In this document: one piece after another, positions 1 to 64,000 of the stretch | How the letters are laid out: every line of letters starts with the position of its first letter | How positions within the stretch are numbered: position 1 is the first letter of the stretch | DNA from: a virus | Lineage: Duplodnaviria > Heunggongvirae > Uroviricota > Caudoviricetes | IMG/VR virus record: IMGVR_UViG_3300044630_003672 | Length of the DNA stretch: 64,000 nucleotides | Reading direction: 5' to 3' (one strand) | Translations under genes and position numbers: made by a program | Notes under the pieces: model-generated | What the model saw: the letters and a program-made list of their open reading frames with translations, nothing else | What the model was told of the DNA's origin: nothing | The model's database searches: none

Positions 1-1
1 T

Positions 2-2371
2 TATCCGTATCTAACCCCATGGACAGGAGACCTTGTATTAAGACCTGGACCGTTGGTAACTGCTATGGATATAAAGGAAGGTAAAGACCAAATATCAAGA
101 CATTGTACTTTAACTGTTAAATGTTTTTCACTTGCGCAGGCCGAACTTTTACAAGAATATTTAATGGAACCGGGGCATACCCTCTTTGTTGAATATGGAT
201 GGAACACCGATGCATCAATTGCGGAATGTATAGATACTGGCACTCCTGGAACAATCATATCTGAAGCAACCGATGTTGGATTGGATTATAATTTATTACA
301 AAACAAACGAATAAGTTCATACGGTGATTATGATGCGTTTTATGGATTTATAGTGGGTGGTTCTTTGAGTTCGGAAAATGATATATTCAATTTAACAATT
401 AATTTAAGAGGTGCACCAGGATTACCAATATTTTTACAAGGGCAGCACACTTATTTAGAATTGGATAAAAGTACGAAACAGGTTAAAAATATACCAGCAA
501 CACAGACGTATTCAATAAATGATATTGATGAGGTTGCAACTGGTGCAGGTAGAGCTAAAACAATGGGTGGTAGAAGGTATAAATGGATGTTTAACAAACT
601 ACCTGGAAATAGACAAACAGCTGAAGTTAAAGCTATAATTCAAAAGGTATATGATACTGACGAATATGGTTGGTGGGATTTACTAAATTTTGATTATAAA
701 GTTTCACAAGAAGTGGCTAATGCATTAGCTGATACATTTATTACTTCTATAAAAGAATTATTTGGTCAAAAAGAATTTAGTGTTGGTGGATTAACCGTTC
801 CAAAAGATAAATTGATTTCTGAAAATCGATACATAAGATTTGGGGCTGCACTTGATATACTTAATGCAAATAATGGATTGTGGGCATATAAAATGGGAAC
901 TCAATCGGTTACTTGTAGAGTAAATAATTATGGATTGATTGGAGCATTTCCAAATATGTTTTCTACCAAACCAAGTAAATTAATAATACCTGGAAAAATG
1001 CCGGATTTTTATCAATATTATTGCAATCCAACTCCTGTATCAATTCAGGATATTTTAACAAAAAATTTTATAGATAATCGTATAGATGGATATGCGTTTC
1101 AAGCGAGTTCTGGCAAATACGTGCCCACACTATTATCTTTTGTACAAGACGTGGACATACCTGGTACTATTACCGCAGGTGGTTATTATAATGGATTTTA
1201 TGAAAAAGCTGGGTATTATGGAAAATTAGAAAATTTATACATAAATTTTAATGTATTTATAAACGCATTAAAAAACTCATCAAATAAATCAATGAGAGAT
1301 GTGTTGGTTGAAATGTGTAACGAAATGTCATCTGCTGTAAACTCATTTTGGAATTTACAAGTTATTGAAATACCAATGGAGGGCGGTGTTAAATTGCAAA
1401 TAATTGATGAAAACTGGAGAGGATATCTTGCCAATAAGAAAAAAACTGTAAAAGAATTTTTCCATTCAGGAGAGCAATCAATCTTTTTAGAAGCAACTTT
1501 GGATATAGATATACCACAAGAAATGACAAACCAAATTGTTTTAAAAAGAGAAGATTATTCAAGTAATCCTGATTCACATGGATTGGATATGGGAGGATTA
1601 TTTGGCAAATCAAAAGATAGATTTTTTGATGAAGTGGATTATAGAAAAACCACACTAACCACAGCATCATCTCCCAAAAAAGCTTCAACACCATCTCGTG
1701 CTCCAGCAGATGTACAAAAAGAAATTGATACATTATTAGCTAGTTTAGTTAAAACTAGTAAAACATCGGGATTACGAAGTGGGATTACAACTGTAACTGA
1801 TACATATAAAGATTCCGCAGGTAATCTTGTTTATACCGAAACACGAACTGGTGGTATAGTGAGTTCAAATAAATATAATCGTGGTATATCGGAAGCGGAC
1901 AAATTATTAGATTTACGAAAAGAACTTGCTACCCTAACGGCCGCGGCAAAGGATGTAGCAGAGACGGCTTTGAGTACAAATTTGAATAAAATTGATGTTA
2001 TACCAAATCCAATTACAAATATAATTGTACCAATGGCATTGAAACCCGCAGCAGGTTTTACGGAGTTTAATAAAAACTTTAAAATATATTGTTGCGATGA
2101 TACTCAATTATTTGACATTATGAAAAATAATGCATTTGAAGCATATAGTGGTGTTGAAAAAACATCACACCCACTACCGATAAAATATACTTTTAAAATT
2201 TTGGGAAAAAGCGGTTTAAGAAGAGGTGATACTTTTAATGTTATTGGTATTCCTAAAAAATATAGAGACTTTGGATTTTTCCAAATAACACAGGTAGAAC
2301 AAACCGTTGAGGGTAACAGTTGGTACACAACCGTAATCGGACAATATTTTCAGCAATTAAAATCAGTATAA
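2..2371 (+). CDS. Large virion structural protein, probable baseplate hub/tail-associated protein (5' partial)
   Basis: Frame is open from position 2. The C-terminal GKSGLRRGDTFNVIGIP...FQITQVEQTV...WYTTV pattern resembles late-control-D/gp27-like hub proteins. Confidence 0.5.
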   Translation, partial: YPYLTPWTGDLVLRPGPLVTAMDIKEGKDQISRHCTLTVKCFSLAQAELLQEYLMEPGHTLFVEYGWNTDASIAECIDTGTPGTIISEATDVGLDYNLLQNKRISSYGDYDAFYGFIVGGSLSSENDIFNLTINLRGAPGLPIFLQGQHTYLELDKSTKQVKNIPATQTYSINDIDEVATGAGRAKTMGGRRYKWMFNKLPGNRQTAEVKAIIQKVYDTDEYGWWDLLNFDYKVSQEVANALADTFITSIKELFGQKEFSVGGLTVPKDKLISENRYIRFGAALDILNANNGLWAYKMGTQSVTCRVNNYGLIGAFPNMFSTKPSKLIIPGKMPDFYQYYCNPTPVSIQDILTKNFIDNRIDGYAFQASSGKYVPTLLSFVQDVDIPGTITAGGYYNGFYEKAGYYGKLENLYINFNVFINALKNSSNKSMRDVLVEMCNEMSSAVNSFWNLQVIEIPMEGGVKLQIIDENWRGYLANKKKTVKEFFHSGEQSIFLEATLDIDIPQEMTNQIVLKREDYSSNPDSHGLDMGGLFGKSKDRFFDEVDYRKTTLTTASSPKKASTPSRAPADVQKEIDTLLASLVKTSKTSGLRSGITTVTDTYKDSAGNLVYTETRTGGIVSSNKYNRGISEADKLLDLRKELATLTAAAKDVAETALSTNLNKIDVIPNPITNIIVPMALKPAAGFTEFNKNFKIYCCDDTQLFDIMKNNAFEAYSGVEKTSHPLPIKYTFKILGKSGLRRGDTFNVIGIPKKYRDFGFFQITQVEQTVEGNSWYTTVIGQYFQQLKSV

Positions 2372-2736
2372 TGGCAATAGATATTATTACATATGTTAGA
2401 GCTAAATCAACAAATGAAGATGAAATTACACAATTAGATATAAAGACACATGTCCCAACTCCGGATGAAAATGATTATGCAGTAGGGTATATTGTTAGAT
2501 ACTTTTTACAAAAGGTAAACGATACGGACGCTACTATATATGAAATAAGTAATTACTTTCAGGATGCAGTACAATCGAATGGGCTATATAAAATTCAATC
2601 TATAAAATGGAGAATTATCGGAACTCCACAAGATATTATGGATTCTAATAAAAAATCAATTTCTTTAGCATTAGAAAACATGCCAAAACTTTCACTATAT
2701 CTTCCAAATCTTTTGCAGTTTGCAAAAATAAAATAA
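2371..2736 (+). CDS. Hypothetical protein, probably baseplate-associated
   Basis: ATG at 2371 overlaps the upstream TAA (TAATG coupling); 121 aa. Confidence 0.6.
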   Translation: MAIDIITYVRAKSTNEDEITQLDIKTHVPTPDENDYAVGYIVRYFLQKVNDTDATIYEISNYFQDAVQSNGLYKIQSIKWRIIGTPQDIMDSNKKSISLALENMPKLSLYLPNLLQFAKIK

Positions 2737-2768
2737 TTTGGTAATCTAAATTATTATTCGTATATTTA
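2737..2768 (+). promoter_or_regulatory. Bacteroidota-type sigma70 promoter driving the tmRNA
   Basis: TTTG(2737)-N20-TATATTTA(2761), 11 nt upstream of the tmRNA 5' end. Confidence 0.7.
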
Positions 2769-2779
2769 CATAATTATAT

Positions 2780-3166
2780 GGGGATGCCATGGATTTGATT
2801 GCGATGAGAATGGTAGTACCACACGTAGACAGAAGTGCTAGATGTCTTTAAATCTGTACAAAACAATAACTGACGTAGAATTATCTACTTGGACCTTTGA
2901 TGATGTAATGTCATTCATGGGTGCTGATTTAGCTGTAGCAGCCTAATCACCTCCCGTATCACTCATGGGGTTTAAAAAAGAAGTGAACAAAAAGGAGCTC
3001 TACCTATCGGCTCTCTAAAACTGATAGGTTGGTGGAAAGCTGTACTAACCATACGGCCCCAATTATTTTGGAAAGTAAATAAGATTAAACTTTATCCTAA
3101 ACGTGTGACATGCTGGTATTATGATTACTTCGTAAGACAGGGGTTCGATTCCCCTCATCTCCACCA
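2780..3166 (+). ncRNA. ssrA: tmRNA (transfer-messenger RNA)
   Basis: 5' GGGGATG pairs with 3' CATCTCC-A-CCA and includes the G3.U alanine identity pair. T-arm AGGGG-TTCGATT-CCCCT, encoded CCA followed by a T-run, internal tag ORF ending in AA-stop. Confidence 0.95.
2872..2946 (+). other. tmRNA tag reading frame (A)DVELSTWTFDDVMSFMGADLAVAA*
   Basis: Resume codon placed after AATAACT by analogy to typical upstream context; 24 codons ending LAVAA-TAA. Confidence 0.75.
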
Positions 3167-3189
3167 TTTTTTTGAATCCTCAATTTACA

Positions 3190-3221
3190 TTTGGTAATTT
3201 GGGGATTTTTTCGTATATTTG
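3190..3221 (+). promoter_or_regulatory. Bacteroidota-type sigma70 promoter
   Basis: TTTG(3190)-N20-TATATTTG(3214). Confidence 0.8.
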
Positions 3222-3236
3222 TATAAATTTGTTTAT

Positions 3237-3503
3237 ATGGGAAGGTGGCCAGAACCGGCAAAAGAAAAGCCTACAAAGTTTGAAATAACCTATAAAGATG
3301 ATGATGGGTGTGAATCCGTATGGAAATATGATTTGAAAAAATTTCCAAATGGACCGATAGAGGTTACAAATAAGTTTCCGCCTCATTATGAGAAGGCGTT
3401 GAAAAAACAACAAAAGGAAGCTAAATTGGCAAAAAAGCAATCAACATTAGAAAAAGCAAAGGCTGCAAATAAGAATGATAAGGATAGTAGAAAATATTGG
3501 TGA
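3237..3503 (+). CDS. Small basic hypothetical protein
   Basis: ATG at 3237 lies downstream of the promoter (the track start at 3219 overlaps the promoter); Lys-rich C-terminus. Confidence 0.65.
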   Translation: MGRWPEPAKEKPTKFEITYKDDDGCESVWKYDLKKFPNGPIEVTNKFPPHYEKALKKQQKEAKLAKKQSTLEKAKAANKNDKDSRKYW

Positions 3504-4758
3504 GATTGATGAATTAAAGAGGATTTTGGAAACTGAACCATCGGTTTGGTATCCTATGTGGGTGGATAATGATAAACATCCACGAAACACACATATATCC
3601 TTTATTTTCGTAAGAACTTTGACAGACCGATATATTCTACCACATCAACATACAGACTCTCTATCACTCTCTAAATCACTAATAGAGGGTATCTTAAATA
3701 CAAAAGGGGATAAGTGGGTATTCCAAAAGAAAAAGCTACTACAATCGTTTCAAAATATAAGGGAAGGATTGAATGACATTGATACCGCTTATTTCTTAAA
3801 AACAGGTGAAACGATAGACTACCAACAACCACTACAACACCTGGTAGCTCCCTTATTACACAAAGGTTACAAAGAAGATGTCATTCAATCTATTCCCATT
3901 CTTAAACTTGCGGAAGCGATAGAACCGGAATTGAGAAAAACTTATAGACAAAAATCTAAAACTTATAATTGGTACAACGATATCTTCTTACCCATCCTTT
4001 CAGAGATTGAGGGATATGGGGTTCGGGTCGATGAGAAAAAATTTATTGATAGATGGCCACAAGCCCAGAAACACTTAAAAGGAGATGTGGTATATACCGA
4101 ATACAATCCATTCACCGTAACCGGTCGTCCATCCAATCGTCATGGCGGTGTGAACTATGCGGCATTGAATAAATCGGATGGTAGTAGAGATGTGTTTGTA
4201 TCGGATGGGATATTCTTACAAATGGATTATAATGCGTATCACCCTCGTCTTATCGGTAAGTTGATTAAGTTCGAAATGCCGGATGGTAACGTACACCAAT
4301 GGTTAGCTGACCAATATGGGTGTAGTGTTGATGAATCCAAAGGGGTTACGTTCCAATTATTGTATGGTGGTATTGATGATGATTTCCGCCAAATTCCATA
4401 TTTCAATGCCGTAGCTGATTATATTGATAACCTATGGATTGAAACACAAAAGCTGGGATACTTACAAACACCACATCGTATTATTCCTTTGGAGTGGATT
4501 GAAGGGGCTAACCCACAAAAAGTATTTAACTATCTACTACAAGCGGTTGAGACTGAGATGAACGTAGATGTTATGGGAAAGGTATTGGGTTATATAAAGG
4601 GGAGTGATATAAAGTTTTGTTTATACACATACGATTCATTCCTTTTTGATGTTCCTACTGATGTGGATAAAGAATTGGTTAAAGGATTGAAGGAAATCAT
4701 TGAAGGTAGTGGGTTTCCTGTAAAAGCAAGTTGGGGTTTAGATTACGGAAAGTTATAA
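3475..4758 (+). CDS. Divergent, shortened family A DNA polymerase-like protein
   Basis: TVTGRPS, motif A-like MDYNAYHPRL, motif B-like SKGVTFQLLYGG, motif C-like YTYDSFLFDV; only 427 aa. Confidence 0.85.
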   Translation: MIRIVENIGEIDELKRILETEPSVWYPMWVDNDKHPRNTHISFIFVRTLTDRYILPHQHTDSLSLSKSLIEGILNTKGDKWVFQKKKLLQSFQNIREGLNDIDTAYFLKTGETIDYQQPLQHLVAPLLHKGYKEDVIQSIPILKLAEAIEPELRKTYRQKSKTYNWYNDIFLPILSEIEGYGVRVDEKKFIDRWPQAQKHLKGDVVYTEYNPFTVTGRPSNRHGGVNYAALNKSDGSRDVFVSDGIFLQMDYNAYHPRLIGKLIKFEMPDGNVHQWLADQYGCSVDESKGVTFQLLYGGIDDDFRQIPYFNAVADYIDNLWIETQKLGYLQTPHRIIPLEWIEGANPQKVFNYLLQAVETEMNVDVMGKVLGYIKGSDIKFCLYTYDSFLFDVPTDVDKELVKGLKEIIEGSGFPVKASWGLDYGKL

Positions 4759-4763
4759 CAGTC

Positions 4764-4772
4764 ATATTTATA
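4764..4772 (+). promoter_or_regulatory. Candidate phage late-promoter motif ATATTTATA
   Basis: Recurrent intergenic motif, here about 25 nt before ATG 4797. Confidence 0.5.
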
Positions 4773-4796
4773 TTATATACAAAAATATGCTATAAT

Positions 4797-5402
4797 ATGA
4801 AAAAATTGATGTTTCTTTTATCGTTTTTAATCGTTTCTTTGGTTTCAATTGGACAAGCGGATGTGAGAATTAAGAATGAAGTGTTTGAAGTACTTTATTC
4901 ACAATCATTAGAACAACCCCTAGTGATTAAATATCGTTCAACTAATAGACCTACAAATGTGAATAGAGGAGCTATGGATTTCTACAAAGAACCAACAATC
5001 AAAACATCAGATGGAGATGATTATAAAGCAAATGTTTATGATAAAGGACATGGAGCTCCTGCTGCATCATTTTCTGATAATATGGAAAATTTGAAGCAAA
5101 CTTTTTCATATCTAAATTGTATAATGCAAAATCAATATCTTAATAGAGGTGAGTGGAGATTGTTAGAAGAACAAATTCGTAAGTGGGATGATGTAGAACC
5201 AATCACCGTTTTAATAAAAACTTTTTTTGATACTCCTGTTAAAAGAGTACCAACTGGGGCAGCAATCCCATCATATTTACAAAAACATGTTTACTTTGAA
5301 AAATCAAATAAATGGAAATGTTTTGTATTTCTAAATGAAAAACCAAAATTTCATTGGGACGAGTTAGAAATGATATGTGAACCGGCTGACCACAAATTTT
5401 AA
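4797..5402 (+). CDS. DNA/RNA non-specific endonuclease (NucA/Serratia-type) with N-terminal signal peptide
   Basis: YDKGHGAPAASF (DRGH-like), NCIMQNQYLNRGEWRLLE; N-terminus MKKLMFLLSFLIVSLVSIGQA. Confidence 0.85.
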   Translation: MKKLMFLLSFLIVSLVSIGQADVRIKNEVFEVLYSQSLEQPLVIKYRSTNRPTNVNRGAMDFYKEPTIKTSDGDDYKANVYDKGHGAPAASFSDNMENLKQTFSYLNCIMQNQYLNRGEWRLLEEQIRKWDDVEPITVLIKTFFDTPVKRVPTGAAIPSYLQKHVYFEKSNKWKCFVFLNEKPKFHWDELEMICEPADHKF

Positions 5403-5408
5403 TGAATT

Positions 5409-8400
5409 ATGAACGTATCTCAATTAATTAATGAAATTCTTACCGAATGGGCATACCGAGTAGATGATGGAATGCCAAATCCAAAAAACCCAACCCATAT
5501 AAAAGAGTTGGGTATTGTGCTTTCTGAAATGGGTCTATCTCATATCAAAAACCAATTGGTTGAAAATCTATTAACTGAAAAAGGAAAAACTCCAGAAAAG
5601 CATGTGGTAGAAGCGGATAAGCAATTTAAAAATCCTATTTTAAATAAAAGTATAAAATACAAAAATACTAAAGGAGAAGATACCGAAGGATTGGTTGGTA
5701 ACCTTTTGAGATTACCGGCTGAACATCCTGGTAGAAAAGCAGCGGAAAGAATGTTACCACCGGAAGGGTCAGAGGAAAGAGATACAATTAATAAAGATTT
5801 AGGTGGTGAAAACCAACCAGAAAAACCAGAAACACCAACTGATGATAAGGGTGGTGGGGAACAACAACCAAAAGAAGACCCAATTCAAAAAGCGGCTCCA
5901 ATGTTTGACCCTAAATTAGACCCTGCTATGGGAGTACGTTTAGATAAAGAAAAAGAAACTCTTGCTCAATTGGCAAAAGATGATGAAGAAAAGGATGCGG
6001 AAGCTGAAAAAGAAGTTAAACCAAAAGAGGAAACTGAATTTAATCCAATAGCAGCTGTAGATGTTCAAAGTGAAATACCAGAAGCCGATCCTGACACATT
6101 TGGTGGTGAATCTGATATACCAGATGGAATTGGCGAAAAAGAATTAGAACAATTTAATACTGATATAAAGAAAGTAAAAGATATTGTCGCCGATGCAAAG
6201 GCTAAAGGTGAAAAAGCACCAAACATTAACCTTTGTCAAATAACAGTGCCTGGTACTAACTTATATTGTGATGATAATTTAGGTATTCCAAGAGCAGAGA
6301 TGCCACAATTTAAAGGTAAAGCAATTGAGGGTAGTAGAGCGGCTAATATGCCAGTTGATGCGAGTGGTGAAGTAGATACTGAACCTGTATTCAAAGAAAT
6401 GTTGAAAGAAAAAGGAATTACCGTTTCACAAACCGAAGTTCCCGCTGATAAATTAAAAGCAACTCAATCTGAATTGGTTGGTGCTAAAGTGGTGGGAATG
6501 ATGGGAGCATTGGAAGAAAATCCAGAACATGAAAAAATTACTGCACCAATTTATGTGAGTAGAGATGGATATGTAATTGATGGTCATCATAGATGGGCAG
6601 CTATAGCGGCATATAACGCAGCACATTCAGATTCTCAAATACAAATGAAAGTTCAGGTAATTGATATGGATATTAAAGATGCTATCCCAATGTGTAATAA
6701 ATTTGCAGAAGATATGGGTATAGCAGCTAAAAAAGCAGATGCTAATAAGGAAACGCCAACCGAACCAAAAGCTGCAGAAGTAAAACCAAATGAAACTGAT
6801 CCTGAATCAAATGTAAAAACATTTAAAGGTGAATCATCTGGTAAAGAAATAAAAACAATTGAATTTGAAGGTGGTGGATACCTTTTTGGAACCGTTCATA
6901 GAGACGAAAAAATGGTTGATGATATTGTAAATCAGGTAAAAGCAACCGTACCAAAAGAAAAGTGGAAAGATATTGTATTTGTTGGTGAAGGTGGTGCAAC
7001 CGGTAATAGTGGTGAATTGGAGTTCAATGATGAAATGATACCTGCACAAGAAAAATTTAAAGAAATGGGTGCGGGTGTGGATAGTTTTGATGGAGATGCA
7101 TTAGATGTACACAAACCCGAATCTGAATTATATAAATCACAAGAGAAACAAACTGGTCTTTCACAAAGTAAAATCAAAGCTGGTAATTGGGCTAGTATGA
7201 TTGGACAAGGTGAGGGTACTGATACAATGGAGACATCTAAATTTTTAGATGATGAAGGTAAACAATTCTTACAAGATGCAGCTAAAGAAGCAGGATTGCC
7301 TCCAATAGAAAATTTCGATAACCCAACAGGTGAAAAGCCAAGTGAAGAAAATGGTTGGAAAGGAACGGGTGATAAAGGAACATTATATAGATTGTCTTTT
7401 CCAGACGATAATGGCGATAGAGAAACAGGGGTAAACGATGTTCAAGTTGCATTTAATAAAGCAAGAGACCTTAATATTATTAAAAAACAAAAAGAATTAT
7501 CTGCACAAGGTAAAATACCGGTTGTAGTTGCAGGTGAGGGACATGCTGATTTAGTTGATGATATATGGAGACAAAAAAACAAAAACGAACAAATTCAAAT
7601 GAAAGAAGAATTATTACCATTAGTTGATAAAATGATTGGTCAAATTATTGAAGGATTTATTGAAGAAGCTAATCCGAAACCATCTCAAACACATCCTGGA
7701 TATTATCATAGAGGGGGTGGGTATTATTCTAAACAAGCTGATGGTGATATTACACATAAAACCGATGGTGGTGCTTTAAGAAAATTAACAGCAAAAGAAA
7801 AAGCAGATAAGAATAAAACAGCAGCTCCTAAACCAAAAGCACAAGTTGGTAAAACAATTGCTCCAAGTGGATTTAGACAAACCAAAGATTTAAAAAAATC
7901 AACTCCAAAGGCAGAACCAAAACCGGTAACTACGGATAATTCAACTCCATCGGTAGTTTCTAATGGATTAAATAATGGTAGTTTACAATCATTGAGAAGT
8001 GTAAATGCAAAATTGATTTCAGATAGAGATAAGGGAATAGCTGGAGCGGGTGGTCCTGTTGCATCATATGGAGAAGCTGCACTTACTACATTTGCAAACA
8101 AATTACAAGAAGTTGGTGGGTTTGAAGGATATGTAGCGGGAAATAAAAACGCAGTTGCTAAAAAAGTTGGTGAAATTAGCAAAAATAGAAAAGCATTTAA
8201 AAGTTCAATAGAAACCGTAGCTAGACAATTGGGATTTGTTTTACCAAAGGATGAAGCTAAAGTTTTAGAATATATTGGTGCAAGAATCGTATTTGGTGAT
8301 AATGAATTGGCTAGATTGAAAAAAGATAAAAATTCATTATGGTATAAAACCGGAAAACAAGGATTTGGACAAGATGAAGATGCGTTTAGAGCATGGGCTA

Positions 8401-9683
8401 GAGCGGATTTTGATGGAGCAATATCAACTAGAATATTAATTCAAGAACAATCTAAAATTGATACAAGCAAAGATTATATTGTTATACAATCAGACCCAAA
8501 GAAGGGTGGACATGATGATGGTATTATAAACCATTTGAATTCTAAATTAGAACAAGCGAAAGCAAAAGGTAATAAGGATGATATCGCACATTATCAAGCC
8601 GAGGTGTATGCGTTTACCAAATTAGGATTCCATGATACTATGGCAGTTGGATTTGATAAGAAAGGAAGAACAACTGTGTTCAGTATTACAAATAAAAAAC
8701 AAGATGACTTACAAGATATATGGGGTAATACAACTCCTGAATATGCTTTAAATTTAATTAAAGATTCTTTTGGACCTAAAGTATCTGGTACGGTTGTAAG
8801 TGTTATTGAAGATGGAATACTTAAAGTTTCAAATAGTAAAAAAGCAACAACAAGACTGTTTTCTACAATGAAATTAAATGATGATTTTGTTGCTGTATGT
8901 GATACACCACAAATGAAAAAATATATGGGACAATTGAAATCTCATAAAAAATTCAATCAATGGTTATCTGATAAAAAATATAATCCAACCGAAACAAAAG
9001 AGTGGTTGGTTCTTGCACAAAAATATGCAAAAGAAAACGATGATGCTCCATACGAACCATTTGGAAAATTTGTACATAAAGTTGGTGAGTTGGCGCAAGT
9101 TGGACCGTTTGTAAGAAAACATACTGAAATTAATTTTGAATCTTCTGCAGTTAAAAAAGCAGTTCAGAATAAAAACGATGAAAAAGAATTAACTGCAGCG
9201 GTGCATAGAGATGTAGTAGATTCAATAGCGGAAGCAGATAAAGTAGCTGGATATCCTAAAAAGGATGGTGTAAATGGTCCGCATACACAAGCATATCTTA
9301 CAACTGTAATGCATTCAATGCACTTTGATTTGATGGTTGAAAACTTTGATGGTAATTTAGGAGCTATCACAGGTATACGAGGTTCAGTTCCATCAGACTT
9401 TAGAGAGTGTTTAACGAAATTAAGTGGATTTAAAGGTGAAATCAAAACAAAAGAAGGAAGAGATTTACTAAATAAACACTTATTACAAAGATGTAAACTA
9501 AATCCACAAACAAGAGCTATTGAAATTACAAATGAAGAAGGTACTAGTGTTTTGGCAGAAGATACTTGGAGAACTGCCGGTACATCTCAAAAAGTAGAAA
9601 AGAAACTTGGTGGTGGTTTAAGAAGTTGTATTACTAACAGAATTGATAAAAGACAAGCTGATAAACGAGCAAAGGGTATGTAA
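5409..9683 (+). CDS. 1424-aa multidomain protein with ParB/Srx-like domain and possible TraB/GumN(TIKI)-like domain; probable virion internal protein
   Basis: VSRDGYVIDGHHRWAA (ParB-N-like); YLFGTVH...ARDLNII...VVVAGEGH; acidic Pro/Glu linkers. Confidence 0.6.
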   Translation: MNVSQLINEILTEWAYRVDDGMPNPKNPTHIKELGIVLSEMGLSHIKNQLVENLLTEKGKTPEKHVVEADKQFKNPILNKSIKYKNTKGEDTEGLVGNLLRLPAEHPGRKAAERMLPPEGSEERDTINKDLGGENQPEKPETPTDDKGGGEQQPKEDPIQKAAPMFDPKLDPAMGVRLDKEKETLAQLAKDDEEKDAEAEKEVKPKEETEFNPIAAVDVQSEIPEADPDTFGGESDIPDGIGEKELEQFNTDIKKVKDIVADAKAKGEKAPNINLCQITVPGTNLYCDDNLGIPRAEMPQFKGKAIEGSRAANMPVDASGEVDTEPVFKEMLKEKGITVSQTEVPADKLKATQSELVGAKVVGMMGALEENPEHEKITAPIYVSRDGYVIDGHHRWAAIAAYNAAHSDSQIQMKVQVIDMDIKDAIPMCNKFAEDMGIAAKKADANKETPTEPKAAEVKPNETDPESNVKTFKGESSGKEIKTIEFEGGGYLFGTVHRDEKMVDDIVNQVKATVPKEKWKDIVFVGEGGATGNSGELEFNDEMIPAQEKFKEMGAGVDSFDGDALDVHKPESELYKSQEKQTGLSQSKIKAGNWASMIGQGEGTDTMETSKFLDDEGKQFLQDAAKEAGLPPIENFDNPTGEKPSEENGWKGTGDKGTLYRLSFPDDNGDRETGVNDVQVAFNKARDLNIIKKQKELSAQGKIPVVVAGEGHADLVDDIWRQKNKNEQIQMKEELLPLVDKMIGQIIEGFIEEANPKPSQTHPGYYHRGGGYYSKQADGDITHKTDGGALRKLTAKEKADKNKTAAPKPKAQVGKTIAPSGFRQTKDLKKSTPKAEPKPVTTDNSTPSVVSNGLNNGSLQSLRSVNAKLISDRDKGIAGAGGPVASYGEAALTTFANKLQEVGGFEGYVAGNKNAVAKKVGEISKNRKAFKSSIETVARQLGFVLPKDEAKVLEYIGARIVFGDNELARLKKDKNSLWYKTGKQGFGQDEDAFRAWARADFDGAISTRILIQEQSKIDTSKDYIVIQSDPKKGGHDDGIINHLNSKLEQAKAKGNKDDIAHYQAEVYAFTKLGFHDTMAVGFDKKGRTTVFSITNKKQDDLQDIWGNTTPEYALNLIKDSFGPKVSGTVVSVIEDGILKVSNSKKATTRLFSTMKLNDDFVAVCDTPQMKKYMGQLKSHKKFNQWLSDKKYNPTETKEWLVLAQKYAKENDDAPYEPFGKFVHKVGELAQVGPFVRKHTEINFESSAVKKAVQNKNDEKELTAAVHRDVVDSIAEADKVAGYPKKDGVNGPHTQAYLTTVMHSMHFDLMVENFDGNLGAITGIRGSVPSDFRECLTKLSGFKGEIKTKEGRDLLNKHLLQRCKLNPQTRAIEITNEEGTSVLAEDTWRTAGTSQKVEKKLGGGLRSCITNRIDKRQADKRAKGM

Positions 9684-9706
9684 AAATACCCTTTCATCCG
9701 TTTTTT
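9671..9706 (+). terminator. Probable intrinsic terminator hairpin
   Basis: AAAGGGTAT-GTAAAA-ATACCCTTT 9-bp stem spanning the stop codon, with a T-run a few nt downstream. Confidence 0.5.
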
Positions 9707-9707
9707 C

Positions 9708-9716
9708 ATATTTATA
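9708..9716 (+). promoter_or_regulatory. Candidate phage late-promoter motif ATATTTATA
   Basis: Upstream of the 9745 ORF and the endolysin. Confidence 0.5.
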
Positions 9717-9744
9717 GATGATATAAAAGAAAAGGGAAAAGCGG

Positions 9745-10173
9745 ATGAAAACACAGTTACTATGTACGTTTACAACGAAGGGTGAGTTACAGAATACATT
9801 ACAATTAATTAGAGAAACTTACCACATCGTTTATAATTACATTTATATTCTCCAAAATAAGGCGAATTTAGATGAATTATTTATCACGTACAATATTGAT
9901 ACAGCATTCCAACCGGATACTCCGTTGGAAAATACAATTTTAATACATAGAAAAAAAGAGTCTAACTCACTTTATACTATTAATGCTCTTAACGAATTAG
10001 TTAAAGAGGAAAATGGTGGAGTGTTAGATACTTCTTTTGTCATCAATTGGCAGAAGTTTAAAAATTCAATCATATTAACCAACGCCGAAGGTACTAAAAA
10101 AATTCAAACAAGAGTTTTTGAAGTAATTGACTTTGGTGAAGGAAAAGAGGTTATAACTGAAGAACGCAAATAA
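9745..10173 (+). CDS. Conserved phage hypothetical protein
   Basis: 142-aa ORF with QLLCTF and LYTINALN motifs I recognise from large T4-like phages; function unknown. Confidence 0.7.
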   Translation: MKTQLLCTFTTKGELQNTLQLIRETYHIVYNYIYILQNKANLDELFITYNIDTAFQPDTPLENTILIHRKKESNSLYTINALNELVKEENGGVLDTSFVINWQKFKNSIILTNAEGTKKIQTRVFEVIDFGEGKEVITEERK

Positions 10174-10180
10174 TATTATT

Positions 10181-11014
10181 ATGTTATTAAAAAAAGGTGA
10201 TAACAACGAAAACGTAAAATTGATGCAGGAGAAATTAGGTATCTCTCCGGCAGTTACTAACTTTGGTCCTAAAACCGAAGCAGCAGTAAAAGAATTCCAA
10301 TCTAAACATGGACTTCCTGCAGATGGTATTGTAGGTGATGCAACTTGGGCTAAAATTATGGGAGAGGGAACTCCACCACCGGCACCAGCAGCACCAATAG
10401 CACCAGTAGGTGGGTTAAAATTGGATAAATTAAAAGGACACATTCCTGATGCAGTAATCGCTATGATTCCTGATACGGCAGCTAAGTTCCAAATTAATAC
10501 TCCATTAAGATTAGCACACTTCTTAGCACAATGTGGACATGAGAGTGGTGGATTTAGAGTAACACAAGAAAACCTAAACTATTCGGCTAAAGGATTGGCT
10601 GGTATCTTTAAGAAATATTTCCCAACTGAAGCAGCGGCAACTCCATATGCTAGACAACCACAAAAGATTGCAAACAAAGTATATGCAAATCGTATGGCTA
10701 ATGGTTCTGAAGCAAGTGGTGATGGCTACAAATTCAGAGGTAGAGGATATATCCAATTAACAGGTAGAGATAACTACACTCAATTCGGTAAAGCAATTGG
10801 TGAAGATATTGCAAATAATCCAGATGCAGTTAGTGGACAATACGCATTATTATCAGCAGCTTGGTTCTGGTCTAAAAATGGATTGAATAAGTTGGCAGAT
10901 GGTGGTGCAAATGATACTGTGGTAACATCTATTACTAAAAGAGTAAATGGTGGTACAATTGGTTTACCAGACCGTATCAAACACTTTAAAGAATATTATC
11001 ATTTACTAGCATAA
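10181..11014 (+). CDS. Endolysin: peptidoglycan-binding domain plus glycoside hydrolase family 19 domain
   Basis: PG_binding_1-like FGPKTEAAVKEFQSKHGLPADGIVG; GH19 RLAHFLAQCGHESGGF and FRGRGYIQLTGRDNY. Confidence 0.92.
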   Translation: MLLKKGDNNENVKLMQEKLGISPAVTNFGPKTEAAVKEFQSKHGLPADGIVGDATWAKIMGEGTPPPAPAAPIAPVGGLKLDKLKGHIPDAVIAMIPDTAAKFQINTPLRLAHFLAQCGHESGGFRVTQENLNYSAKGLAGIFKKYFPTEAAATPYARQPQKIANKVYANRMANGSEASGDGYKFRGRGYIQLTGRDNYTQFGKAIGEDIANNPDAVSGQYALLSAAWFWSKNGLNKLADGGANDTVVTSITKRVNGGTIGLPDRIKHFKEYYHLLA

Positions 11015-11017
11015 TAA

Positions 11018-11051
11018 TTTGGTAGATTTATAAAAAAATCGTATATTTATA
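11018..11051 (+). promoter_or_regulatory. Bacteroidota-type promoter overlapping the ATATTTATA motif
   Basis: TTTG(11018)-N20-TATATTTA(11042); ATATTTATA at 11043-11051. Confidence 0.65.
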
Positions 11052-11066
11052 TTATAAAGTAAAAAA

Positions 11067-11960
11067 ATGGCAAATATCAGATTAAAAGAATTACTGGAAG
11101 CTAATATAGACCCTAAATTGGTAGCAAGAAGTAAAGAAAGTGGAAAACTTGTTTATTTCAAAACACCACAAGCTAAAGATGCAGCATTGAAAGCTGGTTC
11201 TCATTTAGACCCTAAAGATAAAAAAGATAAAACTCCTAAAGCATCTGCAAAACCAAATGATATGTTTGGTGGAGATTATGCAAAAGATAGAGGCGGAGAA
11301 GCTCCAAAAGCTGATCCTGTTATTGCAGTAGCATCTAGAGCTCAAATGGTCCCAAAACAGTTAGCAGGTTGGGCAGATAAGAATGGTGTAGACCTTTCCA
11401 AAGTATCCGATGCTTTAAATTCAGGTGAGTTAGATGTATTTGATTTTAGAACGGCAGTTAGTGGTATTGATGGTAACAAATACGCTAAAGATGTAATTGC
11501 TAAATATTCACAATCTGATTCTAATACGAAATATTCACAATCAGTTAAACAAGATATTGATGGACAAACTGATGATGAATTATACGATGCTTTGTATGAT
11601 ATGGGATATGATTTCGGAGAACTTGGCAGTGATGATTTTGATGAAGAAGGATTCGCCGATGCAGCAATAAATTTAGGTTACCGATATGATGACAAAAATA
11701 AAGTATGGAATCATAGAGATGACATGGATGATAATGATGATTCTGATGTAGATGGACAAGATGATGAGGAATTATATAACGCTTTATCTGATATGGGATA
11801 TGATTTTGGAAAATTTGGTAGTAAGAATTTTGATGAAAAAGGATTTGCTGATGCAGCGATAAATTTAGGTTACCGATATGATGACAAAAATAAAGTATGG
11901 AATCATAGAGATAATGTAAAAGAAAGTTCAACGAAACTAACATCAATGATTAAAAAATAA
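11067..11960 (+). CDS. Acidic protein with internal 64-aa duplication; probable capsid-internal protein
   Basis: N-terminal MANIRLKELLE; two copies of the D(I/V)DGQ...LGYRYDDKNKVWNHRD unit. Confidence 0.65.
   Translation: MANIRLKELLEANIDPKLVARSKESGKLVYFKTPQAKDAALKAGSHLDPKDKKDKTPKASAKPNDMFGGDYAKDRGGEAPKADPVIAVASRAQMVPKQLAGWADKNGVDLSKVSDALNSGELDVFDFRTAVSGIDGNKYAKDVIAKYSQSDSNTKYSQSVKQDIDGQTDDELYDALYDMGYDFGELGSDDFDEEGFADAAINLGYRYDDKNKVWNHRDDMDDNDDSDVDGQDDEELYNALSDMGYDFGKFGSKNFDEKGFADAAINLGYRYDDKNKVWNHRDNVKESSTKLTSMIKK
11553..11912 (+). repeat. Intragenic tandem duplication, 192-bp period
   Basis: Units start at 11553 and 11745; a 54-bp block is identical at 11667-11720 and 11859-11912. Confidence 0.9.
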
Positions 11961-11962
11961 AC

Positions 11963-11994
11963 AAAAGGGAGAAACTAAAAATTCTCCCTTTTTT
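11963..11994 (+). terminator. Rho-independent terminator
   Basis: AAAAGGGAGAA-ACTAAAA-TTCTCCCTTTT followed by more T. Confidence 0.85.
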
Positions 11995-11995
11995 A

Positions 11996-12027
11996 TTTGG
12001 TATTGTCACAAATTTATCGTATATTTG
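11996..12027 (+). promoter_or_regulatory. Bacteroidota-type sigma70 promoter (ssb P1)
   Basis: TTTG(11996)-N20-TATATTTG(12020). Confidence 0.8.
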
Positions 12028-12074
12028 TTACACATTTGATAAGAAAATAGATGGAAATTTATTACAAAAAAAGA

Positions 12075-12106
12075 TTTGGAAATATCGGAAAATTGTTGTA
12101 TATTTG
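12075..12106 (+). promoter_or_regulatory. Bacteroidota-type sigma70 promoter (ssb P2)
   Basis: TTTG(12075)-N20-TATATTTG(12099). Confidence 0.8.
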
Positions 12107-12136
12107 TATTTCTATTATATTTATTAATGTAACGGA

Positions 12137-12212
12137 AGTGTAGGAAAGACACTATAATCCAACCTTAAAACATAAACGTTTTAAACCTTAAACTCTTAAA
12201 ACTTAAAAGAAA
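12137..12212 (+). promoter_or_regulatory. Candidate gp32-type translational operator in the SSB leader
   Basis: Hairpin AGTGT-AGGAAAG-ACACT, then five TTAAA copies (12165, 12181, 12188, 12196, 12203) before the ATG. Confidence 0.5.
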
Positions 12213-13034
12213 ATGGCTATTAATTTAGACGCAATTAAGAGCAGACTTAACAAACTGCAAAACACCCAAAGAACAACTGTAGAACTTTGGAAACCAGCAC
12301 CGGGAAAACACACTATTCGTTTAGTCCCTTACAAATTCAACAAAGAGAATCCTTTCATTGAATTGTACTTTCACTACAACATTAACAACAAAACTTATCT
12401 ATCTCCGATGTCATTCGGTAGACCTGACCCAATTGTTGAGTTTGCTGACAAACTTAAAAGAATGGGTGATAAGGAAGATTGGAAAGCTGCTAAAAAAATG
12501 GAGCCGAAACTTAGAACTTTTGTACCAGTATTGGTAAGAGGTGAAGAAGGTGAAGGTGTAAAATTTTGGGGCTTTGGAAAAACTGTATATCAAGAGATTC
12601 TTGGTTATATGGCAGATCCTGATTACGGTGATATTACTGACCCAAATGAAGGTAGAGATATTACTGTTGAAGTAGTATCAGCTGAAGACAGTGGTACATC
12701 TTACCCTGTAACAACAATCCGTGTTAAACCAAAGGAAACTCCATTGGCAACATCTAAAGAAGATACGGACAAGTATTTAACTTCTCAAAAAGAAATTACT
12801 GAACTTTATTCAGAATTAACTTATGCAGAATTGAAAAATGTATTAGAAGGTTGGTTAAATCCATCAGCAACATCGGAAGATGAAAAATCAGCATCAGCTG
12901 AAACACTTTCATCAACTGCTAAAAATGATGATGATGAAGCACCATTTGATACAACTCCATCAAAACCAGCGGCAGCGCCAGCTAAAAAATTAGATGATGT
13001 GGCAGCGGCATTTGATGACCTTTTCAATTCATAA
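12213..13034 (+). CDS. T4 gp32-like single-stranded DNA-binding protein
   Basis: WKPAPGKHTIRLVPY, PFIELYFHY, VKFWGFGK; acidic C-terminal tail ending FDDLFNS. Confidence 0.85.
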   Translation: MAINLDAIKSRLNKLQNTQRTTVELWKPAPGKHTIRLVPYKFNKENPFIELYFHYNINNKTYLSPMSFGRPDPIVEFADKLKRMGDKEDWKAAKKMEPKLRTFVPVLVRGEEGEGVKFWGFGKTVYQEILGYMADPDYGDITDPNEGRDITVEVVSAEDSGTSYPVTTIRVKPKETPLATSKEDTDKYLTSQKEITELYSELTYAELKNVLEGWLNPSATSEDEKSASAETLSSTAKNDDDEAPFDTTPSKPAAAPAKKLDDVAAAFDDLFNS

Positions 13035-13047
13035 AATAAGTTAATAT

Positions 13048-14169
13048 ATGGCTAAAGCAACTAAGGAAATAGACTTGGCAGCAGTACTTGCTGAGTCCCT
13101 TAACAAACAATCAAAAGACCAAAAGGTAGCATTCTTTTTGGACTCGGATGAAGCTCCCACAAATGTAGAGGGATGGATTTCAACCGGAGCATCAATGTTA
13201 GATGTGGCTATCTCAAATCGCCCGTATGGTGGTTTGCCTGTTGGTAGAATTACCGAAGTGACAGGATTGGAACAAAGCGGCAAATCATTACTTTCAGCAC
13301 ACTTACTTGCCGAAACACAAAAGTTAGGTGGTATCGCTGTGTTGATTGATACTGAAAACGCCGTAAGTAGAGAGTTCTTGGAAGCCATTGGAGTAGATAC
13401 AACCAAATTACTTTATGTAGCAGCTGAAACTGTTGAACAATGTTTTGAATATACCGAAACCATTATTGAGAAAGTGAGAACTAACTCAAAAGATAAGTAT
13501 GTAACAATCGTTGTGGATTCAGTAGCAGCGGCATCAACTGAAAAGGAGATGGAAGCTGATTATGGTAAAGATGGTTACGCTACCGATAAAGCAATTATCA
13601 TTTCCAAAGCAATGCGTAAAATTACTAACTTAATTGGTAGACAGAAAATCACTTTGGTTTTCACAAATCAATTAAGACAGAAGATGAACGCAATGCCATT
13701 CTCTGACCCTTGGACAACTTCTGGTGGTAAAGCAATTGCTTTCCACGCATCAGTTCGTTTGAGATTAAAGAGTATGGGAACGATTAAGGCTAAAGAAAAT
13801 GGTAACGAAAGAATCGTAGGTATTAAAGTTCGTTGTCAAGTAGTAAAAAATCGTATGGGACCACCGTTACGTTCCGCTGATTTTGATATCTTCTTTGACA
13901 GAGGCATTGATAACTATGGTGCTTGGTTAGGATTAATGAAGGATAATGGTATTGTAAAACAATCAGGAGCTTGGTATGAATATATTGATATTGATTCAGG
14001 CGAAGTGATTAAATTTCAATCCAAAGATTTTCCAACAACATTAGAATCTAATCAGGAAATAAAAGAACAAATCTATAAAAGGATTTGTGAAGCAACAATT
14101 TCACAATACAAAAAAGATTCATTGGATACTGATAGTTTGGTGACAGACTCAGAAGTAATCGGTGATTAA
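13048..14169 (+). CDS. uvsX: RecA/UvsX recombinase
   Basis: GLPVGRITEVTGLEQSGKS Walker A; IVVDSVAA; TSGGKAIAFHASVRL. Confidence 0.95.
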   Translation: MAKATKEIDLAAVLAESLNKQSKDQKVAFFLDSDEAPTNVEGWISTGASMLDVAISNRPYGGLPVGRITEVTGLEQSGKSLLSAHLLAETQKLGGIAVLIDTENAVSREFLEAIGVDTTKLLYVAAETVEQCFEYTETIIEKVRTNSKDKYVTIVVDSVAAASTEKEMEADYGKDGYATDKAIIISKAMRKITNLIGRQKITLVFTNQLRQKMNAMPFSDPWTTSGGKAIAFHASVRLRLKSMGTIKAKENGNERIVGIKVRCQVVKNRMGPPLRSADFDIFFDRGIDNYGAWLGLMKDNGIVKQSGAWYEYIDIDSGEVIKFQSKDFPTTLESNQEIKEQIYKRICEATISQYKKDSLDTDSLVTDSEVIGD

Positions 14170-14173
14170 TTAA

Positions 14174-15232
14174 ATGTTACAAAAAAATATGAAAGACTTA
14201 TACAAAAAATTACTCAATGAAGTAGAATCTGAACATGAATCTAATGCCCAAAGGGTAAGGAATGGTAGAGTTCTTATCATAGATGGACTCAATACCTTCA
14301 TCCGTAGTTGGACTACTAATCCCATTATGAATGAGGATGGTGAACATACGGGTGGAGTTATTGGTTCATTAAATTCAATCGGATATCAAATTCGTCAATT
14401 CAATCCAACCAGAGTTATCTTAACCTTTGATGGTAAGGGTGGTTCAAAAGGCAGGAAAGAATTATTTGAAGGATATAAAGCTGATAGAGGTAAGAATCGT
14501 TTTAGAGTAAATCGTCAGTATCCTGAAATGATGACTCAAGAAGATGAACAAATTTCAATGAAAAGACAATTTGTATGGTTAGTAGACTTGTTAGATAGTT
14601 TACCAATTACTACAATGATATATGATGGTATTGAAGCGGATGATGTAATAGGACACATAGCTAGGCATGTGCTTGGTGAAGATGAAGAATGTTACATCGT
14701 TTCTACTGATAAAGATTTTTTACAACTAGTAGATGAAAAAACAAAAGTATTTTCACCAACTAAAAAGAAACTTTACGATAGAGAATTAGTTAAATCAGAA
14801 TGGGGAATGTATCCGCAAAATCTTTTACTATTCAGAACATTGGATGGAGATAATTCTGATAATGTGCCTGGTGTTAAAGGATGTGGATTAAAGACTGTTC
14901 TTAAAAGATTTCCTGAATTATCGGAAGATAGAGAAATAACTTTTGATGAGTTCTTTCAAATATGCGAAGATAGAAGGAAAGAAGCTAAAATCTATGAAGA
15001 TATACTTGCGGCCAAAGATGATGTTTTGAGAAATAGACAAATCATGCAATTGCAAGAACCACATATCAATACAAATACAAAGTTGAAAATAAATGACCGT
15101 TTTGCCGAACCAAACAAAAAGTTTGATAAGATGGAATTTATCAGAGCAGCTATGAAGTATAAAATTCTTCAAAACTGGAAAGATATAAACGATTGGCTAA
15201 AATCAACATACACGAATATTATAGTAAAATAA
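14174..15232 (+). CDS. 5'-3' exonuclease / T4 RNase H-like flap endonuclease
   Basis: LIIDGLNTFIR, EADDVIG, VSTDKDFLQL, GDNSDNVPGVKGCGLKT. Confidence 0.92.
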   Translation: MLQKNMKDLYKKLLNEVESEHESNAQRVRNGRVLIIDGLNTFIRSWTTNPIMNEDGEHTGGVIGSLNSIGYQIRQFNPTRVILTFDGKGGSKGRKELFEGYKADRGKNRFRVNRQYPEMMTQEDEQISMKRQFVWLVDLLDSLPITTMIYDGIEADDVIGHIARHVLGEDEECYIVSTDKDFLQLVDEKTKVFSPTKKKLYDRELVKSEWGMYPQNLLLFRTLDGDNSDNVPGVKGCGLKTVLKRFPELSEDREITFDEFFQICEDRRKEAKIYEDILAAKDDVLRNRQIMQLQEPHINTNTKLKINDRFAEPNKKFDKMEFIRAAMKYKILQNWKDINDWLKSTYTNIIVK

Positions 15233-15264
15233 TTTGGTGGTATCACTAAATTGTTGTATATTTG
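15233..15264 (+). promoter_or_regulatory. Bacteroidota-type sigma70 promoter
   Basis: TTTG(15233)-N20-TATATTTG(15257). Confidence 0.8.
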
Positions 15265-15281
15265 TAAACCAATAAAGATAA

Positions 15282-16676
15282 ATGCAGAGCGAAGACACAC
15301 TTTCAAAATACGGACAATCATTTCAAACCAAAGTAATATCTGCTTTGCTTACCGATGATAGAATGATGAATACATTATCCGATGTTATTCATAAAAAATT
15401 CTTTGAATCGGAAGCGAATAAGTGGATAGTGGATGAGATTGTATCGCATCATAAAGATTACAATAAAGTGCCTTCGTTGGACGTATTTAAAGTTCAGGTA
15501 TCTAAAATTGATAATCAATCTTTACAAAAAACAATTGTAGGACAACTTAAAGAAATATATGGACAAATCGGTAATACTGATTTTGAATATATCAAAGATG
15601 AGTTTACTTCATTTTGTATTAATCAAAATTTAAAAAATGTAATTGTACAATCTATTGACTTGTTGAAATCAGGTAACTATGATAAAATCAAAGACTTGGT
15701 TGATAAGGCAATGAAGGTTGGTGTTGATGCCGATTTGGGTATGGATTACCTTATTGATTTTGAAAAAAGGTATGATGAAACAAAAAGAGATACTGTTGGT
15801 ACTGATTGGGAATGTATCAATGAACTTATGAATGGTGGATTAGGACCTGGCGAATTGGGGGTTGTAGTTGCACCATCCGGTGTTGGTAAGACTTGGGTAT
15901 TATGTGCTTTGGGAGCTGCAGCTGTAAGAGCTGGAAAGACCGTTGCACATTATTCATTGGAATTATCACAAGAATATGTTGGTTTACGATATGATACTGT
16001 ATTTTCACACATACCATCACATGAATTGGTTGATAAGAAAGAAAAAGTATTAACATCTCTGAAAAAATTAAGAGGTAAACTTAAAATTAAATACTTCCCA
16101 CCAAAAGGTGCATCTTCAAAAACAATTCAAGCTCACTTAGAAAAGATGATAGCAGCCGGTAATAAGCCCGATTTAGTTATTGTGGATTATGCCGATTTGT
16201 TATTATCACATTCAAACAAAACCGATAGTACATACGCTGAACAAGGTGGAGTGTACATTGATTTAAGAGGAATGAGTGGTGAGTTAGGAATACCAATTTG
16301 GACAGCATCACAAACAAATCGTTCAGCAATTGATAGTGAGGTTATTGAAGCTGATAAAATTGCAGATTCATACGCTAAAGTAATGAACGCTGACTTTATT
16401 ATGAGTTTGAGTAGAAAAGCTAAAGATAAGTTGAGTAACACTGCAAGAGTGCATGTTATGAAAAACCGATTTGGACAAGATGGTATAACATTCCCAGCTA
16501 AAATGAATACAACCGATGGTACATTGGAAGTATATACAGCATCATCAACCGATGGGGTATTAGCACAAAAGGCTAGTGCAAATGGGAATGAAATAGAAAG
16601 ACAACTATTACATAAGAAATATGTTGAAAGTATGCCGGTTGGAAACAAACCGCAACTGGTTACGGGATTAGGATAA
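15282..16676 (+). CDS. dnaB: Replicative helicase, DnaB/gp41 family
   Basis: APSGVGKT Walker A; VIVDYADLL; WTASQTNR; KNRFG. Confidence 0.93.
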   Translation: MQSEDTLSKYGQSFQTKVISALLTDDRMMNTLSDVIHKKFFESEANKWIVDEIVSHHKDYNKVPSLDVFKVQVSKIDNQSLQKTIVGQLKEIYGQIGNTDFEYIKDEFTSFCINQNLKNVIVQSIDLLKSGNYDKIKDLVDKAMKVGVDADLGMDYLIDFEKRYDETKRDTVGTDWECINELMNGGLGPGELGVVVAPSGVGKTWVLCALGAAAVRAGKTVAHYSLELSQEYVGLRYDTVFSHIPSHELVDKKEKVLTSLKKLRGKLKIKYFPPKGASSKTIQAHLEKMIAAGNKPDLVIVDYADLLLSHSNKTDSTYAEQGGVYIDLRGMSGELGIPIWTASQTNRSAIDSEVIEADKIADSYAKVMNADFIMSLSRKAKDKLSNTARVHVMKNRFGQDGITFPAKMNTTDGTLEVYTASSTDGVLAQKASANGNEIERQLLHKKYVESMPVGNKPQLVTGLG

Positions 16677-16695
16677 CAATTAAAAAACAAAAACT

Positions 16696-16869
16696 ATGGC
16701 AACAAGTCAAGAATTATTTGAGCAAATCAAAGGACATTTTACAACCTTTGAAACAGAACACAATGGTACTAAAAAAGTAAACAAATCAAGAGCTAGAAAA
16801 GCAATTGGTGAGTTGAAGAAATTAGTAACTGCTTATAAGAAAGCTTCAACAGAAGAAGGAAAAGCGTAA
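16696..16869 (+). CDS. Histone H1-like protein Hc1 family (57 aa; missing from the ORF track)
   Basis: Translated by hand: MATSQELFEQIKGHFTTFETEHNGTKKVNKSRARKAIGELKKLVTAYKKASTEEGKA. The RARKA..EL.KL...Y.K.S pattern matches Hc1-like proteins. Confidence 0.7.
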   Translation: MATSQELFEQIKGHFTTFETEHNGTKKVNKSRARKAIGELKKLVTAYKKASTEEGKA

Positions 16870-16875
16870 TATGAT

Positions 16876-16894
16876 AGGGGGGCTACGGCTCCCC
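16876..16894 (+). terminator. GC-rich hairpin with cUACGg tetraloop (terminator or mRNA stabiliser)
   Basis: AGGGG-GC-TACG-GC-T-CCCCT just after the Hc1 stop; U-tract is weak. Confidence 0.5.
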
Positions 16895-16993
16895 TCTTAT
16901 ATGTTATAATAGACACCTATTTTAACAAATAAAAATATTTTAAAAAAAGTGGATTTTTTATCCACAAACGTGTATTGTTTAGTCAGACACCCC

Positions 16994-17002
16994 ATATTTA
17001 TA
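16994..17002 (+). promoter_or_regulatory. Candidate phage late-promoter motif ATATTTATA
   Basis: Intergenic, upstream of the RNR gene. Confidence 0.4.
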
Positions 17003-17059
17003 TTTTCATTTTGGGGTTTTCCTGAAAAAAATTATTAAACAATCAAATCACAAAAAATT

Positions 17060-18916
17060 ATGGACATTTCAACACGAATTTTATCGGACATTACAGTATA
17101 TATGAAATATGCGAAGTATGTACCGGAATTAAACAGAAGAGAAACATGGGAAGAATTAGTTACTCGTAATATGGATATGCATATTAAGAAGTTCCCAAAA
17201 TTAGAAAACGAAATTAGAGAGAACTACAAATTCGTGTATGATAAAAAGGTATTACCATCAATGCGTTCAATGCAGTTTGCTGGTAAACCAATTGAAATTT
17301 CACCAAATAGAATTTACAATTGTGCATTCGCACCAGCAGATGATTGGAGAGTGTTTTCAGAAATTATGTTTCTTTTATTAGGTGGAACGGGTGTAGGTTA
17401 CTCTGTTCAAAAACATCACGTTGATGCTTTACCTGAAATTAGAAAACCAAATGCAGATAAGACAAGAAGATTTCTTATTGGTGATTCTATTGAAGGATGG
17501 GCAGATGCTGTGTTAGTATTAATGAAAGCATACTTCTTTGGCGGAAGTAAACCGCAGTTTGATTTTAGAGATATTAGACCAAAGGGTGCAAGATTAATTA
17601 CTTCGGGTGGTAAAGCACCTGGACCTCAACCACTTAAAGAGTGTTTGATTAAAGTAGAAGGTATATTAGATGCACACAAAGACGGTGATAAATTAGAACC
17701 AATTGAAGTACATGATATTATTTGTCATATTGCAGATGCAGTATTGGCAGGTGGTATTCGTAGAGCAGCACTTATTTCATTATTTTCAGCAACCGATGAA
17801 AAAATGATTAGTTGTAAGAGTGGTGCATGGTGGGAAACAAATCCGCAAAGAGGTAGAGCAAATAACTCTGCGGTATTAATGAGACATAAAATCACAAAAG
17901 ATTATTTTATGGACTTATGGAAAAGAATTGAAGCAAGTGGAGCCGGTGAACCTGGTATCTATTTAAGTAATGATAAAGATTGGGGAACTAATCCTTGTTG
18001 TGAAATTGCATTAAGACCTTATCAATTCTGTAACTTATGTGAAGTAAACGTAAGTGATATTATAGACCAAACTGATTTGGAAGAAAGAGTTAAAGCAGCA
18101 TCGTTCATTGGAACATTGCAAGCTGGATATACTGACTTCCATTATTTAAGACCAATTTGGCAAAGAACAACCGAAAAGGATGCGTTGATTGGAATATCTA
18201 TGACTGGTATCGGAAGTGGTGCTATTTTAAAGCATGATATGAAGGCAGCGGCTAAAATTGTTAAAGAAGAAAATAAAAGAGTAGCTGATTTAATGGGAAT
18301 CAACGCTTCGGCAAGATGTACAACCGTAAAGCCTGCCGGAACAACATCATTAACTTTGGGTACATCTTCTGGAATTCACGCTTGGCACAATGATTACTAC
18401 ATTCGTAGAGTAAGAGTTGGTAAGAATGAATCAATTTATTCTCATTTAGTATTACATCATCCTGAATTGGTTGAAGATGAATATTTCAGACCACATGATA
18501 CTGCCGTAATTGGTATTCCACAAAAGGCACCAGCAGATGCAATCTTTAGAACTGAATCTCCAATTCAATTATTAGAGAGAGTTAAGAGAGTACATAGCGA
18601 GTGGGTTAAGCCTGGTCATAGAAGCGGTAACAATACACACAATGTATCTGCAACTGTTTCTATTAGAGAGCATGAGTGGAAAGCAGTTGGTGAGTGGATG
18701 TGGGAAAACAAAGAATTCTATAATGGTCTTTCAGTATTACCGTACGATGGTGGAACTTATATCCAGGCTCCATTTGAAGATTGTACAAAAGAAAAATACG
18801 AAGAACTTATGAAAACATTGCACGATGTTGATTTAAGTAAAGTTATAGAGTTAGAAGATACAACTGACTTAAGTGGTGAGTTGGCATGTGCGGGTGGTGC
18901 GTGTGAAGTTAAGTAA
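17060..18916 (+). CDS. nrdJ: Class II (adenosylcobalamin-dependent) ribonucleotide reductase
   Basis: PNRIYNCAF, GTNPCCEI, FCNLCEVN, TVKPAGTTS, C-terminal CAGGAC pair; no NrdB gene nearby. Confidence 0.9.
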   Translation: MDISTRILSDITVYMKYAKYVPELNRRETWEELVTRNMDMHIKKFPKLENEIRENYKFVYDKKVLPSMRSMQFAGKPIEISPNRIYNCAFAPADDWRVFSEIMFLLLGGTGVGYSVQKHHVDALPEIRKPNADKTRRFLIGDSIEGWADAVLVLMKAYFFGGSKPQFDFRDIRPKGARLITSGGKAPGPQPLKECLIKVEGILDAHKDGDKLEPIEVHDIICHIADAVLAGGIRRAALISLFSATDEKMISCKSGAWWETNPQRGRANNSAVLMRHKITKDYFMDLWKRIEASGAGEPGIYLSNDKDWGTNPCCEIALRPYQFCNLCEVNVSDIIDQTDLEERVKAASFIGTLQAGYTDFHYLRPIWQRTTEKDALIGISMTGIGSGAILKHDMKAAAKIVKEENKRVADLMGINASARCTTVKPAGTTSLTLGTSSGIHAWHNDYYIRRVRVGKNESIYSHLVLHHPELVEDEYFRPHDTAVIGIPQKAPADAIFRTESPIQLLERVKRVHSEWVKPGHRSGNNTHNVSATVSIREHEWKAVGEWMWENKEFYNGLSVLPYDGGTYIQAPFEDCTKEKYEELMKTLHDVDLSKVIELEDTTDLSGELACAGGACEVK

Positions 18917-18957
18917 GATGCACGATAACTTGGTACAAAATATAGTAAACGGAATAT

Positions 18958-19158
18958 ATGGCTCGATTCGCGGAAACCGATAAGAACCTATATTACTTTG
19001 AAGGTAGTAGGGTAGTGTTTACACCGGAATACCACATAGAACGTGGATATTGTTGTGGGAATGGGTGTAGACACTGTCCTTACGAACCTAAACATATAAA
19101 GGGAAATATAGAATTAGAAAAAATATATAAAAAAGAAAACGATGAGTGTAGTAGTTAA
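18958..19158 (+). CDS. Small Cys-rich protein (DUF5522-like)
   Basis: RGYCCGNGCRHCPY motif. Confidence 0.7.
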   Translation: MARFAETDKNLYYFEGSRVVFTPEYHIERGYCCGNGCRHCPYEPKHIKGNIELEKIYKKENDECSS

Positions 19159-19411
19159 AAAATTTGGGGCAGCGTGGTGTGGTCCTTGTAGAGCATTGGC
19201 ACCTGTATTAGAGGGAATTAAAAAAGAGTTTGAAGGTAAAGCAACATTCGTTGAATATGATGTTGATAATTCTCCAGAAGAATCGGTACAATATAATGTT
19301 ACATCTATTCCATTAGTAATAATTGAAAAAGATGGTGTAGTTTTAGAAAGATTTCAAGGTTTAGCAGCTAAAGTAGCATATACAAATGCTATTAATGATG
19401 CTATAAAATAA
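19142..19411 (+). CDS. trxA: Thioredoxin
   Basis: WCGPC active site; VTSIP cis-Pro loop. Confidence 0.95.
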   Translation: MSVVVKKFGAAWCGPCRALAPVLEGIKKEFEGKATFVEYDVDNSPEESVQYNVTSIPLVIIEKDGVVLERFQGLAAKVAYTNAINDAIK

Positions 19412-19412
19412 A

Positions 19413-19444
19413 TTTGGTAATATCCAAAAAGTTTCGTAAATTTG
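19413..19444 (+). promoter_or_regulatory. Bacteroidota-type sigma70 promoter heading the AsnB-GNAT-MTase unit
   Basis: TTTG(19413)-N20-TAAATTTG(19437). It lies only 4 nt before the ATG, so the transcript would be near-leaderless. Confidence 0.65.
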
Positions 19445-19448
19445 TTAT

Positions 19449-20906
19449 ATGTGTGGAATAATAGGCGGTAATTGGTTTACTTCTAGTAAGCAGACCCATA
19501 CCCATTTACAAAAAATAATTCATAGAGGTAGAGATGCTTCTATTGTAGACGAGATAGACAGTGTCTTTGTTGGACACAATCGTCTTTCAATTCAAGATTT
19601 ATCTTCAACAGCAAACCAACCAATGTGGAATGGCGATAAGACTGTATGTATTGTATATAATGGAGAGTTATGGGATAGTAATTACACAAAAGAATTAAAA
19701 GATAAAATTACAATTCCATTTAAAACAAAATCTGATACTGAAATAATTCTTAATGCTTATTGTGAATTTGGAACTGATTCATTCAAAGATTTGGATGGGA
19801 TGTTTTCATTTGCAATAGTTGATACCAAAATTAATAAAATATTTGTAGTTAGAGATTACGTTGGTGAGTTACCTTTATGGTATGCAATTGATAACGATGG
19901 TAAGATGGTATTTTGTTCTGAAAAGAAAGGATTACCAATATCAGAACTTTATGAAAAGCAAGTAAAGGCAATTTATCCAGGAACTTATTTAGAATACAAC
20001 TATAAAACATTAGAACATTCAACGCAAACTTATTATAAACTTCCAAATGAAATAATAAATGATGATAGAGAAACTATCGTTACGAATATTAGAACAATGT
20101 TGGAAGAAGCTGTAAAAGTTAAGATGGTATCAGATGTTCCTATTTGTACTATTCTTAGCGGTGGTATTGATTCCGTTATCACTACATATATTCTTTCTAA
20201 AATTAAACCTGATATTGAAGCATTCGTTGTATCAATGGGTGATGGTGATACTAAAAATGATGATATAAAATATGCTAGAATTGCTGCAAAAGAATTTGGA
20301 GTAAAATTGCATGAAATTATTTTAACCGAACAGGATGTTGAAGATGCGGTTAAAGAAACTCTTTATGTTATTGAGCAAGGTAGATGGCAAAACGTTGGTA
20401 GTGCAATTGCACAAATAGCACTATCTAAAAAGATAAATGAGTTAGGATTCAAAGTTGTATTTAGTGGTGACCTATCCGATGAGATATGGGGTAGTTATGG
20501 GCACATTCAAGCGTTCCATTACAAACCCGAAGATTACGATAAGGCCAGAAGAAAATTAGTAGAAGATGTACATAAGACAAACTTCTTAACAACAAACCAA
20601 TCTATTATGTGGGGTGGAACCGTTGAGGTAAGAACTCCGTATAGTTGGAGACCGTTTGTTGAATATACTTTAAATATTCCACCATTATATCAAAAAGAAG
20701 GTGGACATATGAAACCACTATTAAGAGCTGCATTCAAAGGTGAGATTTCCGATGAACTATTATATAGACCTAAAGTTTACTTCGCAAAAGGATGTAGGAC
20801 AGGTGATATGATGGAAGCTAAAAAAGATATTTTGAAATCTCAATTAAAATCCTTATATTTGTATAAAGACGAACTAAACTTAAATAAATTCTTTCAATAT
20901 GCTTAA
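19449..20906 (+). CDS. Asparagine synthetase B-like glutamine amidotransferase (Ntn GATase plus PP-loop ATPase)
   Basis: N-terminal MCGII (Cys nucleophile), HRGRD, HNRLSIQD, NGEL, DGMFSF, LSGGIDS, VEVRTP. Confidence 0.9.
   Translation: MCGIIGGNWFTSSKQTHTHLQKIIHRGRDASIVDEIDSVFVGHNRLSIQDLSSTANQPMWNGDKTVCIVYNGELWDSNYTKELKDKITIPFKTKSDTEIILNAYCEFGTDSFKDLDGMFSFAIVDTKINKIFVVRDYVGELPLWYAIDNDGKMVFCSEKKGLPISELYEKQVKAIYPGTYLEYNYKTLEHSTQTYYKLPNEIINDDRETIVTNIRTMLEEAVKVKMVSDVPICTILSGGIDSVITTYILSKIKPDIEAFVVSMGDGDTKNDDIKYARIAAKEFGVKLHEIILTEQDVEDAVKETLYVIEQGRWQNVGSAIAQIALSKKINELGFKVVFSGDLSDEIWGSYGHIQAFHYKPEDYDKARRKLVEDVHKTNFLTTNQSIMWGGTVEVRTPYSWRPFVEYTLNIPPLYQKEGGHMKPLLRAAFKGEISDELLYRPKVYFAKGCRTGDMMEAKKDILKSQLKSLYLYKDELNLNKFFQYA
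20831..20861 (+). promoter_or_regulatory. Possible intragenic promoter at the 3' end of the AsnB-like gene
   Basis: TTTG(20831)-N19-TATATTTG(20854), about 38 nt before the GNAT ATG. Confidence 0.5.
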
Positions 20907-21420
20907 TTTTGTAAAAGCTGAAAAAGGTACAACTGAAATGATTGAAGCTGTAAATCAGGCTTCAACTATTATTGATTTGTATCCTGAAATATTTCCACAC
21001 TTATATAAGCAAGGCTTTAAGTTGGAAAAGTATATTGAAAAGGGTGGTATGATACTGCAAGACGGTGTTGTTATCACTTTTGGAAAATATAAATCTCATG
21101 GTAGAATGAGTAAAAATGCTACTACATATAAAAAGAAAGGAGATTATATTCTTCATCAAATTGCAACAAATCACTCTAAAACAAATGCTTCAAAAGAAGT
21201 ATTAGATGAGTTTGTAGAATATTGTAAATCACAACATGCAGAGAATCTATTCTTAACCGTTAGGGCATTCAATTATAGAGCCGTATTATTTTATGAGAGA
21301 TATGGTTTTGTAAAAGATAGTGATATAACTTGGACTAGTAAAAAAGACGGAGTTATAAATGGTATAGTATTCAGATTGAGATTGGTTGCAAACAAAAATA
21401 TAGAAACAGTATGTATTTAG
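20899..21420 (+). CDS. GNAT-family acyltransferase
   Basis: ILHQIAT and LFLTVRAFNYRAVLFYERYGF (GNAT motif B); overlaps the AsnB-like stop by 8 nt. Confidence 0.8.
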   Translation: MLNFVKAEKGTTEMIEAVNQASTIIDLYPEIFPHLYKQGFKLEKYIEKGGMILQDGVVITFGKYKSHGRMSKNATTYKKKGDYILHQIATNHSKTNASKEVLDEFVEYCKSQHAENLFLTVRAFNYRAVLFYERYGFVKDSDITWTSKKDGVINGIVFRLRLVANKNIETVCI

Positions 21421-22640
21421 AATATTTTGATAAATTTAAAGGTATGCAGCCATACCTATATATAAATTCAGAAGAATGGACTTATATTAAAAAAACATTT
21501 GATGTTAATGATGTTAAAGAATCATTAGCAGAAGTGTGTATGGCATACGAATTGCCTTTTGCTGAAATAAGTGAAGATGATGCTAGAAAAGAATATCTTG
21601 CATTAAAAGGTATTCGTTGGAATGAATTATTTACCGAAGGTGAATGGTTTCCAAGAAAGGCATCAGATTTTAGATACTCTTTAGATTTTCAAGGTAAACC
21701 ACAATACATTCGTAGATTAAATACCGGAAATGATGCATCAAATCATTTTCAACAAGCAAATCGTTGGAGTGTAGATGGAACGGTATCACCTGGACCTTCT
21801 AGAACTTGGGCAAGTAAAGAATTTATGACAACTCTAATGGGTGGGTTATATACTCTTAAATTTGATGAAGTTGGTAGAAACCAATTAAGAGTGTGTTTAA
21901 GTTTGAGAAAATATATTTGTTCTCAATTTAAACCAAATGCAGCAAAAGTATTGTATGATTTTTATGGAGCTAAAAATGTATTAGATATATCAGCGGGATG
22001 GGGTGATAGATTATGTGGATTCTTTGCATCTGAAAATGGTGAACATTATGTAGGAATAGACCCTAGAAAAGAAAATCATCCAATATATCGTAAACAGGCG
22101 GAATTCTATACTAAACACAATTCATTCTTTGAAACTGAAAAGAAAGCTGATTTTATAGAATCACCGGCGGAAGATGCAGATTTAACTCAATATAAAGAGC
22201 ACTTTGATATTGTATTTAGTTCACCACCGTATTTCAACGTAGAGAGATATTCTTACGATGATACTCAAAGTTGGGTTAGATATAAAAATATTGATGCTTG
22301 GAATAAAGAGTTTTTACATAAAACAATTGCAAACGTTTGGCCTACTTTAAAGAAAGGTGGTATCCTCGCAGTTAATATTGCAGATGTATATGCAAGTTCC
22401 AAAGGAGATGGTAAAGGTTATAAAGAGATATGTAATCCAATGAATGATTTTATTCAAACATTAGGTGCAGAATACGAAGGATGTTTGGGAATGGAAATGG
22501 CGAAAAGACCTGGTAGTGCTGGAGCGGGTTCTATCATAGAAGGAGATGAGGAAAGATATAGCGAAGAAGCTTTGAAAAAGGCGGAAGAAGCCGGTGATAA
22601 AACATTTTGTGAACCTATTTGGATTTGGAAAAAATTATGA
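21411..22640 (+). CDS. SAM-dependent amino-(N4C/N6A) DNA methyltransferase-like protein 1
   Basis: Motif I LDISAGWG; motif IV FSSPPYF. Confidence 0.85.
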   Translation: MYLEYFDKFKGMQPYLYINSEEWTYIKKTFDVNDVKESLAEVCMAYELPFAEISEDDARKEYLALKGIRWNELFTEGEWFPRKASDFRYSLDFQGKPQYIRRLNTGNDASNHFQQANRWSVDGTVSPGPSRTWASKEFMTTLMGGLYTLKFDEVGRNQLRVCLSLRKYICSQFKPNAAKVLYDFYGAKNVLDISAGWGDRLCGFFASENGEHYVGIDPRKENHPIYRKQAEFYTKHNSFFETEKKADFIESPAEDADLTQYKEHFDIVFSSPPYFNVERYSYDDTQSWVRYKNIDAWNKEFLHKTIANVWPTLKKGGILAVNIADVYASSKGDGKGYKEICNPMNDFIQTLGAEYEGCLGMEMAKRPGSAGAGSIIEGDEERYSEEALKKAEEAGDKTFCEPIWIWKKL

Positions 22641-23851
22641 TAAAAGAATACTTCAAAAAATTTTATGGGATGGAGCCGTATCTTCGTATTGAAAAAGACG
22701 AATGGCAAACTATTCTCAAAACTTATACGAAAAAAGAAATCATAGATGAACTTTCAGAAGTATTGCATACATACCCACCACCAATACCAACTATCACAGA
22801 AGAAGATACGTTAGATGCTTATAAAAAATTAAAAGGAACTTGGTGGCCTGATATTTTAGTAGAAGGTAAATGGTTTCCACGTAATGAAAGAGTATCAAAG
22901 TATCCATTAACTTATGATGGTTCTGAATATTATTTTAGAAGAACTAATGTAGGTAATAATGCATCCAATCCATTTCATATAGAAAATCGTTGGAAGGTTG
23001 ATTGGGTTAGAACACCATCGGGTTGGAAAACTTGGCAAACGGTAGAAGGTATTAAAACAATCGTAAGAGCATACTTTACTTTGGATAAAATGTTATTGGA
23101 TGTAAATTTGGAAACTCTTAAAATGGCAACTACATTAAGAAAGTATGTTGCATCACAATTTAAACCTGTTATTGCAAAAGCATTCTATGATAAGTTTCAA
23201 AGTAAAAATGTTATGGATTTTTCAGCAGGATGGGGTGACCGTTTAGCTGGATTCTTTGCAGGAGAAACAACAAAGTTTTATTTAGGTATTGACCCAAATA
23301 GTAGTAATCATCCTAACTATCAAAAACAAATTGAGTTCTATAAAAAACATACAACATTCTTTGAAGAAGATAAAGATGCAAAGATGTTACAAGCGGCGGC
23401 TGAAGATGTAGATTATTCAGAGTATGAAAACTTCTTTGATACAATCTTTACTTCACCACCGTATTTTAATACGGAAAGATACAGCTTTGATGATACTCAA
23501 AGTTGGATTAGATATAAAAAGTTTGATGATTGGAACAAAGGGTTCTTTCATACAACATTAGACAAAATTATACCAACCTTAAAAAAAGGTGGAATACTGG
23601 CAATCAATATTGCGGATGTATTTTCCGCACCTGATAAGGGGTATGTGGACATAGTTAATTCTATGAACGATTTCCTTCAATCCAGAGGGTTAATTTATAA
23701 AGGGTGTATTGGTATGGAAATGACAAAAAGACCCAATAGTGGGGGTGCTGGGATGGCTGTATCGGAATATTACTCCGATGAATTGAAGGAAAAGGCTGAA
23801 GAAACAAAAAACCACGCATTTGGAGAACCAATATGGATTTGGGAAAAATAA
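22637..23851 (+). CDS. Amino-DNA methyltransferase-like protein 2 (paralog of 1)
   Basis: MDFSAGWG; FTSPPYF; ATGA overlap with the upstream gene. Confidence 0.85.
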   Translation: MIKEYFKKFYGMEPYLRIEKDEWQTILKTYTKKEIIDELSEVLHTYPPPIPTITEEDTLDAYKKLKGTWWPDILVEGKWFPRNERVSKYPLTYDGSEYYFRRTNVGNNASNPFHIENRWKVDWVRTPSGWKTWQTVEGIKTIVRAYFTLDKMLLDVNLETLKMATTLRKYVASQFKPVIAKAFYDKFQSKNVMDFSAGWGDRLAGFFAGETTKFYLGIDPNSSNHPNYQKQIEFYKKHTTFFEEDKDAKMLQAAAEDVDYSEYENFFDTIFTSPPYFNTERYSFDDTQSWIRYKKFDDWNKGFFHTTLDKIIPTLKKGGILAINIADVFSAPDKGYVDIVNSMNDFLQSRGLIYKGCIGMEMTKRPNSGGAGMAVSEYYSDELKEKAEETKNHAFGEPIWIWEK

Positions 23852-23852
23852 A

Positions 23853-23884
23853 TTTGGTAGATTCAATAAAATATCGTATATTTG
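23853..23884 (+). promoter_or_regulatory. Bacteroidota-type sigma70 promoter
   Basis: TTTG(23853)-N20-TATATTTG(23877). Confidence 0.8.
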
Positions 23885-23916
23885 TATTCACAATTTAAAA
23901 TTTAAACATAAACAAA

Positions 23917-24636
23917 ATGAACAAAGCAAAATTAACAAGATTTATCCAAAAGTATAGTTTGGGTGGATTAGTAGAATCAGTTGCATGGAAAACGGAAGAT
24001 AACAAATTAGTTACTCGTTTCATATCCGATGACAAAACTGTATTGGGTGAAATTCAATTAGATAATTTCACATTTAGTGCACCTGATTTAGGAGTGTACA
24101 CAACATCAGCATTATCAAAATTACTTTCGGTAGTTGGTGAAGATATTGAGTTGGAAGCACAAGAAATTGAAGGTAAAGCTGTAAACCTTTTCGTTAAAAG
24201 CGAAAACACAAAGGTTCAGTTTCAATTGGCAGATTTGGCAGTTATTCCAAATGTACCAGATTTGAAAAAACTTCCTGATTTTGATGTTGATATTAATTTT
24301 GATGGTGCGTTTATTGATAAATTTATCAAAGCTAAAAACGCATTGAGTGATGTTGATACATTTACTATTCTTACTGAAAAGAAAGAATTAAAAGTTGTAT
24401 TGGGTTATTCAAATATTAACTCAAATAGAGTTGTGTTCGTAGTTGATAAAGCATATGCAGGTGATGTTAAACCAATTTCTTTCTCAGCAAAGTATTTGAA
24501 AGAAATCTTAACTGCAAATAAAGAGGCAACTGCGGTTGTACTTAAAGTATCAACACAAGGTATTTCGCACGTTGAATTTAAAATTGATGATTTCACTGCA
24601 AAATATTACCTAGTAGAACAACAATTAACTGCATAA
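23917..24636 (+). CDS. Sliding clamp (gp45/PCNA-like)
   Basis: 239 aa with an alternating beta/alpha two-domain pattern; located in the replication block near PolB and the clamp loader. Confidence 0.6.
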   Translation: MNKAKLTRFIQKYSLGGLVESVAWKTEDNKLVTRFISDDKTVLGEIQLDNFTFSAPDLGVYTTSALSKLLSVVGEDIELEAQEIEGKAVNLFVKSENTKVQFQLADLAVIPNVPDLKKLPDFDVDINFDGAFIDKFIKAKNALSDVDTFTILTEKKELKVVLGYSNINSNRVVFVVDKAYAGDVKPISFSAKYLKEILTANKEATAVVLKVSTQGISHVEFKIDDFTAKYYLVEQQLTA

Positions 24637-26207
24637 TGAGTTTTAATTACAAAAAGAAATATTTCTACGAAAAGAATGACTGGTTGTACGAACCGGAAGT
24701 GAACTTATTATATGAAGATGTTCTTAAAATGCCATTCGCCGATTTTGAAAGGTGGGTGGCATTTTTTAGAGAACTCGCAGTAAGAGTTTGGAATGAAACC
24801 GGAGCACCACCGAGAATCGGTGTTGATGAAGGTGAAATGATTGAACAATTTTCTAAACTACAAACTTACAAAGTAGAAAAGTTTGAAGAAAAAGATGATG
24901 ACGGAAACGAAGTCATCTTTAACTTCAATAAGTTTGCAACACCAGTTAATCAATTCTTTCCTGCGATGTATAAGACGGGAATCGGTGGTTCGGCTTATGA
25001 TAAGCCAAAACCATCAATCTACGATGTATTCGCAGATGATGCCTATTTGACAGAGTTTGTAAAACAAATGAGAAGATTAACTAGGCAAGATGGTATGTAT
25101 CGTTTTTCTAAAACCTTACATTTAGATAATCCAGAATTTCATAATTCACATATCCAAAGTGGTAAAGAGTGGATTGAAAAATGGGCAGCGGGTAATAAGA
25201 AAGAAGGATATGGATTTTGTTTATCACAAGCGGATAGCAAAGTTCCATCACCGCCAATTACTGCACAAGAAGTTAAAGACCTTTATGCAGCTGGTATATT
25301 GAAGTATGAAAACATATCTTCATTAAAAACTGCGGATTGGGGTGAGAATATTGATAATTTAGTTGATGTTCCAAAACAACCAATTCAGATTAAGATATAC
25401 CCATTAGGACAAAGAATATTTCCTGAAGCAACTGCTGCATTTCGTATCGGTATGGGTACACAGGCGGTTGTAAACTTCCCACCACTTACTGCAAAATATC
25501 TTTATAAAAGATTTACGGAACATATTAAAAAACAAGATGTAATTAACATCTATGACCCATCAGCGGGTTGGGGTGGTAGAATATTAGGAGCATTAAGTCT
25601 TGATGATAGAAATATCCATTACATAGGAAATGACCCTAATACCGAAAACTACATTTCAGAAATCGGTAAGACTCGCTATGAGTATCTTGCGGAGTTCTTT
25701 AATAATAAAGTACCGGGTGCAGCTAATCCTTTTTGGGGACACGCTAATACATACGAAATCTTTACAACTGGTTCTGAAATTATTAAAGATGACCCGAGAT
25801 TTCAAAAGTATAAAGGTAAATTAGATTTTGCATTTACTTCTCCGCCATACTTTGATAGAGAACGATATTCTGATGATGATACACAATCATTTAAGAAATT
25901 TGGTAACTATGAAAGTTGGAGAGATGGATTTTTAAGACCAACATTAGAAACTATATATGAGTATCTTCGTAATGACCGTTATGTATGTTGGAATATTGCA
26001 GATATTAAAGTTGGTCCTGATAAGTTTTATCCATTGGAGCAAGATAGTATTGATATACTTACACAATTGGGATGTGAGTATAAAGGCAAATTAAGAATGA
26101 CAATGAGTCCAATGACGGGAATGGATTTATCTAAAGCGAAAAATTGTATGCAGATTGAAGGGCAATTTTATAAGTACGAACCAATTTTTATATTTTATAA
26201 ACCATAA
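24636..26207 (+). CDS. Amino-DNA methyltransferase-like protein 3 with long N-terminal region
   Basis: IYDPSAGWGG; FTSPPYF; TAATG-coupled to the clamp gene. Confidence 0.85.
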   Translation: MSFNYKKKYFYEKNDWLYEPEVNLLYEDVLKMPFADFERWVAFFRELAVRVWNETGAPPRIGVDEGEMIEQFSKLQTYKVEKFEEKDDDGNEVIFNFNKFATPVNQFFPAMYKTGIGGSAYDKPKPSIYDVFADDAYLTEFVKQMRRLTRQDGMYRFSKTLHLDNPEFHNSHIQSGKEWIEKWAAGNKKEGYGFCLSQADSKVPSPPITAQEVKDLYAAGILKYENISSLKTADWGENIDNLVDVPKQPIQIKIYPLGQRIFPEATAAFRIGMGTQAVVNFPPLTAKYLYKRFTEHIKKQDVINIYDPSAGWGGRILGALSLDDRNIHYIGNDPNTENYISEIGKTRYEYLAEFFNNKVPGAANPFWGHANTYEIFTTGSEIIKDDPRFQKYKGKLDFAFTSPPYFDRERYSDDDTQSFKKFGNYESWRDGFLRPTLETIYEYLRNDRYVCWNIADIKVGPDKFYPLEQDSIDILTQLGCEYKGKLRMTMSPMTGMDLSKAKNCMQIEGQFYKYEPIFIFYKP

Positions 26208-26215
26208 CATAATAG

Positions 26216-28768
26216 ATGTATCAAAACATTTTCTTTGAAAGAAATAGAAACTTAATTCATTTGTGGGATGACACTTTAGGGTATCGCACATTTCCATATA
26301 AAAAATATGCATATGTTAAAGACCCAAATGGGGAATATCAATCTATGCATGGTGACCGTTTAAGTAAAGTATTTAAATGGGAAAAGGATAGTGGTGAGGA
26401 ATTATTTGAATCAGATGTACCGGAAACCACCAGAGTATTAGTAGACCTATATGGGGATGATACTCCATCTAAAGGTCATATTGTTTTAACTTTTGACATT
26501 GAGGTAGAAATGATAACAGGACTTCCAAACATTGAAAAAGCCGAAAACGAAATTACTTCAATAGCAGCGTATGATGATGCCACAAAAGAGTATCATGTAT
26601 TCGTTGTAGATAAAAAAGGTAAGGTAAACGGTAAATCGTTTCAAAAAGATGGTAGAGATGTGCATGTTCATATCTTTGGTAGTGAGCGTGAATTGTTGAT
26701 GAAATACTTAACTTATGTTGAAAGTGTAAACGCAACGATTTGGACGGGATGGAATATTGATTTCTTTGACGTTCCATATCTTTATAATCGTATTAAGAAT
26801 GTATGTGGGGAAAATCAAGCCAATCGTTTATCTTGTATAGGTAAAACATATTGGTCACCTTATCGTAATCGTTATAGTATTGCGGGTGTGAGTATTATGG
26901 ACTATATCGGTTTGTATAAACGATACAACTTTGGTTTAGAGAGTTCATATACTCTTAATCATATCGCTATGAAAGAATTGGGTAGAGGTAAGGTTGAATA
27001 TGAGGGAAGTTTGGATGACTTATTTGAGGATGATTTAGAAAAATTTATTGAATATAACATTACTGACGTTGAGTTGGTGGTATCAATGGATACCAAACTT
27101 CAATTTATTGAATTAAGTAGAGCGATTTGTCATTCTGGATTTACACCATATGAAGATTACATTTTCTCATCAAAGTATTTGGAAGGAGCTTGTTTAGCTT
27201 ATCTTAAAAAGAAAGGATTGGTAGCACCTAATAAACCAAAGAATCACAAAGATAAACTTGCAGAACAGGCTGAAGCTGGTGAAGAAAAATTTATTGGGGC
27301 ATATGTTAAAGAACCAATTGTTGGTAAGTATGATTGGATTTATGACTTGGACTTAACATCTCTATATCCATCAATCATTATGACCTTAAATATCTCACCT
27401 GAAACAAAGGTTGGTAAGATTTCAAATTGGGATCCTGAATCTTGGGTTAGGGGTGAAGATAGACAATATACGATTGTTGGTAAAACAAAAGAGTTTACAT
27501 ATAATAGAAAAGAATTAGAAGAAGTAATTAGAGATAATCAATTAGGTGTTGCTGCAAATGGTGTGTTATATACACAAAAGAAACCTGGTTTGATTGCAGA
27601 TATTTTAGATACTTGGTTTAAACAAAGGGTTGAGTTCAGAAAGTTGGAGAAGAAGTATGGTGAGGCGGGTGATACTGAAAAATATGAATTCTATGGTAAG
27701 AGGCAGTTGGTACAAAAGATTCTTTTGAACTCAATGTATGGTGTGTTAGGACTTGTTGCATTTAGATTCTATGATATTGATAATGCAGAAGCAGTAACGA
27801 TTACCGGTCAAACTGTAATTAAGAAAACTGCCGAAATGGCAAATCTTAAATACCAAAAAGAGTTGGGTACAAAAGACGATTATAATGTTTACATTGATAC
27901 TGATTCAATTTATATGATGGCAGAACCTTTGGTTAAATTTAGGTATCCTGAATATAAAACATTTGACCAAACTAGAATGGCATCCGAAGTTAATATCGTT
28001 GCAGAAGAAACTCAAGCATTTTTAAATTCATTTTATAACTTACTAGCGGAAAGATTCTTTTGTATTCCAAAAGAGAAACACCGCTTTGAGATTAAGAAAG
28101 AGTATATCAGTAAAGCAGGATTTTGGGTAGCAAAGAAGCGATACGCACAATGGATGATTTTGAAGAATGGAATTCCTTGCGATAAATTGGATGTAAAAGG
28201 ATTGGATGTAGTACGTTCATCGTTTCCAAAAGCATTTCAGGAGTTTATGGCTAAAATGTTAAAAGACATTCTAATGGGTAAAACCAATGAAGAAATAAAT
28301 GAATCTCTTTTAGAATTTAAAAAGAGTATCTATACACTTCCGATAAATAAAATCGCAAAAGGTGGAGCTATTAAAGAATTGAGTAAATACGATAAAGGTA
28401 AGTGGAGAAAAGATAGTGGATTGGCGATTGCTAATTTTGAGAAAGGAACACCTGCACACGTTAAGGCTGGAATTGCTTATAATAGATTACTTAAATTCTT
28501 TGAATGTCCGTTTAAACATGAACCTATTAGAGATGGTGAAAAAGTTAAATGGGTATATCTTAAAAGTAATCCATTGGGAATAGATACTTTGGCATTCAAA
28601 GATTATAATGACCCAAAGGATGTATTGGATTTCATTGATAAATACATAGATAGAGATGAAATATATAAAGCAGAATTAGAAAATAAACTAAATGATTTCT
28701 TCGGTGCTCTCAAATGGGAAATGGCATCGGTAGAATCACAAAACGCAAAAAAGTTTTTTGAATTCTAA
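26216..28768 (+). CDS. Family B DNA polymerase
   Basis: ExoI FDIEVE; motif A DLDLTSLYPSII; motif B QKILLNSMYG; motif C YIDTDS. Confidence 0.96.
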   Translation: MYQNIFFERNRNLIHLWDDTLGYRTFPYKKYAYVKDPNGEYQSMHGDRLSKVFKWEKDSGEELFESDVPETTRVLVDLYGDDTPSKGHIVLTFDIEVEMITGLPNIEKAENEITSIAAYDDATKEYHVFVVDKKGKVNGKSFQKDGRDVHVHIFGSERELLMKYLTYVESVNATIWTGWNIDFFDVPYLYNRIKNVCGENQANRLSCIGKTYWSPYRNRYSIAGVSIMDYIGLYKRYNFGLESSYTLNHIAMKELGRGKVEYEGSLDDLFEDDLEKFIEYNITDVELVVSMDTKLQFIELSRAICHSGFTPYEDYIFSSKYLEGACLAYLKKKGLVAPNKPKNHKDKLAEQAEAGEEKFIGAYVKEPIVGKYDWIYDLDLTSLYPSIIMTLNISPETKVGKISNWDPESWVRGEDRQYTIVGKTKEFTYNRKELEEVIRDNQLGVAANGVLYTQKKPGLIADILDTWFKQRVEFRKLEKKYGEAGDTEKYEFYGKRQLVQKILLNSMYGVLGLVAFRFYDIDNAEAVTITGQTVIKKTAEMANLKYQKELGTKDDYNVYIDTDSIYMMAEPLVKFRYPEYKTFDQTRMASEVNIVAEETQAFLNSFYNLLAERFFCIPKEKHRFEIKKEYISKAGFWVAKKRYAQWMILKNGIPCDKLDVKGLDVVRSSFPKAFQEFMAKMLKDILMGKTNEEINESLLEFKKSIYTLPINKIAKGGAIKELSKYDKGKWRKDSGLAIANFEKGTPAHVKAGIAYNRLLKFFECPFKHEPIRDGEKVKWVYLKSNPLGIDTLAFKDYNDPKDVLDFIDKYIDRDEIYKAELENKLNDFFGALKWEMASVESQNAKKFFEF

Positions 28769-28787
28769 ACTTTTTTTCGTATATTTG
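28757..28787 (+). promoter_or_regulatory. Bacteroidota-type sigma70 promoter overlapping the polB 3' end
   Basis: TTTG(28757)-N19-TATATTTG(28780). Confidence 0.7.
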
Positions 28788-28806
28788 TAAAACAAAATAA
28801 AATAAT

Positions 28807-29199
28807 ATGGCAAAGGCTAAAAAAACAAAAAAAGAAGAAGTAGTTGAACTAGAACCAATTGGTGAAGTTAAACTAGAACAAAAAAAATATGAAGATTGTG
28901 AATGGTGTTTCCAATTTGATGAAGATGAACCACAAGTATTTGCTTGGACTGATCCTGAAATTAGTGCAGATGAGAATCCTAAAATCATTTTTGAAATAAC
29001 TAATGGAGAAAATTCATACATTACATTTACAAATGGTAAATCGGGAAAAACATTTAAAATTTACGCTAGAGAAATTTCAGATGCAGGAAAAGAAATGAGA
29101 GAAGCTCAAAGACAGGCTTTCAAAAACTCTCAAGCTGATTTAGAAAACTTTGATAAAAACATGGAAGATTATGCAAGTGAAAATAAAGAAACTGAATAG
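28807..29199 (+). CDS. Hypothetical acidic protein
   Basis: 130-aa ORF directly after the promoter. Confidence 0.65.
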   Translation: MAKAKKTKKEEVVELEPIGEVKLEQKKYEDCEWCFQFDEDEPQVFAWTDPEISADENPKIIFEITNGENSYITFTNGKSGKTFKIYAREISDAGKEMREAQRQAFKNSQADLENFDKNMEDYASENKETE

Positions 29200-29635
29200 T
29201 AACGCAGTAATTCCAACATACGCTAAAGATGGTGATGCTGGAATGGATTTAGTAGCAACTGAAATCCTTAAAGATACTCCTGAACAAATAACTTATGGAA
29301 CGGGACTGGCTATGGAAATACCTAACGGATTTGTAGGATTAGTATTTCCTCGTTCATCAATCAGAAAGACCGGTTTACAATTAAGTAATTCGGTTGGTGT
29401 GATTGATAGTGGATATAGAGGTGAGATACAGGCTACCTTTAACAAAATATTTGGTGGCGAGGGTTTTTATGATGAAACGGTAGAAACTAAAGTTCCGGTT
29501 AATGACTTTTATAAAGTAGGTGACCGTATATCACAAATTATGATTATTCCACACCCACCAATTGAGTTTAATGAAGTAGAGGAATTATCAAATACAGAAA
29601 GAGGTGAAGGTGGTTTCGGCTCAACTGGAAATTAA
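29171..29635 (+). CDS. dut: Trimeric dUTPase
   Basis: AGMDL, PRSS, GVIDSGYRGEI, RGEGGFGSTG. Confidence 0.96.
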   Translation: MQVKIKKLNSNAVIPTYAKDGDAGMDLVATEILKDTPEQITYGTGLAMEIPNGFVGLVFPRSSIRKTGLQLSNSVGVIDSGYRGEIQATFNKIFGGEGFYDETVETKVPVNDFYKVGDRISQIMIIPHPPIEFNEVEELSNTERGEGGFGSTGN

Positions 29636-29646
29636 AAAATAAAAAT

Positions 29647-30588
29647 ATGTTTGAATTTAAAGAAGAAGAACAAATAAATCATTCACTTTGGGTAGAAAAA
29701 TATCGCCCATCTAAATTGGATGATTATGTAGGTAATGAACACTTAAAAAGTAAAGTAGCAGGTTATATAGAAACCGAAGATGTACCACATCTTTTGTTCT
29801 TTGGAAAAGCCGGTACTGGTAAAACAACATTGGCAAAATTGATTATCAAATCAATTGATTGTGATTATATGATTATAAACGCATCAGATGAAAACAACGT
29901 TGAGACGGTAAGAACAAAGGTAAAGAACTTTGCATCATCTATGGGATTCAAAAAGTATAAAATTATTATACTTGATGAGTTTGATTATATGACTCCAAAC
30001 GCACAAGCGATTTTGAGGAACTTAATGGAAACATTCAGTAAACATTGCCGATTCATTTTGACTTGTAACTATGTTGAAAAAATCATTGAACCTATCCAAA
30101 GCCGTTGTCAAACTTTTCAAATAACTCCACCTACTAAAAAAGATGTAGCTATTCAGATGAGTAAGATTTTAAGAGCAGAAGATGTTCAGTTTGACCCAAA
30201 AGATTTAGTTCCTATTATTGATTCTTCTTACCCTGATATTCGTAAGATTATTAATACTTGTCAATTAAACTCTCTTAAAGGTAAATTGCAAGTAGATGTT
30301 CAAAATCTTTTAGAGAATGATTACAAAATGAAAGTTTTGGAAATTCTTAAATCAAAAGATGATAAGAGAAATAAATATATGAATGTTAGACAGGCTATTT
30401 TAGATTCAAAGGCAACTGATTTTTCTGACCTTTATACATTACTATATGATAAGGTTGATGAGTATGCGGGAGAAAATACAGCAAACGTTATTCTTGTATT
30501 AGGAGATGGCGTAGCTAAATCGGCAGTAGCAATTGATAAAGAAATTATTGCAGCGGCAACATTAATTCAAATTTTAAATTTAATATAA
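29647..30588 (+). CDS. Clamp loader ATPase subunit (gp44/RFC small)
   Basis: WVEKYRP, GKAGTGKTT, IILDE, SRC motif. Confidence 0.93.
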   Translation: MFEFKEEEQINHSLWVEKYRPSKLDDYVGNEHLKSKVAGYIETEDVPHLLFFGKAGTGKTTLAKLIIKSIDCDYMIINASDENNVETVRTKVKNFASSMGFKKYKIIILDEFDYMTPNAQAILRNLMETFSKHCRFILTCNYVEKIIEPIQSRCQTFQITPPTKKDVAIQMSKILRAEDVQFDPKDLVPIIDSSYPDIRKIINTCQLNSLKGKLQVDVQNLLENDYKMKVLEILKSKDDKRNKYMNVRQAILDSKATDFSDLYTLLYDKVDEYAGENTANVILVLGDGVAKSAVAIDKEIIAAATLIQILNLI

Positions 30589-30589
30589 T

Positions 30590-30901
30590 ATGGCAAACAT
30601 TATTGGACAAGGTGAAGTTCCACAAATGCCTCAACCTAAAGTAGATATTTCACAATCGTTACCTATGGTATGTGAAAATTGTGGATATGATAAATTTATA
30701 TCAACTATAAAAGTAAGAAGATTATCAAAATTATCATTTGGTGGAGCACAGGATATGGTTATTCCATTTGATTTGGTTATATGTGGAAGTTGTGGCGAAG
30801 AATTTGAACCACTTAAACCTCTTGAATTAAGAGCATTAGAACAAAAAGATAAATTAACCGCAGCGGAAACTCGCTCATTAGATTTAGATACAAATGCCTA
30901 A
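30590..30901 (+). CDS. Small zinc-ribbon protein
   Basis: CENC and CGSC pairs. Confidence 0.65.
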   Translation: MANIIGQGEVPQMPQPKVDISQSLPMVCENCGYDKFISTIKVRRLSKLSFGGAQDMVIPFDLVICGSCGEEFEPLKPLELRALEQKDKLTAAETRSLDLDTNA

Positions 30902-31343
30902 AGGATTATTTGACCATATCAACGCAATTACAAAAGACCAGGACCCAAAGTATTGGGATAAGCTAGATGATACTGATAAAAAGACTTGGAGTAACTGGTT
31001 AATTCTTCGCTATATGTCTATGAATCCTGATTGGATAGAGATGATAGCAGAAATACAACCCTATATTCAAGAAGCACCACCAAAAGCAGTTTATAAAGCA
31101 CTTATTGGTGTTATACCAAAGGGTAAAACTTATCTTCGTTATATGAAGGGCAAATCGGTAAAAGATTATGAACAATGGATTATTGATTTGGTAGCTAAAT
31201 GGTACGAAGTTTCTACAAAAGAAGCATCTGAATATCTTGATATATTATATGAAAGTACCACCGGTAGAGAAGAAATCAAAAGAATTGCTGAAGCATATGG
31301 TACAGAACCCAAGTTAATTACCAAGTTAAAACTCAAACTTTAA
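30894..31343 (+). CDS. Probable clamp loader small subunit (gp62-like)
   Basis: LFDHINAIT...WSNWLILRYMS pattern; position after the gp44-like gene. Confidence 0.5.
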   Translation: MPKGLFDHINAITKDQDPKYWDKLDDTDKKTWSNWLILRYMSMNPDWIEMIAEIQPYIQEAPPKAVYKALIGVIPKGKTYLRYMKGKSVKDYEQWIIDLVAKWYEVSTKEASEYLDILYESTTGREEIKRIAEAYGTEPKLITKLKLKL

Positions 31344-31375
31344 TTTGGTAATATCACCATTTTTTCGTATCTTTA
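31344..31375 (+). promoter_or_regulatory. Bacteroidota-type sigma70 promoter
   Basis: TTTG(31344)-N20-TATCTTTA(31368). Confidence 0.6.
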
Positions 31376-31389
31376 TATAAATAAAACAA

Positions 31390-32256
31390 ATGGCAAAAGT
31401 ATCATTTTCGCAGTACTCAATGTGGAGTAGCTGCCCTCAACAATATAAGTTAAATTACATAGATAAGTTAGGTGAAAGTTCTGGCAACATTCACACAATC
31501 TTCGGTACTGGAATGCACGAAACAATTCAACATTACCTTTCGGTTATGTATGGTGTTTCAAAAAAGCAGGCAGATGAAATTGATTTAGATAAACTTCTTT
31601 TAGAAAAAATAAAAGATGCTTTTACTAAAGAAAAAGAATCTCTTACCGAAGGTACACCTTGTACTCAAATAGAATTAGAAGAATTCTATGGAGATGGTAG
31701 AAGAATATTAACTTGGTTTAAAAAATATTGTAGTAAATTTTATTCTAAAAGTGGATATGAATTAGTTGGTATTGAAATTCCTTTAAATGCAACTATTAAA
31801 AACGGTGTACACTTTATTGGATTCATTGATATTGTATTGAGAGATTTAGCGGAAAACTCAATTATAATTGTTGACCTTAAAACTTCAACAATGGGATGGA
31901 ATCAATATCAAAAGGCTGATAAATTGAAAAACTCTCAAATTCTTTTGTATAAAAAATATTATTCAGAATTGTTTAATATTCCAATGACTAAAATCAAAGT
32001 GGAATATCAAATTATGAGAAGAAAACTTCCTGAAGATTCTGCATTTCCAATTCCTTACATATCAAAACATATTCCGCCAAATGGAACACCATCGGTAAAC
32101 AAAGTGTATGATGAATTTATGGAATTTATTAATACCGTTTTTGATGATGATGGAAATTTCAAAGATATCCCATTCCCAAAAGTACCTGGCAATAACAAAA
32201 AGAATTGTAAATGGTGCGAATTTATGAATAGAGGGATATGTGATGGTAAACCTTAA
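31390..32256 (+). CDS. PD-(D/E)XK (RecB/Cas4-like) exonuclease
   Basis: SFSQYSMWSSCP, GFIDIV, IVDLKT, C-terminal CKWCEF...C. Confidence 0.88.
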   Translation: MAKVSFSQYSMWSSCPQQYKLNYIDKLGESSGNIHTIFGTGMHETIQHYLSVMYGVSKKQADEIDLDKLLLEKIKDAFTKEKESLTEGTPCTQIELEEFYGDGRRILTWFKKYCSKFYSKSGYELVGIEIPLNATIKNGVHFIGFIDIVLRDLAENSIIIVDLKTSTMGWNQYQKADKLKNSQILLYKKYYSELFNIPMTKIKVEYQIMRRKLPEDSAFPIPYISKHIPPNGTPSVNKVYDEFMEFINTVFDDDGNFKDIPFPKVPGNNKKNCKWCEFMNRGICDGKP

Positions 32257-32278
32257 TTTTCGTTTTTTTATTTTCTAT

Positions 32279-32287
32279 ATACTTATA
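32279..32287 (+). promoter_or_regulatory. Candidate late-promoter motif ATACTTATA
   Basis: Intergenic, about 28 nt before ATG 32315. Confidence 0.45.
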
Positions 32288-32314
32288 TATACAAATATAT
32301 AAAACGATATTACA

Positions 32315-32515
32315 ATGAATCAAGAAAACACAAAGCTAACAACTGTGAAAATCTTGAAAGATGTATATTCATCATTTAAAAAAGTATCTTTTGATTCCGA
32401 TGTTACCCTTCAAAAATTGGTAAACCGAACTGTTGAAAGATATGTTTCTGACGAAGAATTTAGAAAAGAAATGAACGAATACTTAAAACTACAAATTTCA
32501 GGTTCACAATTTTAA
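32315..32515 (+). CDS. Small protein, possible ribbon-helix-helix DNA-binding
   Basis: KLTTVKI strand followed by two helices; 66 aa. Confidence 0.45.
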   Translation: MNQENTKLTTVKILKDVYSSFKKVSFDSDVTLQKLVNRTVERYVSDEEFRKEMNEYLKLQISGSQF

Positions 32516-32529
32516 TGAAAAAATAAGTT

Positions 32530-33915
32530 ATGGCAAAAAAGAAAAAAATCCTATTACTTTCGGATGATTTAAGAATGGCAAGTGGTATAGCCACAATGTC
32601 AAAAGAATTCGTATTGGGTACGATACACAAATACGATTGGTATCAAGTTGGAGCGGCAATTAACCATCCTGAACAAGGTAAGGTTTTGGATGTTAGCGAA
32701 GATATACAAAAAAATTATGGAGTAGCAGATGCTAGTTTAAAAATACTTCCTTGGAATGGGTATGGAAATGCTGATTTGTTAAGGCAGATTATTAATTCAG
32801 AAAACCCAGATGCAATCTTACACTTTACTGACCCTCGTTATTGGACATGGTTGTATGATATCGAACACGAAATCAGACAAAATATTCCAATTCTTTTCTA
32901 CGCAATTTGGGATGATTTACCAGACCCAATGTATAATAGAGATTATTATGAAAGTTGTGATTGGATTGGATGTATATCAAGACAAACATATGGTATTATA
33001 AAAAGAATTACTTCTAGAACCGATAAAGTAACATGGAGACCTCTAAAAGATTGGCAAGTAAAGTATGTACCACACGGTATTAATACTGATATCTACAAAC
33101 CAACCGAAGTACCTGCGGAATATCGTAATGAAATTTTAGGTGGTAAAGAATATGATTTTGTATTGTATTGGAGTAATAGAAATATTCGCAGAAAACAACC
33201 GGCCGATGTAATAATGGCATATAAAAGATTTTGTGAGATTATTGGTAAAGATAAAGCGGATAAATGTCTTTTATTAATGCATACACAGCCTGTTGATGAA
33301 AATGGAACTGACTTGTATGCTGTAATTGAAGAACTTACACCTGGTATTAATATCCGTTTTTCTGAAAAAAGAAGAGTTCAACAAGAATTGAATTGGAACT
33401 ATAATATAGCAGATGTAACAATCAATATTGCTAACAACGAAGGATTTGGATTAGCAACCGCAGAATCGATAATGGCTGGAACTCCAATCATTGTAAACGT
33501 AACCGGTGGATTGCAAGACCAATGTGGATTTAAAGTTGAAGGTAATGTATTGGTTGCAGATGATTATATTAAGATTGGTTCTTTACATGAATGGAGAAAA
33601 TGGGAAGGTAAAGCAGAACCTGGTCCTTGGGCGTATCCGGTATGGAGTAGAGCACAAGCATTAGCAGGTTCAGTACCAACACCGTATATTTGGGATGATA
33701 GAGTTGATATAGAAGATGTTGCACAAGCAATTGCTAAATCATACAATACACCAAAAGAAGAAAGAAAAGCAAACGCATTAATTGGTAGAGAGTTTTTTAT
33801 CAATGAAGCGGGATTAACACATATCAATATGGCCCAACAATTAATAGATGGGATTGAAGATGTGTTTGAGAATTGGAAACCAAGAAAAAGATTTGAAGTG
33901 TTCAAAATTAAATAA
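32530..33915 (+). CDS. Glycosyltransferase, GT-B fold (GT4-like)
   Basis: YVPHGINTDIY; NEGFGLATAESIMAGTPII (EX7E). Confidence 0.9.
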   Translation: MAKKKKILLLSDDLRMASGIATMSKEFVLGTIHKYDWYQVGAAINHPEQGKVLDVSEDIQKNYGVADASLKILPWNGYGNADLLRQIINSENPDAILHFTDPRYWTWLYDIEHEIRQNIPILFYAIWDDLPDPMYNRDYYESCDWIGCISRQTYGIIKRITSRTDKVTWRPLKDWQVKYVPHGINTDIYKPTEVPAEYRNEILGGKEYDFVLYWSNRNIRRKQPADVIMAYKRFCEIIGKDKADKCLLLMHTQPVDENGTDLYAVIEELTPGINIRFSEKRRVQQELNWNYNIADVTINIANNEGFGLATAESIMAGTPIIVNVTGGLQDQCGFKVEGNVLVADDYIKIGSLHEWRKWEGKAEPGPWAYPVWSRAQALAGSVPTPYIWDDRVDIEDVAQAIAKSYNTPKEERKANALIGREFFINEAGLTHINMAQQLIDGIEDVFENWKPRKRFEVFKIK

Positions 33916-33918
33916 GTT

Positions 33919-35223
33919 ATGAGTAAACCAACATTAGTATTTCAGGGACCTATTTTTACGAGAAGTGGATATGGGGACCATTGTAGAGATTTGATGAAAT
34001 CACTACGCAAAATGGATAAATATGATATTAAGATTATCCCACTTCGTTGGGGTAACACTCCACAAAATCAAGTAACTGACCAAGATGAATTTGGTAGATG
34101 GATGCTTGAAAGAGTTGTAGGAGTAGTAGAACAAAAGCCGGATGTGTTTATGCAAGTTTCGGTAGCAAATGAATTTGAACCAAAAGGGCACTATAATATT
34201 GGTATAACTGCCGGTGTTGAAACTACAATCGCTCCAAAAGATTTCATTGATGGTTCTAACAAAATGGATTTGATATTAGTACCATCTCATTTCACAAGAC
34301 AAAATTTAGGTGGAACTGTTTATCAACAAAAAAATCAACAAACTGATGAAATAGTTGGTGAAATTAGAGTTGTAAAGCCAATTGAAGTGCTTTTTGAAGG
34401 AGTTGATACCGATATATTTGAATCATCCGTACCATCTAAAACAAATACTGATATTTTAGAAAATATAAAAGAAGATTTTTGTTTTTTAGTTGTTGGACAT
34501 TGGTTGAAAGGAGACTTGGGACAAGATAGAAAAGATATTGGTATGGCAATTAAAACATTTGCAACCGTATTCCAATATACCAAAGAAAACAAACCAGCTC
34601 TTATCATAAAGACATCGCATGCCGGATTTAGTGTAATGGATAGAGAAGCTACTAGAAAGAAAATTGAAGAAGTTATAAAGAGTTTTGGTGATAAGTGTCC
34701 ACCTATTTATTTACTTCATGGTGATATGGAAGAAAGCGATATGAGTAATCTATACCATCATCCGAAGGTTAAAGCAATGGTATCATTTGCGAAGGGTGAA
34801 GGGTATGGTAGACCTATGGCTGAATTTAGTTTGACGGGTAAACCAATTATAGCTAGTGGTTGGAGTGGACATACCGATTTCTTACCAAAAGAACATGCGG
34901 TTTTATTAGAGGGTTCGTTGACAAATGTACACGATTCAGCAGCAGACCAGTTTTGTATGAAAGAAGCACAATGGTTTACGGTACACTATTCAAATGCGGC
35001 AAATAAATTATATGATGTATATAAGAACTATAACACATATAAGTCACAATCCGTTAGATTAAGAGAAAATACTCTTAAAAGTTTTACTTTAGAAAAAATG
35101 ACGGAAAGATTTGAAGAAATACTTAATACTTATGTAAAAAGAGCACCTCAAGTAGTTCCATTTAACGCACCTACAGTAAATAGTCAAAAAATTCAATTAC
35201 CAAAACTTAATAAAATAGGTTAA
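33919..35223 (+). CDS. Glycosyltransferase, GT-B fold (GT4-like)
   Basis: SGYGDHCR; GEGYGRPMAEFSLTGKPII (EX7E). Confidence 0.88.
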   Translation: MSKPTLVFQGPIFTRSGYGDHCRDLMKSLRKMDKYDIKIIPLRWGNTPQNQVTDQDEFGRWMLERVVGVVEQKPDVFMQVSVANEFEPKGHYNIGITAGVETTIAPKDFIDGSNKMDLILVPSHFTRQNLGGTVYQQKNQQTDEIVGEIRVVKPIEVLFEGVDTDIFESSVPSKTNTDILENIKEDFCFLVVGHWLKGDLGQDRKDIGMAIKTFATVFQYTKENKPALIIKTSHAGFSVMDREATRKKIEEVIKSFGDKCPPIYLLHGDMEESDMSNLYHHPKVKAMVSFAKGEGYGRPMAEFSLTGKPIIASGWSGHTDFLPKEHAVLLEGSLTNVHDSAADQFCMKEAQWFTVHYSNAANKLYDVYKNYNTYKSQSVRLRENTLKSFTLEKMTERFEEILNTYVKRAPQVVPFNAPTVNSQKIQLPKLNKIG

Positions 35224-35741
35224 TGCCATACGGAAACTTATATAATAGGCTGATACAAAGAGAATCCATAGTTCCTAAAACAAAACTAACTCCAAGACGA
35301 ATTTATAAAATAGTTTCGTATGAGTATGTTGGTGGAAAACTTACTTCGTTTAATGGGCCTCAAAGTGCTATTATTTTTTTAATTAGTATTACACCTGATA
35401 AAGTACTACATTGTATAAAGATAAGTGAAGCGCGACCTGAAAAATTCTTTCATTGGCTAAAGTTGAATTTAAAAAGGGGATTGAAATACGATGAAATTAA
35501 AGAAATTGCAGAAAAAAATACTTTAGATGAGTTGTTGTCACCCGATAATAAGATTGGTTCAAAAACATTTCAAGAATTAAAAAGACATGGAATATATGAA
35601 CATCAGCCTGGTACATATAGAACCTATTTACTTAATAATGTGAAATCCATAAAGGAAGTTAAGTTTATTACTGATGACTTTTTAAAGTTTCTTAAGATAC
35701 CAAAACCAAAGCAATCTCCCCCTAAACCGGAAAATCCTTAA
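35223..35741 (+). CDS. Hypothetical protein
   Basis: 172-aa ORF, TAATG-coupled. Confidence 0.65.
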   Translation: MPYGNLYNRLIQRESIVPKTKLTPRRIYKIVSYEYVGGKLTSFNGPQSAIIFLISITPDKVLHCIKISEARPEKFFHWLKLNLKRGLKYDEIKEIAEKNTLDELLSPDNKIGSKTFQELKRHGIYEHQPGTYRTYLLNNVKSIKEVKFITDDFLKFLKIPKPKQSPPKPENP

Positions 35742-35805
35742 AAGTGTTTATTTCTTCCATTTATTTATATTTATTTGTGTAATTACACACAAGTAGAATA
35801 AAACC

Positions 35806-38800
35806 ATGGCAATAATAAAAAGAATACCAAAGGGTAGTCCCTTAACGGCGGCAGAAATGGATGCCAACTTGACGATTTTAGAAAACGTATCAAGTTCCGT
35901 AAATACATTATATACAACAACTGATAATTTAAATTCAACATTAACATCAGTATCTTCATCCGTATCGAATCTATCAACTTTAAGTGGACAATTAAGCGGA
36001 CAATTTACTGGTAGTGTTTTAATTTCTGGTAGTTTAAGATTTGATAATATTTCAACCGATGCTGTTGCAAGTGAAGTATTAGTTTACAATAGTTCTACAA
36101 AAACAATAGGAAAAACAACTTCAATAGCTAGTGGACCTGCTGGTACTGCTGGTAGTGGTGGTTCTTCTGGTACTTCCGGTAAAGATGGCACATCAGGAAG
36201 TTCAGGTACATCCGGTTCTTCTGGTACATCTGGTAAAGATGGCACATCAGGAAGTAGTGGTAGTTCTGGAACTTCTGGAAGTTCAGGTTCATCTGGAACT
36301 TCTGGAGAGAGTGGTACTTCCGGTTCATCTGGAACATCTGGTAGTAGCGGTTCATCTGGTACATCTGGTAAAGATGGTACATCTGGTTCATCGGGTTCAT
36401 CTGGAACTTCTGGACAAAATGGTGATAGATTCTCATCAACATCGAGTACTTCAAACAATATAAGCACTGGTTCTAAAAATTTCACAATAGGAACTGGATT
36501 ACAATGGACTCCTGGACAGGCTATTATTATTTCTGAAAATGCATCAAATGTATTAGAAGGAACTGTAACATCTTATAACAGCGGTACAGGTGATTTAGTG
36601 GTTAATATAACAACTACATCAGGTAGTGGTACTGGTATAACTTCATGGTATATAAATACGGCAGGTGCACCTGGTCAAAGTGGTTCATCTGGAACTTCTG
36701 GAAGCTCTGGTTCATCTGGAACTTCTGGTTCATCTGGTACATCTGGAAGTAGTGGTAGTTCTGGAACATCTGGTTCAAGTGGGTCTTCTGGTACATCCGG
36801 TAAAGATGGTACAACCGGTTTAGATGGTACAAGTGGTTCATCAGGAACTTCTGGAAGCTCTGGTTCATCTGGAACTTCTGGCTCATCTGGTTCATCTGGA
36901 ATAAGTGGAACTGCGGGAACATCTGGTTTAACAACAACTGTATTCCCTTATACTGGTTCTGCACATATTAGTGGTTCTCTGCATATTACCGGTTCTATAC
37001 GAATTGGTAAAACACAATATGGTGGTATGTTGTATGGTCCTACCGTTCAAATTTTAGATTTAGGTTCTGATTCTAGAGGAGCACAGGAAGAAAATTCTTC
37101 AATATTGTGGACTGATAAAAGTACTAATGCCAAAGGAGAACTTTATACAAAAGCTGGTAATCTCTATCATGAACTACATTTTAGAACCTTTGAAGCAGTT
37201 GCATTTGACGATGCTGATGTTACATTTGGTAAAAATTTGAATATTAGTGGTTCAATTACTTCATCTTTAAGAGAAGGATATGCTTGGGTAGGTGGTCCTA
37301 ATAATAGAACAATTTTAGTAGCAACATCTTCATTTGGTAGTGCTGGTAGTGGTACTGGAATATTTGCGGCAACCGGTTCGGTATTCGCAACAACAAATAA
37401 TATACAAATTACAGGTTCTCTACAAGTAAGTGGACCTTTATCTGCTTCACTTCCACAAGGATATGCTTGGGTTGGTGGAGTTAATGATATATCTAGAATA
37501 ATAGCTACATCTTCATTTGGAGCGATAACAGTATCTCAACAAGGTGGTAGTTCTTTTGGTTCAGTTCGTACAATACGATTCAATGGAGCCGTTGTTGCAG
37601 ATGATGGTGGCGGACAAGTAACTATAACAACCGGTGGTGGTGGTGGTGGACTTACAATTAATAGTGGTTCATTCTCCGCAGCTGCAACAACCACATTAAC
37701 ATTGGATAATACAATTCGTGCTACGAATAGTGGTGGCGGTACCGTTGCACTTACTGTAGCCGGTGGTGTAGGCGGTGGGGGTTCAAATGGTACTTCTGGT
37801 ACATCTGGTAAAGATGGTGGTGGTGGAACTTCTGGTTCATCTGGAACCGCAGGAGTAAGTGGAAGTGGCGGTACATCTGGTACATCTGGTAAAGATGGCT
37901 CATCTGGAACATCTGGACTTAATGGTATTGGGGCACCTGGTACCGATGGTACATCTGGCTCATCTGGAATAACTGGTATAGGTGGAACAGCCGGTACATC
38001 CGGTTCAAGTGGTAGTTCTGGTACATCTATTGCATTAACAATAAATGATGATGTTGGACCTACATCTATTAGTGGTGTAAATCAAATAACATTTACCGGT
38101 GGGGCGGTTGTAACTAATACACCTGGTAGTGGACATATAACAATCACCGCAGGAACCGGTGGTGGTGCGGGTAGTGCAGGTTCATCTGGTAAAGATGGTA
38201 CATCCGGTACTTCCGGTAAAGATGGAACATTTGTTGGTTCATCTGGTACATCTGGTTCATCTGGATTTGGTAAAGATGGAACATCTGGTGTAAATGGTTC
38301 AGATGGTACTTCCGGTACATCTGGTATATCTGGATTTTTTGGGTCATCTGGTACATCTGGTAAAGATGGAACATTTATTGGTTCATCTGGTTCATCGGGA
38401 TTAAATGGAGAAAACGGTACTATGGGTACTAGTGGTAGCTCTGGAACTTCTGGTACAAGTGGTTTAACCGCAGCAGGAGCAACTGCTGGTAGTGGTGGTA
38501 CATCTGGAACAAATGGTGCACCTGGAGCAAATGGTTCTGATGGTACGTCTGGTTCATCTGGTAAAAATGGTTTAGACGGTACTGCATTTGGTTCATCTGG
38601 TACATCTGGTGTGACTGGTACAAGTGGTGTTGATGGCACATCTGGTACGAATGGTACATCTGGAACTTCTGGAGTTGCATCCCTATTAGCTGTAACTGGA
38701 AGTGTAAATAATGGGTTAGTTAGATACGAAAATTCACCTGAAAGATTATTTGTAAGTAATACTCTCACATTCGATGGAGCAGAAATGAAACTAACAGGTT

Positions 38801-39057
38801 CTATGTTTGTTAGTGGTGCGATAAGTGCATCTGGATTTAACATATATGCAACCGGTACACCTGAAATAACATCGGCAACTAACTTAAACTTAACAGCTGG
38901 TACTGCGGTAATTGTAACGCAATCACCAATGAGAATGGCAACATTTACTGATGTACAAACTGGAAGTTTAACTCCTGCGAATGGAGATATGATATACAAT
39001 TCAACTACTCATAAATTTATGGGATACGCGAATGGGGCTTGGGTACAATTGCATTAA
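35806..39057 (+). CDS. Collagen-like (Gly-Ser/Thr-Ser) fibre protein, probable virion appendage
   Basis: N-terminal KGSPLTAAEMDANL fibre-anchor motif; four long G-X-Y tracts (GSS/GTS/GKD) separated by small beta-rich modules. Confidence 0.75.
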   Translation: MAIIKRIPKGSPLTAAEMDANLTILENVSSSVNTLYTTTDNLNSTLTSVSSSVSNLSTLSGQLSGQFTGSVLISGSLRFDNISTDAVASEVLVYNSSTKTIGKTTSIASGPAGTAGSGGSSGTSGKDGTSGSSGTSGSSGTSGKDGTSGSSGSSGTSGSSGSSGTSGESGTSGSSGTSGSSGSSGTSGKDGTSGSSGSSGTSGQNGDRFSSTSSTSNNISTGSKNFTIGTGLQWTPGQAIIISENASNVLEGTVTSYNSGTGDLVVNITTTSGSGTGITSWYINTAGAPGQSGSSGTSGSSGSSGTSGSSGTSGSSGSSGTSGSSGSSGTSGKDGTTGLDGTSGSSGTSGSSGSSGTSGSSGSSGISGTAGTSGLTTTVFPYTGSAHISGSLHITGSIRIGKTQYGGMLYGPTVQILDLGSDSRGAQEENSSILWTDKSTNAKGELYTKAGNLYHELHFRTFEAVAFDDADVTFGKNLNISGSITSSLREGYAWVGGPNNRTILVATSSFGSAGSGTGIFAATGSVFATTNNIQITGSLQVSGPLSASLPQGYAWVGGVNDISRIIATSSFGAITVSQQGGSSFGSVRTIRFNGAVVADDGGGQVTITTGGGGGGLTINSGSFSAAATTTLTLDNTIRATNSGGGTVALTVAGGVGGGGSNGTSGTSGKDGGGGTSGSSGTAGVSGSGGTSGTSGKDGSSGTSGLNGIGAPGTDGTSGSSGITGIGGTAGTSGSSGSSGTSIALTINDDVGPTSISGVNQITFTGGAVVTNTPGSGHITITAGTGGGAGSAGSSGKDGTSGTSGKDGTFVGSSGTSGSSGFGKDGTSGVNGSDGTSGTSGISGFFGSSGTSGKDGTFIGSSGSSGLNGENGTMGTSGSSGTSGTSGLTAAGATAGSGGTSGTNGAPGANGSDGTSGSSGKNGLDGTAFGSSGTSGVTGTSGVDGTSGTNGTSGTSGVASLLAVTGSVNNGLVRYENSPERLFVSNTLTFDGAEMKLTGSMFVSGAISASGFNIYATGTPEITSATNLNLTAGTAVIVTQSPMRMATFTDVQTGSLTPANGDMIYNSTTHKFMGYANGAWVQLH
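36136..38670 (+). repeat. GSSGTS-type low-complexity coding repeats (9/18-bp units)
   Basis: Many degenerate GGT TCA TCT GGT/GGA ACA/ACT TCT units in four tracts (about 36136-36420, 36660-36930, 37780-38030, 38160-38670). Confidence 0.9.
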
Positions 39058-39063
39058 TAAAAT

Positions 39064-40629
39064 ATGAGAGAATATAACGTTATCTTAAAAAAGGATGTAG
39101 ATTACGATGGGTTTTGGAATGATATAGAAAGTGATACCGATGGTGGCAAACTTTACATTCCAAATCGTAGAGTAGAATTTACAAACGAAAGACCTACATC
39201 TTTACGTCAATGTTGGTACATGCTGACAGATGAAGAAGCTGAGCAATTAAAATTAGATGATAGAGTGCTGGCTGTAGAGATTCCACCTGAACATAGAACT
39301 GATATTCAAATAGGACATCGTGCAATTCAAACAGGTGATTTTACAAAAACAACATCCGATAGTGGTACTTATATCAATTGGGGATTGATACGATGTAATT
39401 CTACCTCAAATGTATATGCCAGTGGAACAACTACTACTTTGAACTATAATTATACATTAACCGGTGACGGTGTGGATGTAGTAATTCAAGATAGTGGATT
39501 ACAAGTAGACCATCCGGAATTTCAAGATGAAAATGGAGTAAGTAGAGTACAACAAATTAACTGGTCAAGTGAAAGTGGAGTTTCATTCACACAAAATGCA
39601 AATCATTATAGAGATTTTGATGGACATGGTACACATTGTGCCGGTATAGCTGCGGGTAAAACATATGGTTGGGCCAAAAAGGCAAGAGTATATGCTCAAA
39701 AAATAAGTGGATTAGAGGGAAGTGGCGATAGTGGTACTGGTATTTCTACAACATATGCATTTGATGCGATTAAAGGTTGGCATAATAATAAGTCATTGAA
39801 TTTTACAACAGGTGTAAAAAGACCAACCGTAGTTAATATGAGTTGGGGATATTACACTTCATTTGCAGCATTAACCGAAATTAATTATAGAGGAACATCA
39901 TATACGGGAGCATCTATTGATACTAATACTGAAAGAATAAATAATTTTGGATTAATGTCAGCGGCATCATCTATATCAAATGTAAGAATATCATCGGTTG
40001 ATACTGATATTCAAGAAATGATTGATGCTGGAATTATAGTATGTATAGCAGCTGGTAATCGTTCTCATAAAATTGATGTTCCTAGTGGGACAGATTATAA
40101 TAATTATTATAACGATGGTACTGGTGCAACTTATTATCATAGAGGTTCTTCTCCGTTTGATGATGAAGCGTTTATTGTTGGTAATATTGATAGTACGGTT
40201 TATGATACAAATAATGACCAAAAATCAACATCATCGGAAACAGGTCCAGGTGTAACAATATACGCACCGGGTACCGATATTATGAGTGCATGTTCAAATA
40301 CAAATAGATTTAGTGGACAATCCTATTACTTAAACGCATCATATAAACAATGTAATATTAGTGGTACATCTATGGCATCTCCACAAGTAGCAGGTGTATG
40401 TGCTTTGTTTTTAGAAGCAAATCCTAGATTAACACCTGCACAATTAAAATCGGCAATATTAGCAAATGCAGGTACTGCGATATACGATACCGGTGTGAAC
40501 AACGATTGGACAAATTATAGAAGTTTAAAGGGTGGTAGTTTAAAGGTGTTATATAATAAGTTTAATTCTGAAAAAACATTTTCCGCTACAAACATATCAT
40601 TTTCTGGTATTGGGTTTAAAATACGATAA
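39064..40629 (+). CDS. Subtilisin-like S8 serine peptidase with N-terminal prodomain
   Basis: Catalytic triad motifs VVIQDSG, HGTHCAG, GTSMASPQVAG; oxyanion AAGN. Confidence 0.93.
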   Translation: MREYNVILKKDVDYDGFWNDIESDTDGGKLYIPNRRVEFTNERPTSLRQCWYMLTDEEAEQLKLDDRVLAVEIPPEHRTDIQIGHRAIQTGDFTKTTSDSGTYINWGLIRCNSTSNVYASGTTTTLNYNYTLTGDGVDVVIQDSGLQVDHPEFQDENGVSRVQQINWSSESGVSFTQNANHYRDFDGHGTHCAGIAAGKTYGWAKKARVYAQKISGLEGSGDSGTGISTTYAFDAIKGWHNNKSLNFTTGVKRPTVVNMSWGYYTSFAALTEINYRGTSYTGASIDTNTERINNFGLMSAASSISNVRISSVDTDIQEMIDAGIIVCIAAGNRSHKIDVPSGTDYNNYYNDGTGATYYHRGSSPFDDEAFIVGNIDSTVYDTNNDQKSTSSETGPGVTIYAPGTDIMSACSNTNRFSGQSYYLNASYKQCNISGTSMASPQVAGVCALFLEANPRLTPAQLKSAILANAGTAIYDTGVNNDWTNYRSLKGGSLKVLYNKFNSEKTFSATNISFSGIGFKIR

Positions 40630-40689
40630 TTTTTATCGTTTTCTCTTTTTACTTTATATTTATATATACAAATATATTACCGAAATAGA

Positions 40690-40721
40690 TTTGGTAATTT
40701 AGAAAAAAATTGTTATATTTG
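40690..40721 (+). promoter_or_regulatory. Bacteroidota-type sigma70 promoter heading the glycan cluster (ATATTTATA also at 40656-40664)
   Basis: TTTG(40690)-N20-TATATTTG(40714). Confidence 0.7.
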
Positions 40722-40726
40722 TATCT

Positions 40727-41356
40727 ATGATAAATGTTACATACGCCATTACAGTTTGTAATGAAATAAATGAAATCACAACTTTAGTTGATTTCCTACA
40801 ACCTAGGATAAAATCCGAAGATGAAATACTGGTTCAGTATGATTCCGATTCTGCAACATCGCAGATAAAAGATTATTTAAATATAATCTCACAAATACAT
40901 AAGAATATAAGAGTAATTTCATTTCCTCTTAATAAAGATTTTGCATCATTTAAGAATAATTTAAAAAATAATGCAAACGGTATTTTTATTTTTCAAATTG
41001 ATGCAGATGAAATGCCATCCGAATATTTGGTTGAAAATATTCACAACTTTTTAGATTATAATAAAGATGTAGACCTTTTCTTCGTACCTAGAATTAATAC
41101 GGTGAATGGTTTAACTGCCGAACATATTAAGAAATGGGGATGGAAAGTTAATGAAAACGGTTGGGTAAATTTTCCTGACTATCAAACTCGTATTTATAGA
41201 AGAACTTCTGAAATAGAATGGAGTGGTAAGGTACATGAAAGGATAGCGGGATATAATACATTATCAATATTACCTCAGGAAGAAATTTATTGTTTGTATC
41301 ATCATAAGCAAATTGAAAGACAAGAAAAACAAAACGCTTTATATGATACAATCTAA
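40727..41356 (+). CDS. Glycosyltransferase family 2 (GT-A)
   Basis: YAITVCNE, FQIDADE (DxD), PDYQTRIY, WSGKVHE. Confidence 0.88.
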   Translation: MINVTYAITVCNEINEITTLVDFLQPRIKSEDEILVQYDSDSATSQIKDYLNIISQIHKNIRVISFPLNKDFASFKNNLKNNANGIFIFQIDADEMPSEYLVENIHNFLDYNKDVDLFFVPRINTVNGLTAEHIKKWGWKVNENGWVNFPDYQTRIYRRTSEIEWSGKVHERIAGYNTLSILPQEEIYCLYHHKQIERQEKQNALYDTI

Positions 41357-42344
41357 AATAGCCTTCCTTACTGAAATGGGGTTTATTGGTAAAATACCGG
41401 CACATCATCCAAATATGAGAACCGAATTTGCTTGGATGCACGCTTTAGACGCAGACCATTATAATATTCATCTATTTGGTGCGGATAAACATTTGATTAA
41501 TTATGACCATGTGTTTATTATATTTCCAAAAGGCAAAGTATTTTTAAGTGCAGAGGGAAGTAAAATTATAGATGGTATTAATCCATTTTCAGAATTATTA
41601 CAACAAGATATAGTTGGTAAATTGAAGGAAAGAGGTAATAAGAAAGTCCATTATATTCAAGAAGGACCGCATTGGTGGTATAATGATTATACTATATCAG
41701 ACCAAATCTATTTCTTTAATTTCTTACAATCATGTGATTCAATCTTTACGCACAATGATTCAGATATATATTATTATAAGGGATTGTTTCCTAATAAAAA
41801 AGTAAGACCTATCGGTACATTGATGATTGATACTCTAATCAAAGACATAGTACCAACAAAAGAAGATAAGGCAATTATAGGTGGTAACTTCGCAAGATGG
41901 TATGGTGGGTTTGAAAGTTATATGATAGCTGGTAACTTTGATGTTCCTATTTGGGCACAAACATCTCATGCTATGAGAGAGAATGAAAATGTAATTGATA
42001 ACTTAACTCACTTACCAAGATTAATGTGGAGTGAATGGATGACCGTATTATCAACATTCAAATACGCAGTTCATATGATGCCAACGGTAGCAGCTGGTAC
42101 GTTTGCCCTAAATTGTGCATACTTTGGTATCCCTTGTATTGGAAATCAAGATGTAGATACACAATTACTTTGTCACCCATCCTTATCGGTAGCTGTAAAT
42201 GATTTAGAAAGTGCAAGAGAATTGGCAATAAGATTGAGAGATGACAAACAATTTTACAATGAATGTTCAGAAATGGCAAAGGCTAATTATGAAGCTTGTT
42301 TTTCAAAAGAACTTTGGTTAAAAAGAATAATGACAGAATTATGA
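41343..42344 (+). CDS. Putative glycosyltransferase (GT-B-like)
   Basis: C-terminal AGTFALNCAYFGIPCIG resembles the GT-B sugar-donor helix; operon context. Confidence 0.55.
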   Translation: MIQSKIAFLTEMGFIGKIPAHHPNMRTEFAWMHALDADHYNIHLFGADKHLINYDHVFIIFPKGKVFLSAEGSKIIDGINPFSELLQQDIVGKLKERGNKKVHYIQEGPHWWYNDYTISDQIYFFNFLQSCDSIFTHNDSDIYYYKGLFPNKKVRPIGTLMIDTLIKDIVPTKEDKAIIGGNFARWYGGFESYMIAGNFDVPIWAQTSHAMRENENVIDNLTHLPRLMWSEWMTVLSTFKYAVHMMPTVAAGTFALNCAYFGIPCIGNQDVDTQLLCHPSLSVAVNDLESARELAIRLRDDKQFYNECSEMAKANYEACFSKELWLKRIMTEL

Positions 42345-43111
42345 TAACAGTTATATTAAATGGTTACAAAAGAGCGGAAAATCTTAATGAACAATTAGAG
42401 GCATTAAGAAACCAAACGGTTCAGCCGGATGAAATACTTTTTTGGTATAATAATCCTGGTGATAATGACCTGATTAATTATGATATTGGTACTGAAATAG
42501 CGGGTGCTTATTGTAATTACAACTTCGGTGTATGGGCACGATTTGCTTTTGCATTTATGGCTAAAAATCCATATGTTTGTATTTTTGATGATGATACTAT
42601 ACCTGGTTCAAAATGGTTAGAGAATTGCATGAATACAATGAAAACGAATGAAGGACTATTGGGTACGGTTGGATTAATTTATCCACAACCACTTCCACCG
42701 GAACAATCATCATACTACGAACCATATGCTAGAGTTGGTTGGCCTGAAGGTGGAAATAATGAACATACATTAGAAGTTGATTTGGTTGGGCATAGTTGGT
42801 TCTTTAAAAAGGAATGGTTATCTCATATGTGGAGAGAACAACCTGAATCTAAATATAATACCTGTGGTGAAGATATGCACTTCTCATATATGTTGCAGAA
42901 GTATGCGGGAATTAAAACATTTGTACCACCACATCCAAAGAATGATAAACAAATGTGGGGAAGTATAAAAGGAGCACAATATGGTGGCGATGCTAACTCA
43001 CTATGGGAATCAAATCAGAGAAGTGTGGAAGGTGTACCATTTAGAGCATTGATGAATGAATATTTTCATAACCAAAGAATGAAAGGTTGGAAACTTGTAT
43101 ATGAAAAATAA
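42341..43111 (+). CDS. Putative GT-A glycosyltransferase
   Basis: ILNGYKR, CIFDDDTIPG (DxD), CGEDMHFS. Confidence 0.75.
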   Translation: MITVILNGYKRAENLNEQLEALRNQTVQPDEILFWYNNPGDNDLINYDIGTEIAGAYCNYNFGVWARFAFAFMAKNPYVCIFDDDTIPGSKWLENCMNTMKTNEGLLGTVGLIYPQPLPPEQSSYYEPYARVGWPEGGNNEHTLEVDLVGHSWFFKKEWLSHMWREQPESKYNTCGEDMHFSYMLQKYAGIKTFVPPHPKNDKQMWGSIKGAQYGGDANSLWESNQRSVEGVPFRALMNEYFHNQRMKGWKLVYEK

Positions 43112-43113
43112 AC

Positions 43114-43710
43114 ATGAAAACGGCAATTGTTATACAAGGTAGCACTATTTGTGATAATATAGAAAAATTGAAAAATGATTGGAAACCATTTCCTATTATT
43201 TTTTCAACATGGGAAGGGGAGCCAACCTATTGTTATCCGGATAAAAACGATGTGGTTGTATATAGCCCTAGACCAGAAATAGTTGGAGTTGGTAATTTAA
43301 ATTTACAAAGAGTATCGTCTTTAAATGGATTTATAAAGGCAAAAGAACTGGGATACGATAGAGTTGTAAAGTGGAGATATGATTTGTTCCCAATCAATTG
43401 TGAAGAAATATTTAAATCGTTTAAAAGTGATTGTTTAAATTTTCTAGCATATCACCAACATAATGCCGGATATTTGGTAGATTATTTATCGGAAGGAAAT
43501 GTTGATGATATGATTCAATTATTTACATTTTCAGATTTTAATGTACCACACGCAGAAGTTGCATTTACAAATAGATTGTTTGAGCTTGGATTTGATAAAA
43601 AAATCAATTTCATTCTCAAAAATCTAGAAAAAGATAGAGTTGACATTTATTGGCAAAAATATAACAATTATTTGAGTCATTATAAAAACATAGAAGCATT
43701 TAAAACGTAA
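43114..43710 (+). CDS. WavE-like putative transferase
   Basis: TAIVIQG, NLNLQRVSSLNG, VVKWRYD. Confidence 0.55.
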   Translation: MKTAIVIQGSTICDNIEKLKNDWKPFPIIFSTWEGEPTYCYPDKNDVVVYSPRPEIVGVGNLNLQRVSSLNGFIKAKELGYDRVVKWRYDLFPINCEEIFKSFKSDCLNFLAYHQHNAGYLVDYLSEGNVDDMIQLFTFSDFNVPHAEVAFTNRLFELGFDKKINFILKNLEKDRVDIYWQKYNNYLSHYKNIEAFKT

Positions 43711-43713
43711 CAA

Positions 43714-44442
43714 ATGAGAAAAGTTAATGTAATAATACCGATGGCCGGCGAAGGTAAACGATTTTCCGATGTAGGATATACGATACCAAAACCATTTATT
43801 CCGGTAAACAAAAAACCAATGGTACAATCAGTTGTTGAAAATCTAAATATAGATGGGAAACATATTTTTATAATTCAAAAAAAGCATTCAGTAGGAAATA
43901 GTTTACAAACCTTTTTAAAATCACTAAAACCCGATTCGGTTGTAATTGAAATAGATGAATTAACAGAAGGACCAGCATGTACCGCATTGTTAGCTAGTGA
44001 TTATATAGATGAAGATACTCCATTGATTATTGTTAATTGTGACCAAATGATACATGATTTTGATGTTAATAAACTTTTAGAGTTTTGTGACAAAAATGAA
44101 GCAGATGGTATATTAGGTGCATTTATATCATCATCAAAGAAAAATTCATATATGAAATTAGACCCACAAGGTGAGGTTACTGAAGTTAAAGAAAAGATTG
44201 TAATCAGTAATACTGCAACTAATGGATTACATTTTTGGAAACATGGAAAAGATTTCGTATCTTCGGCAAAAGAAATGATAGAATCTGGTGAAAGGTATAA
44301 TAACGAATTTTATATAGCACCATCATACAATTATCTTATTAAAGATGGGAAAAAAATATTACCATTCTTTTATAACTTACATTGGCCAATTGGTGTACCA
44401 GAGGATTTAAATAAATACAAACAATTATATGGACATTCTTAA
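43714..44442 (+). CDS. NDP-sugar pyrophosphorylase-family nucleotidyltransferase 1
   Basis: IPMAGEGKRF, PKPFI, EGPACTAL, NCDQ, NNEFYIAP. Confidence 0.88.
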   Translation: MRKVNVIIPMAGEGKRFSDVGYTIPKPFIPVNKKPMVQSVVENLNIDGKHIFIIQKKHSVGNSLQTFLKSLKPDSVVIEIDELTEGPACTALLASDYIDEDTPLIIVNCDQMIHDFDVNKLLEFCDKNEADGILGAFISSSKKNSYMKLDPQGEVTEVKEKIVISNTATNGLHFWKHGKDFVSSAKEMIESGERYNNEFYIAPSYNYLIKDGKKILPFFYNLHWPIGVPEDLNKYKQLYGHS

Positions 44443-44749
44443 AATGAAAGACATGAAAGGTGGATGGTTTATTGGTAACTTTGAACCAACTGCTTTTAAA
44501 ACAGACCAGTTTGAGGTTTGTTATAAACACCACACTAAAGGTGAAAAATGGGATACTCATTATCACAAAGCTGGTACTGAAATAAATTATTTGGTTAGTG
44601 GAAAAATGACCATACAAGACAAAGAATTAAATGAAGGTGATATCTTTATTTTAAACCCATACGAAATTGCTGACCCAATCTTTTTAGAAGATTGTACAGT
44701 CTTAATTATAAAAACTCCGTCAATACCTGGCGATAAATACGTTATATAA
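44429..44749 (+). CDS. Cupin-fold protein (putative sugar isomerase/epimerase)
   Basis: GWFIGNFEP, HYHKAGTE metal-binding motif; 106 aa. Confidence 0.75.
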   Translation: MDILKMKDMKGGWFIGNFEPTAFKTDQFEVCYKHHTKGEKWDTHYHKAGTEINYLVSGKMTIQDKELNEGDIFILNPYEIADPIFLEDCTVLIIKTPSIPGDKYVI

Positions 44750-44750
44750 T

Positions 44751-45941
44751 ATGGTAAATATTTTTAGAAAAGAAGTAGATATAGAAAAGTACTTTATTGT
44801 TACTTATGATTTGGCATCTGAAACTAATTTAAGAGATGCCGCTTGGAATTTGGCAATAGGCCAAAGTGTAGGTAATCCAAATGTAAGAAATCAATGGGAA
44901 ACTGATGAGCTATTTGAGAGAAATAGTTGTTTAGTATTGGGAGATGAAGATGAGCTTAAATCTATTAATAATGGATTAGTTAAGGTAGCGTTTCCTGTTA
45001 TAAACATTGATTTTAAAACGGATGGGATTGCACATTTGTTGGTAAATATTATGGGTGGGCAGATGGATATTGATAATATTACAAAATGTGCTGTTAAAGA
45101 TATCTGGTTTCCACAACATATTGAAGATTTATTTTTAGGACCTAAATTTGGTATTAAAGGTATTAGAGAATACACTAAAACATTTGATAAACCGTTGTTT
45201 GGTGCAATTGTGAAACCTAAAATTGGTATCACTCCGCAGACATTATTAGAGATGGTTAAAGAATTAGTAGAAGGTGGCGTTAATTTCATTAAAGAAGATG
45301 AGATTATGAGTAATCCCGCTTTTTGTACAATTGAAGAAAGAGTACCATTGATTGCAGAATATTTAAAAGATAAAAATGTAGTTTATTGTGTATCTATTCA
45401 TTCAGATTATCCACATATTTTAGATAGAGTAAAGAGAGTATATGAGTTGGGTGGTAATGGTGTTCATATTAATTTTTGGTGTGGTATGGGGGTTTATAAG
45501 GCTGTAAGAGAATTAGACTTACCAATATTTGTACATTTTCAAAAAAGTGGTGATAAAATTCTAACCAATAGAAATCACGCTTATTATATTGATTGGACGG
45601 TAATTTGTAAGTTAGCAGGTATGATGGGTGTTGATTTTATTCACGCCGGAATGATTGGTGGATATTACAAATGGCCTGAAGATGAGGTAATTGATTCAAT
45701 GAAAGTATTGCACCAATATGGTGTAATGCCGGCATTAAGCTGTGGTTTCCATCCTGGTCTTACTCAATGGGTAACTGATAAAGTTGGTATTGATTATATG
45801 GCAAATGTTGGTGGTGCACTTCATGGGCATCCTGATGGTACTTTGGCTGGTGCAAAAGCTATGAGGCAGAGTATAGATAAAGAATATGGTAGAGAATACA
45901 ATAAAGCAATTCAAAAATGGGGAGTAAATAAAAATGAATAA
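44751..45941 (+). CDS. RuBisCO-like protein (form IV, RLP)
   Basis: IVKPKIG (K175/K177), GVNFIKEDE (carbamate Lys motif), DFIHAG, GGALHGHPDGTLAGAKAMR. Carboxylase residues E60, N123, H294 and K334 appear substituted. Confidence 0.92.
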   Translation: MVNIFRKEVDIEKYFIVTYDLASETNLRDAAWNLAIGQSVGNPNVRNQWETDELFERNSCLVLGDEDELKSINNGLVKVAFPVINIDFKTDGIAHLLVNIMGGQMDIDNITKCAVKDIWFPQHIEDLFLGPKFGIKGIREYTKTFDKPLFGAIVKPKIGITPQTLLEMVKELVEGGVNFIKEDEIMSNPAFCTIEERVPLIAEYLKDKNVVYCVSIHSDYPHILDRVKRVYELGGNGVHINFWCGMGVYKAVRELDLPIFVHFQKSGDKILTNRNHAYYIDWTVICKLAGMMGVDFIHAGMIGGYYKWPEDEVIDSMKVLHQYGVMPALSCGFHPGLTQWVTDKVGIDYMANVGGALHGHPDGTLAGAKAMRQSIDKEYGREYNKAIQKWGVNKNE

Positions 45942-46938
45942 GAAAGACCCAATATTAATATGTTTTGGTACTAGACCAGAATGGTTGAAAGTAAAACCAT
46001 TGATTGATATTATGGATAAGAAAGAATATAAACTTTTATTCACAGGTCAACATGAAGATTTACTTTCGGATGTAAAAGTTGATTTTAGAGTTAATATAAA
46101 AGAATCCTTTCGTTATACTAGATTAGATTCTATTATGATTAGTTGTATGGAATATTTTCCAAATTACAAATTTAGAGGTGTGTTGGTGCAAGGCGATACG
46201 GCTTCCGCTTTTGCATGTGCATTAGCAGCTTATCATAGAGGTATTAAGATATATTATATGGAAGCTGGGTTAAGGAGTTACGATTTAGAAAACCCATATC
46301 CTGAAGAAGGATATAGACAGATGATAGCTCGTTTAGCAGATATTAATTTTGCACCAACACAGCTTTCTGCTGAAAATTTAGATGCGGAAAGAGTAAAAGG
46401 AGATATCCATATAGTTGGGAATACTGTATTGGATAATCTTATGAAGTATGATAAAGGTAGTTATGGTGATACTATTCTAGTAACAATGCATCGTAGAGAA
46501 AATCATCATTGGTTAGATGAATGGTTTAATGTAATTAATCAGTTAGCAATTGATTATCCACAATACAAATTTGTATTACCGATTCATCCAAATCCAAACG
46601 TACAAAAGCATAAGAATTTACTAACAAATATTAATATCGTAGAACCTTTAACGCACAATGAAACGATTAATATTCTTAAAGATTGTAAGTTGGTAGTTAC
46701 CGATAGTGGTGGATTGCAAGAAGAAGGTTCTTTCTTTAATAAGAAAATAATTGTGTGTAGAAAAACAACCGAAAGACCTGAAGGTATAAAAACCGGTCAT
46801 CTTTATATGTGCGAAGAACCAACTAAACTTAAAGAATTATTTGGTGAGTTGGAAAAGAATTCGTATATTTGTAAACCTTGTCCATATGGAGACGGTAGAG
46901 CAGCGGAAAAAATTAAAAAGATATTAGATGCAGAATAA
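45934..46938 (+). CDS. wecB: UDP-N-acetylglucosamine 2-epimerase
   Basis: GTRPE, QGDT, EAGLRS, PEEG, HRREN, DSGGLQEE, PYGDG. Confidence 0.93.
   Translation: MNKKDPILICFGTRPEWLKVKPLIDIMDKKEYKLLFTGQHEDLLSDVKVDFRVNIKESFRYTRLDSIMISCMEYFPNYKFRGVLVQGDTASAFACALAAYHRGIKIYYMEAGLRSYDLENPYPEEGYRQMIARLADINFAPTQLSAENLDAERVKGDIHIVGNTVLDNLMKYDKGSYGDTILVTMHRRENHHWLDEWFNVINQLAIDYPQYKFVLPIHPNPNVQKHKNLLTNINIVEPLTHNETINILKDCKLVVTDSGGLQEEGSFFNKKIIVCRKTTERPEGIKTGHLYMCEEPTKLKELFGELEKNSYICKPCPYGDGRAAEKIKKILDAE
46840..46871 (+). promoter_or_regulatory. Intragenic Bacteroidota-type promoter inside wecB
   Basis: ATTTGGT: TTTG(46840)-N20-TATATTTG(46864), with the same CG before the -7 box as the intergenic copies. Confidence 0.7.
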
Positions 46939-47650
46939 ATTTCAAACAGATTTTGAATACTACACCAATCTTATAAAATCGGATACAAATTTTGCTTATG
47001 CAAGATATGCTGACGGTGAAGTTGGTTTGATGAAAGGTAATGCAATTGGTACTAATTCACAAGCATTTGCAGTTGATAGATGGACTACTCCAATTGGATT
47101 AAATAAAGTTGGTGAAGGTTTATTAAAATCATTGGAACATACCGAAACCAATTACCATTATGCAATATCAGCTCATTCGGATAGTATTGATGATTATACT
47201 TTCTTATCAGATAGAATTCAAAACTCAAATAAAACTTTTGCAAATCTTTGGATAAATTCAAATTATCAAAAGATGTATGAGTTTTATAAAACATTAGATA
47301 AGAGTGTATATGTTATATGTAATCATAGAGCTAGGAAAGAAAATTTTCCATTTAAAGTAAATGAAATATTTCCATTTCCAGATGATTGTATAAGATATTG
47401 GTTAGATTATGGTGAGGACTATATTACACAACTAATTGAATATGTATCCCAATTAGAGAATCAAACATTTTTTGTATCTGCGGGTCCTGTTTCTGAAATA
47501 CTAATAGATGAAATGTATAGGGCTAATCCAAATAACCAATATGTAGATGTTGGTTCTTCTATTGATGAATTTACACATGGTAGAAAAACAAGACCTTACA
47601 TGGACCCATATTCTCAATACTCAAAAGAAATATCTTATTTTTATGAATAA
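46928..47650 (+). CDS. Putative GT-D fold (DUF1792-like) glycosyltransferase
   Basis: FAYARYADGE, VSAGP, DVGS motifs. Confidence 0.65.
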   Translation: MQNKFQTDFEYYTNLIKSDTNFAYARYADGEVGLMKGNAIGTNSQAFAVDRWTTPIGLNKVGEGLLKSLEHTETNYHYAISAHSDSIDDYTFLSDRIQNSNKTFANLWINSNYQKMYEFYKTLDKSVYVICNHRARKENFPFKVNEIFPFPDDCIRYWLDYGEDYITQLIEYVSQLENQTFFVSAGPVSEILIDEMYRANPNNQYVDVGSSIDEFTHGRKTRPYMDPYSQYSKEISYFYE

Positions 47651-48338
47651 ACTACCGTTAGTAATATACACGCATACGGATATGAAAGATGTATGGCCAT
47701 CTTTTTTTGGGCAATTAAATAAATTTATGCCTGATTATAAACTCTATGTATGTGTTAATGAAATTGATAAGGCACTTCCAGAAAATTGCTTACAAATCAC
47801 ATATGATGATTCTAAAAAATATACAAATCGTATTTTAGAATGTTTGGATAAAATAAATGAAGATGTGATATTATTTTTTCACGAAGATATGATTTTATAT
47901 TCCAATCCACTTCACGTATATTTAGAAAAATATTATGAATATATTTTAACCGATAAAGCTAATAGTATAAAATTATTATATGCTGGTTCGGGTGGAACAA
48001 AATCGGAATTTGAAGATACTTTGGTTCAAAATGATTTATCTAAATTTTCAATACAACCAACTATTATTAAAACTAAAACATTTAAGGAGTTAATAGAAAA
48101 TCATTTAGAATTAACAATTTATGAATTTGAAGATTCTATAAAGTTGAATGAAAAAGATTTTTCAGCAACGAATGGTATTGAGAAAAAAAGAGGAATATTC
48201 CATTATGATAGTTTTGTATTTCCATACATAGCAACTGCGATTAATAAAGGTAAATGGAATTTAACAGAATATCAAACCGAATTAAATCCTATTTTTGAAG
48301 AATATAATATAAACCCGTTTGATAGAGGAATTTGGTAA
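47643..48338 (+). CDS. Putative GT-A-like glycosyltransferase
   Basis: LFFHEDMIL acidic motif; operon context. Confidence 0.5.
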   Translation: MNKLPLVIYTHTDMKDVWPSFFGQLNKFMPDYKLYVCVNEIDKALPENCLQITYDDSKKYTNRILECLDKINEDVILFFHEDMILYSNPLHVYLEKYYEYILTDKANSIKLLYAGSGGTKSEFEDTLVQNDLSKFSIQPTIIKTKTFKELIENHLELTIYEFEDSIKLNEKDFSATNGIEKKRGIFHYDSFVFPYIATAINKGKWNLTEYQTELNPIFEEYNINPFDRGIW

Positions 48339-48339
48339 T

Positions 48340-49716
48340 ATGACAAAATTAATTATCTTTGACTTAGATGGTGTACTAGTTGAAGCAAAAGAAATACACT
48401 ACAATACATTAAACCAGGCATTGAGAGAAATCGAAATTCTAACTGGTAATTCTTATGTAATTACCGAAGCTGAACATCTATCAATATACGATGGATTAAA
48501 GACAACTCAAAAGCTTGAAATGCTTACTAAAAATAAAGGGTTACATACCGATTTCTATGATGAAATTTGGTATAGAAAACAACACTTAACTATTGAGGCA
48601 ATATCCCAATTACAAACTAATCATGTATTGGTTTCGGTATTCAAAGAGTTGAGAGATAGAGGTTATCAATTAGCATGTGCTTCAAATTCAATTAGAAGGT
48701 CTGTATTGGTTATGTTATCAAAGATAGGACTTATTGAGTATATGGATTTAATCCTTTCTAATGAGGATGTAAAGAACTCTAAACCACATCCTGAAATGTA
48801 TTGGAAGGCTATGAGTATGATGGGTGTATTACCAGAAGAAACGTTAATTGTAGAAGATTCACCACCCGGTTTGTTAGCTGCGAGTAGAAGTAGAGCAAAT
48901 GTTTTGAGAGTAGATAATCCACATGATTTGACATTAGAAAAAATAGTAAACAAATTAAACGAAAAGAAAGTTATGAGTAAACCAAAATGGCAAGGTGGTA
49001 AGATGAACGTACTTATCCCAATGGCAGGTGCAGGAACTAGATTTCAACAAGCCGGATATACGTTCCCTAAACCACTAATTGATGTGGAAGGTAAACCAAT
49101 GATTCAGGTTGTAGTTGATAACCTAAACATAGATGCTACATTTATCTATGTAGTTCAGAAATCACATAGAGAGAAGTATAACTTGGATACCCTTTTAAAC
49201 TTAATTACGCCTAATTGTAAGATTGTGGAAGTTGATGGATTGACAGAAGGTGCAGCATGTACTACTCTATTGGCAAAAGAATTGATTGATTCCGATGCAC
49301 CTTTATTGATGGCAAACTCTGACCAATTTATAGAGTGGGATTCAAATGAGTTTATGTATAAGATGATTGAACAAAAAGTTGATGGTGGTATCCTTTCATT
49401 TCATTCAACTCATCCTAAATGGTCATTTGCTAAAGTGGATGAGTATGGTTATGTAACCGAAGTACAAGAGAAGAATCCAATTTCAGATATAGCAACTGTT
49501 GGTGTTTACTATTGGGCTAAAGGTTCTGATTATGTAAAGTATGCAGAACAAATGATTAATAAAAATATAAGAGTAAATAATGAATTCTATGTTTGTCCTG
49601 TTTTCAATGAAGCAATTGGTGATGGTAAAAAAATAAAAACATTCAATATTGAAAAAATGTGGGGATTAGGTACACCTGAAGATTTAAAATATTACCTAGA
49701 AAATTACAATAAATAA
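48340..49716 (+). CDS. Fusion of HAD phosphatase and NDP-sugar nucleotidyltransferase 2
   Basis: FDLDGVL, ASNS, KPHP, VEDS (HAD); IPMAGAGTRF, EGAACTTL, NSDQ, NNEFYVCP (paralog of 43714). Confidence 0.9.
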   Translation: MTKLIIFDLDGVLVEAKEIHYNTLNQALREIEILTGNSYVITEAEHLSIYDGLKTTQKLEMLTKNKGLHTDFYDEIWYRKQHLTIEAISQLQTNHVLVSVFKELRDRGYQLACASNSIRRSVLVMLSKIGLIEYMDLILSNEDVKNSKPHPEMYWKAMSMMGVLPEETLIVEDSPPGLLAASRSRANVLRVDNPHDLTLEKIVNKLNEKKVMSKPKWQGGKMNVLIPMAGAGTRFQQAGYTFPKPLIDVEGKPMIQVVVDNLNIDATFIYVVQKSHREKYNLDTLLNLITPNCKIVEVDGLTEGAACTTLLAKELIDSDAPLLMANSDQFIEWDSNEFMYKMIEQKVDGGILSFHSTHPKWSFAKVDEYGYVTEVQEKNPISDIATVGVYYWAKGSDYVKYAEQMINKNIRVNNEFYVCPVFNEAIGDGKKIKTFNIEKMWGLGTPEDLKYYLENYNK

Positions 49717-49727
49717 ACTTATAAACT

Positions 49728-50420
49728 ATGATGTTAGATTTTAACCAATTGTTAGAAAAATACAATATTAAAATAAATGGTGTTCTACACGTTGGGGCAC
49801 ATGAAGGCGGTGAAACGTTAGCTTATGTAAAAGCTGGTATAAAAGATGTGATACTCGTTGAAGCAAATCCATTTAGATTCAGCAATTTAAGCGAATCATT
49901 AAATACCGGTAGATATGTTACTTGGTGTTCACCACTTACATATTCTTATTTTAACGATAGTGAAGCCCAAATTCTAAAAGGATACAAAGCATATAACTAC
50001 GCAGTTAGCGATAAAGAAGATGGTGTTATTACTTTTAATTTGAGTAACTACGATGGTGGTACTGATTCTATTTTTAAAATCAATGAGTGGGGTAGAGATT
50101 CATCTTGGGTACCGTATGAACATATTGCTGAAATTGAAGTACCAACCATTACATTAGATAAATTGGTTGAAAATAAAAATACTTACAATTTCTTAAATAT
50201 GGATGTTGAAGGTGCTGAGTTGATTGTTTTAAGTGGAGCTACCGAAGTATTAAAGCATTTAGATTGTATTATGTTAGAAACACAGGATAAAATAAGATTT
50301 GAAGGTTCTTGTACTAGAGAACAATTGATTGAATTTTTAAAACCACATGGATTTGAACTTAAAGAGTATCATGATACTGGTAAAGAGTGGGGTGATTGTC
50401 TTTTTTTAAAAAATAAATAA
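49728..50420 (+). CDS. FkbM-family O-methyltransferase
   Basis: VLHVGAHEG, VEANP, LNMDVEGAE. Confidence 0.88.
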   Translation: MMLDFNQLLEKYNIKINGVLHVGAHEGGETLAYVKAGIKDVILVEANPFRFSNLSESLNTGRYVTWCSPLTYSYFNDSEAQILKGYKAYNYAVSDKEDGVITFNLSNYDGGTDSIFKINEWGRDSSWVPYEHIAEIEVPTITLDKLVENKNTYNFLNMDVEGAELIVLSGATEVLKHLDCIMLETQDKIRFEGSCTREQLIEFLKPHGFELKEYHDTGKEWGDCLFLKNK

Positions 50421-51580
50421 TGAATAGAAAAATTACATTTTGCATACCATCTAAAAACAATCTTCGTTATCTTAAAAATAGTATTCAATCTATTAAAGCA
50501 AATAGTTTACATCAAAACGAAATTATAGTATATGTGGATGCGGATAACGATGGTACAAAAGAATGGTTAGATGAAAATCGTATAAAGTATTTGGTTAATG
50601 ATACCGATACACCGAAGGGAATTGCGTATGGATACAATAGATGTATTGAAGCAGCAACTACACCAATAGTATGTATGTTTCATGCCGATATGTACATGGG
50701 GCAGTGGTTTGATGATGCTATATTAAAACATCTAAAACCACTTTCGGTAGTTAGTGGTACTCGTATAGAACCACCACTACATCCAAAGGGATTAGAAAAG
50801 ATTGTAGAAGATTTTGGTATGTATCCAGAAGATTTCAAAAAAGCAGAATTTGATAAGTTTGTTTATGAGATGAGATATGTGTATGAAGGAAAAACAACTA
50901 AAGGAATATTTGCACCTTGGGCAATATATAAAGAAGATATTACCTCAATTGGTATGCATGATGAGAGATTTCATTCTTATCACGAAGATTCTGATATATT
51001 TAATCGTTTTATTTTAAATGGTTATGAGATAATTCAAACGTGGGAAGCATTGGTATATCATTTGACATGTAGAGGTGGACAATTTCAAGATGGAATTGAA
51101 CAGGTAACCAAAGATGAAGCATTTCATAAAATGAAAAATAGTGCATTTAAAAACTATATTAGAAAATGGGGACATTTTGTTAAAAACGATGAATACCAAC
51201 ATCCGATTATACCACATAAATACGATATATGTTTTAACATAAAAAACACAAAAATAGAAGCATTGGATTTTTTAGAACCTTGGTGTTCAAATATCAAAAC
51301 AGATTTATCGCAAGAAAAAATAAATGAGTTCATCTCAAAACAACAAGATGGATGTATTGTACCATTGATTGATAAAATAAATAACGCAACTGAAAGTGAT
51401 ATTGAAATTGAATTTGATATAAATCAAATTACACAAGAAGCAATAAATTTTATAGTTGATTTGAGTTTAATTTTAGATGATAATCAATTAGAAAAAGGAG
51501 AATATCAGTTTGGTATTTTCAAATTTAAAGTAAATAGAATTTATCATATGGAAACCGAACTAATAAAATATAATATCTAA
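50420..51580 (+). CDS. Glycosyltransferase family 2
   Basis: CIPSKNN, DNDGT, FHADM, EDSD. Confidence 0.85.
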   Translation: MNRKITFCIPSKNNLRYLKNSIQSIKANSLHQNEIIVYVDADNDGTKEWLDENRIKYLVNDTDTPKGIAYGYNRCIEAATTPIVCMFHADMYMGQWFDDAILKHLKPLSVVSGTRIEPPLHPKGLEKIVEDFGMYPEDFKKAEFDKFVYEMRYVYEGKTTKGIFAPWAIYKEDITSIGMHDERFHSYHEDSDIFNRFILNGYEIIQTWEALVYHLTCRGGQFQDGIEQVTKDEAFHKMKNSAFKNYIRKWGHFVKNDEYQHPIIPHKYDICFNIKNTKIEALDFLEPWCSNIKTDLSQEKINEFISKQQDGCIVPLIDKINNATESDIEIEFDINQITQEAINFIVDLSLILDDNQLEKGEYQFGIFKFKVNRIYHMETELIKYNI

Positions 51581-52458
51581 TGAAGACTACTTTATTTTGT
51601 ATGCATGTGATGCCACATGAAATTGAAATGCTTGAAAGGTTTATGGTACAATATCGTAAGGCTCTTTCTTATTTAGATGCAAATGACAACTTTACAATGA
51701 AAGTTAGTCTTAATTTAAATCCAGAATTAACTGATTGGGAAGCTAGTGAATTAAAACAAGATTATTTTATTGAAAAATTTAATACACTATTTGATGGTAT
51801 AAAAAATATAAATGAAATAATCACCGATAATTCATTGTGGGGAACTACTCAACAAAAAAGAGAAAGTATCAAATTATATTATGACCAATTTATATTCTGC
51901 GATGCGGATATACTTTTACATGAACATTTATTGAAACACCAATTAAATTTATCATATCAGTTAAATAATATGTATATAGTATCACCATCCATTCCTCGTT
52001 GGTGGGATGATAGTTGGGATGTAATTGTGCATAAAAATTTATTAAATACAGGATTAGGATATGCACATAGTGAAGATGCTGTAAAAAATGCATATACACA
52101 GGATGTAAGTGATATATCGGTTAGAATTGTTCCATCTGCAAAATTTGGATGTGGTATGCATACTTTATATTCAAGAAGTTTTTGGAATTTCACAGGAATT
52201 CCTGATTCATTTGGTGGTTATGGTCCAGAAGATACATACGCTATGAATTGTACTGATGTTGCACGTAAATATGGGCATGAGATAGTTCAGGTTCTTCTTG
52301 ATGGTATATACATAACCGAAGACTATATTAATAATAAACCTTCTTTTATAGACAAGATTGTAAGAATTGATAAGAAGAAAGAGTTTTATGATAAGGCGTT
52401 TGCTCTAGGTAGAGACGAGTTGTTAGTATTTGCAAAAAGGATATTGAATTTAGGGTAA
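51580..52458 (+). CDS. Putative GT-A glycosyltransferase
   Basis: FCDADIL (DxD); GYGPED. Confidence 0.6.
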   Translation: MKTTLFCMHVMPHEIEMLERFMVQYRKALSYLDANDNFTMKVSLNLNPELTDWEASELKQDYFIEKFNTLFDGIKNINEIITDNSLWGTTQQKRESIKLYYDQFIFCDADILLHEHLLKHQLNLSYQLNNMYIVSPSIPRWWDDSWDVIVHKNLLNTGLGYAHSEDAVKNAYTQDVSDISVRIVPSAKFGCGMHTLYSRSFWNFTGIPDSFGGYGPEDTYAMNCTDVARKYGHEIVQVLLDGIYITEDYINNKPSFIDKIVRIDKKKEFYDKAFALGRDELLVFAKRILNLG

Positions 52459-52471
52459 TTCTTTAAAAAGT

Positions 52472-52480
52472 ATATTTATA
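52472..52480 (+). promoter_or_regulatory. Candidate late-promoter motif ATATTTATA
   Basis: About 20 nt before ATG 52500. Confidence 0.5.
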
Positions 52481-52499
52481 TCTATAATTTTAGGTAAAA

Positions 52500-52829
52500 A
52501 TGGCAAACATTAAAGATACAATTAGAAAAATCGTAAGAGAAAATTTCATAAAGGAGATGGGTAAGAATGATATGCATCTTAAAGCTATTATGAAATATTA
52601 TGATAAAGGTACTCCTTCAACAAAAAAGCAAGTGGCAATTGTAGTATCCGCTAATAAAAATGCAAATAGAGGTATGATTCTAAATGACCTTATGGATATG
52701 GACTATCATGAAATACTTGATGTGGAAAAGAAATTGAAGTATGTAAAAGAATACTTTGATAAGAAGGGAAATGAAAGAGTTGCAGCAGCGTTACCTCAAA
52801 CCGAAGAAGAACCACAAAAAGAAATCTAA
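52500..52829 (+). CDS. Hypothetical protein (possible capsid-internal)
   Basis: N-terminal IRKIVRENFIKE. Confidence 0.6.
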   Translation: MANIKDTIRKIVRENFIKEMGKNDMHLKAIMKYYDKGTPSTKKQVAIVVSANKNANRGMILNDLMDMDYHEILDVEKKLKYVKEYFDKKGNERVAAALPQTEEEPQKEI

Positions 52830-52830
52830 T

Positions 52831-53145
52831 ATGGAAAATATATATTCAGTACTTATTACGGCCATTACGGTATTGGGTAGTGCAGCAGCATTTCGTTTCT
52901 ATGAGAAGAAATCAATCAGAAAAGAAAGAGATGAGGAATTTATCAGACACGATTGTAGAGATAGAATTTCTAAATTAGAAGCCCTTTTAGTAGCATCATC
53001 AAAGGAGAAAGATGAAATGCGTAAGATGATTATAGATATGACAGCAAAAGTTGCAGAATTGACTGTAAAAGTTGAGTATCTAACTAGAGAAAACGATAAA
53101 TTGGAAAAAGCACTTCCAAAGGCTAAAAGACAACTTAACGGATAA
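52831..53145 (+). CDS. Membrane-anchored coiled-coil protein
   Basis: Hydrophobic IYSVLITAITVLGSAAAF followed by a heptad-rich helix. Confidence 0.6.
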   Translation: MENIYSVLITAITVLGSAAAFRFYEKKSIRKERDEEFIRHDCRDRISKLEALLVASSKEKDEMRKMIIDMTAKVAELTVKVEYLTRENDKLEKALPKAKRQLNG

Positions 53146-53885
53146 TGCCAATATCAAGAACATTATTTATGGAAAATAAAAAATTAAGAGTATTTGATTT
53201 TGACGATACACTTGTCAAAACAACTTCTTTTATATATGTAACTCATAAAGACGGAAAAAAATCAACACTAACTCCCGGTGAATATGCGGTTTATACTGAA
53301 AAACCTGGTGATGTTTTTGATTATTCTGATTTTCAAAAAATAAATCAACCTAAATTAATCAAAGGATATGTTGAATTACTGAAAAGAATGTCAGCATCTA
53401 ATAGTGGTAGAACAATTTATATTTTAACTGCACGTTCTGCATATAAACCAATTCATAAATTTATCAAAGATTTGGGAATTCGTAATTTGTATGTAGTTGC
53501 ATTGGGTGATGCTAACCCAGAAAAGAAAGCAGATTGGATAGAAGCAAAAGTAAAAGATGAAGGATACGATGATGTATTCTTTGTAGATGATTCTCTTAAA
53601 AATGTAGAAGCGGTTAGAAAAAGACTTAAAGCATATCCAAATGTAAAACAAAAAATACAACATATTAAAACAAACGAGTCTATAAATCCAATTAAAGAAT
53701 ACGGATATTCATCTAAAATTTGGCATGATTTTTTTAAAAAATCACCTGAAGAAAAAAAAAATATCTTAAATAAAACTATACTTAATCCCTCAACAAACAA
53801 AAAAATAAAATTAGCTTCTGCACTTTCACATAGTAAAGATAGTTTATTGTATAAAGACGCATTACAACAACTAAAAAATTCATAA
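53145..53885 (+). CDS. HAD-superfamily phosphatase (Pnkp 3'-phosphatase/5'-nucleotidase-like)
   Basis: VFDFDDTL, ILTAR, FFVDD. Confidence 0.8.
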   Translation: MPISRTLFMENKKLRVFDFDDTLVKTTSFIYVTHKDGKKSTLTPGEYAVYTEKPGDVFDYSDFQKINQPKLIKGYVELLKRMSASNSGRTIYILTARSAYKPIHKFIKDLGIRNLYVVALGDANPEKKADWIEAKVKDEGYDDVFFVDDSLKNVEAVRKRLKAYPNVKQKIQHIKTNESINPIKEYGYSSKIWHDFFKKSPEEKKNILNKTILNPSTNKKIKLASALSHSKDSLLYKDALQQLKNS

Positions 53886-53886
53886 T

Positions 53887-54153
53887 ATGGGTGTATCAAT
53901 CGTTATAGTAGACTGTACAAAACAGGATATCAATAAGGCTCTAAAGGAATTCAAAAGAAAGGTAATCAAATCCGGTCACATTATGGAATTGAGAGACCGA
54001 AAAGAATACACAAAACCTACAACTGAAAAAAGGGAACAAAAGCAAAAAGCTATTAGAAGGAGCCAGAGAGATGTTATATTGGATAAAATAGCTGCTGGAA
54101 TTTTGCCATCATCTGCATTAAGCGGAAAGACAAAAAAATCAAATAATTTTTAA
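53887..54153 (+). CDS. rpsU: Ribosomal protein bS21
   Basis: INKALKEFKRK...LRDRKEYTKPTTEKR pattern of bS21, plus a C-terminal extension. Confidence 0.85.
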   Translation: MGVSIVIVDCTKQDINKALKEFKRKVIKSGHIMELRDRKEYTKPTTEKREQKQKAIRRSQRDVILDKIAAGILPSSALSGKTKKSNNF

Positions 54154-54181
54154 TCAATATACTTATTTCTAAAAGGAAGTT

Positions 54182-54652
54182 ATGATATATTGGTTTACAG
54201 GACAACCGGGTGCCGGAAAAACTATTCAGGCTACAAAACTTAGAGAATTTCTTCAAACTGAAAAACGTAATTGGAGAAAAGACGTATTTCACATTGACGG
54301 TGATGATTTGAGAGAATTGACACTTAACAAAGATTATTCAGAAACAGGTAGAGTGCAAAATATAAAGAACGCACAATTAATTGCTTTTTTCTTAAATGCA
54401 AAAGGATGTGATGTTGTTGTATCATTGGTATCGCCGTACAAGGAATTAAGAGAAGAATTTAAAACTGAATGTGGAGAGAATATTGTTGAAATATATGTAC
54501 ACACAACTCGTAAAAGAGGTAGAGAAGAATTCAAAGTACAGGAGTATGAAGCACCTGAAGTGAATTTTTTTGATATGAATACTACATCGGAAACTCCAAT
54601 ACAATCTTTCACCAAATTAATACATTTTTTGAAAGATACAAATAAGTTATAA
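54182..54652 (+). CDS. cysC: Adenylylsulfate kinase (CysC)-like kinase
   Basis: WFTGQPGAGKT, IDGDDLR, VSLVSPY, YEAP. Confidence 0.8.
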   Translation: MIYWFTGQPGAGKTIQATKLREFLQTEKRNWRKDVFHIDGDDLRELTLNKDYSETGRVQNIKNAQLIAFFLNAKGCDVVVSLVSPYKELREEFKTECGENIVEIYVHTTRKRGREEFKVQEYEAPEVNFFDMNTTSETPIQSFTKLIHFLKDTNKL

Positions 54653-54653
54653 T

Positions 54654-54953
54654 ATGAATAAAATAGTTGAAATATTTAAAGCGTGGGGTATTGCTTTTAA
54701 CCCAGATGATAAACAAGTTGATTTAGCTGCTAAAAGAATGGAAGTATGTGATGGGTGTGAGAATAAAAAAACTTCACCTGTAATTCACTGTGGATTATGT
54801 GGATGTGCTTTAAAAGGAAAAATATATTCACCCGTAAATGGTGCATGTCCAGCTGGAAAATGGAATCGTATAGATAATGAGTATTTTCAAGCTAGATACC
54901 AATACGAAAGAGCGAAAAAATTAGAACAAGAACAAAATAATTCAAATAAGTAG
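54654..54953 (+). CDS. Small Cys-rich (metal-binding) protein
   Basis: CDGC...CGLCGC...CPAGKW. Confidence 0.65.
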   Translation: MNKIVEIFKAWGIAFNPDDKQVDLAAKRMEVCDGCENKKTSPVIHCGLCGCALKGKIYSPVNGACPAGKWNRIDNEYFQARYQYERAKKLEQEQNNSNK

Positions 54954-54955
54954 TT

Positions 54956-55363
54956 ATGAAAAAATATGCATTATTCATCGGAAGATGGCAGACATGGCAT
55001 AAAGGACATGAGTGGTTAATTAATCAACAATTAACAAAGGGTAAAAATGTTTGGGTAGCAATTAGAGATGTTGAAACCGATGAGAAAAATCCAAAATCAG
55101 CCCATAGAGTTATGATGGATTTAATGGAAGAACCATTCTTTCAAGAAAACATAGATAGAATCCTAATCAGTATTATTCCTGATATTGAAAGTGTAAACTA
55201 TGGTAGAGGTGTAGGGTATGAAGTTATATATCACCAACCACCAACTGATATTGAAGCTATAAGTGGTACAGGTATTAGACAAGGCTATATAGATACAAAT
55301 GGCGATATAATTGTTTACAACGTAGATAAAAATGATAGTACAGCGAAAGAGACACATAGCTAA
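54956..55363 (+). CDS. HxGH-superfamily nucleotidyltransferase (cytidylyltransferase/NMNAT-like)
   Basis: FIGRWQTWHKGH; ISGTGIR. Confidence 0.82.
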   Translation: MKKYALFIGRWQTWHKGHEWLINQQLTKGKNVWVAIRDVETDEKNPKSAHRVMMDLMEEPFFQENIDRILISIIPDIESVNYGRGVGYEVIYHQPPTDIEAISGTGIRQGYIDTNGDIIVYNVDKNDSTAKETHS

Positions 55364-55541
55364 AACCATCTCATATCGTATTTTAAGTACTTTAATTGGG
55401 TTTATTATAATGTGGTGGGTAAGTGGTTCAATTAAAATTGGCGCCGCATTTGGGGTAGCAGAATTGATTTACAAACCTATTCAGTATTACATCCATGAAA
55501 GAATTTGGTATAAATGGATAAAATACGGTCTGAAAAAATAA
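55332..55541 (+). CDS. DUF2061-like small membrane protein
   Basis: RHIAKTISYRILST...YYIHERIW. Confidence 0.75.
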   Translation: MIVQRKRHIAKTISYRILSTLIGFIIMWWVSGSIKIGAAFGVAELIYKPIQYYIHERIWYKWIKYGLKK

Positions 55542-55589
55542 AATTGATATACTTATATAAAGAAATTAAATTAGTATATCAAAATTGTT

Positions 55590-56153
55590 ATGGAAGAACA
55601 AAAAGAATTTAAGGAGTTTACAAACTTTGACCCTACAAAGGATTTATCATTAGCTCCCCAAAGAAGAACAAAGAGAGGATTAGGTGCAAGACCATTGTTA
55701 GAGTCTGAAATTAGGGATATACAAAAGAAAGCACGTTCAGCAGCCGAAGCTGCAAAATTATTAGGGGTATCTTACAATACCTATAAAAAATACGCAAAAG
55801 AATATAAAGTATTTGAGGATTTGAAAAATCCACATGGCATAGGAATTCGTAAGGGTTCTCAAAGTGTGCATGGGTATCATTCGTTGGATGATATTATTGC
55901 TGGAAAATACCCAAAATACCCAGTATGGAAATTAAAAAGAAGATTATTGCTTAGTGGGTATATGGAAGAAAAATGCTGTAATTGTGGGTTTGAAGAAAGA
56001 CGGATTACTGACCATAGAGTTCCATTGGTACTTGATTTTATAGATGGTGATAAAAAGAACCATAAATACGATAATTTAAGGATGTTATGCTTCAATTGTT
56101 CGTTCCTAATTAACGGAAACCTATCAGGTCCTAAAAAAGAATATGAATATTAA
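55590..56153 (+). CDS. HTH plus degenerate HNH-like zinc-binding protein
   Basis: SAAEAAKLLGVSYNTYKKY; CCNCG...LDFIDGD...NLRMLCFNC. Confidence 0.7.
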   Translation: MEEQKEFKEFTNFDPTKDLSLAPQRRTKRGLGARPLLESEIRDIQKKARSAAEAAKLLGVSYNTYKKYAKEYKVFEDLKNPHGIGIRKGSQSVHGYHSLDDIIAGKYPKYPVWKLKRRLLLSGYMEEKCCNCGFEERRITDHRVPLVLDFIDGDKKNHKYDNLRMLCFNCSFLINGNLSGPKKEYEY

Positions 56154-56185
56154 TTTGGTAGATTCAATAAAATATCGTATATTTG
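56154..56185 (+). promoter_or_regulatory. Bacteroidota-type sigma70 promoter
   Basis: TTTG(56154)-N20-TATATTTG(56178); 36 bp identical to 23851-23886. Confidence 0.8.
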
Positions 56186-56210
56186 TAATTAAACATTAAA
56201 AACATAAATT

Positions 56211-56432
56211 ATGGCAAAGTATTTTGAAGTTACAGTGACCGTACAACACGAAGTAGACGGTGGCAAAGGTGGTACAAAAATTAAGAAAGTAAAGGAAAAC
56301 TATTTAGTAGATGCTATGACAGTTACTGAAGCAGAAGCTAGAGTGGTTAAAGAATTTGAAGATGCTGGTATCCAATTGGATTACGAAGTAACATCTGCAA
56401 AAGAATCTAAAATTTTACAAGTTATCAAGTAA
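56211..56432 (+). CDS. DUF4494-like protein
   Basis: KKVKENYLVDAMTVTEAEARV motif, typical of a Bacteroidota family. Confidence 0.7.
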   Translation: MAKYFEVTVTVQHEVDGGKGGTKIKKVKENYLVDAMTVTEAEARVVKEFEDAGIQLDYEVTSAKESKILQVIK

Positions 56433-56689
56433 TGGCATTTGAAACTAAAATAGAAGAAATTAAAGAAGTTGTATTAAAGAGAGTTCCACCGGGTGACAGA
56501 TGGCAACCAGTGGATTCTCCTTCTACAATTTTGGAATCTCTAACCGATGGGTTGGAGTATCATTTCCAACAAACTGGACAAACCGAATTCTTCCTATCAG
56601 CTCGTAAAGGGACGGTAGAAGTAATCTATAAAGAGGAAGTAAAGGTAGAAAAACCTATTACAAAATACTCTTTATATGGTGAAGATTAA
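56432..56689 (+). CDS. Hypothetical protein
   Basis: 85 aa, TAATG-coupled. Confidence 0.6.
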   Translation: MAFETKIEEIKEVVLKRVPPGDRWQPVDSPSTILESLTDGLEYHFQQTGQTEFFLSARKGTVEVIYKEEVKVEKPITKYSLYGED

Positions 56690-56742
56690 CGTTTGTTTAC
56701 AAAAAAACTATATATTTATACATAAACCTTAAAACAAAAATT

Positions 56743-57000
56743 ATGACTACATTTTTAATTATTGTGGCAGTTCTAGCAATCGGTGGAACATTTGCATACT
56801 TTGGTATGAAATCTGGTAAGATTGAAGATAAGAACAACAATAACATTCCTGACGTTATCGAAGAAAAAATCGAAGAAGTAAAGGAAGTTGCAGTTAAAGT
56901 AAAGAAAGTAGCTGATAAAGCTAAAAAAGTTGCTAAAACTGTTGTTGTTGAAAAGAAAAAGCCAGCAGCTAAGAAACCAGCAGCTAAGAAGATTAAGTAA
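56743..57000 (+). CDS. Membrane-anchored protein with Lys/Ala-rich tail
   Basis: N-terminal TM helix; KKPAAKKPAAKK; ATATTTATA at 56712. Confidence 0.65.
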   Translation: MTTFLIIVAVLAIGGTFAYFGMKSGKIEDKNNNNIPDVIEEKIEEVKEVAVKVKKVADKAKKVAKTVVVEKKKPAAKKPAAKKIK

Positions 57001-57003
57001 TCA

Positions 57004-57795
57004 ATGAAGAACCTTATATCCGAACTATCTACTATCCAAAAAGAGATTAAGGAAATCAGAAACAAACTATTCGCTGAAATAATCACCGAAGGAGTTGATG
57101 ATCCTGGTATTCTTAAATGCATCTTTTTGGCTGGTGGACCGGGTAGTGGTAAATCCTATACTGCAAAGGAAATCTTTGGTGTAGGTAAGGGTGATATTGA
57201 AACCGTATCGGCGGGTGGGTTAAAACTCATCAGTTCGGATACTGCATTTGAACAAGCTCTTAAAAAGAATGGTATTAATCCAAAAGATTTAGCGGATATA
57301 GAAAAGAATGACCCTAACTTCTGGGCTTATATAGCTGGAGAAGAAGGTGATTCAATTCGTAACAAAGCTAAAGCCGTTACACAAAAACAACAAGCATTTT
57401 ACGAGGCAGGGAGATTGGGAATGATAATCGACGGAACAGGAGATGAAATTCTTAAAATCCGTAACAAAAAAGACAGAGCTGAAAAGCTTGGATATGATTG
57501 TTATATGGTATTCGTAAACACTTCGTTGGAAGTTGCGATTAAAAGAAATGCTGAAAGAAGTAGAAGTTTACCTGAATCATTGGTAAGAGAAGTATGGTCT
57601 AAATGCCAAGAGAATATGGGTAAGTTTCAGGGAATATTCCACAACAATTTTATCATAGTAGATAATACGGAATATCAACCAGTTTCTAAATCAGTACAAA
57701 AACAAGTGGATGCATTTTTAAGAAAACCAATTGAAAACCCAATAGGAAAAAAATGGATATTGGGAGCTAGATTAATTAAGAAGCATTTTAAATAG
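57004..57795 (+). CDS. P-loop kinase (zeta-toxin/AAA_33/Pnk kinase-like)
   Basis: IFLAGGPGSGKS, MIIDGTG, VAIKRNAER. Confidence 0.82.
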   Translation: MKNLISELSTIQKEIKEIRNKLFAEIITEGVDDPGILKCIFLAGGPGSGKSYTAKEIFGVGKGDIETVSAGGLKLISSDTAFEQALKKNGINPKDLADIEKNDPNFWAYIAGEEGDSIRNKAKAVTQKQQAFYEAGRLGMIIDGTGDEILKIRNKKDRAEKLGYDCYMVFVNTSLEVAIKRNAERSRSLPESLVREVWSKCQENMGKFQGIFHNNFIIVDNTEYQPVSKSVQKQVDAFLRKPIENPIGKKWILGARLIKKHFK

Positions 57796-57831
57796 GTTAC
57801 GTTACAATTTACAACAAAAATGTAACAACAA

Positions 57832-57957
57832 ATGGCAAAGTCAGTAGGTTCGGCAAACAAAGTATCTTTTGGTAAAAGAAAGAGCAATCCTAATGGTAAG
57901 AAATCGTATGGTCCTAAAGCGCAAGCACCTAAAAAATATAGAGGACAGGGTAGATAA
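57832..57957 (+). CDS. Small basic peptide ending KKYRGQGR (41 aa; missing from the track)
   Basis: Hand translation: MAKSVGSANKVSFGKRKSNPNGKKSYGPKAQAPKKYRGQGR. Confidence 0.6.
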   Translation: MAKSVGSANKVSFGKRKSNPNGKKSYGPKAQAPKKYRGQGR

Positions 57958-57966
57958 AATGGGTTT

Positions 57967-58128
57967 ATGAAAAACGAAAAGGCTTATCTGAAAAAGTTTG
58001 TGTATAATGAAATCGATGAAGAAGAATTATACATAAAAGAGAAAGGCAAGATTAAGAAACTAAAACCAAAGAAGAAAGATTCTAAACCGGTAAAAGGTAA
58101 AAAGAGTTTTTCGGAAGATTGGGATTAA
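57967..58128 (+). CDS. Small Lys-rich hypothetical protein (53 aa; missing from the track)
   Basis: Hand translation: MKNEKAYLKKFVYNEIDEEELYIKEKGKIKKLKPKKK...EDWD. Confidence 0.5.
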   Translation: MKNEKAYLKKFVYNEIDEEELYIKEKGKIKKLKPKKKDSKPVKGKKSFSEDWD

Positions 58129-58139
58129 AATATAGAGTT

Positions 58140-58553
58140 ATGAATAAATGGTTATGGAGAGCGCTCGGCTTACTTTTTGTAGGTTGTGCGTACATAGGAG
58201 CTATTGTACCAGGTATACCTATGACAACCTTTGTGGTACTAGCAGCGTGGGCATTTGCTAAAAGCTCACCGGCATTAAATCATTGGCTACACACACATCC
58301 AACATTTTCACCACACTTAATAAGATGGGAAACTAAAAGTATTTATCCAACAAAAGTAAAATGGATAATGGCTATCACTATGATAGTTAGTTACACTATT
58401 CTATTATTCACACTTTCACACAAACCATTTGCACTTATTGGAATAGCATTGTTTATGTTATTTTGGTTAGTATGGGCGTGGAGATATCCAGGTTCGGAAG
58501 AAGAATATGAACGTAGAGTAAAAGCTGGAGAAAAAATTGGATGGAGAAAATAA
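58140..58553 (+). CDS. ybaN: YbaN/DUF454-family inner membrane protein
   Basis: GAIVPGIPMTTFVVLAAWAFAKSSPALNHWL. Confidence 0.85.
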   Translation: MNKWLWRALGLLFVGCAYIGAIVPGIPMTTFVVLAAWAFAKSSPALNHWLHTHPTFSPHLIRWETKSIYPTKVKWIMAITMIVSYTILLFTLSHKPFALIGIALFMLFWLVWAWRYPGSEEEYERRVKAGEKIGWRK

Positions 58554-58570
58554 TATAATGTATAGTTATA

Positions 58571-59344
58571 GTGATGGAAGATGTTACGGTTATTATTCAA
58601 GGAAGATTACTACCTGAATGTTATGAATTTTGGATAAAGAATTATAAAGATTGTCCTGTCATACTTTCAACTTGGGTAGATACTGAAATAGATTTTAAAA
58701 ATTTACCTGAAAACTTTACCGTATTACTCAGTCCATATCCTTTTGATTTTGGTGCACAAAATCTCAACCTTCAACTAATATCAACTTTAACTGCATTAAA
58801 ACGGGTTGAAACAAAATATGTTATAAAATTAAGAGGAGATGAATATTACTCCAATTTACAATATATTAGAAATTCTATATTAGTTGAACCGCACAAAATA
58901 CACACATCACCTATATTTTTTAGAGCATGGGAATATGCGGAATACCACATATCAGACCATATTGTTGCGGGAACTTTGGAAAATATGTTAGTTATGTTTG
59001 GTGAAACTAAATATAATTTTGATACTGGTAAAGTAAATATTTCTAAATGGAAAGTGGATGGTAAATTTCATAAATGGGTTACCACACATGCGCCGGAAGA
59101 AAGAATTACTAAATCATATTTAAATGCAAAAGAACCATTTAGATTTGAGAAAGTTGATGGTAGAATTATAATGATGGAGCATTTTAATATTTTAGATATT
59201 GAATTACTTCATCCTTATAAAATTAAAGCAAATCTATTTAGAAAAGAATGGACGAGTGGATTTATACCTGAAAGAAATTTTAGTATATCTAGAATAGAAC
59301 AACTATTTGCAGATGACCCTTATAAACGAAATGACGAGAAATGA
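58571..59344 (+). CDS. WavE-like putative transferase
   Basis: VTVIIQG, NLNLQLISTLTAL, YVIKLRGDE, YHISDH. Confidence 0.6.
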   Translation: MMEDVTVIIQGRLLPECYEFWIKNYKDCPVILSTWVDTEIDFKNLPENFTVLLSPYPFDFGAQNLNLQLISTLTALKRVETKYVIKLRGDEYYSNLQYIRNSILVEPHKIHTSPIFFRAWEYAEYHISDHIVAGTLENMLVMFGETKYNFDTGKVNISKWKVDGKFHKWVTTHAPEERITKSYLNAKEPFRFEKVDGRIIMMEHFNILDIELLHPYKIKANLFRKEWTSGFIPERNFSISRIEQLFADDPYKRNDEK

Positions 59345-59808
59345 TTTATATATCACATAGAGGAAACGTAAACGGAAAAATAGAAGAAGCTGAAAATAAG
59401 CCAGAATATATTGATGATGCACTTCAAATGGGATTTGATGTTGAGGTTGATGTTTGGTACATAGATGGTAAATGGTGGCTGGGGCATGATGGTCCGCAAT
59501 ACGAAATAGATTTTAATTGGATAGACGATAGAAGTGCTAGAGTATGGGTACATTGTAAGAATAAGCAGGCTGTTGAATACCTTACTGAAAACGATTATGA
59601 GGCGGCCAATATTAATTGGTTTTGGCATGAGGAAGATACAATGACTTTGACATCGTTTAATTATGTTTGGGTTTATCCTGGTAAACAACCGATTAAGAAA
59701 AGTATAGCCGTAATGCCTGAAATATACAACGATGACGTTTCCAAATGCAGCGGAATATGTTCAGATTATATTCAAAAATACAAAGATGAGAATTTATCCA
59801 CCAAATAA
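59341..59808 (+). CDS. Small glycerophosphodiester phosphodiesterase (GDPD)-like protein
   Basis: ISHRG, PENK-like AENKPE, DVEVDV, WVHCKN, GICSD. Confidence 0.75.
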   Translation: MIYISHRGNVNGKIEEAENKPEYIDDALQMGFDVEVDVWYIDGKWWLGHDGPQYEIDFNWIDDRSARVWVHCKNKQAVEYLTENDYEAANINWFWHEEDTMTLTSFNYVWVYPGKQPIKKSIAVMPEIYNDDVSKCSGICSDYIQKYKDENLSTK

Positions 59809-60187
59809 AATTTATATTTCAAAAAGTCCTGTACATGGATATGGTATATTCGCAAATGAAATAATAGATGCGAATGAAATTATAGAAGAATGCCCTATAT
59901 ATGATTTAAAAATTCAAAAAGGAGAAATGAGTCCCTTAATGAATGATTATCGTTTTAACTGGCCACAAGGTGCTGGTTCGGAATGGCAAAAGCAGGTTTT
60001 GGCATGGGGATATGGGTGTTTATATAATCATTCTGAAAGTGCAAATGCATATTGGCGTTCTAATTTAGAAAAAGAAACATTTGAGTTTGTTTCCAATAGG
60101 CGAATTGAAAAGGATGAAGAAATATTTGTTTGGTATGGTGGTGTGAATTATTGGCAAGATGGTAGAACTAATACGAATGTAATATGA
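59786..60187 (+). CDS. SET-domain lysine methyltransferase
   Basis: SPVHGYGIFA, LYNHSESAN, EEIFVWYG. Confidence 0.88.
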   Translation: MRIYPPNKIYISKSPVHGYGIFANEIIDANEIIEECPIYDLKIQKGEMSPLMNDYRFNWPQGAGSEWQKQVLAWGYGCLYNHSESANAYWRSNLEKETFEFVSNRRIEKDEEIFVWYGGVNYWQDGRTNTNVI

Positions 60188-60999
60188 GAGTAGCGTTATG
60201 TTTTTCAGGTCATATGAGAGACCTAAATGAAACTAAAAATTTTTGGACAGAGCTTATTAAGAAGTATGATATAGATGTATATGCTTCTTTTTGGGATATT
60301 GAAAATCCTGAATTAGGCGATACTATAAAAGAATTTGAAAAAGTATATACTCCTAAACGTTTGGAAGTAGAAAGTTATGATATCTTCAAACAAACCACAC
60401 AGGATTTCGCATCCATGCACATACAATCGCCAACAAATATAGATTTACTTTTTCAGAATACAACTAAAGCGTTTGGGCAACTATCTATGTACTATAAAGT
60501 ATGGAGAGCAAATATGTTATCAAAACAATTAGGAATTGAATATGATATTGTTATACGAACTCGTATTGATATTGTATTAGATGAAAATTTTGAGCTTCAA
60601 TTAAACAATTATTTAAATGTACCAATGGGCAGAGTACAATCTTATACTTGGTCAAATAATTTTGGAATCAATGATTGTTTTGCGTATGGTAGGCCAAAAA
60701 TAATGGATTATTATTCTTTTATATTTTTACAAATGATGGAATACTTAAAACAAGGACACTATGCATTTCCACCCGAACATTTTTTATCGGTACATTTTAG
60801 TAAGATAAAAATGGAAATAAGAGAATTTCCAAATTATATGATTATAACTAGGATATCCAAAGGAACTCAACATGAAGTGTATAACAAATTTATATCACCA
60901 CCTAGAGAAGAAATTCTATGGAGTGATAGGACTGAATTTTTACCGGACCCAAATGGTAGTTTTAAAAAGAGTTCTATAAAAGATGATTTTAACGTTTAA
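60184..60999 (+). CDS. Putative glycosyl/phospho-transferase-like protein
   Basis: RVALCFSGHMR, YDIVIRTRID, INDCFAYG, PEHFL. Confidence 0.5.
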   Translation: MRVALCFSGHMRDLNETKNFWTELIKKYDIDVYASFWDIENPELGDTIKEFEKVYTPKRLEVESYDIFKQTTQDFASMHIQSPTNIDLLFQNTTKAFGQLSMYYKVWRANMLSKQLGIEYDIVIRTRIDIVLDENFELQLNNYLNVPMGRVQSYTWSNNFGINDCFAYGRPKIMDYYSFIFLQMMEYLKQGHYAFPPEHFLSVHFSKIKMEIREFPNYMIITRISKGTQHEVYNKFISPPREEILWSDRTEFLPDPNGSFKKSSIKDDFNV

Positions 61000-61034
61000 T
61001 TCAACAATGATATATTTAATCAAAATATAGTATT

Positions 61035-61202
61035 ATGAATATGGAAAATAAAATTAAAGACATAATAGAAATGCTAGAAGATGCTATTTCATTTGAAGAT
61101 TGGCGTAGAGTGGAAGATGCTAGAAAAGAATTAACATTTTTGTTTGAAGAAATTGAGTCATCATTTCCAATGGATGAATGGGATAATGAAGAACTTGATT
61201 AA
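61035..61202 (+). CDS. Small acidic hypothetical protein (55 aa; missing from the track)
   Basis: Hand translation: MNMENKIKDIIEMLEDAISFEDWRRVEDARKELTFLFEE...EELD. Confidence 0.55.
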   Translation: MNMENKIKDIIEMLEDAISFEDWRRVEDARKELTFLFEEIESSFPMDEWDNEELD

Positions 61203-61213
61203 TACATAAAATT

Positions 61214-61960
61214 TTGAAAAAAACAAAAATATTAGTTACAGGCTTTCCACATACTGGCACATCTATTCTTAAATCTAAATTGGGAGAATGTTCCAATTTA
61301 TACGAAGTGCCTTTTGAAACCCCATTTGTAAGACCAGAAGATATACATTATTCTGGTGATAGAGAAAACATTTTAATAAAATACCCAATGCTACCAGTTG
61401 ATATAAGAGCTGGTGGTATTGCATATACAAGACATCCTGATTCTCGGTACTATGAATATACAATCATTATGGTAATTAGAAATCCTTGGAATGTATATAC
61501 GGGTATGATTAAGGCAGGGAGTACTCCTATGAATAATTTAACAGTGGATGGTGGTAATTCCGAATATCATTCTAAAGTGGAGGAATATGAAGTTGCTGCT
61601 GAATTATTTAGACAAGCTAGAGATAATAACTATCCAAATATATACACAATTAGATATGAAGATTTCTTTCCAAATAATTTTGAAAAGTTACGTGAACTTA
61701 TGGATACGTTAGAGTTGGATTATACGGAAGAAATTTTTACAAATCGTACAAAAGATTATATCCATTGGCCTAACAAGCATTATGCTAATATAAAAGACGA
61801 TGAAACCTATAAATCCGATAGGTACGCATATAGAACTTGGCAGATAAACCAATCGTTTCAAAATATGAATGGTGAAGTTGATATTCCAGAAGAACTTAAT
61901 AAAATTCTAACGGAATCCGATATAATAAAGGAGCTGGGATATTCGGACCCGCGTAATTAA
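61214..61960 (+). CDS. Sulfotransferase-family protein (TTG start)
   Basis: VTGFPHTGTS (5'-PSB loop), IRNP (3'-PB), IRYED. Confidence 0.78.
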   Translation: MKKTKILVTGFPHTGTSILKSKLGECSNLYEVPFETPFVRPEDIHYSGDRENILIKYPMLPVDIRAGGIAYTRHPDSRYYEYTIIMVIRNPWNVYTGMIKAGSTPMNNLTVDGGNSEYHSKVEEYEVAAELFRQARDNNYPNIYTIRYEDFFPNNFEKLRELMDTLELDYTEEIFTNRTKDYIHWPNKHYANIKDDETYKSDRYAYRTWQINQSFQNMNGEVDIPEELNKILTESDIIKELGYSDPRN

Positions 61961-62030
61961 TTGATTTTCAATGACTTATGTAACTCATTGATTTCCAACG
62001 TATTATAACTTATTGATTTCCAATGACTTA
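61954..62030. repeat. Three imperfect 25-nt palindromic repeats
   Basis: TAATTAATTGATTTTCAATGACTTA (61954), TAACTCATTGATTTCCAACGTATTA (61981), TAACTTATTGATTTCCAATGACTTA (62006). Confidence 0.85.
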
Positions 62031-62049
62031 AAAAATATTTCAAAAAATA

Positions 62050-62081
62050 TTTGGTGGTCTGAAAACTTCTTTGTATATTTG
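62050..62081 (+). promoter_or_regulatory. Bacteroidota-type sigma70 promoter
   Basis: TTTG(62050)-N20-TATATTTG(62074). Confidence 0.8.
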
Positions 62082-62112
62082 GGTATATTCATTCAAAATT
62101 AAACCCCTTTAT

Positions 62113-64000
62113 ATGAGTTGGTACACAGATTTTAAGACAGGTACAAAAGACCACCTAGTTAGTGGCAAATCTAAAAAAAGTAAATCATATAGTTCTTATG
62201 GTAAATCTTCTTGGTGGATGGATGATTGGGATTATTCTGCTCCCGTATATTCATCTTATTCCACGAAGGAATTGGCTACAAAGAACTTGTATAAGTTAGC
62301 AGCACATCGTAGAGCGATTGCTAACTTCGTATCTATTGTAACAGGTCAATCTATACCTGTTAAGTTTTCTACCAAAGGTGATTCTTATACCGATGGTAAG
62401 GTAGTAACTATTTCCGCTAACATCGCTGAACCAAAGGAGTTTGACCCGGCGGTGGGTTTGGCACTTCACGAAGGTTCACACATTAAACTTTCCAACTTTG
62501 ACATATTGAGAGATTTGGAAATGGTAATCATTAGAATTATTGGTATTGAAGAATCCAAACGTTTAGATGAAATTTCAAATCAAAAGGGTGTTACATATTT
62601 CGCAGGTGTTGTGAAAGACATATTGAACTATGTAGAAGATAGAAGGATTGATAACTTCATCTACAAATCAGCACCCGGTTATAGAGATTACTATCGTTCA
62701 ATGTATGACAAGTACTTCAATGACCCTGCTATTGATAGGGGTATGAAATCGGATGAATTCACCGAAGAAAACTTTGAATCATATATGTTCCGTTTGATTA
62801 ACTTACATTCAAAGTTCAGTAAACCAAACGCGTTGAAACGTATGCCAGAAATTGCTAGGATTATTAAACTTAATGAGATTAGTAGATTGAAAACAACCGA
62901 AGATGCACTTAAAATAGCATTAGAAGTTTACGCTATTCTTATTGACGCAATCGAACCACTTACTCCACAACAACAACAAAAAGGACAAGGACAGGGTAGC
63001 GGTAATGGGCAAGCCGGTGAAGGTGAGCAAGAGGCTGGTGAAGATGATATTGAAGTTGATATGAGTGGCGATGATGGTGATAGTGAGAATGGTGATAATG
63101 AGAATGGTAGTGGTGATGATGGTGATAGTGATGTGAGTGGTGATGGTAACGAACCTGCCGAAGATGGTAAAGGTGTGAAGGGTAAGATTGTTATTAAACC
63201 TGGTAAAGGTAAAGGTAATGGTAAGCCGGCGGAAGGACGTTTATCTCAAAGACAGATTGATATTATTCGTAAGAAGATAGAAAAACAAAAAGAGTTCTTA
63301 CGTGGTAAGATTAAGAAAGCCAAAGTATCATCAACCGAAGCAAAACAATTGGAATCAATTGAAGAAGCTGGTGCAGAGATGAAAGTTGTAGCACAAGACT
63401 ATTATGGTAATGGTAATTCATTCAAAGGTATTGAGTGTGTTGTGGTTAAGAAGATGACTCGTAACTTAATGGAGCAAGAAAACTTCCCACTTACATCTAA
63501 ACGTTATAATAAGACTGAAGATACGATGTATGACCAATATTCTAAAGAAGTTGCCGAAGGTATTCGTATCGGCACATTGTTGGGTAAGAAAATGCAAGTT
63601 AGAGGTGAGAGTAGAGAAACTATCTTTAACCGTCAGCTTGTAGGTAAGATGGATAAGAGAATGGTATCATCGTTGGGTTATGGTAATGAGCACGTATTCT
63701 ATACTAGAGAGATTGATATGTTTAAGAAAGCTAACCTACATATTTCGGTAGATGCTAGTGGTTCAATGGGTGGTGAGAAGTGGAGAAAAACTATGACTAA
63801 CATCGTAGCATTGGCTAAGGCAGTGGATATGATTCCTAACCTTAATATTCAGATTAGTTTCCGTACAACAACCGGTGAGTTACCTTACATTGTATTGGCT
63901 TACGATAGTAGAGTTGATAAGTTTATGAAGGTTAAACAATTGTTTGGTTACTTACATCCAAACGGAACTACACCTGAAGGATTGTGTTTTGAGGCAGTGA
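62113..64000 (+). CDS. CobT/NorD-like protein: HExxH metallopeptidase-like domain, acidic linker and vWA domain (3' partial; missing from the track)
   Basis: Hand translation: LALHEGSHI, VEDRRID, Asp/Gly/Glu-rich linker, ISVDASGSM (MIDAS), GTTPEG. The frame checks out at the positions sampled up to the window end. Confidence 0.8.
   Translation, partial: MSWYTDFKTGTKDHLVSGKSKKSKSYSSYGKSSWWMDDWDYSAPVYSSYSTKELATKNLYKLAAHRRAIANFVSIVTGQSIPVKFSTKGDSYTDGKVVTISANIAEPKEFDPAVGLALHEGSHIKLSNFDILRDLEMVIIRIIGIEESKRLDEISNQKGVTYFAGVVKDILNYVEDRRIDNFIYKSAPGYRDYYRSMYDKYFNDPAIDRGMKSDEFTEENFESYMFRLINLHSKFSKPNALKRMPEIARIIKLNEISRLKTTEDALKIALEVYAILIDAIEPLTPQQQQKGQGQGSGNGQAGEGEQEAGEDDIEVDMSGDDGDSENGDNENGSGDDGDSDVSGDGNEPAEDGKGVKGKIVIKPGKGKGNGKPAEGRLSQRQIDIIRKKIEKQKEFLRGKIKKAKVSSTEAKQLESIEEAGAEMKVVAQDYYGNGNSFKGIECVVVKKMTRNLMEQENFPLTSKRYNKTEDTMYDQYSKEVAEGIRIGTLLGKKMQVRGESRETIFNRQLVGKMDKRMVSSLGYGNEHVFYTREIDMFKKANLHISVDASGSMGGEKWRKTMTNIVALAKAVDMIPNLNIQISFRTTTGELPYIVLAYDSRVDKFMKVKQLFGYLHPNGTTPEGLCFEAV

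What the first reader, a model, noticed from the sequence alone, without database searches (positions are those of the whole stretch)
19449..26207. Candidate undescribed DNA hypermodification module: AsnB-like amidotransferase, GNAT and three SPPY methyltransferase-fold enzymes in the replisome block
Seen: a promoter at 19413, then overlapping ORFs AsnB-like / GNAT / MTase1 / MTase2, then sliding clamp / MTase3 / PolB. The AsnB-like protein keeps both the Ntn Cys and the SGGIDS PP-loop. Established: AsnB-fold enzymes adenylate a carboxylate and amidate it; phage Mu Mom is a GNAT-fold enzyme making N6-carbamoylmethyladenine; MTase folds can transfer carboxymethyl from carboxy-SAM (CmoB). Inference: the set could install an N-linked group on A or C, then amidate and/or acylate it, giving a base that evades restriction. 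Asparagine supply does not explain this synteny well.
Basis: partly seen in the sequence, partly recalled or inferred. Interest (0 to 1): 0.85.

Follow-up and report, generated by a model that had tools for sequence, protein, structure and literature searches.

The report
Phage AsnB-GNAT-methyltransferase DNA-modification operon
An uncultured freshwater phage carries a conserved operon next to its DNA polymerase and sliding clamp: an asparagine-synthetase-like amidotransferase that has lost its aspartate site, a small acetyltransferase and SPPY methyltransferase-like enzymes. It most likely puts an undescribed decoration on the phage's own DNA, but the chemistry is unproven.

Summary
All ORFs, overlaps, the Ntn-Cys, SGGIDS, the three SPPY motifs and a promoter motif at 19413 (Bacteroidota type, enriched in the window) are present.

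The AsnB-like protein keeps its glutaminase and PP-loop. It lacks E. coli AsnB Thr322/Thr323/Arg325 and the C-terminal region with Cys523, so it is probably not an asparagine synthetase.

AsnB-GNAT-MT stays together in at least four gene orders relative to PolB, clamp and clamp loader. AsnB-GNAT is gained or lost as a pair, and the MT family also occurs alone beside the clamp.

The closest AsnB-like genes in cultured phages sit in DNA-modification clusters (CmoX/CmoA; QueC/DpdA). Only AsnB and PolB carry a C-terminal KFF tail, in the window and in a complete 209-kb relative. The GNAT carries it in many relatives.

Complete relatives have no CmoA, DpdA, ThyA or ThyX. This argues against the carboxy-SAM, deazaguanine and 5-hydroxymethyl routes.

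Best reading (about 0.5): a replisome-linked DNA-modification operon. The adduct may be the aminocarboxypropyl group of SAM, amidated and N-acetylated; this is inference only.

The scan has noted related modules on other DNA.

The parts
19413..19444 (+). Bacteroidota-type promoter motif (TTTG-N19-TAAATTTG) in front of the AsnB-GNAT-MT1-MT2 unit
   Evidence: 18 matches in the window against 3.3 +/- 1.8 in shuffles; sequence.
19449..20906 (+). AsnB-like glutamine amidotransferase / PP-loop adenylating enzyme (485 aa). Glutaminase and ATP sites are kept; the aspartate-site residues are lost.
   Evidence: (phrog_16728).
20880..20903 (+). C-terminal tail LNKFFQYA of the AsnB-like protein. It resembles the PolB tail and is a candidate clamp-binding peptide.
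   Evidence: conserved in diverged orthologues. Only AsnB and PolB have such a tail in the window and in the complete relative G002.
20899..21420 (+). Small GNAT-fold N-acyltransferase (173 aa), translationally coupled to AsnB and MT1
21411..22640 (+). MT1: N-terminal domain of about 165 aa plus a class I SAM-transferase domain with motif order X-I-IV and SSPPYF
22637..23851 (+). MT2: old paralogue of MT1 (51% identity), TSPPYF. Its N-terminus carries KKFY.
   Evidence: (MT2 orthologues at 68-72% in other lineages).
23853..23884 (+). Second Bacteroidota-type promoter motif, in front of clamp-MT3-PolB
23917..24636 (+). Probable sliding clamp (gp45/PCNA-like, 239 aa)
   Evidence: Synteny with PolB and clamp loader.
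24636..26207 (+). MT3: third paralogue (28% identity to MT1) with a longer N-terminal region, TSPPYF. It follows the clamp gene with a 1-nt overlap. Its N-terminus carries KKKYFY.
   Evidence: (clamp-MT3 adjacency in many lineages).
26216..28768 (+). Family B DNA polymerase (context). Its C-terminal tail AKKFFEF lies at about 28745-28765.

Best explanation
The region is a replisome-linked operon that chemically modifies the phage's own DNA after synthesis.

The SPPY enzymes (MT1, MT2, MT3) are gamma-order transferases of the type that acts on exocyclic amines, using S-adenosylmethionine. They are the core, and they occur next to the sliding clamp in a very wide set of aquatic phages.

AsnB-like and GNAT are an accessory pair that tailors what is put on the base. 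The AsnB-like enzyme hydrolyses glutamine, adenylates a carboxylate that is not aspartate, and converts it to an amide. The GNAT N-acylates an amine. AsnB (and, in many relatives, the GNAT) carries the same C-terminal KFF tail as the DNA polymerase, so it is probably held at the clamp.

The simplest adduct with both a free carboxylate and a free amine is the 3-amino-3-carboxypropyl group of SAM. In wybutosine this group is transferred by an MTase-fold enzyme (TYW2) and then capped. In diphthamide the same group, installed by a different kind of enzyme, is methylated and then amidated. I therefore propose: N-(aminocarboxypropyl) base, then amide, then N-acetyl.

Shown here: gene order, motifs, conservation, loss of the aspartate-site residues, and terminal motifs.

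Inferred: DNA as the substrate, clamp tethering, and the whole chemistry. I put the acp chemistry at about 0.15-0.2 overall.
For: (1) AsnB-GNAT-MT(~410 aa) is conserved in all 34 loci found with AsnB and in three loci found with distant GNATs. It holds through at least four arrangements relative to PolB, clamp and clamp loader. In one lineage AsnB is 90% identical while PolB is only 57%.

(2) AsnB-GNAT comes and goes as a pair. L060/L062 read RNR-DUF5522-Trx-AsnB-GNAT-MT1, while L061/L112 read RNR-DUF5522-Trx-MT1.

(3) Start and stop codons overlap, and one promoter motif precedes the four genes.

(4) E. coli AsnB T322/T323/R325 read Q/N/G here, D384 reads N, and the C-terminal ~70 residues with C523 are absent. 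Cys1, the glutaminase residues and SGGIDS are kept (residue roles from PMC5775275).

(5) The protein falls in phrog_16728 together with Streptomyces phage TurkishDelight gp124, its best cultured-phage hit (30% identity, 2e-48). gp124 is flanked by a C5-MTase and a CmoA-like gene. Achromobacter phage Motura's homologue lies between QueC and DpdA. PMC12783734 shows that an AsnB homologue amidates a DNA-borne carboxylate.

(6) 22 of 80 loci found with the MT family hold an AsnB-family gene within 10 kb, of two subtypes only 34% identical to each other. By contrast only 17 of 50,697 phage records hold any hit. The second subtype travels with a PLP enzyme of the threonine-dehydratase fold, a 2-hydroxyacid dehydrogenase and a TS-like protein. 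The first two are also enzymes that tailor amino-acid moieties.

(7) A C-terminal [x]K[FY][FY] tail occurs only on AsnB and PolB among 64 window ORFs and among 188 ORFs of the complete relative G002 (expected 0.25 and 0.49). It is kept in diverged AsnB orthologues, and 10 of 23 GNAT family members also end in EKFF.

(8) MT fold and motifs: pLDDT 94; nearest solved folds are Trm11/TrmN/METTL5/RsmC-type N-methyltransferases (Z about 15); full-length AFDB matches (TM 0.63-0.68) are auto-named cytosine-N4 DNA methyltransferases; Pfam N6_N4_Mtase hits 51 of 60 family members.
Against: There is no chemical or sequencing evidence for any modification.

The MT family, with the same motifs, occurs without AsnB-GNAT in many phages. 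The MTs may therefore simply methylate, which would leave AsnB without a DNA-borne carboxylate.

The AsnB-like protein still passes the TIGR01536 cut-off (283.7 against 267.1), and its best solved relative is true AsnB.

The best sequence matches of the GNAT are protein N-terminal and polyamine acetyltransferases.

The nearest solved folds of the MT domain are RNA, not DNA, methyltransferases.

The window holds a very large glycan-synthesis cluster 6 kb downstream. That cluster could use an amidotransferase and an acetyltransferase.

The terminal-motif argument is post hoc and rests on small numbers.
Confidence: 0.5

Rival explanations
1. Two unrelated things share one operon. MT1-3 are ordinary orphan DNA N4-cytosine or N6-adenine methyltransferases that protect the genome. 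AsnB-like and GNAT act on something that is not DNA: a nucleotide-sugar or uronic acid for the phage's glycosylated collagen-like fibre, a small metabolite, or a protein.
For: The MT family occurs alone with unchanged motifs. The window holds a large glycan cluster with GT2/GT4, nucleotidyltransferases and a UDP-GlcNAc 2-epimerase. From general knowledge, AsnB-family amidotransferases and GNATs are both common in polysaccharide pathways. The GNAT's closest sequence matches are RimI/Ard1/PaiA-type enzymes.
Against: In every lineage examined the pair sits in the replication block and never in the glycan cluster. It keeps its place directly upstream of MT1 through rearrangements. AsnB, and the GNAT in relatives, share a terminal tail with the DNA polymerase. 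The nearest AsnB-like proteins in cultured phages lie in DNA-modification clusters.
Confidence: 0.22
2. An SPPY enzyme transfers carboxymethyl from carboxy-SAM to N4 of cytosine or N6 of adenine, and the AsnB-like enzyme amidates it to a carbamoylmethyl base. This would be the same product class as Mu Mom, and an N-linked version of the CmoX/CmoY system.
For: PMC12783734 shows carboxy-SAM-dependent DNA carboxymethylation followed by an AsnB-homologue amide ligase. It also predicts a glutamine-dependent subgroup. The window's AsnB-like protein shares phrog_16728 and 30% identity with a member that sits between a C5-MTase and CmoA.
Against: No CmoA homologue is present in two complete relatives of 209 and 237 kb. 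The control Bacteroides genome did not register either, and the promoters point to a Bacteroidota host. The route gives the GNAT no role. The CmoX authors report finding no N-carboxymethyltransferases associated with CmoA.
Confidence: 0.08
3. The module modifies RNA rather than DNA: phage or host tRNA, rRNA, or the phage tmRNA.
For: The nearest solved structures of the MT domain are tRNA/rRNA N-methyltransferases, namely Trm11, TrmN, Trm14, METTL5, RsmC and RsmD. A source annotation calls relatives RsmD. From general knowledge, aminocarboxypropyl and acetyl decorations are known from RNA.
Against: Pfam N6_N4_Mtase hits 51 of 60 family members. Full-length AFDB relatives are named DNA N4-methyltransferases, and some are fused to homing-endonuclease, TnsA or ParB domains. 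An MT paralogue directly follows the clamp gene in many lineages. AsnB and PolB share a tail.
Confidence: 0.1
4. The AsnB-like gene is a plain auxiliary metabolic gene that makes asparagine for the infected cell.
For: It passes the TIGR01536 cut-off, and its best solved relative is E. coli AsnB at 3e-48. Some cyanophages annotate asparagine synthase genes.
Against: T322/T323/R325 and the C-terminal region with C523 are missing. The PRK09431 equivalog score is 286 against a cut-off of 499. It is always paired with the GNAT and an MT, and the two are lost together. It carries a polymerase-like tail.
Confidence: 0.06

Closest known systems
CmoA-CmoX-CmoY system of Synechococcus phage S-B43 and its predicted glutamine-dependent subgroup, e.g. 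Streptomyces phage TurkishDelight gp123-125 (PMC12783734)
   Same: A phage operon pairs a SAM-family transferase acting on DNA bases with an asparagine-synthetase-family adenylating enzyme that turns a base-borne carboxylate into an amide. The window's protein shares phrog_16728 with TurkishDelight gp124 at 30% identity, and it keeps the glutaminase domain as that subgroup does.
   Different: The transferases here are SPPY amino-transferase types with motif I before motif IV, not C5-cytosine enzymes with SPPC. Complete relatives have no CmoA. A GNAT is an obligate partner. AsnB carries a polymerase-like C-terminal tail that TurkishDelight gp124 lacks. S-B43 CmoY has no glutaminase domain.
Wybutosine (TYW2, TYW3, TYW4) and diphthamide (Dph2, Dph5, Dph6) pathways (general knowledge, not tested here)
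   Same: The chemical logic matches the proposed model. The aminocarboxypropyl group of SAM is transferred, and its amine and carboxylate are then capped. Diphthamide ends with an ATP-dependent amidation by a PP-loop-type enzyme. TYW2 is an MTase-fold enzyme, and it appears among the fold matches at Z 13.4.
   Different: Those pathways act on tRNA or on a protein, not on DNA. No sequence-level relationship to TYW2 or Dph6 beyond the shared superfamilies was shown. Here the capping would be by N-acetylation and glutamine-dependent amidation.
Phage Mu Mom (PMC13219725)
   Same: A GNAT-fold enzyme in a phage that could decorate an exocyclic amine of DNA.
   Different: Mom works alone with Gly-tRNA and needs an HTH-like insertion at residues 175-209. 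The window GNAT is a minimal 173-aa fold whose nearest structures are PaiA/RimI/Ard1. A tblastn search of the phage collection at E <= 1 listed no Escherichia (Mu) record among its 10 matches.
Orphan phage DNA amino-methyltransferases (N4-cytosine / N6-adenine)
   Same: SAM-binding motif I and a (S/T)SPPY catalytic motif. Pfam N6_N4_Mtase hits most family members, and AFDB relatives are auto-named N4-cytosine DNA methyltransferases.
   Different: This is a distinct, very large and uncharacterised family: 4,622 clusters at 50% identity. It has its own ~165-aa N-terminal domain and no solved close relative. Three old paralogues are present, and one is always next to the sliding-clamp gene.
E. 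coli asparagine synthetase B (PDB 1CT9)
   Same: Class II glutaminase domain with Cys1, a PP-loop SGGxDS, and about 31% identity over residues 23-463.
   Different: T322/T323/R325 read Q/N/G, E348 reads D and D384 reads N. The protein ends about 70 residues earlier, so C523 is absent. A conserved KFF tail has been added.

Membership tests
Asparagine synthetase B (glutamine-hydrolysing) | N-terminal nucleophile Cys and class II glutaminase residues | tested here: met
   MCGIIG start. HNRLSIQD, YNGEL and SDTE align with E. coli R49/N74-E76/D98. GATase_7 at 1e-29.
Asparagine synthetase B (glutamine-hydrolysing) | PP-loop SGGxDS ATP pyrophosphatase motif | tested here: met
   LSGGIDS is invariant in alignment A4.
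Asparagine synthetase B (glutamine-hydrolysing) | Curated family score | tested here: inconclusive
   TIGR01536 scores 283.7 against a cut-off of 267.1 (passes). The PRK09431 AsnB equivalog scores 285.9 against 499 (fails).
Asparagine synthetase B (glutamine-hydrolysing) | Residues for aspartate/ATP binding and beta-aspartyl-AMP formation (E. coli T322, T323, R325, C523) | tested here: not met
   Q, N and G stand at the three positions. The protein ends before the C523 region. Roles of the residues are as summarised in PMC5775275.
CmoA-CmoX-CmoY carboxymethyl-cytosine system | Phage-encoded carboxy-SAM synthase CmoA | tested here: not met
   TIGR00740 finds nothing at E <= 0.01 in two complete relatives (209 and 237 kb) or in two partial ones. 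No such hit appeared in the window ORFs scanned.
CmoA-CmoX-CmoY carboxymethyl-cytosine system | C5-cytosine methyltransferase homologue with the SPPC motif | tested here: not met
   MT1-3 carry SPPY and give no C5-MTase (dcm) match. TurkishDelight gp123 does match dcm, at 1e-48.
CmoA-CmoX-CmoY carboxymethyl-cytosine system | Asparagine-synthetase-family amide-forming enzyme next to the transferase | tested here: met
   Gene order. Shared phrog_16728 with TurkishDelight gp124.
Mom-type DNA-modifying GNAT | GNAT core with the essential HTH-like insertion (Mu Mom residues ~175-209) | tested here: not met
   The model is 173 aa with only the minimal GNAT elements. Best folds are PaiA, RimI and Ard1. 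Insertion as described in PMC13219725.
DNA N4-cytosine / N6-adenine amino-methyltransferases | SAM-binding motif I and catalytic (D/N/S)PP(Y/F) motif IV | tested here: met
   DxSAGWGxR and (S/T)SPPYF are invariant in the three paralogues and in 60 diverse relatives.
DNA N4-cytosine / N6-adenine amino-methyltransferases | Pfam N6_N4_Mtase at or above the gathering score | tested here: inconclusive
   MT2 scores 27.6 (passes 26.7). MT1 scores 24.8 and MT3 19.3 (both below). 51 of 60 relatives hit at E <= 1e-3.
DNA N4-cytosine / N6-adenine amino-methyltransferases | DNA as substrate and methyl as the group transferred | not testable with these tools
   This needs enzyme assays or nucleoside analysis.
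5-hydroxymethylpyrimidine-based hypermodification (phages M6, ViI, PaMx11, T4) | Thymidylate-synthase-family hydroxymethylase in the genome | tested here: not met
   Neither PF00303 nor PF02511 matches in the complete window-type relatives G002 and G003. A divergent TS-like gene exists only in the second cassette type of other lineages.
7-deazaguanine DNA modification (DpdA systems) | DpdA / tRNA-guanine transglycosylase homologue | tested here: not met
   PF01702 gives no match in G001, G002, G003 or G005.

The most novel reading that the evidence does not exclude
The SPPY enzymes do not, or not only, methylate. Instead they transfer the 3-amino-3-carboxypropyl group of SAM to an exocyclic nitrogen of cytosine or adenine in newly replicated DNA. 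A clamp-tethered AsnB-like amidotransferase and the GNAT then cap the carboxylate as an amide and the amine as an acetamide. This would be a new class of DNA base decoration. Sister lineages would tailor the same handle with PLP and dehydrogenase enzymes.
Probability: 0.17. Interest if true: 0.9.

Novelty: new variant of a known kind. Interest (0 to 1): 0.68.

Why it matters
Phage DNA hypermodifications defeat restriction enzymes and CRISPR nucleases, and they supply enzymes for DNA labelling.

The only characterised system that pairs a SAM-family transferase with an asparagine-synthetase-like amide former was described in December 2025. It acts at C5 of cytosine with carboxy-SAM, and its authors found no N-directed counterpart associated with CmoA.

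This operon is a candidate N-directed counterpart that does not depend on CmoA. It is widespread in freshwater phages. It has a natural presence/absence polymorphism of the tailoring pair, and a plausible tether to the sliding clamp. It can be tested directly by co-expression and nucleoside mass spectrometry.

The SPPY family itself numbers thousands of clusters and always has a copy beside the clamp gene in this phage group. It is uncharacterised and would be worth study even if it only methylates.

Tried and rejected
- **Clamp-AsnB complex prediction:** clamp with AsnB residues 421-485 scored 0.28 against a mark of 0.34. The tool gives no verdict, so this counts neither for nor against binding.
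- **Near-identical DNA in the phage collection:** none found. The nearest cultured relative by PolB is Microcystis phage Mel-JY01 (48%). It has no AsnB, GNAT or MT between thioredoxin and PolB.
- **Sequence search of MT1 against solved structures:** nothing meaningful. Foldseek against the PDB gave only generic class I methyltransferases.
- **Generic sigma-70 promoter scan:** not enriched. I replaced it with the Bacteroidota pattern.
- **The 390-aa P-loop+GNAT gene next to MT1 in other lineages:** at first it looked like part of a pathway. It belongs to phrog_11143, a gene spread over many unrelated small phages, so I do not count it as evidence.
- **Cofactor-tailoring idea:** I considered that AsnB-GNAT might tailor the cofactor (an amidated, acetylated SAM) for the MTs. 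I rejected it because the MT motifs are the same in phages with and without the pair.
- **Ring-carbonyl amination of a base (GMP-synthetase-like):** rejected as a post-replicative reaction because it would change base pairing (reasoning only).
- **The look-up of sequencing runs:** No read-level look at modification signals or expression was possible.

Full report
**What is there**

The window comes from a large uncultured phage with about 33% G+C and almost all genes on one strand. It has a T4-like replication set: gp32-like SSB, UvsX, a DnaB-like helicase, class II RNR, thioredoxin, clamp, clamp loader and PolB.

The AsnB-like protein starts MCGIIG, carries LSGGIDS, and matches Asn_synthase (3e-47) and GATase_7. 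The GNAT match is weak in sequence, but its model is a confident minimal GNAT fold.

The three MT paralogues share DxSAGWGxR, GxDP and (S/T)SPPYF-x2-ERYS-x-DDTQS. Motif I comes before motif IV, which is the gamma order.

The promoter at 19413 is not a sigma-70 consensus site. It is a clean Bacteroidota-type TTTG-N19-TAnnTTTG site. That pattern occurs 18 times in the window against 3.3 expected, nearly always on the coding strand, and a second copy lies at 23853 before the clamp gene. The block therefore holds two transcription units, AsnB-GNAT-MT1-MT2 and clamp-MT3-PolB, and the host is probably a member of the Bacteroidota.

**Is the gene set a unit?**

A nearly identical IMG/VR contig and 33 further viral contigs found with AsnB all carry AsnB-GNAT-MT1 wherever the contig reaches that far. 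The order of the surrounding genes changes:
- RNR-Trx-AsnB-GNAT-MT1-(MT2)-clamp-MT3-PolB in the window type;
- Trx-PolB-clamp-clamp loader-AsnB-GNAT-MT1-MT2 in a lineage whose PolB is only 57% identical while AsnB is 90%;
- AsnB-GNAT-67aa-MT-PolB-clamp-MT3, and PolB...AsnB-GNAT-MT-MT3, in lineages whose GNAT is about 50% identical.

The trio therefore travels together.

Searching from the MT side gave 80 further loci, which show three things.
- AsnB-GNAT is present or absent as a pair in otherwise collinear genomes. L060/L062 have it; L061/L112 do not.
- A large marine group has only clamp-MT1(-MT2)-clamp loader, with no AsnB or GNAT within 10 kb.
- A third group has a different AsnB-family gene, 34-39% identical, close to MT1. 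It lies in a tight set with a divergent thymidylate-synthase-like protein and a PLP enzyme of the threonine-dehydratase fold, and in some contigs a 2-hydroxyacid dehydrogenase. The best solved match of the TS-like protein is CMP 5-hydroxymethylase, at 1.5e-3.

In all, 22 of the 80 MT loci have an AsnB-family gene within 10 kb. Only 17 of 50,697 phage records have any hit to it. These loci are related, so the count is not a set of independent events. Even so, two subtypes in different positions argue for a functional link.

**The AsnB-like protein**

Its best solved relative is E. coli AsnB (3e-48), and it passes the broad TIGR01536 model but not the AsnB equivalog. I aligned it with E. coli AsnB taken from the K-12 record. 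The glutaminase residues and the PP-loop are kept. T322, T323 and R325 read Q, N and G. E348 reads D and D384 reads N. The chain ends about 70 residues early, so C523 is absent. T322/T323/R325/C523 are the residues reported to bind aspartate and ATP (PMC5775275). This is an amidotransferase for some other carboxylate.

It falls in phrog_16728, as do the second subtype and Streptomyces phage TurkishDelight gp124. gp124 is its best hit among cultured phages. It sits between a C5-cytosine methyltransferase and a CmoA-like carboxy-SAM synthase, next to two ParB genes. This is the arrangement that PMC12783734 describes for the predicted glutamine-dependent branch of the CmoX/CmoY system. In Achromobacter phage Motura the homologue sits between QueC and a DpdA-type transglycosylase. 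Phage members of this family therefore have a record of working on DNA bases.

**The polymerase-like tail**

The protein ends in LNKFFQYA and PolB ends in AKKFFEF. Another first-stage note pointed this out, and I tested it. The tail is kept in diverged AsnB orthologues (ADKFFG, FNNFFE, FDKFFSLND, LNKFFS, LNKFFG), while TurkishDelight gp124 lacks it. PolB of five lineages ends in KKFFSF, DKFFSF, ERFF or SKFFNFK.

Among non-nested coding-strand ORFs, a C-terminal [KRNDE]K[FY][FY] occurs only on AsnB and PolB. This holds for the window (64 ORFs, 0.25 expected) and for the complete 209-kb relative G002 (188 ORFs, 0.49 expected). Ten of 23 GNAT family members end in EKFF-x-F. In two contigs further proteins of the block carry it too. 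MT2 and MT3 have a similar motif at their N-termini.

In T4 and RB69 the polymerase binds the clamp through its C-terminal tail (general knowledge). A shared clamp-binding peptide is therefore the natural reading, but it remains an inference. The one complex prediction I could run gave no verdict.

**The MT family**

This is a huge uncharacterised family, with 4,622 clusters at 50% identity at E <= 1e-3. The model is confident (pLDDT 94). The catalytic domain is closest to Trm11, TrmN, Trm14, METTL5, RsmC and PrmC, all N-directed (D/N/S)PP(Y/F) enzymes.

Full-length matches in AlphaFold DB (TM 0.63-0.68) are proteins auto-named cytosine-N4 DNA methyltransferases. Some are fused to LAGLIDADG, TnsA or ParB domains. 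Pfam N6_N4_Mtase hits 51 of 60 diverse members.

MT1, MT2 and MT3 are old paralogues and not a recent duplication. MT2 orthologues in other lineages are 68-72% identical to the window's MT2, where MT1 orthologues are 54-60%. One paralogue directly follows the clamp gene in nearly every lineage. DNA is the most likely substrate. RNA is not excluded.

**What is ruled out**

Complete relatives lack all four of the following:
- CmoA;
- DpdA/TGT;
- ThyA;
- ThyX.

The carboxy-SAM, 7-deazaguanine and 5-hydroxymethylpyrimidine routes are therefore unlikely for this cassette. The GNAT is not Mom-like.

**Mechanism proposed**

An amidotransferase needs a carboxylate and an N-acetyltransferase needs an amine. 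In the sister cassette the partners are a PLP enzyme and a 2-hydroxyacid dehydrogenase, which are enzymes of alpha-amino and alpha-keto acids. A single handle that offers both groups and comes from the cofactor of the neighbouring enzyme is the 3-amino-3-carboxypropyl group of SAM.

In wybutosine an MTase-fold enzyme (TYW2) transfers this group, and its amine and carboxylate are then capped. In diphthamide the same group is methylated and then amidated by an ATP-dependent enzyme (general knowledge).

An earlier scan report on a sister module described an "amino-acid-like decoration", and that wording led me to this reading. I could test only its genomic side. I hold the general statement, a replisome-linked DNA-modification operon with AsnB-GNAT as tailoring pair, at about 0.5. 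I hold the aminocarboxypropyl chemistry at about 0.17.

The main rival is that the MTs merely methylate and the AsnB-GNAT pair serves another pathway, for instance the large glycan cluster 6 kb downstream.

**Novelty**

Pairing a SAM-family DNA transferase with an AsnB-family amide former has been known since December 2025 (PMC12783734). This cassette differs in four ways: the class of transferase, the lack of CmoA, the obligate GNAT, and the polymerase-like tail. That paper states that no N-directed counterpart associated with CmoA had been found in phages. A full-text search found no paper on aminocarboxypropyl DNA in phages.

Noticed in passing
window 19413, 23853, 28757, 12075, 15233, 3190, 40690, 56154, 62050 and others: An extended promoter-like motif, TTTGGTA-N-AAA-N-CGTATATTTG, of the Bacteroidota -33/-7 type. 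It has 18 copies against 3.3 expected, and 17 are on the coding strand in front of genes. It suggests a Bacteroidota host and marks the operon boundaries.
   Followed up: partly
window 22637-22672 and 24636-24680; GNAT relatives in alignment A3; L077:8372-9949; L107:11543-12466: A terminal (K/N/E)K(F/Y)(F/Y) motif recurs beyond AsnB and PolB. It is at the N-termini of MT2 and MT3, at the C-termini of 10 of 23 GNAT relatives, and on two further proteins inserted in the block in other contigs. It may be a shared docking peptide of the replisome.
   Followed up: partly
L054:12473-15508; L065:6734-9961; L079, L093, L110, L115: A second cassette occupies the same genomic slot in 275-290-kb relatives. 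It holds a divergent thymidylate-synthase-like protein (best solved match CMP 5-hydroxymethylase), a 501-565-aa AsnB-family protein and a PLP enzyme (phrog_7093), sometimes with a 2-hydroxyacid dehydrogenase, all next to MT1. Those genomes also have a canonical ThyA elsewhere.
   Followed up: partly
G002 and G003 (complete relatives, 209 and 237 kb): No ThyA and no ThyX were found, although these phages encode RNR, thioredoxin and a dUTPase-like protein. They appear to depend on the host for thymidylate.
   Followed up: partly
L048:11636-12208; G002:C1:46524-46649; G003, G006, G007: All four complete relatives encode a protein of about 190-200 aa from the PNP_UDP_1 family, which includes MTA/SAH nucleosidases. 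In one contig it lies two genes after MT2. This would fit heavy use of SAM.
   Followed up: no
window 32530-61000: A very large glycan-synthesis region: GT4, several GT2, two nucleotidyltransferases, a cupin, a RuBisCO-like protein, a UDP-GlcNAc 2-epimerase, an FkbM methyltransferase, an APS-kinase-like protein and WavE-like genes. It surrounds a 1,083-aa collagen-repeat protein and a subtilase.
   Followed up: no
L046:2113-4894 and 12653-14973: In one relative the PolB and clamp-loader genes are split, and there are intein-type (Intein_splicing) hits nearby.
   Followed up: no
L005-L007 (marine relatives): Downstream of clamp-MT-clamp loader lie four tandem 2OG-Fe(II) oxygenase genes and a small PP-loop (QueC-like, faint) gene. 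A TonB-dependent-receptor plug-domain gene sits between RNR and PolB.
   Followed up: no

What the first reader, a model, noticed from the sequence alone, without database searches (positions are those of the whole stretch)
43114..46938. Phage-encoded RuBisCO-like protein in a nucleotide-sugar operon: candidate new pathway to an unusual sugar
Seen: tightly coupled WavE-like / nucleotidyltransferase / cupin / RLP / WecB genes. The RLP keeps K175, K177, the carbamylated Lys motif (IKEDE), H327 and the C-terminal phosphate loop. By my alignment it has Q for E60, Q for N123, Q-K for H294-R295 and no K334, so it should not fix CO2. Established: characterised RLPs catalyse enolisation-type reactions in methionine salvage and in catabolism of acid or branched sugars (tetronate, apiose, hamamelose). 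Inference: here an RLP works biosynthetically, with the cupin, to isomerise or rearrange a ketose phosphate into a rare, possibly branched, monomer. The adjacent NTase would activate it and the WavE-like protein transfer it to a glycan. I know of no characterised phage RLP pathway like this.
Basis: partly seen in the sequence, partly recalled or inferred. Interest (0 to 1): 0.9.

Follow-up and report, generated by a model that had tools for sequence, protein, structure and literature searches.

The report
Phage RuBisCO-like enzyme, sugar-activation cassette
A freshwater phage carries an intact relative of RuBisCO that cannot fix CO2 and sits next to, or elsewhere is fused to, a sugar-activating enzyme in phages, SAR11, Legionella and tiny archaea, so it most likely helps make an unusual activated sugar unit for a surface glycan, a job not yet described for this enzyme family.

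Summary
Confirmed. Window 44751-45941 encodes an intact 396-aa RuBisCO-like protein (PF00016, 115 bits; dN/dS 0.05-0.10). It is packed behind a sugar nucleotidyltransferase (NTase) and a 106-aa metal cupin in a freshwater phage glycan island.

It keeps K175, K177, K201-D203-E204, H327 and the glycine phosphate cup. It has G(Q), N-P, G(Q), Q and Y at E60, T65-W66, N123, H294 and K334, so it is not a carboxylase.

It falls in a well-separated clade that fits the 'form IV-like' phage/Beckwithbacteria RLPs of Jaffe et al. The clade stands apart from MtnW, OiaX-like and form III.

- The NTase lies within 4 kb of the RLP in 61/62 non-redundant viral and 43/47 cellular loci, among them a complete Pelagibacter genome, Legionella, DPANN, CPR and Nonomuraea.
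- Natural RLP-NTase, GDPD-RLP and NTase-cupin fusions exist.
- A 150-aa mini-GDPD is a fourth partner (53/62). Here it lies at 59341-59808.
- The WecB and WavE-like neighbours are not conserved.
- Paralogous NTases are fused to RpiB, RibB or HAD phosphatases, and Legionella adds LicD.

Best reading: an enolising isomerase or epimerase makes an unusual sugar or ketol phosphate, and the NTase activates it for a glycan. The chemistry is untested. The scan reached the same reading on at least 18 other genomes.

The parts
43114..43710 (+). 198-aa WavE-like paralogue, a putative glycan transferase. It is local to this island and not part of the conserved cassette.
   Evidence: It has no Pfam or PHROG hit. 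It is 27% identical (E 2e-11) to the window's PF07507 WavE-family protein. Its family lies near the RLP in only 4 loci.
43714..44442 (+). Sugar-phosphate nucleotidyltransferase, 242 aa. It is the nearly universal partner of the RLP.
   Evidence: PF00483 52.7 bits and phrog_3980 200 bits. The closest PDB sequences are NDP-sugar pyrophosphorylases, ST0452 and RmlA. It lies within 4 kb of the RLP in 61/62 viral and 43/47 cellular clusters. It is fused to the RLP in P0122 and its cluster. dN/dS is 0.09-0.27.
44429..44749 (+). Minimal metal-binding cupin, 106 aa, probably a sugar-phosphate aldose-ketose isomerase.
   Evidence: phrog_24762 124 bits. H44, H46 and E51 are invariant. The AF2 model has pLDDT 97. 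The best structural matches are Thermococcus minimal phosphomannose isomerase (7zvm/7zvy, E 1e-6, TM 0.68) and the C-terminal PMI cupin of ManC/XanB/AlgA. It is present in 50/62 viral clusters and fused to the NTase in 5 loci.
44751..45941 (+). RuBisCO-like protein, 396 aa, of the 'form IV-like' clade. Non-carboxylating; predicted Mg2+/carbamyl-lysine enolising isomerase or epimerase.
   Evidence: PF00016 114.8 bits. It scores below every NCBIfam equivalog cut-off. The clade is separated from the rest at 99% SH-aLRT. dN/dS is 0.05-0.10. There are more than 2600 homologues.
45934..46938 (+). Non-hydrolysing UDP-GlcNAc 2-epimerase (WecB). It is a neighbour in this island and not a conserved cassette member.
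   Evidence: TIGR00236 229.2 bits against a cut-off of 210; PF02350 231 bits. It lies near the RLP in only a few loci: L003, L010, L011, L015.
48319..49716 (+). HAD (beta-PGM-like) domain fused to a paralogous NTase: a second sugar-activation module.
   Evidence: HAD_2 104 bits plus PF00483 41.7 bits; phrog_3980 267 bits. The same fusion sits in the Pelagibacter heptose/LPS locus next to the RLP.
58571..59344 (+). WavE-family protein, 257 aa. Its end overlaps the start of the mini-GDPD gene by 4 nt.
   Evidence: PF07507 40.7 bits. WavE-like genes recur in viral and cellular RLP loci.
59341..59808 (+). Mini-GDPD, a 155-aa compact glycerophosphodiester-phosphodiesterase-like enzyme. It is the fourth conserved member of the cassette, here displaced 13 kb downstream of the RLP.
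   Evidence: It has no Pfam hit. The invariant residues H6, R7, E18, N19, E35, D37 and H49 form GDPD-type motifs. The AF2 model has pLDDT 96. VIA gives Z 10-11 to GDPDs over 145-151 of 155 residues. It lies within 4 kb of the RLP in 53/62 viral clusters. It is fused to the RLP in P0150/P0285.
60184..60999 (+). DUF7796/WavE-like protein, 271 aa. Its family often lies next to the mini-GDPD and is fused to it once.
   Evidence: Atlas feature hits to DUF7796 clusters score 0.97. Homologues occur near the RLP in about 25 loci, and a GDPD fusion is seen in L007.
40727..43111 (+). GT2 (40727-41356), unknown 343-aa ORF, GT2 (42296-43111): the upstream part of the glycan island.
   Evidence: PF00535 30.5 and 33.2 bits.
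49728..51580 (+). FkbM-type methyltransferase (49728-50420) and GT2 (50420-51580): the downstream part of the glycan island.
   Evidence: PF05050 59 bits; PF00535 46.7 bits.

Best explanation
**What it is.** The ORF is a functional, non-carboxylating RuBisCO-like enzyme of the 'form IV-like' clade. It keeps the carbamylated-lysine/Mg2+ centre (K181, D183, E184), K155/K157, H298 and the glycine phosphate cup. It should therefore still bind a phosphorylated keto-sugar and abstract a proton next to the carbonyl, which is RuBisCO's first partial reaction. It lacks the residues needed to add CO2.

**Proposed role (inferred).** It epimerises or isomerises a ketose phosphate, most likely a pentulose-type one. 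The small PMI-like cupin interconverts ketose and aldose forms. The adjacent NTase couples the resulting phosphate to an NMP, giving an NDP-activated unit.

**Installation (inferred).** That unit is put onto a glycan by enzymes that handle phosphodiesters or sugars: the mini-GDPD with WavE/DUF7796 proteins in phages and most cells, and LicD in Legionella. In this phage the glycan would be the one built by the 12-kb glycosyltransferase/methyltransferase island beside the collagen-like fibre gene.

**Shown versus inferred.** Shown: the conservation of the gene, the active-site pattern, the clade, and the gene linkage and fusions. Inferred: the substrate, the order of the steps, the nucleotide used and the glycan target.
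For: **Fold, selection and active site**
- PF00016 115 bits.
- dN/dS 0.05-0.10.
- The active-site signature is uniform across 26 clade members.

**Separate clade**
- Separated at 99% SH-aLRT from labelled form III, MtnW, OiaX-like and DeepYkr-like representatives.

**Linkage**
- In 62 non-redundant viral clusters: NTase 61, mini-GDPD 53, cupin 50.
- NTase in 43/47 cellular clusters.

**Rosetta-stone fusions**
- RLP-NTase: 667-671 aa, a cluster of 128 members drawn from Tara, MGnify, JGI and ENA.
- GDPD-RLP: 546 aa, on 4 contigs.
- NTase-cupin: 5 loci.

**Glycan context**
- Sugar O-methyltransferases (CmcI/TylF/FkbM), SDR epimerase/dehydratases, GT2 and WavE.
- The Pelagibacter complete genome places the cassette in the heptose/LPS locus with GmhA, RfaE-like genes and GT9.
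- Nonomuraea has RLP-cupin-NTase-GT2.
- Four Legionellaceae have LicD-RLP-NTase and lack the GDPD. LicD proteins transfer phospho-alcohols from CDP conjugates (PMC4873967).

**Sugar-phosphate chemistry**
- Paralogous phage NTases are fused to RpiB (phage Bellamy), RibB (S-SKS1), HAD or PNKP-like phosphatases, and the cupin.
- The cupin resembles the PMI domains of ManC/AlgA.
- CDP-D-xylulose is a known donor precursor (PMC13576159).

**Weak hint of expression**
- One 171-nt contig from a metatranscriptomic library is identical across the cupin/RLP junction. DNA carry-over is not excluded.
Against: - No substrate, product or nucleotide is known. No member of the clade has been assayed.
- The NTase looks by sequence like a sugar-1-phosphate enzyme (RmlA/ST0452-like). 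The RLP phosphate cup, by analogy with RuBP, binds a phosphate on a primary carbon next to the carbonyl. The two therefore may not act on the same phosphate ester without a further step.
- 22 of 79 cupin-anchored loci keep NTase, cupin and GDPD without any RLP within 9 kb. The RLP is thus an optional module, not the heart of the scaffold.
- The deepest clade member (P0135, 40% identity) sits in a catabolic cluster with an FGGY kinase, transketolase, aldolase and an ABC transporter, and has no NTase.
- The role of the mini-GDPD is open.
- In this window the GDPD is 13 kb away, so the cassette is split.
Confidence: 0.6

Rival explanations
1. Same cassette, opposite order. The NTase first makes an NDP-sugar or NDP-ketose. 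The RLP then acts on that nucleotide-linked substrate as an enolising keto-isomerase or epimerase, in the way cupin and SDR enzymes act on NDP-4-keto sugars.
For: RLP-NTase fusions allow channelling in either direction. SDR epimerase/dehydratases recur in the loci. The P2-site residues are remodelled (R295->K/R, H298->D/E/I), which could make room for a nucleotide. SAR11 and DPANN loci carry two different NTases flanking the RLP.
Against: All characterised RLPs and RuBisCOs act on small phosphate esters, not nucleotide conjugates (established knowledge). The glycine phosphate cup is unchanged.
Confidence: 0.15
2. The cassette makes a nucleotide-linked small molecule that is not a glycan precursor. 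Examples would be a donor for DNA or protein modification, or a compound that interferes with host defence or signalling.
For: It combines an NTase with a phosphodiesterase, enzyme types common in nucleotide-signal metabolism. Some viral loci lie among nucleotide-metabolism genes such as PhoH, ThyX and MazG (L001).
Against: Cellular copies sit in LPS or glycan loci: the Pelagibacter heptose cluster, Legionella LicD with a Wzy-like gene, Nonomuraea GT2. Viral neighbours are sugar O-methyltransferases, glycosyltransferases and WavE.
Confidence: 0.1
3. An auxiliary salvage or catabolic enzyme. As in the MTA-isoprenoid shunt (DeepYkr RLP plus cupin) or methionine salvage (MtnW, HAD MtnX, cupin MtnD), the RLP and cupin would recycle SAM or nucleoside by-products such as MTRu-1-P, 5-deoxyribulose-1-P or pentose phosphates during infection.
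For: RLP plus cupin is a proven pair in R. rubrum and R. palustris (PMC5893883). HAD enzymes are nearby. The deepest clade member is in a catabolic sugar cluster next to a cPGI-type cupin. The island has many SAM-dependent methyltransferases.
Against: The RLP is not in the MtnW or DeepYkr-like clades. NCBIfam MtnW scores are 149 against a cut-off of 409 and 125 against 513. H294 is kept in every outside representative tabulated, including the MtnW and DeepYkr-like ones, but is Q here. No MtnA, MtnB, MtnK or MtnP family matched among the ORFs of the 32.5-64 kb stretch that were scanned; the unscanned ORFs there and the rest of the window were not checked. Fusion to an NTase has no role in salvage. 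The phage cupin HMM does not detect the bacterial cPGI cupin.
Confidence: 0.07
4. A true CO2-fixing RuBisCO (form III-like) that supplies 3-phosphoglycerate during infection.
For: The best NCBIfam hit is type III RuBisCO (178.8 bits). The carbamylation motif and K175 are kept.
Against: The score is far below the cut-off of 497. K334, E60, T65, W66, N123 and H294 are all replaced, uniformly across the clade. No phosphoribulokinase, R15P isomerase or AMP phosphorylase family matched among the neighbouring ORFs that were scanned.
Confidence: 0.01

Closest known systems
'Form IV-like' RuBisCO-related proteins of phages and Beckwithbacteria (Jaffe, Castelle, Dupont & Banfield; bioRxiv 10.1101/386292, also PMC6389311)
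   Same: They are divergent RLPs on IMG/VR myovirus-type contigs and in Beckwithbacteria. They branch outside the other RLP clades and conserve the key residues only in part. My genome scan recovers a Beckwithbacteria homologue (54% identity) with the same neighbours, and the clade is separated at 99% SH-aLRT.
   Different: That paper leaves the function open, and its text does not mention nucleotidyltransferases or glycosyl genes. Shown here: the NTase/cupin/mini-GDPD linkage, the fusions, and the spread to SAR11, Legionella, DPANN and actinobacteria. Their sequences were not compared directly.
DeepYkr RLP (5-methylthioribulose-1-P 1,3-isomerase) plus cupin methylsulfurylase of the MTA-isoprenoid shunt (R. 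rubrum, R. palustris; PMC5893883)
   Same: An RLP is encoded next to a small cupin. The RLP enolises a ketose phosphate and moves the carbonyl, and the cupin acts on the product.
   Different: It is a different clade with different active-site residues: H294 is kept there and is Q here. Its role is sulfur salvage, with no NTase, GDPD or glycan genes. The cupins are not shown to be related.
Type II bifunctional phosphomannose isomerase / GDP-mannose pyrophosphorylase (ManC, XanB, AlgA)
   Same: An N-terminal NTase is followed by a C-terminal PMI cupin. Here the order is the same, as adjacent genes and as fusions in 5 loci. The phage cupin's best Swiss-Prot structural matches are exactly those C-terminal domains (E 1e-6, TM 0.63-0.65).
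   Different: Identity is only 15-21%. There is no PF01050 hit. No phosphomannomutase was identified in the loci examined. The RLP and mini-GDPD partners have no counterpart in GDP-mannose synthesis.
CDP-polyol / CDP-ketose donor systems with LicD-type phosphotransferases (TarI/TarJ CDP-ribitol; S. pneumoniae CDP-D-xylulose to CDP-D-arabinitol; ISPD with FKTN/FKRP; PMC4873967, PMC13576159)
   Same: A pentulose or pentitol 5-phosphate is activated by an NTase, then transferred together with its phosphate to a glycan. Legionellaceae pair the RLP and NTase with LicD. GDPD enzymes act on that kind of phosphodiester.
   Different: The NTase here is closer to RmlA/ST0452-type sugar-1-P enzymes than to IspD/TarI: E 1e-13 to 1e-6 for the sugar-1-phosphate NTase models (NF041173, TIGR01208, NF049965) against 6e-3 for IspD. 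No reductase is conserved. LicD is absent from all phage loci.
MtnW (DK-MTP-1-P enolase) and the catabolic RLPs of apiose/acid-sugar pathways (OiaX family)
   Same: They share the superfamily and the Mg2+/carbamyl-lysine enolisation chemistry on a mono-phosphorylated keto compound.
   Different: The scores are below both equivalog cut-offs: 149 against 409 and 140 against 700. The clades are separate. Those enzymes are catabolic or salvage enzymes, whereas this one is wired to a biosynthetic NTase.

Membership tests
RuBisCO large-subunit superfamily | Catalytic TIM-barrel domain matching PF00016 above the gathering score | tested here: met
   114.8 bits against a cut-off of 30.1, residues 134-376. 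98 PDB RuBisCO/RLP sequences match at E<=1e-10.
RuBisCO large-subunit superfamily | N-terminal domain (PF02788) | tested here: inconclusive
   19.5 bits against a cut-off of 20.7, residues 15-123. The region aligns over its full length with the Geobacillus and Thermococcus proteins.
Bona fide RuBisCO (forms I-III) | Carbamylated K201 with Mg2+ ligands D203 and E204, plus K175 | tested here: met
   K181, D183, E184 and K155 are invariant in the clade.
Bona fide RuBisCO (forms I-III) | Carboxylation and P1/P2 residues E60, T65, W66, N123, H294, R295, K334 | tested here: not met
   The residues here are G37, N42, P43, G103, Q264, K265 and Y305. TIGR03326 scores 178.8 bits against a cut-off of 497.
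MtnW, DK-MTP-1-P enolase (IV-YkrW) | Score above the NCBIfam equivalog cut-off and placement in the MtnW clade | tested here: not met
   NF007095 149.3 against 409; TIGR03332 125.3 against 513.6. The MtnW representative P0230 lies on the other side of a 99% SH-aLRT branch.
OiaX-type catabolic RLPs | Score above the NF042437 cut-off | tested here: not met
   139.7 bits against 700. The OiaX-like representative P0221 lies outside the clade.
'Form IV-like' phage/Beckwithbacteria RLP clade (Jaffe et al.) | A divergent clade outside the other RLPs, found on phage contigs and in Beckwithbacteria | tested here: met
   A 27-member clade at 99% SH-aLRT. 187 IMG/VR matches. A Beckwithbacteria MAG homologue at 54% identity with GDPD, cupin and NTase neighbours.
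Sugar-phosphate nucleotidyltransferase (PF00483), for ORF 43714-44442 | HMM match above the gathering score | tested here: met
   52.7 bits against 21.2. No NCBIfam equivalog cut-off is reached, so the substrate is unassigned.
GDPD (PF03009), for ORF 59341-59808 | Pfam HMM match | tested here: not met
   No Pfam family at E<=0.05.
GDPD (PF03009), for ORF 59341-59808 | GDPD catalytic motifs (HR, EN, ExD, second His) and the PLC-like barrel fold | tested here: met
   H6, R7, E18, N19, E35, D37 and H49 are invariant in 45 sequences. VIA gives Z 10.3-10.9, rmsd 3.3-3.7, with 144-151 of 155 residues aligned to GDPDs. DPANN loci carry a full-length PF03009 GDPD instead (82.9 bits).
Type II PMI cupin (ManC/AlgA C-terminal domain), for ORF 44429-44749 | Cupin with metal ligands and structural match to PMI domains | tested here: inconclusive
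   The HxHx4E motif is invariant. Foldseek gives E 1e-6 and TM 0.63-0.68 to Thermococcus PMI and to the ManC/XanB/AlgA cupins. Other cupins (KdgF, quercetinase, DddQ) score almost as well, and there is no PF01050 hit.
WecB, non-hydrolysing UDP-GlcNAc 2-epimerase, for ORF 45934-46938 | Score above the TIGR00236 equivalog cut-off | tested here: met
   229.2 bits against 210.15.

The most novel reading that the evidence does not exclude
A whole clade of the RuBisCO superfamily, abundant in aquatic phages and present in SAR11, Legionella, CPR bacteria and DPANN archaea, is a biosynthetic enzyme. It would enolise a pentulose or ketose phosphate and convert it, by 3-epimerisation, carbonyl migration or even skeletal rearrangement, into a rare sugar or ketol phosphate. 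That product would be nucleotide-activated and attached to surface glycans, probably through a phosphodiester. This would be the first anabolic, glycan-building role for the RuBisCO fold, and it would point to an undescribed sugar in the envelopes of some of the most abundant organisms in water.
Probability: 0.5. Interest if true: 0.85.

Novelty: new variant of a known kind. Interest (0 to 1): 0.75.

Why it matters
All characterised RuBisCO-like proteins work in salvage or catabolism. The function of the large phage 'form IV-like' clade has been open since it was reported.

The conserved wiring to a nucleotidyltransferase, including natural fusions, gives a concrete and testable hypothesis, and it names culturable systems in which to test it:
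- Legionella nautarum, L. drozanskii and L. maceachernii
- a Pelagibacter isolate with a complete genome
- Nonomuraea rosea
- cyanophage Bellamy, as the control that lacks the RLP

If the hypothesis holds, three things follow. It adds an anabolic reaction class to the RuBisCO superfamily. It predicts an unknown glycan component on SAR11, DPANN/CPR cells and phage-modified surfaces. It also bears on how phages remodel receptors or decorate virion fibres.

Tried and rejected
**Searches that found nothing useful**
- tblastn of the RLP against 50,697 GenBank phage records gave no match, and the RLP has no PHROG family. No cultured-phage example was found; the window's own record may be masked.
- The window's assembly is not held. 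The nearest viral record, G001 (a fragment estimated 37% complete), has no RLP, which is uninformative.
- The control genomes of the genome search are not returned as loci, so named reference RuBisCOs could not be added to the tree. Clades were labelled through NCBIfam instead.
- The search for related loci with the mini-GDPD alignment failed because no stretch was conserved enough.
- The look-up of the Azospirillum RLP found no exact record.
- Literature searches returned nothing relevant: 'IV-GOS' (one unrelated review), RuBisCO-like + nucleotidyltransferase + sugar (none), IV-like + RuBisCO + phage from 2019 (none), and RLP with Legionella or Pelagibacter.

**Tests that were inconclusive**
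- Foldseek of the mini-GDPD model against PDB gave only weak rows (best E 0.009). The VIA second look was clearer.
- The promoter and terminator scan of 39-54.5 kb was not above the shuffles (89 against 99.6; 4 against 4.5), so the transcription unit is not defined.
- Expression: no RNA holder was listed for the 3.8-kb stretch. One metatranscriptomic run held a small share. When laid, it gave short contigs, of which only one (171 nt, 44663-44833) is identical. DNA carry-over is not excluded.

**Ideas considered and set aside**
- Homology between the phage cupin and the bacterial cPGI-type cupin next to P0135: the phage cupin HMM does not detect it.
- The carboxylase reading and the MtnW reading were rejected on residues, scores and the tree.
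- Complex prediction was not used, because the report does not claim that the proteins bind.

Full report
**Observation.** They are packed with 1-3 nt gaps or 8-14 nt overlaps.
- 43714-44442 is an NTP_transferase (PF00483, 52.7 bits).
- 44429-44749 is a 106-aa cupin.
- 44751-45941 is a RuBisCO large-chain homologue (PF00016, 114.8 bits, E 6e-33).
- 45934-46938 passes the WecB equivalog cut-off (229 against 210 bits).
- The 198-aa ORF at 43114 has no family hit. It is 27% identical (E 2e-11) to the window's real WavE-family protein at 58571-59344.

**The window is a phage.**
- It is 32% G+C and every long ORF of 200 aa or more lies on the + strand.
- It has a DnaB helicase, ribonucleotide reductase, a T4-type PolB (47.7% identical to Microcystis phage Mel-JY01), a collagen-like tail fibre and a tmRNA.
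- Near-identical DNA occurs in lake and freshwater metagenomes from more than a dozen studies.

**Active site.** I aligned the protein to T. kodakarensis RuBisCO and within a 116-sequence alignment.
- Kept: K175, K177, K201, D203, E204, H327, S379, G381 and G403/404 (window residues K155, K157, K181, D183, E184, H298, S330, G332, G354/355).
- Replaced: E60->G37 (Q38 follows), T65-W66->N42-P43, N123->G103 (Q104 follows), H294->Q264, R295->K265, H298->D268, K334->Y305, G380->C331.
- This pattern is almost invariant in 26 clade members.
- The gene is under strong purifying selection (dN/dS 0.05-0.10).

**Place in the superfamily.**
- The protein scores below every NCBIfam equivalog cut-off: type III 179/497, MtnW 149/409 and 125/513, OiaX 140/700.
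- In a tree of 116 representatives it falls in a 27-member clade separated by a 99% SH-aLRT branch from the other 89.
- Those 89 include representatives that I labelled through NCBIfam as true form III, MtnW, OiaX-like and DeepYkr-like.
- The clade fits the 'form IV-like' phage/Beckwithbacteria RLPs reported by Jaffe et al., who left the function open. My genome scan recovers a Beckwithbacteria homologue with the same neighbours.

**Gene linkage in viruses.** I fetched 82 viral loci carrying homologues of 56-94% identity and grouped them into 62 clusters at 95% RLP identity.
- The NTase lies within 4 kb of the RLP in 61 clusters.
- A roughly 150-aa protein family lies there in 53, the cupin in 50, and all three in 40.
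- The 150-aa family has no Pfam hit but carries invariant GDPD motifs: HR, EN, ExD and a second His. It folds with pLDDT 96 into a compact GDPD barrel (VIA Z 10-11 over 145-151 of 155 residues).
- In this window its only copy is at 59341-59808, overlapping the end of the WavE-family gene by 4 nt, 13 kb from the RLP.
- WecB and the 198-aa WavE-like gene accompany the RLP in only about four loci.
- The usual downstream neighbours are sugar O-methyltransferases (CmcI, TylF, FkbM), SDR epimerase/dehydratases, WavE/DUF7796 proteins and glycosyltransferases.

**Fusions.**
- RLP-NTase proteins of 667-671 aa form a 128-member cluster seen in Tara, MGnify, JGI and ENA assemblies.
- A mini-GDPD-RLP protein of 546 aa is on four contigs of up to 63 kb.
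- NTase-cupin proteins of about 350 aa occur in five loci.
- One mini-GDPD-DUF7796 fusion exists.
- Together these tie all four enzymes into one pathway.

**Beyond phages.** A scan of one genome per prokaryotic species found 50 loci.
- They include a complete Pelagibacter chromosome (59% identity), many SAR11 single-cell genomes, DPANN archaea and CPR bacteria.
- They also include a Verrucomicrobiae chromosome, four Legionellaceae, Nonomuraea rosea and Azospirillum.
- The NTase lies within 4 kb of the RLP in 43 of 47 non-redundant clusters.
- In Pelagibacter the pair lies inside the heptose/LPS locus: GmhA-type SIS, RfaE-like kinase and adenylyltransferase, GT9, and the same HAD-NTase fusion as at window 48319-49716.
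- In Nonomuraea the order is GDPD | RLP-cupin-NTase-GT2.
- Ten DPANN-type loci carry a full-length PF03009 GDPD instead of the mini form.
- The four Legionellaceae have LicD-RLP-NTase and lack both the GDPD and the cupin.
- LicD proteins transfer an alcohol together with its phosphate from CDP conjugates (PMC4873967).

**What the partners say about the chemistry.**
- The cupin model (pLDDT 97) best matches the minimal phosphomannose isomerase of Thermococcus.
- Among reviewed proteins it best matches the C-terminal PMI cupin of ManC, XanB and AlgA. Those are NTase-cupin fusions in the same domain order as here. Other cupins score nearly as well, so this is a lead and not a proof.
- Homologues of the NTase in cultured cyanophages are fused to RpiB (Bellamy) and to DHBP synthase RibB (S-SKS1), both of which act on ribulose/ribose 5-phosphate.
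- Bellamy then has the cupin (45% identical), a DUF7796 protein, more NTases, a class II aldolase/epimerase-family protein, a mini-GDPD and a GHMP kinase, but no RLP.
- In a cupin-anchored scan, 57 of 79 viral loci have the RLP. The other 22 keep the NTase and/or mini-GDPD beside the cupin. In most of them an NTase carries a C-terminal PNKP-like HAD phosphatase domain.
- The NTase/cupin/GDPD scaffold is therefore the constant part. The RLP is one of several interchangeable sugar-phosphate-transforming modules.
- The deepest clade member (P0135, 40% identity) sits in a bacterial catabolic cluster with an FGGY kinase, split transketolase, class II aldolase, a cPGI-type cupin, glycosidases and an ABC transporter. 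That again points to pentose or ketose phosphates. It also shows that the clade is not exclusively biosynthetic.

**Mechanism proposed.**
- Shown: an intact Mg2+/carbamyl-lysine centre and phosphate cup; loss of the CO2-addition residues; obligatory association with an NTase in glycan loci.
- Inferred: the RLP enolises a phosphorylated ketose and reprotonates it to give an epimer or a carbonyl-shifted isomer. This is the chemistry of RuBisCO's first step and of the DeepYkr 1,3-isomerase (PMC5893883).
- Inferred: the cupin interconverts aldose and ketose forms, and the NTase makes the NDP derivative.
- Inferred: the unit is installed by the mini-GDPD with WavE/DUF7796 proteins, or by LicD, possibly as a phosphodiester. 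CDP-D-xylulose shows that a ketopentose can be carried as a CDP conjugate on the way to a glycan donor (PMC13576159).
- Open points: which phosphate ester the NTase uses (by sequence it resembles sugar-1-P enzymes); whether the RLP acts before or after activation; and what the GDPD does.

**Novelty and standing.**
- Phage RLPs are known. The cassette, its fusions, its cellular distribution and a biosynthetic role are not in the searchable literature.
- The scan's own notes show that other agents reached the same reading on at least 18 other genomes. I saw those notes after my own analysis.
- Points I did not see in those summaries: the displaced GDPD of this window, the RpiB/RibB/phosphatase swaps, the LicD-for-GDPD pattern and the PMI-domain match.
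- One 171-nt contig from a freshwater metatranscriptomic library is identical across the cupin/RLP junction. This is a weak hint of expression only.

Noticed in passing
window 2780-3166 (+): ARAGORN calls a tmRNA gene with a 24-residue tag peptide ending in AVAA in this phage.
   Followed up: no
window 48319-49716 (+): A beta-phosphoglucomutase-like HAD domain is fused to a paralogue of the cassette NTase. The same fusion sits beside the RLP in a complete Pelagibacter genome.
   Followed up: partly
window 54182-54652, 57004-57795, 59732-60187, 61214-61960 (+): An APS-kinase-like P-loop kinase, an AAA_33 kinase, a SET-domain protein wedged between the mini-GDPD and the DUF7796 gene, and a sulfotransferase-family protein lie downstream of the glycan island.
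   Followed up: no
protein P0185 (583 aa, metagenomic): An N-terminal TIR domain is fused to a RuBisCO-superfamily protein that lies outside the phage clade. This architecture could link RuBisCO-type chemistry to a defence or NAD-related function.
   Followed up: no
proteins P0157, P0201 (726 and 742 aa): An IF-2B family domain, the family of ribose-1,5-bisphosphate isomerase, is fused to a form III-like RuBisCO that keeps E60, N123, H294 and K334. This would put two steps of the AMP pathway in one polypeptide.
   Followed up: no
L004 (Synechococcus phage Bellamy, MF351863.1 161.8-171.5 kb); L005 (S-SKS1, HQ633071.1): Cultured cyanophages carry the NTase/cupin/DUF7796/mini-GDPD scaffold without an RLP. 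The NTase is fused to RpiB in Bellamy and to DHBP synthase in S-SKS1. GenBank annotates the Bellamy fusion only as 'phosphatase' and the cupin, DUF7796-like and mini-GDPD genes as hypothetical proteins.
   Followed up: partly
L157, L163, L175, L177, L199, L204, L213 (IMG/VR loci): In cassettes without an RLP, the NTase is 355-367 aa long. Its C-terminal 120-aa domain resembles the HAD phosphatase domain of polynucleotide kinase-phosphatase (Pnkp1, E 9e-6).
   Followed up: partly
L086 (MAG GCA_023488455.1, JAMDDV010000006.1): The deepest member of the clade is in a bacterial sugar-catabolic cluster. The cluster has an AKR, a class II ketose-bisphosphate aldolase, GntR, an FGGY kinase, a split transketolase and a cPGI-type cupin. 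It also has a GH127-like hydrolase with a faint aceric-acid-hydrolase hit, and an ABC transporter.
   Followed up: partly
L036, L037, L068, L069, L083, L084 (IMG/VR records named GVMAG): Several RLP cassettes, including most of the NTase-cupin fusions, lie on contigs that IMG/VR labels as giant-virus MAGs. Whether these are phages or eukaryotic viruses was not checked.
   Followed up: no
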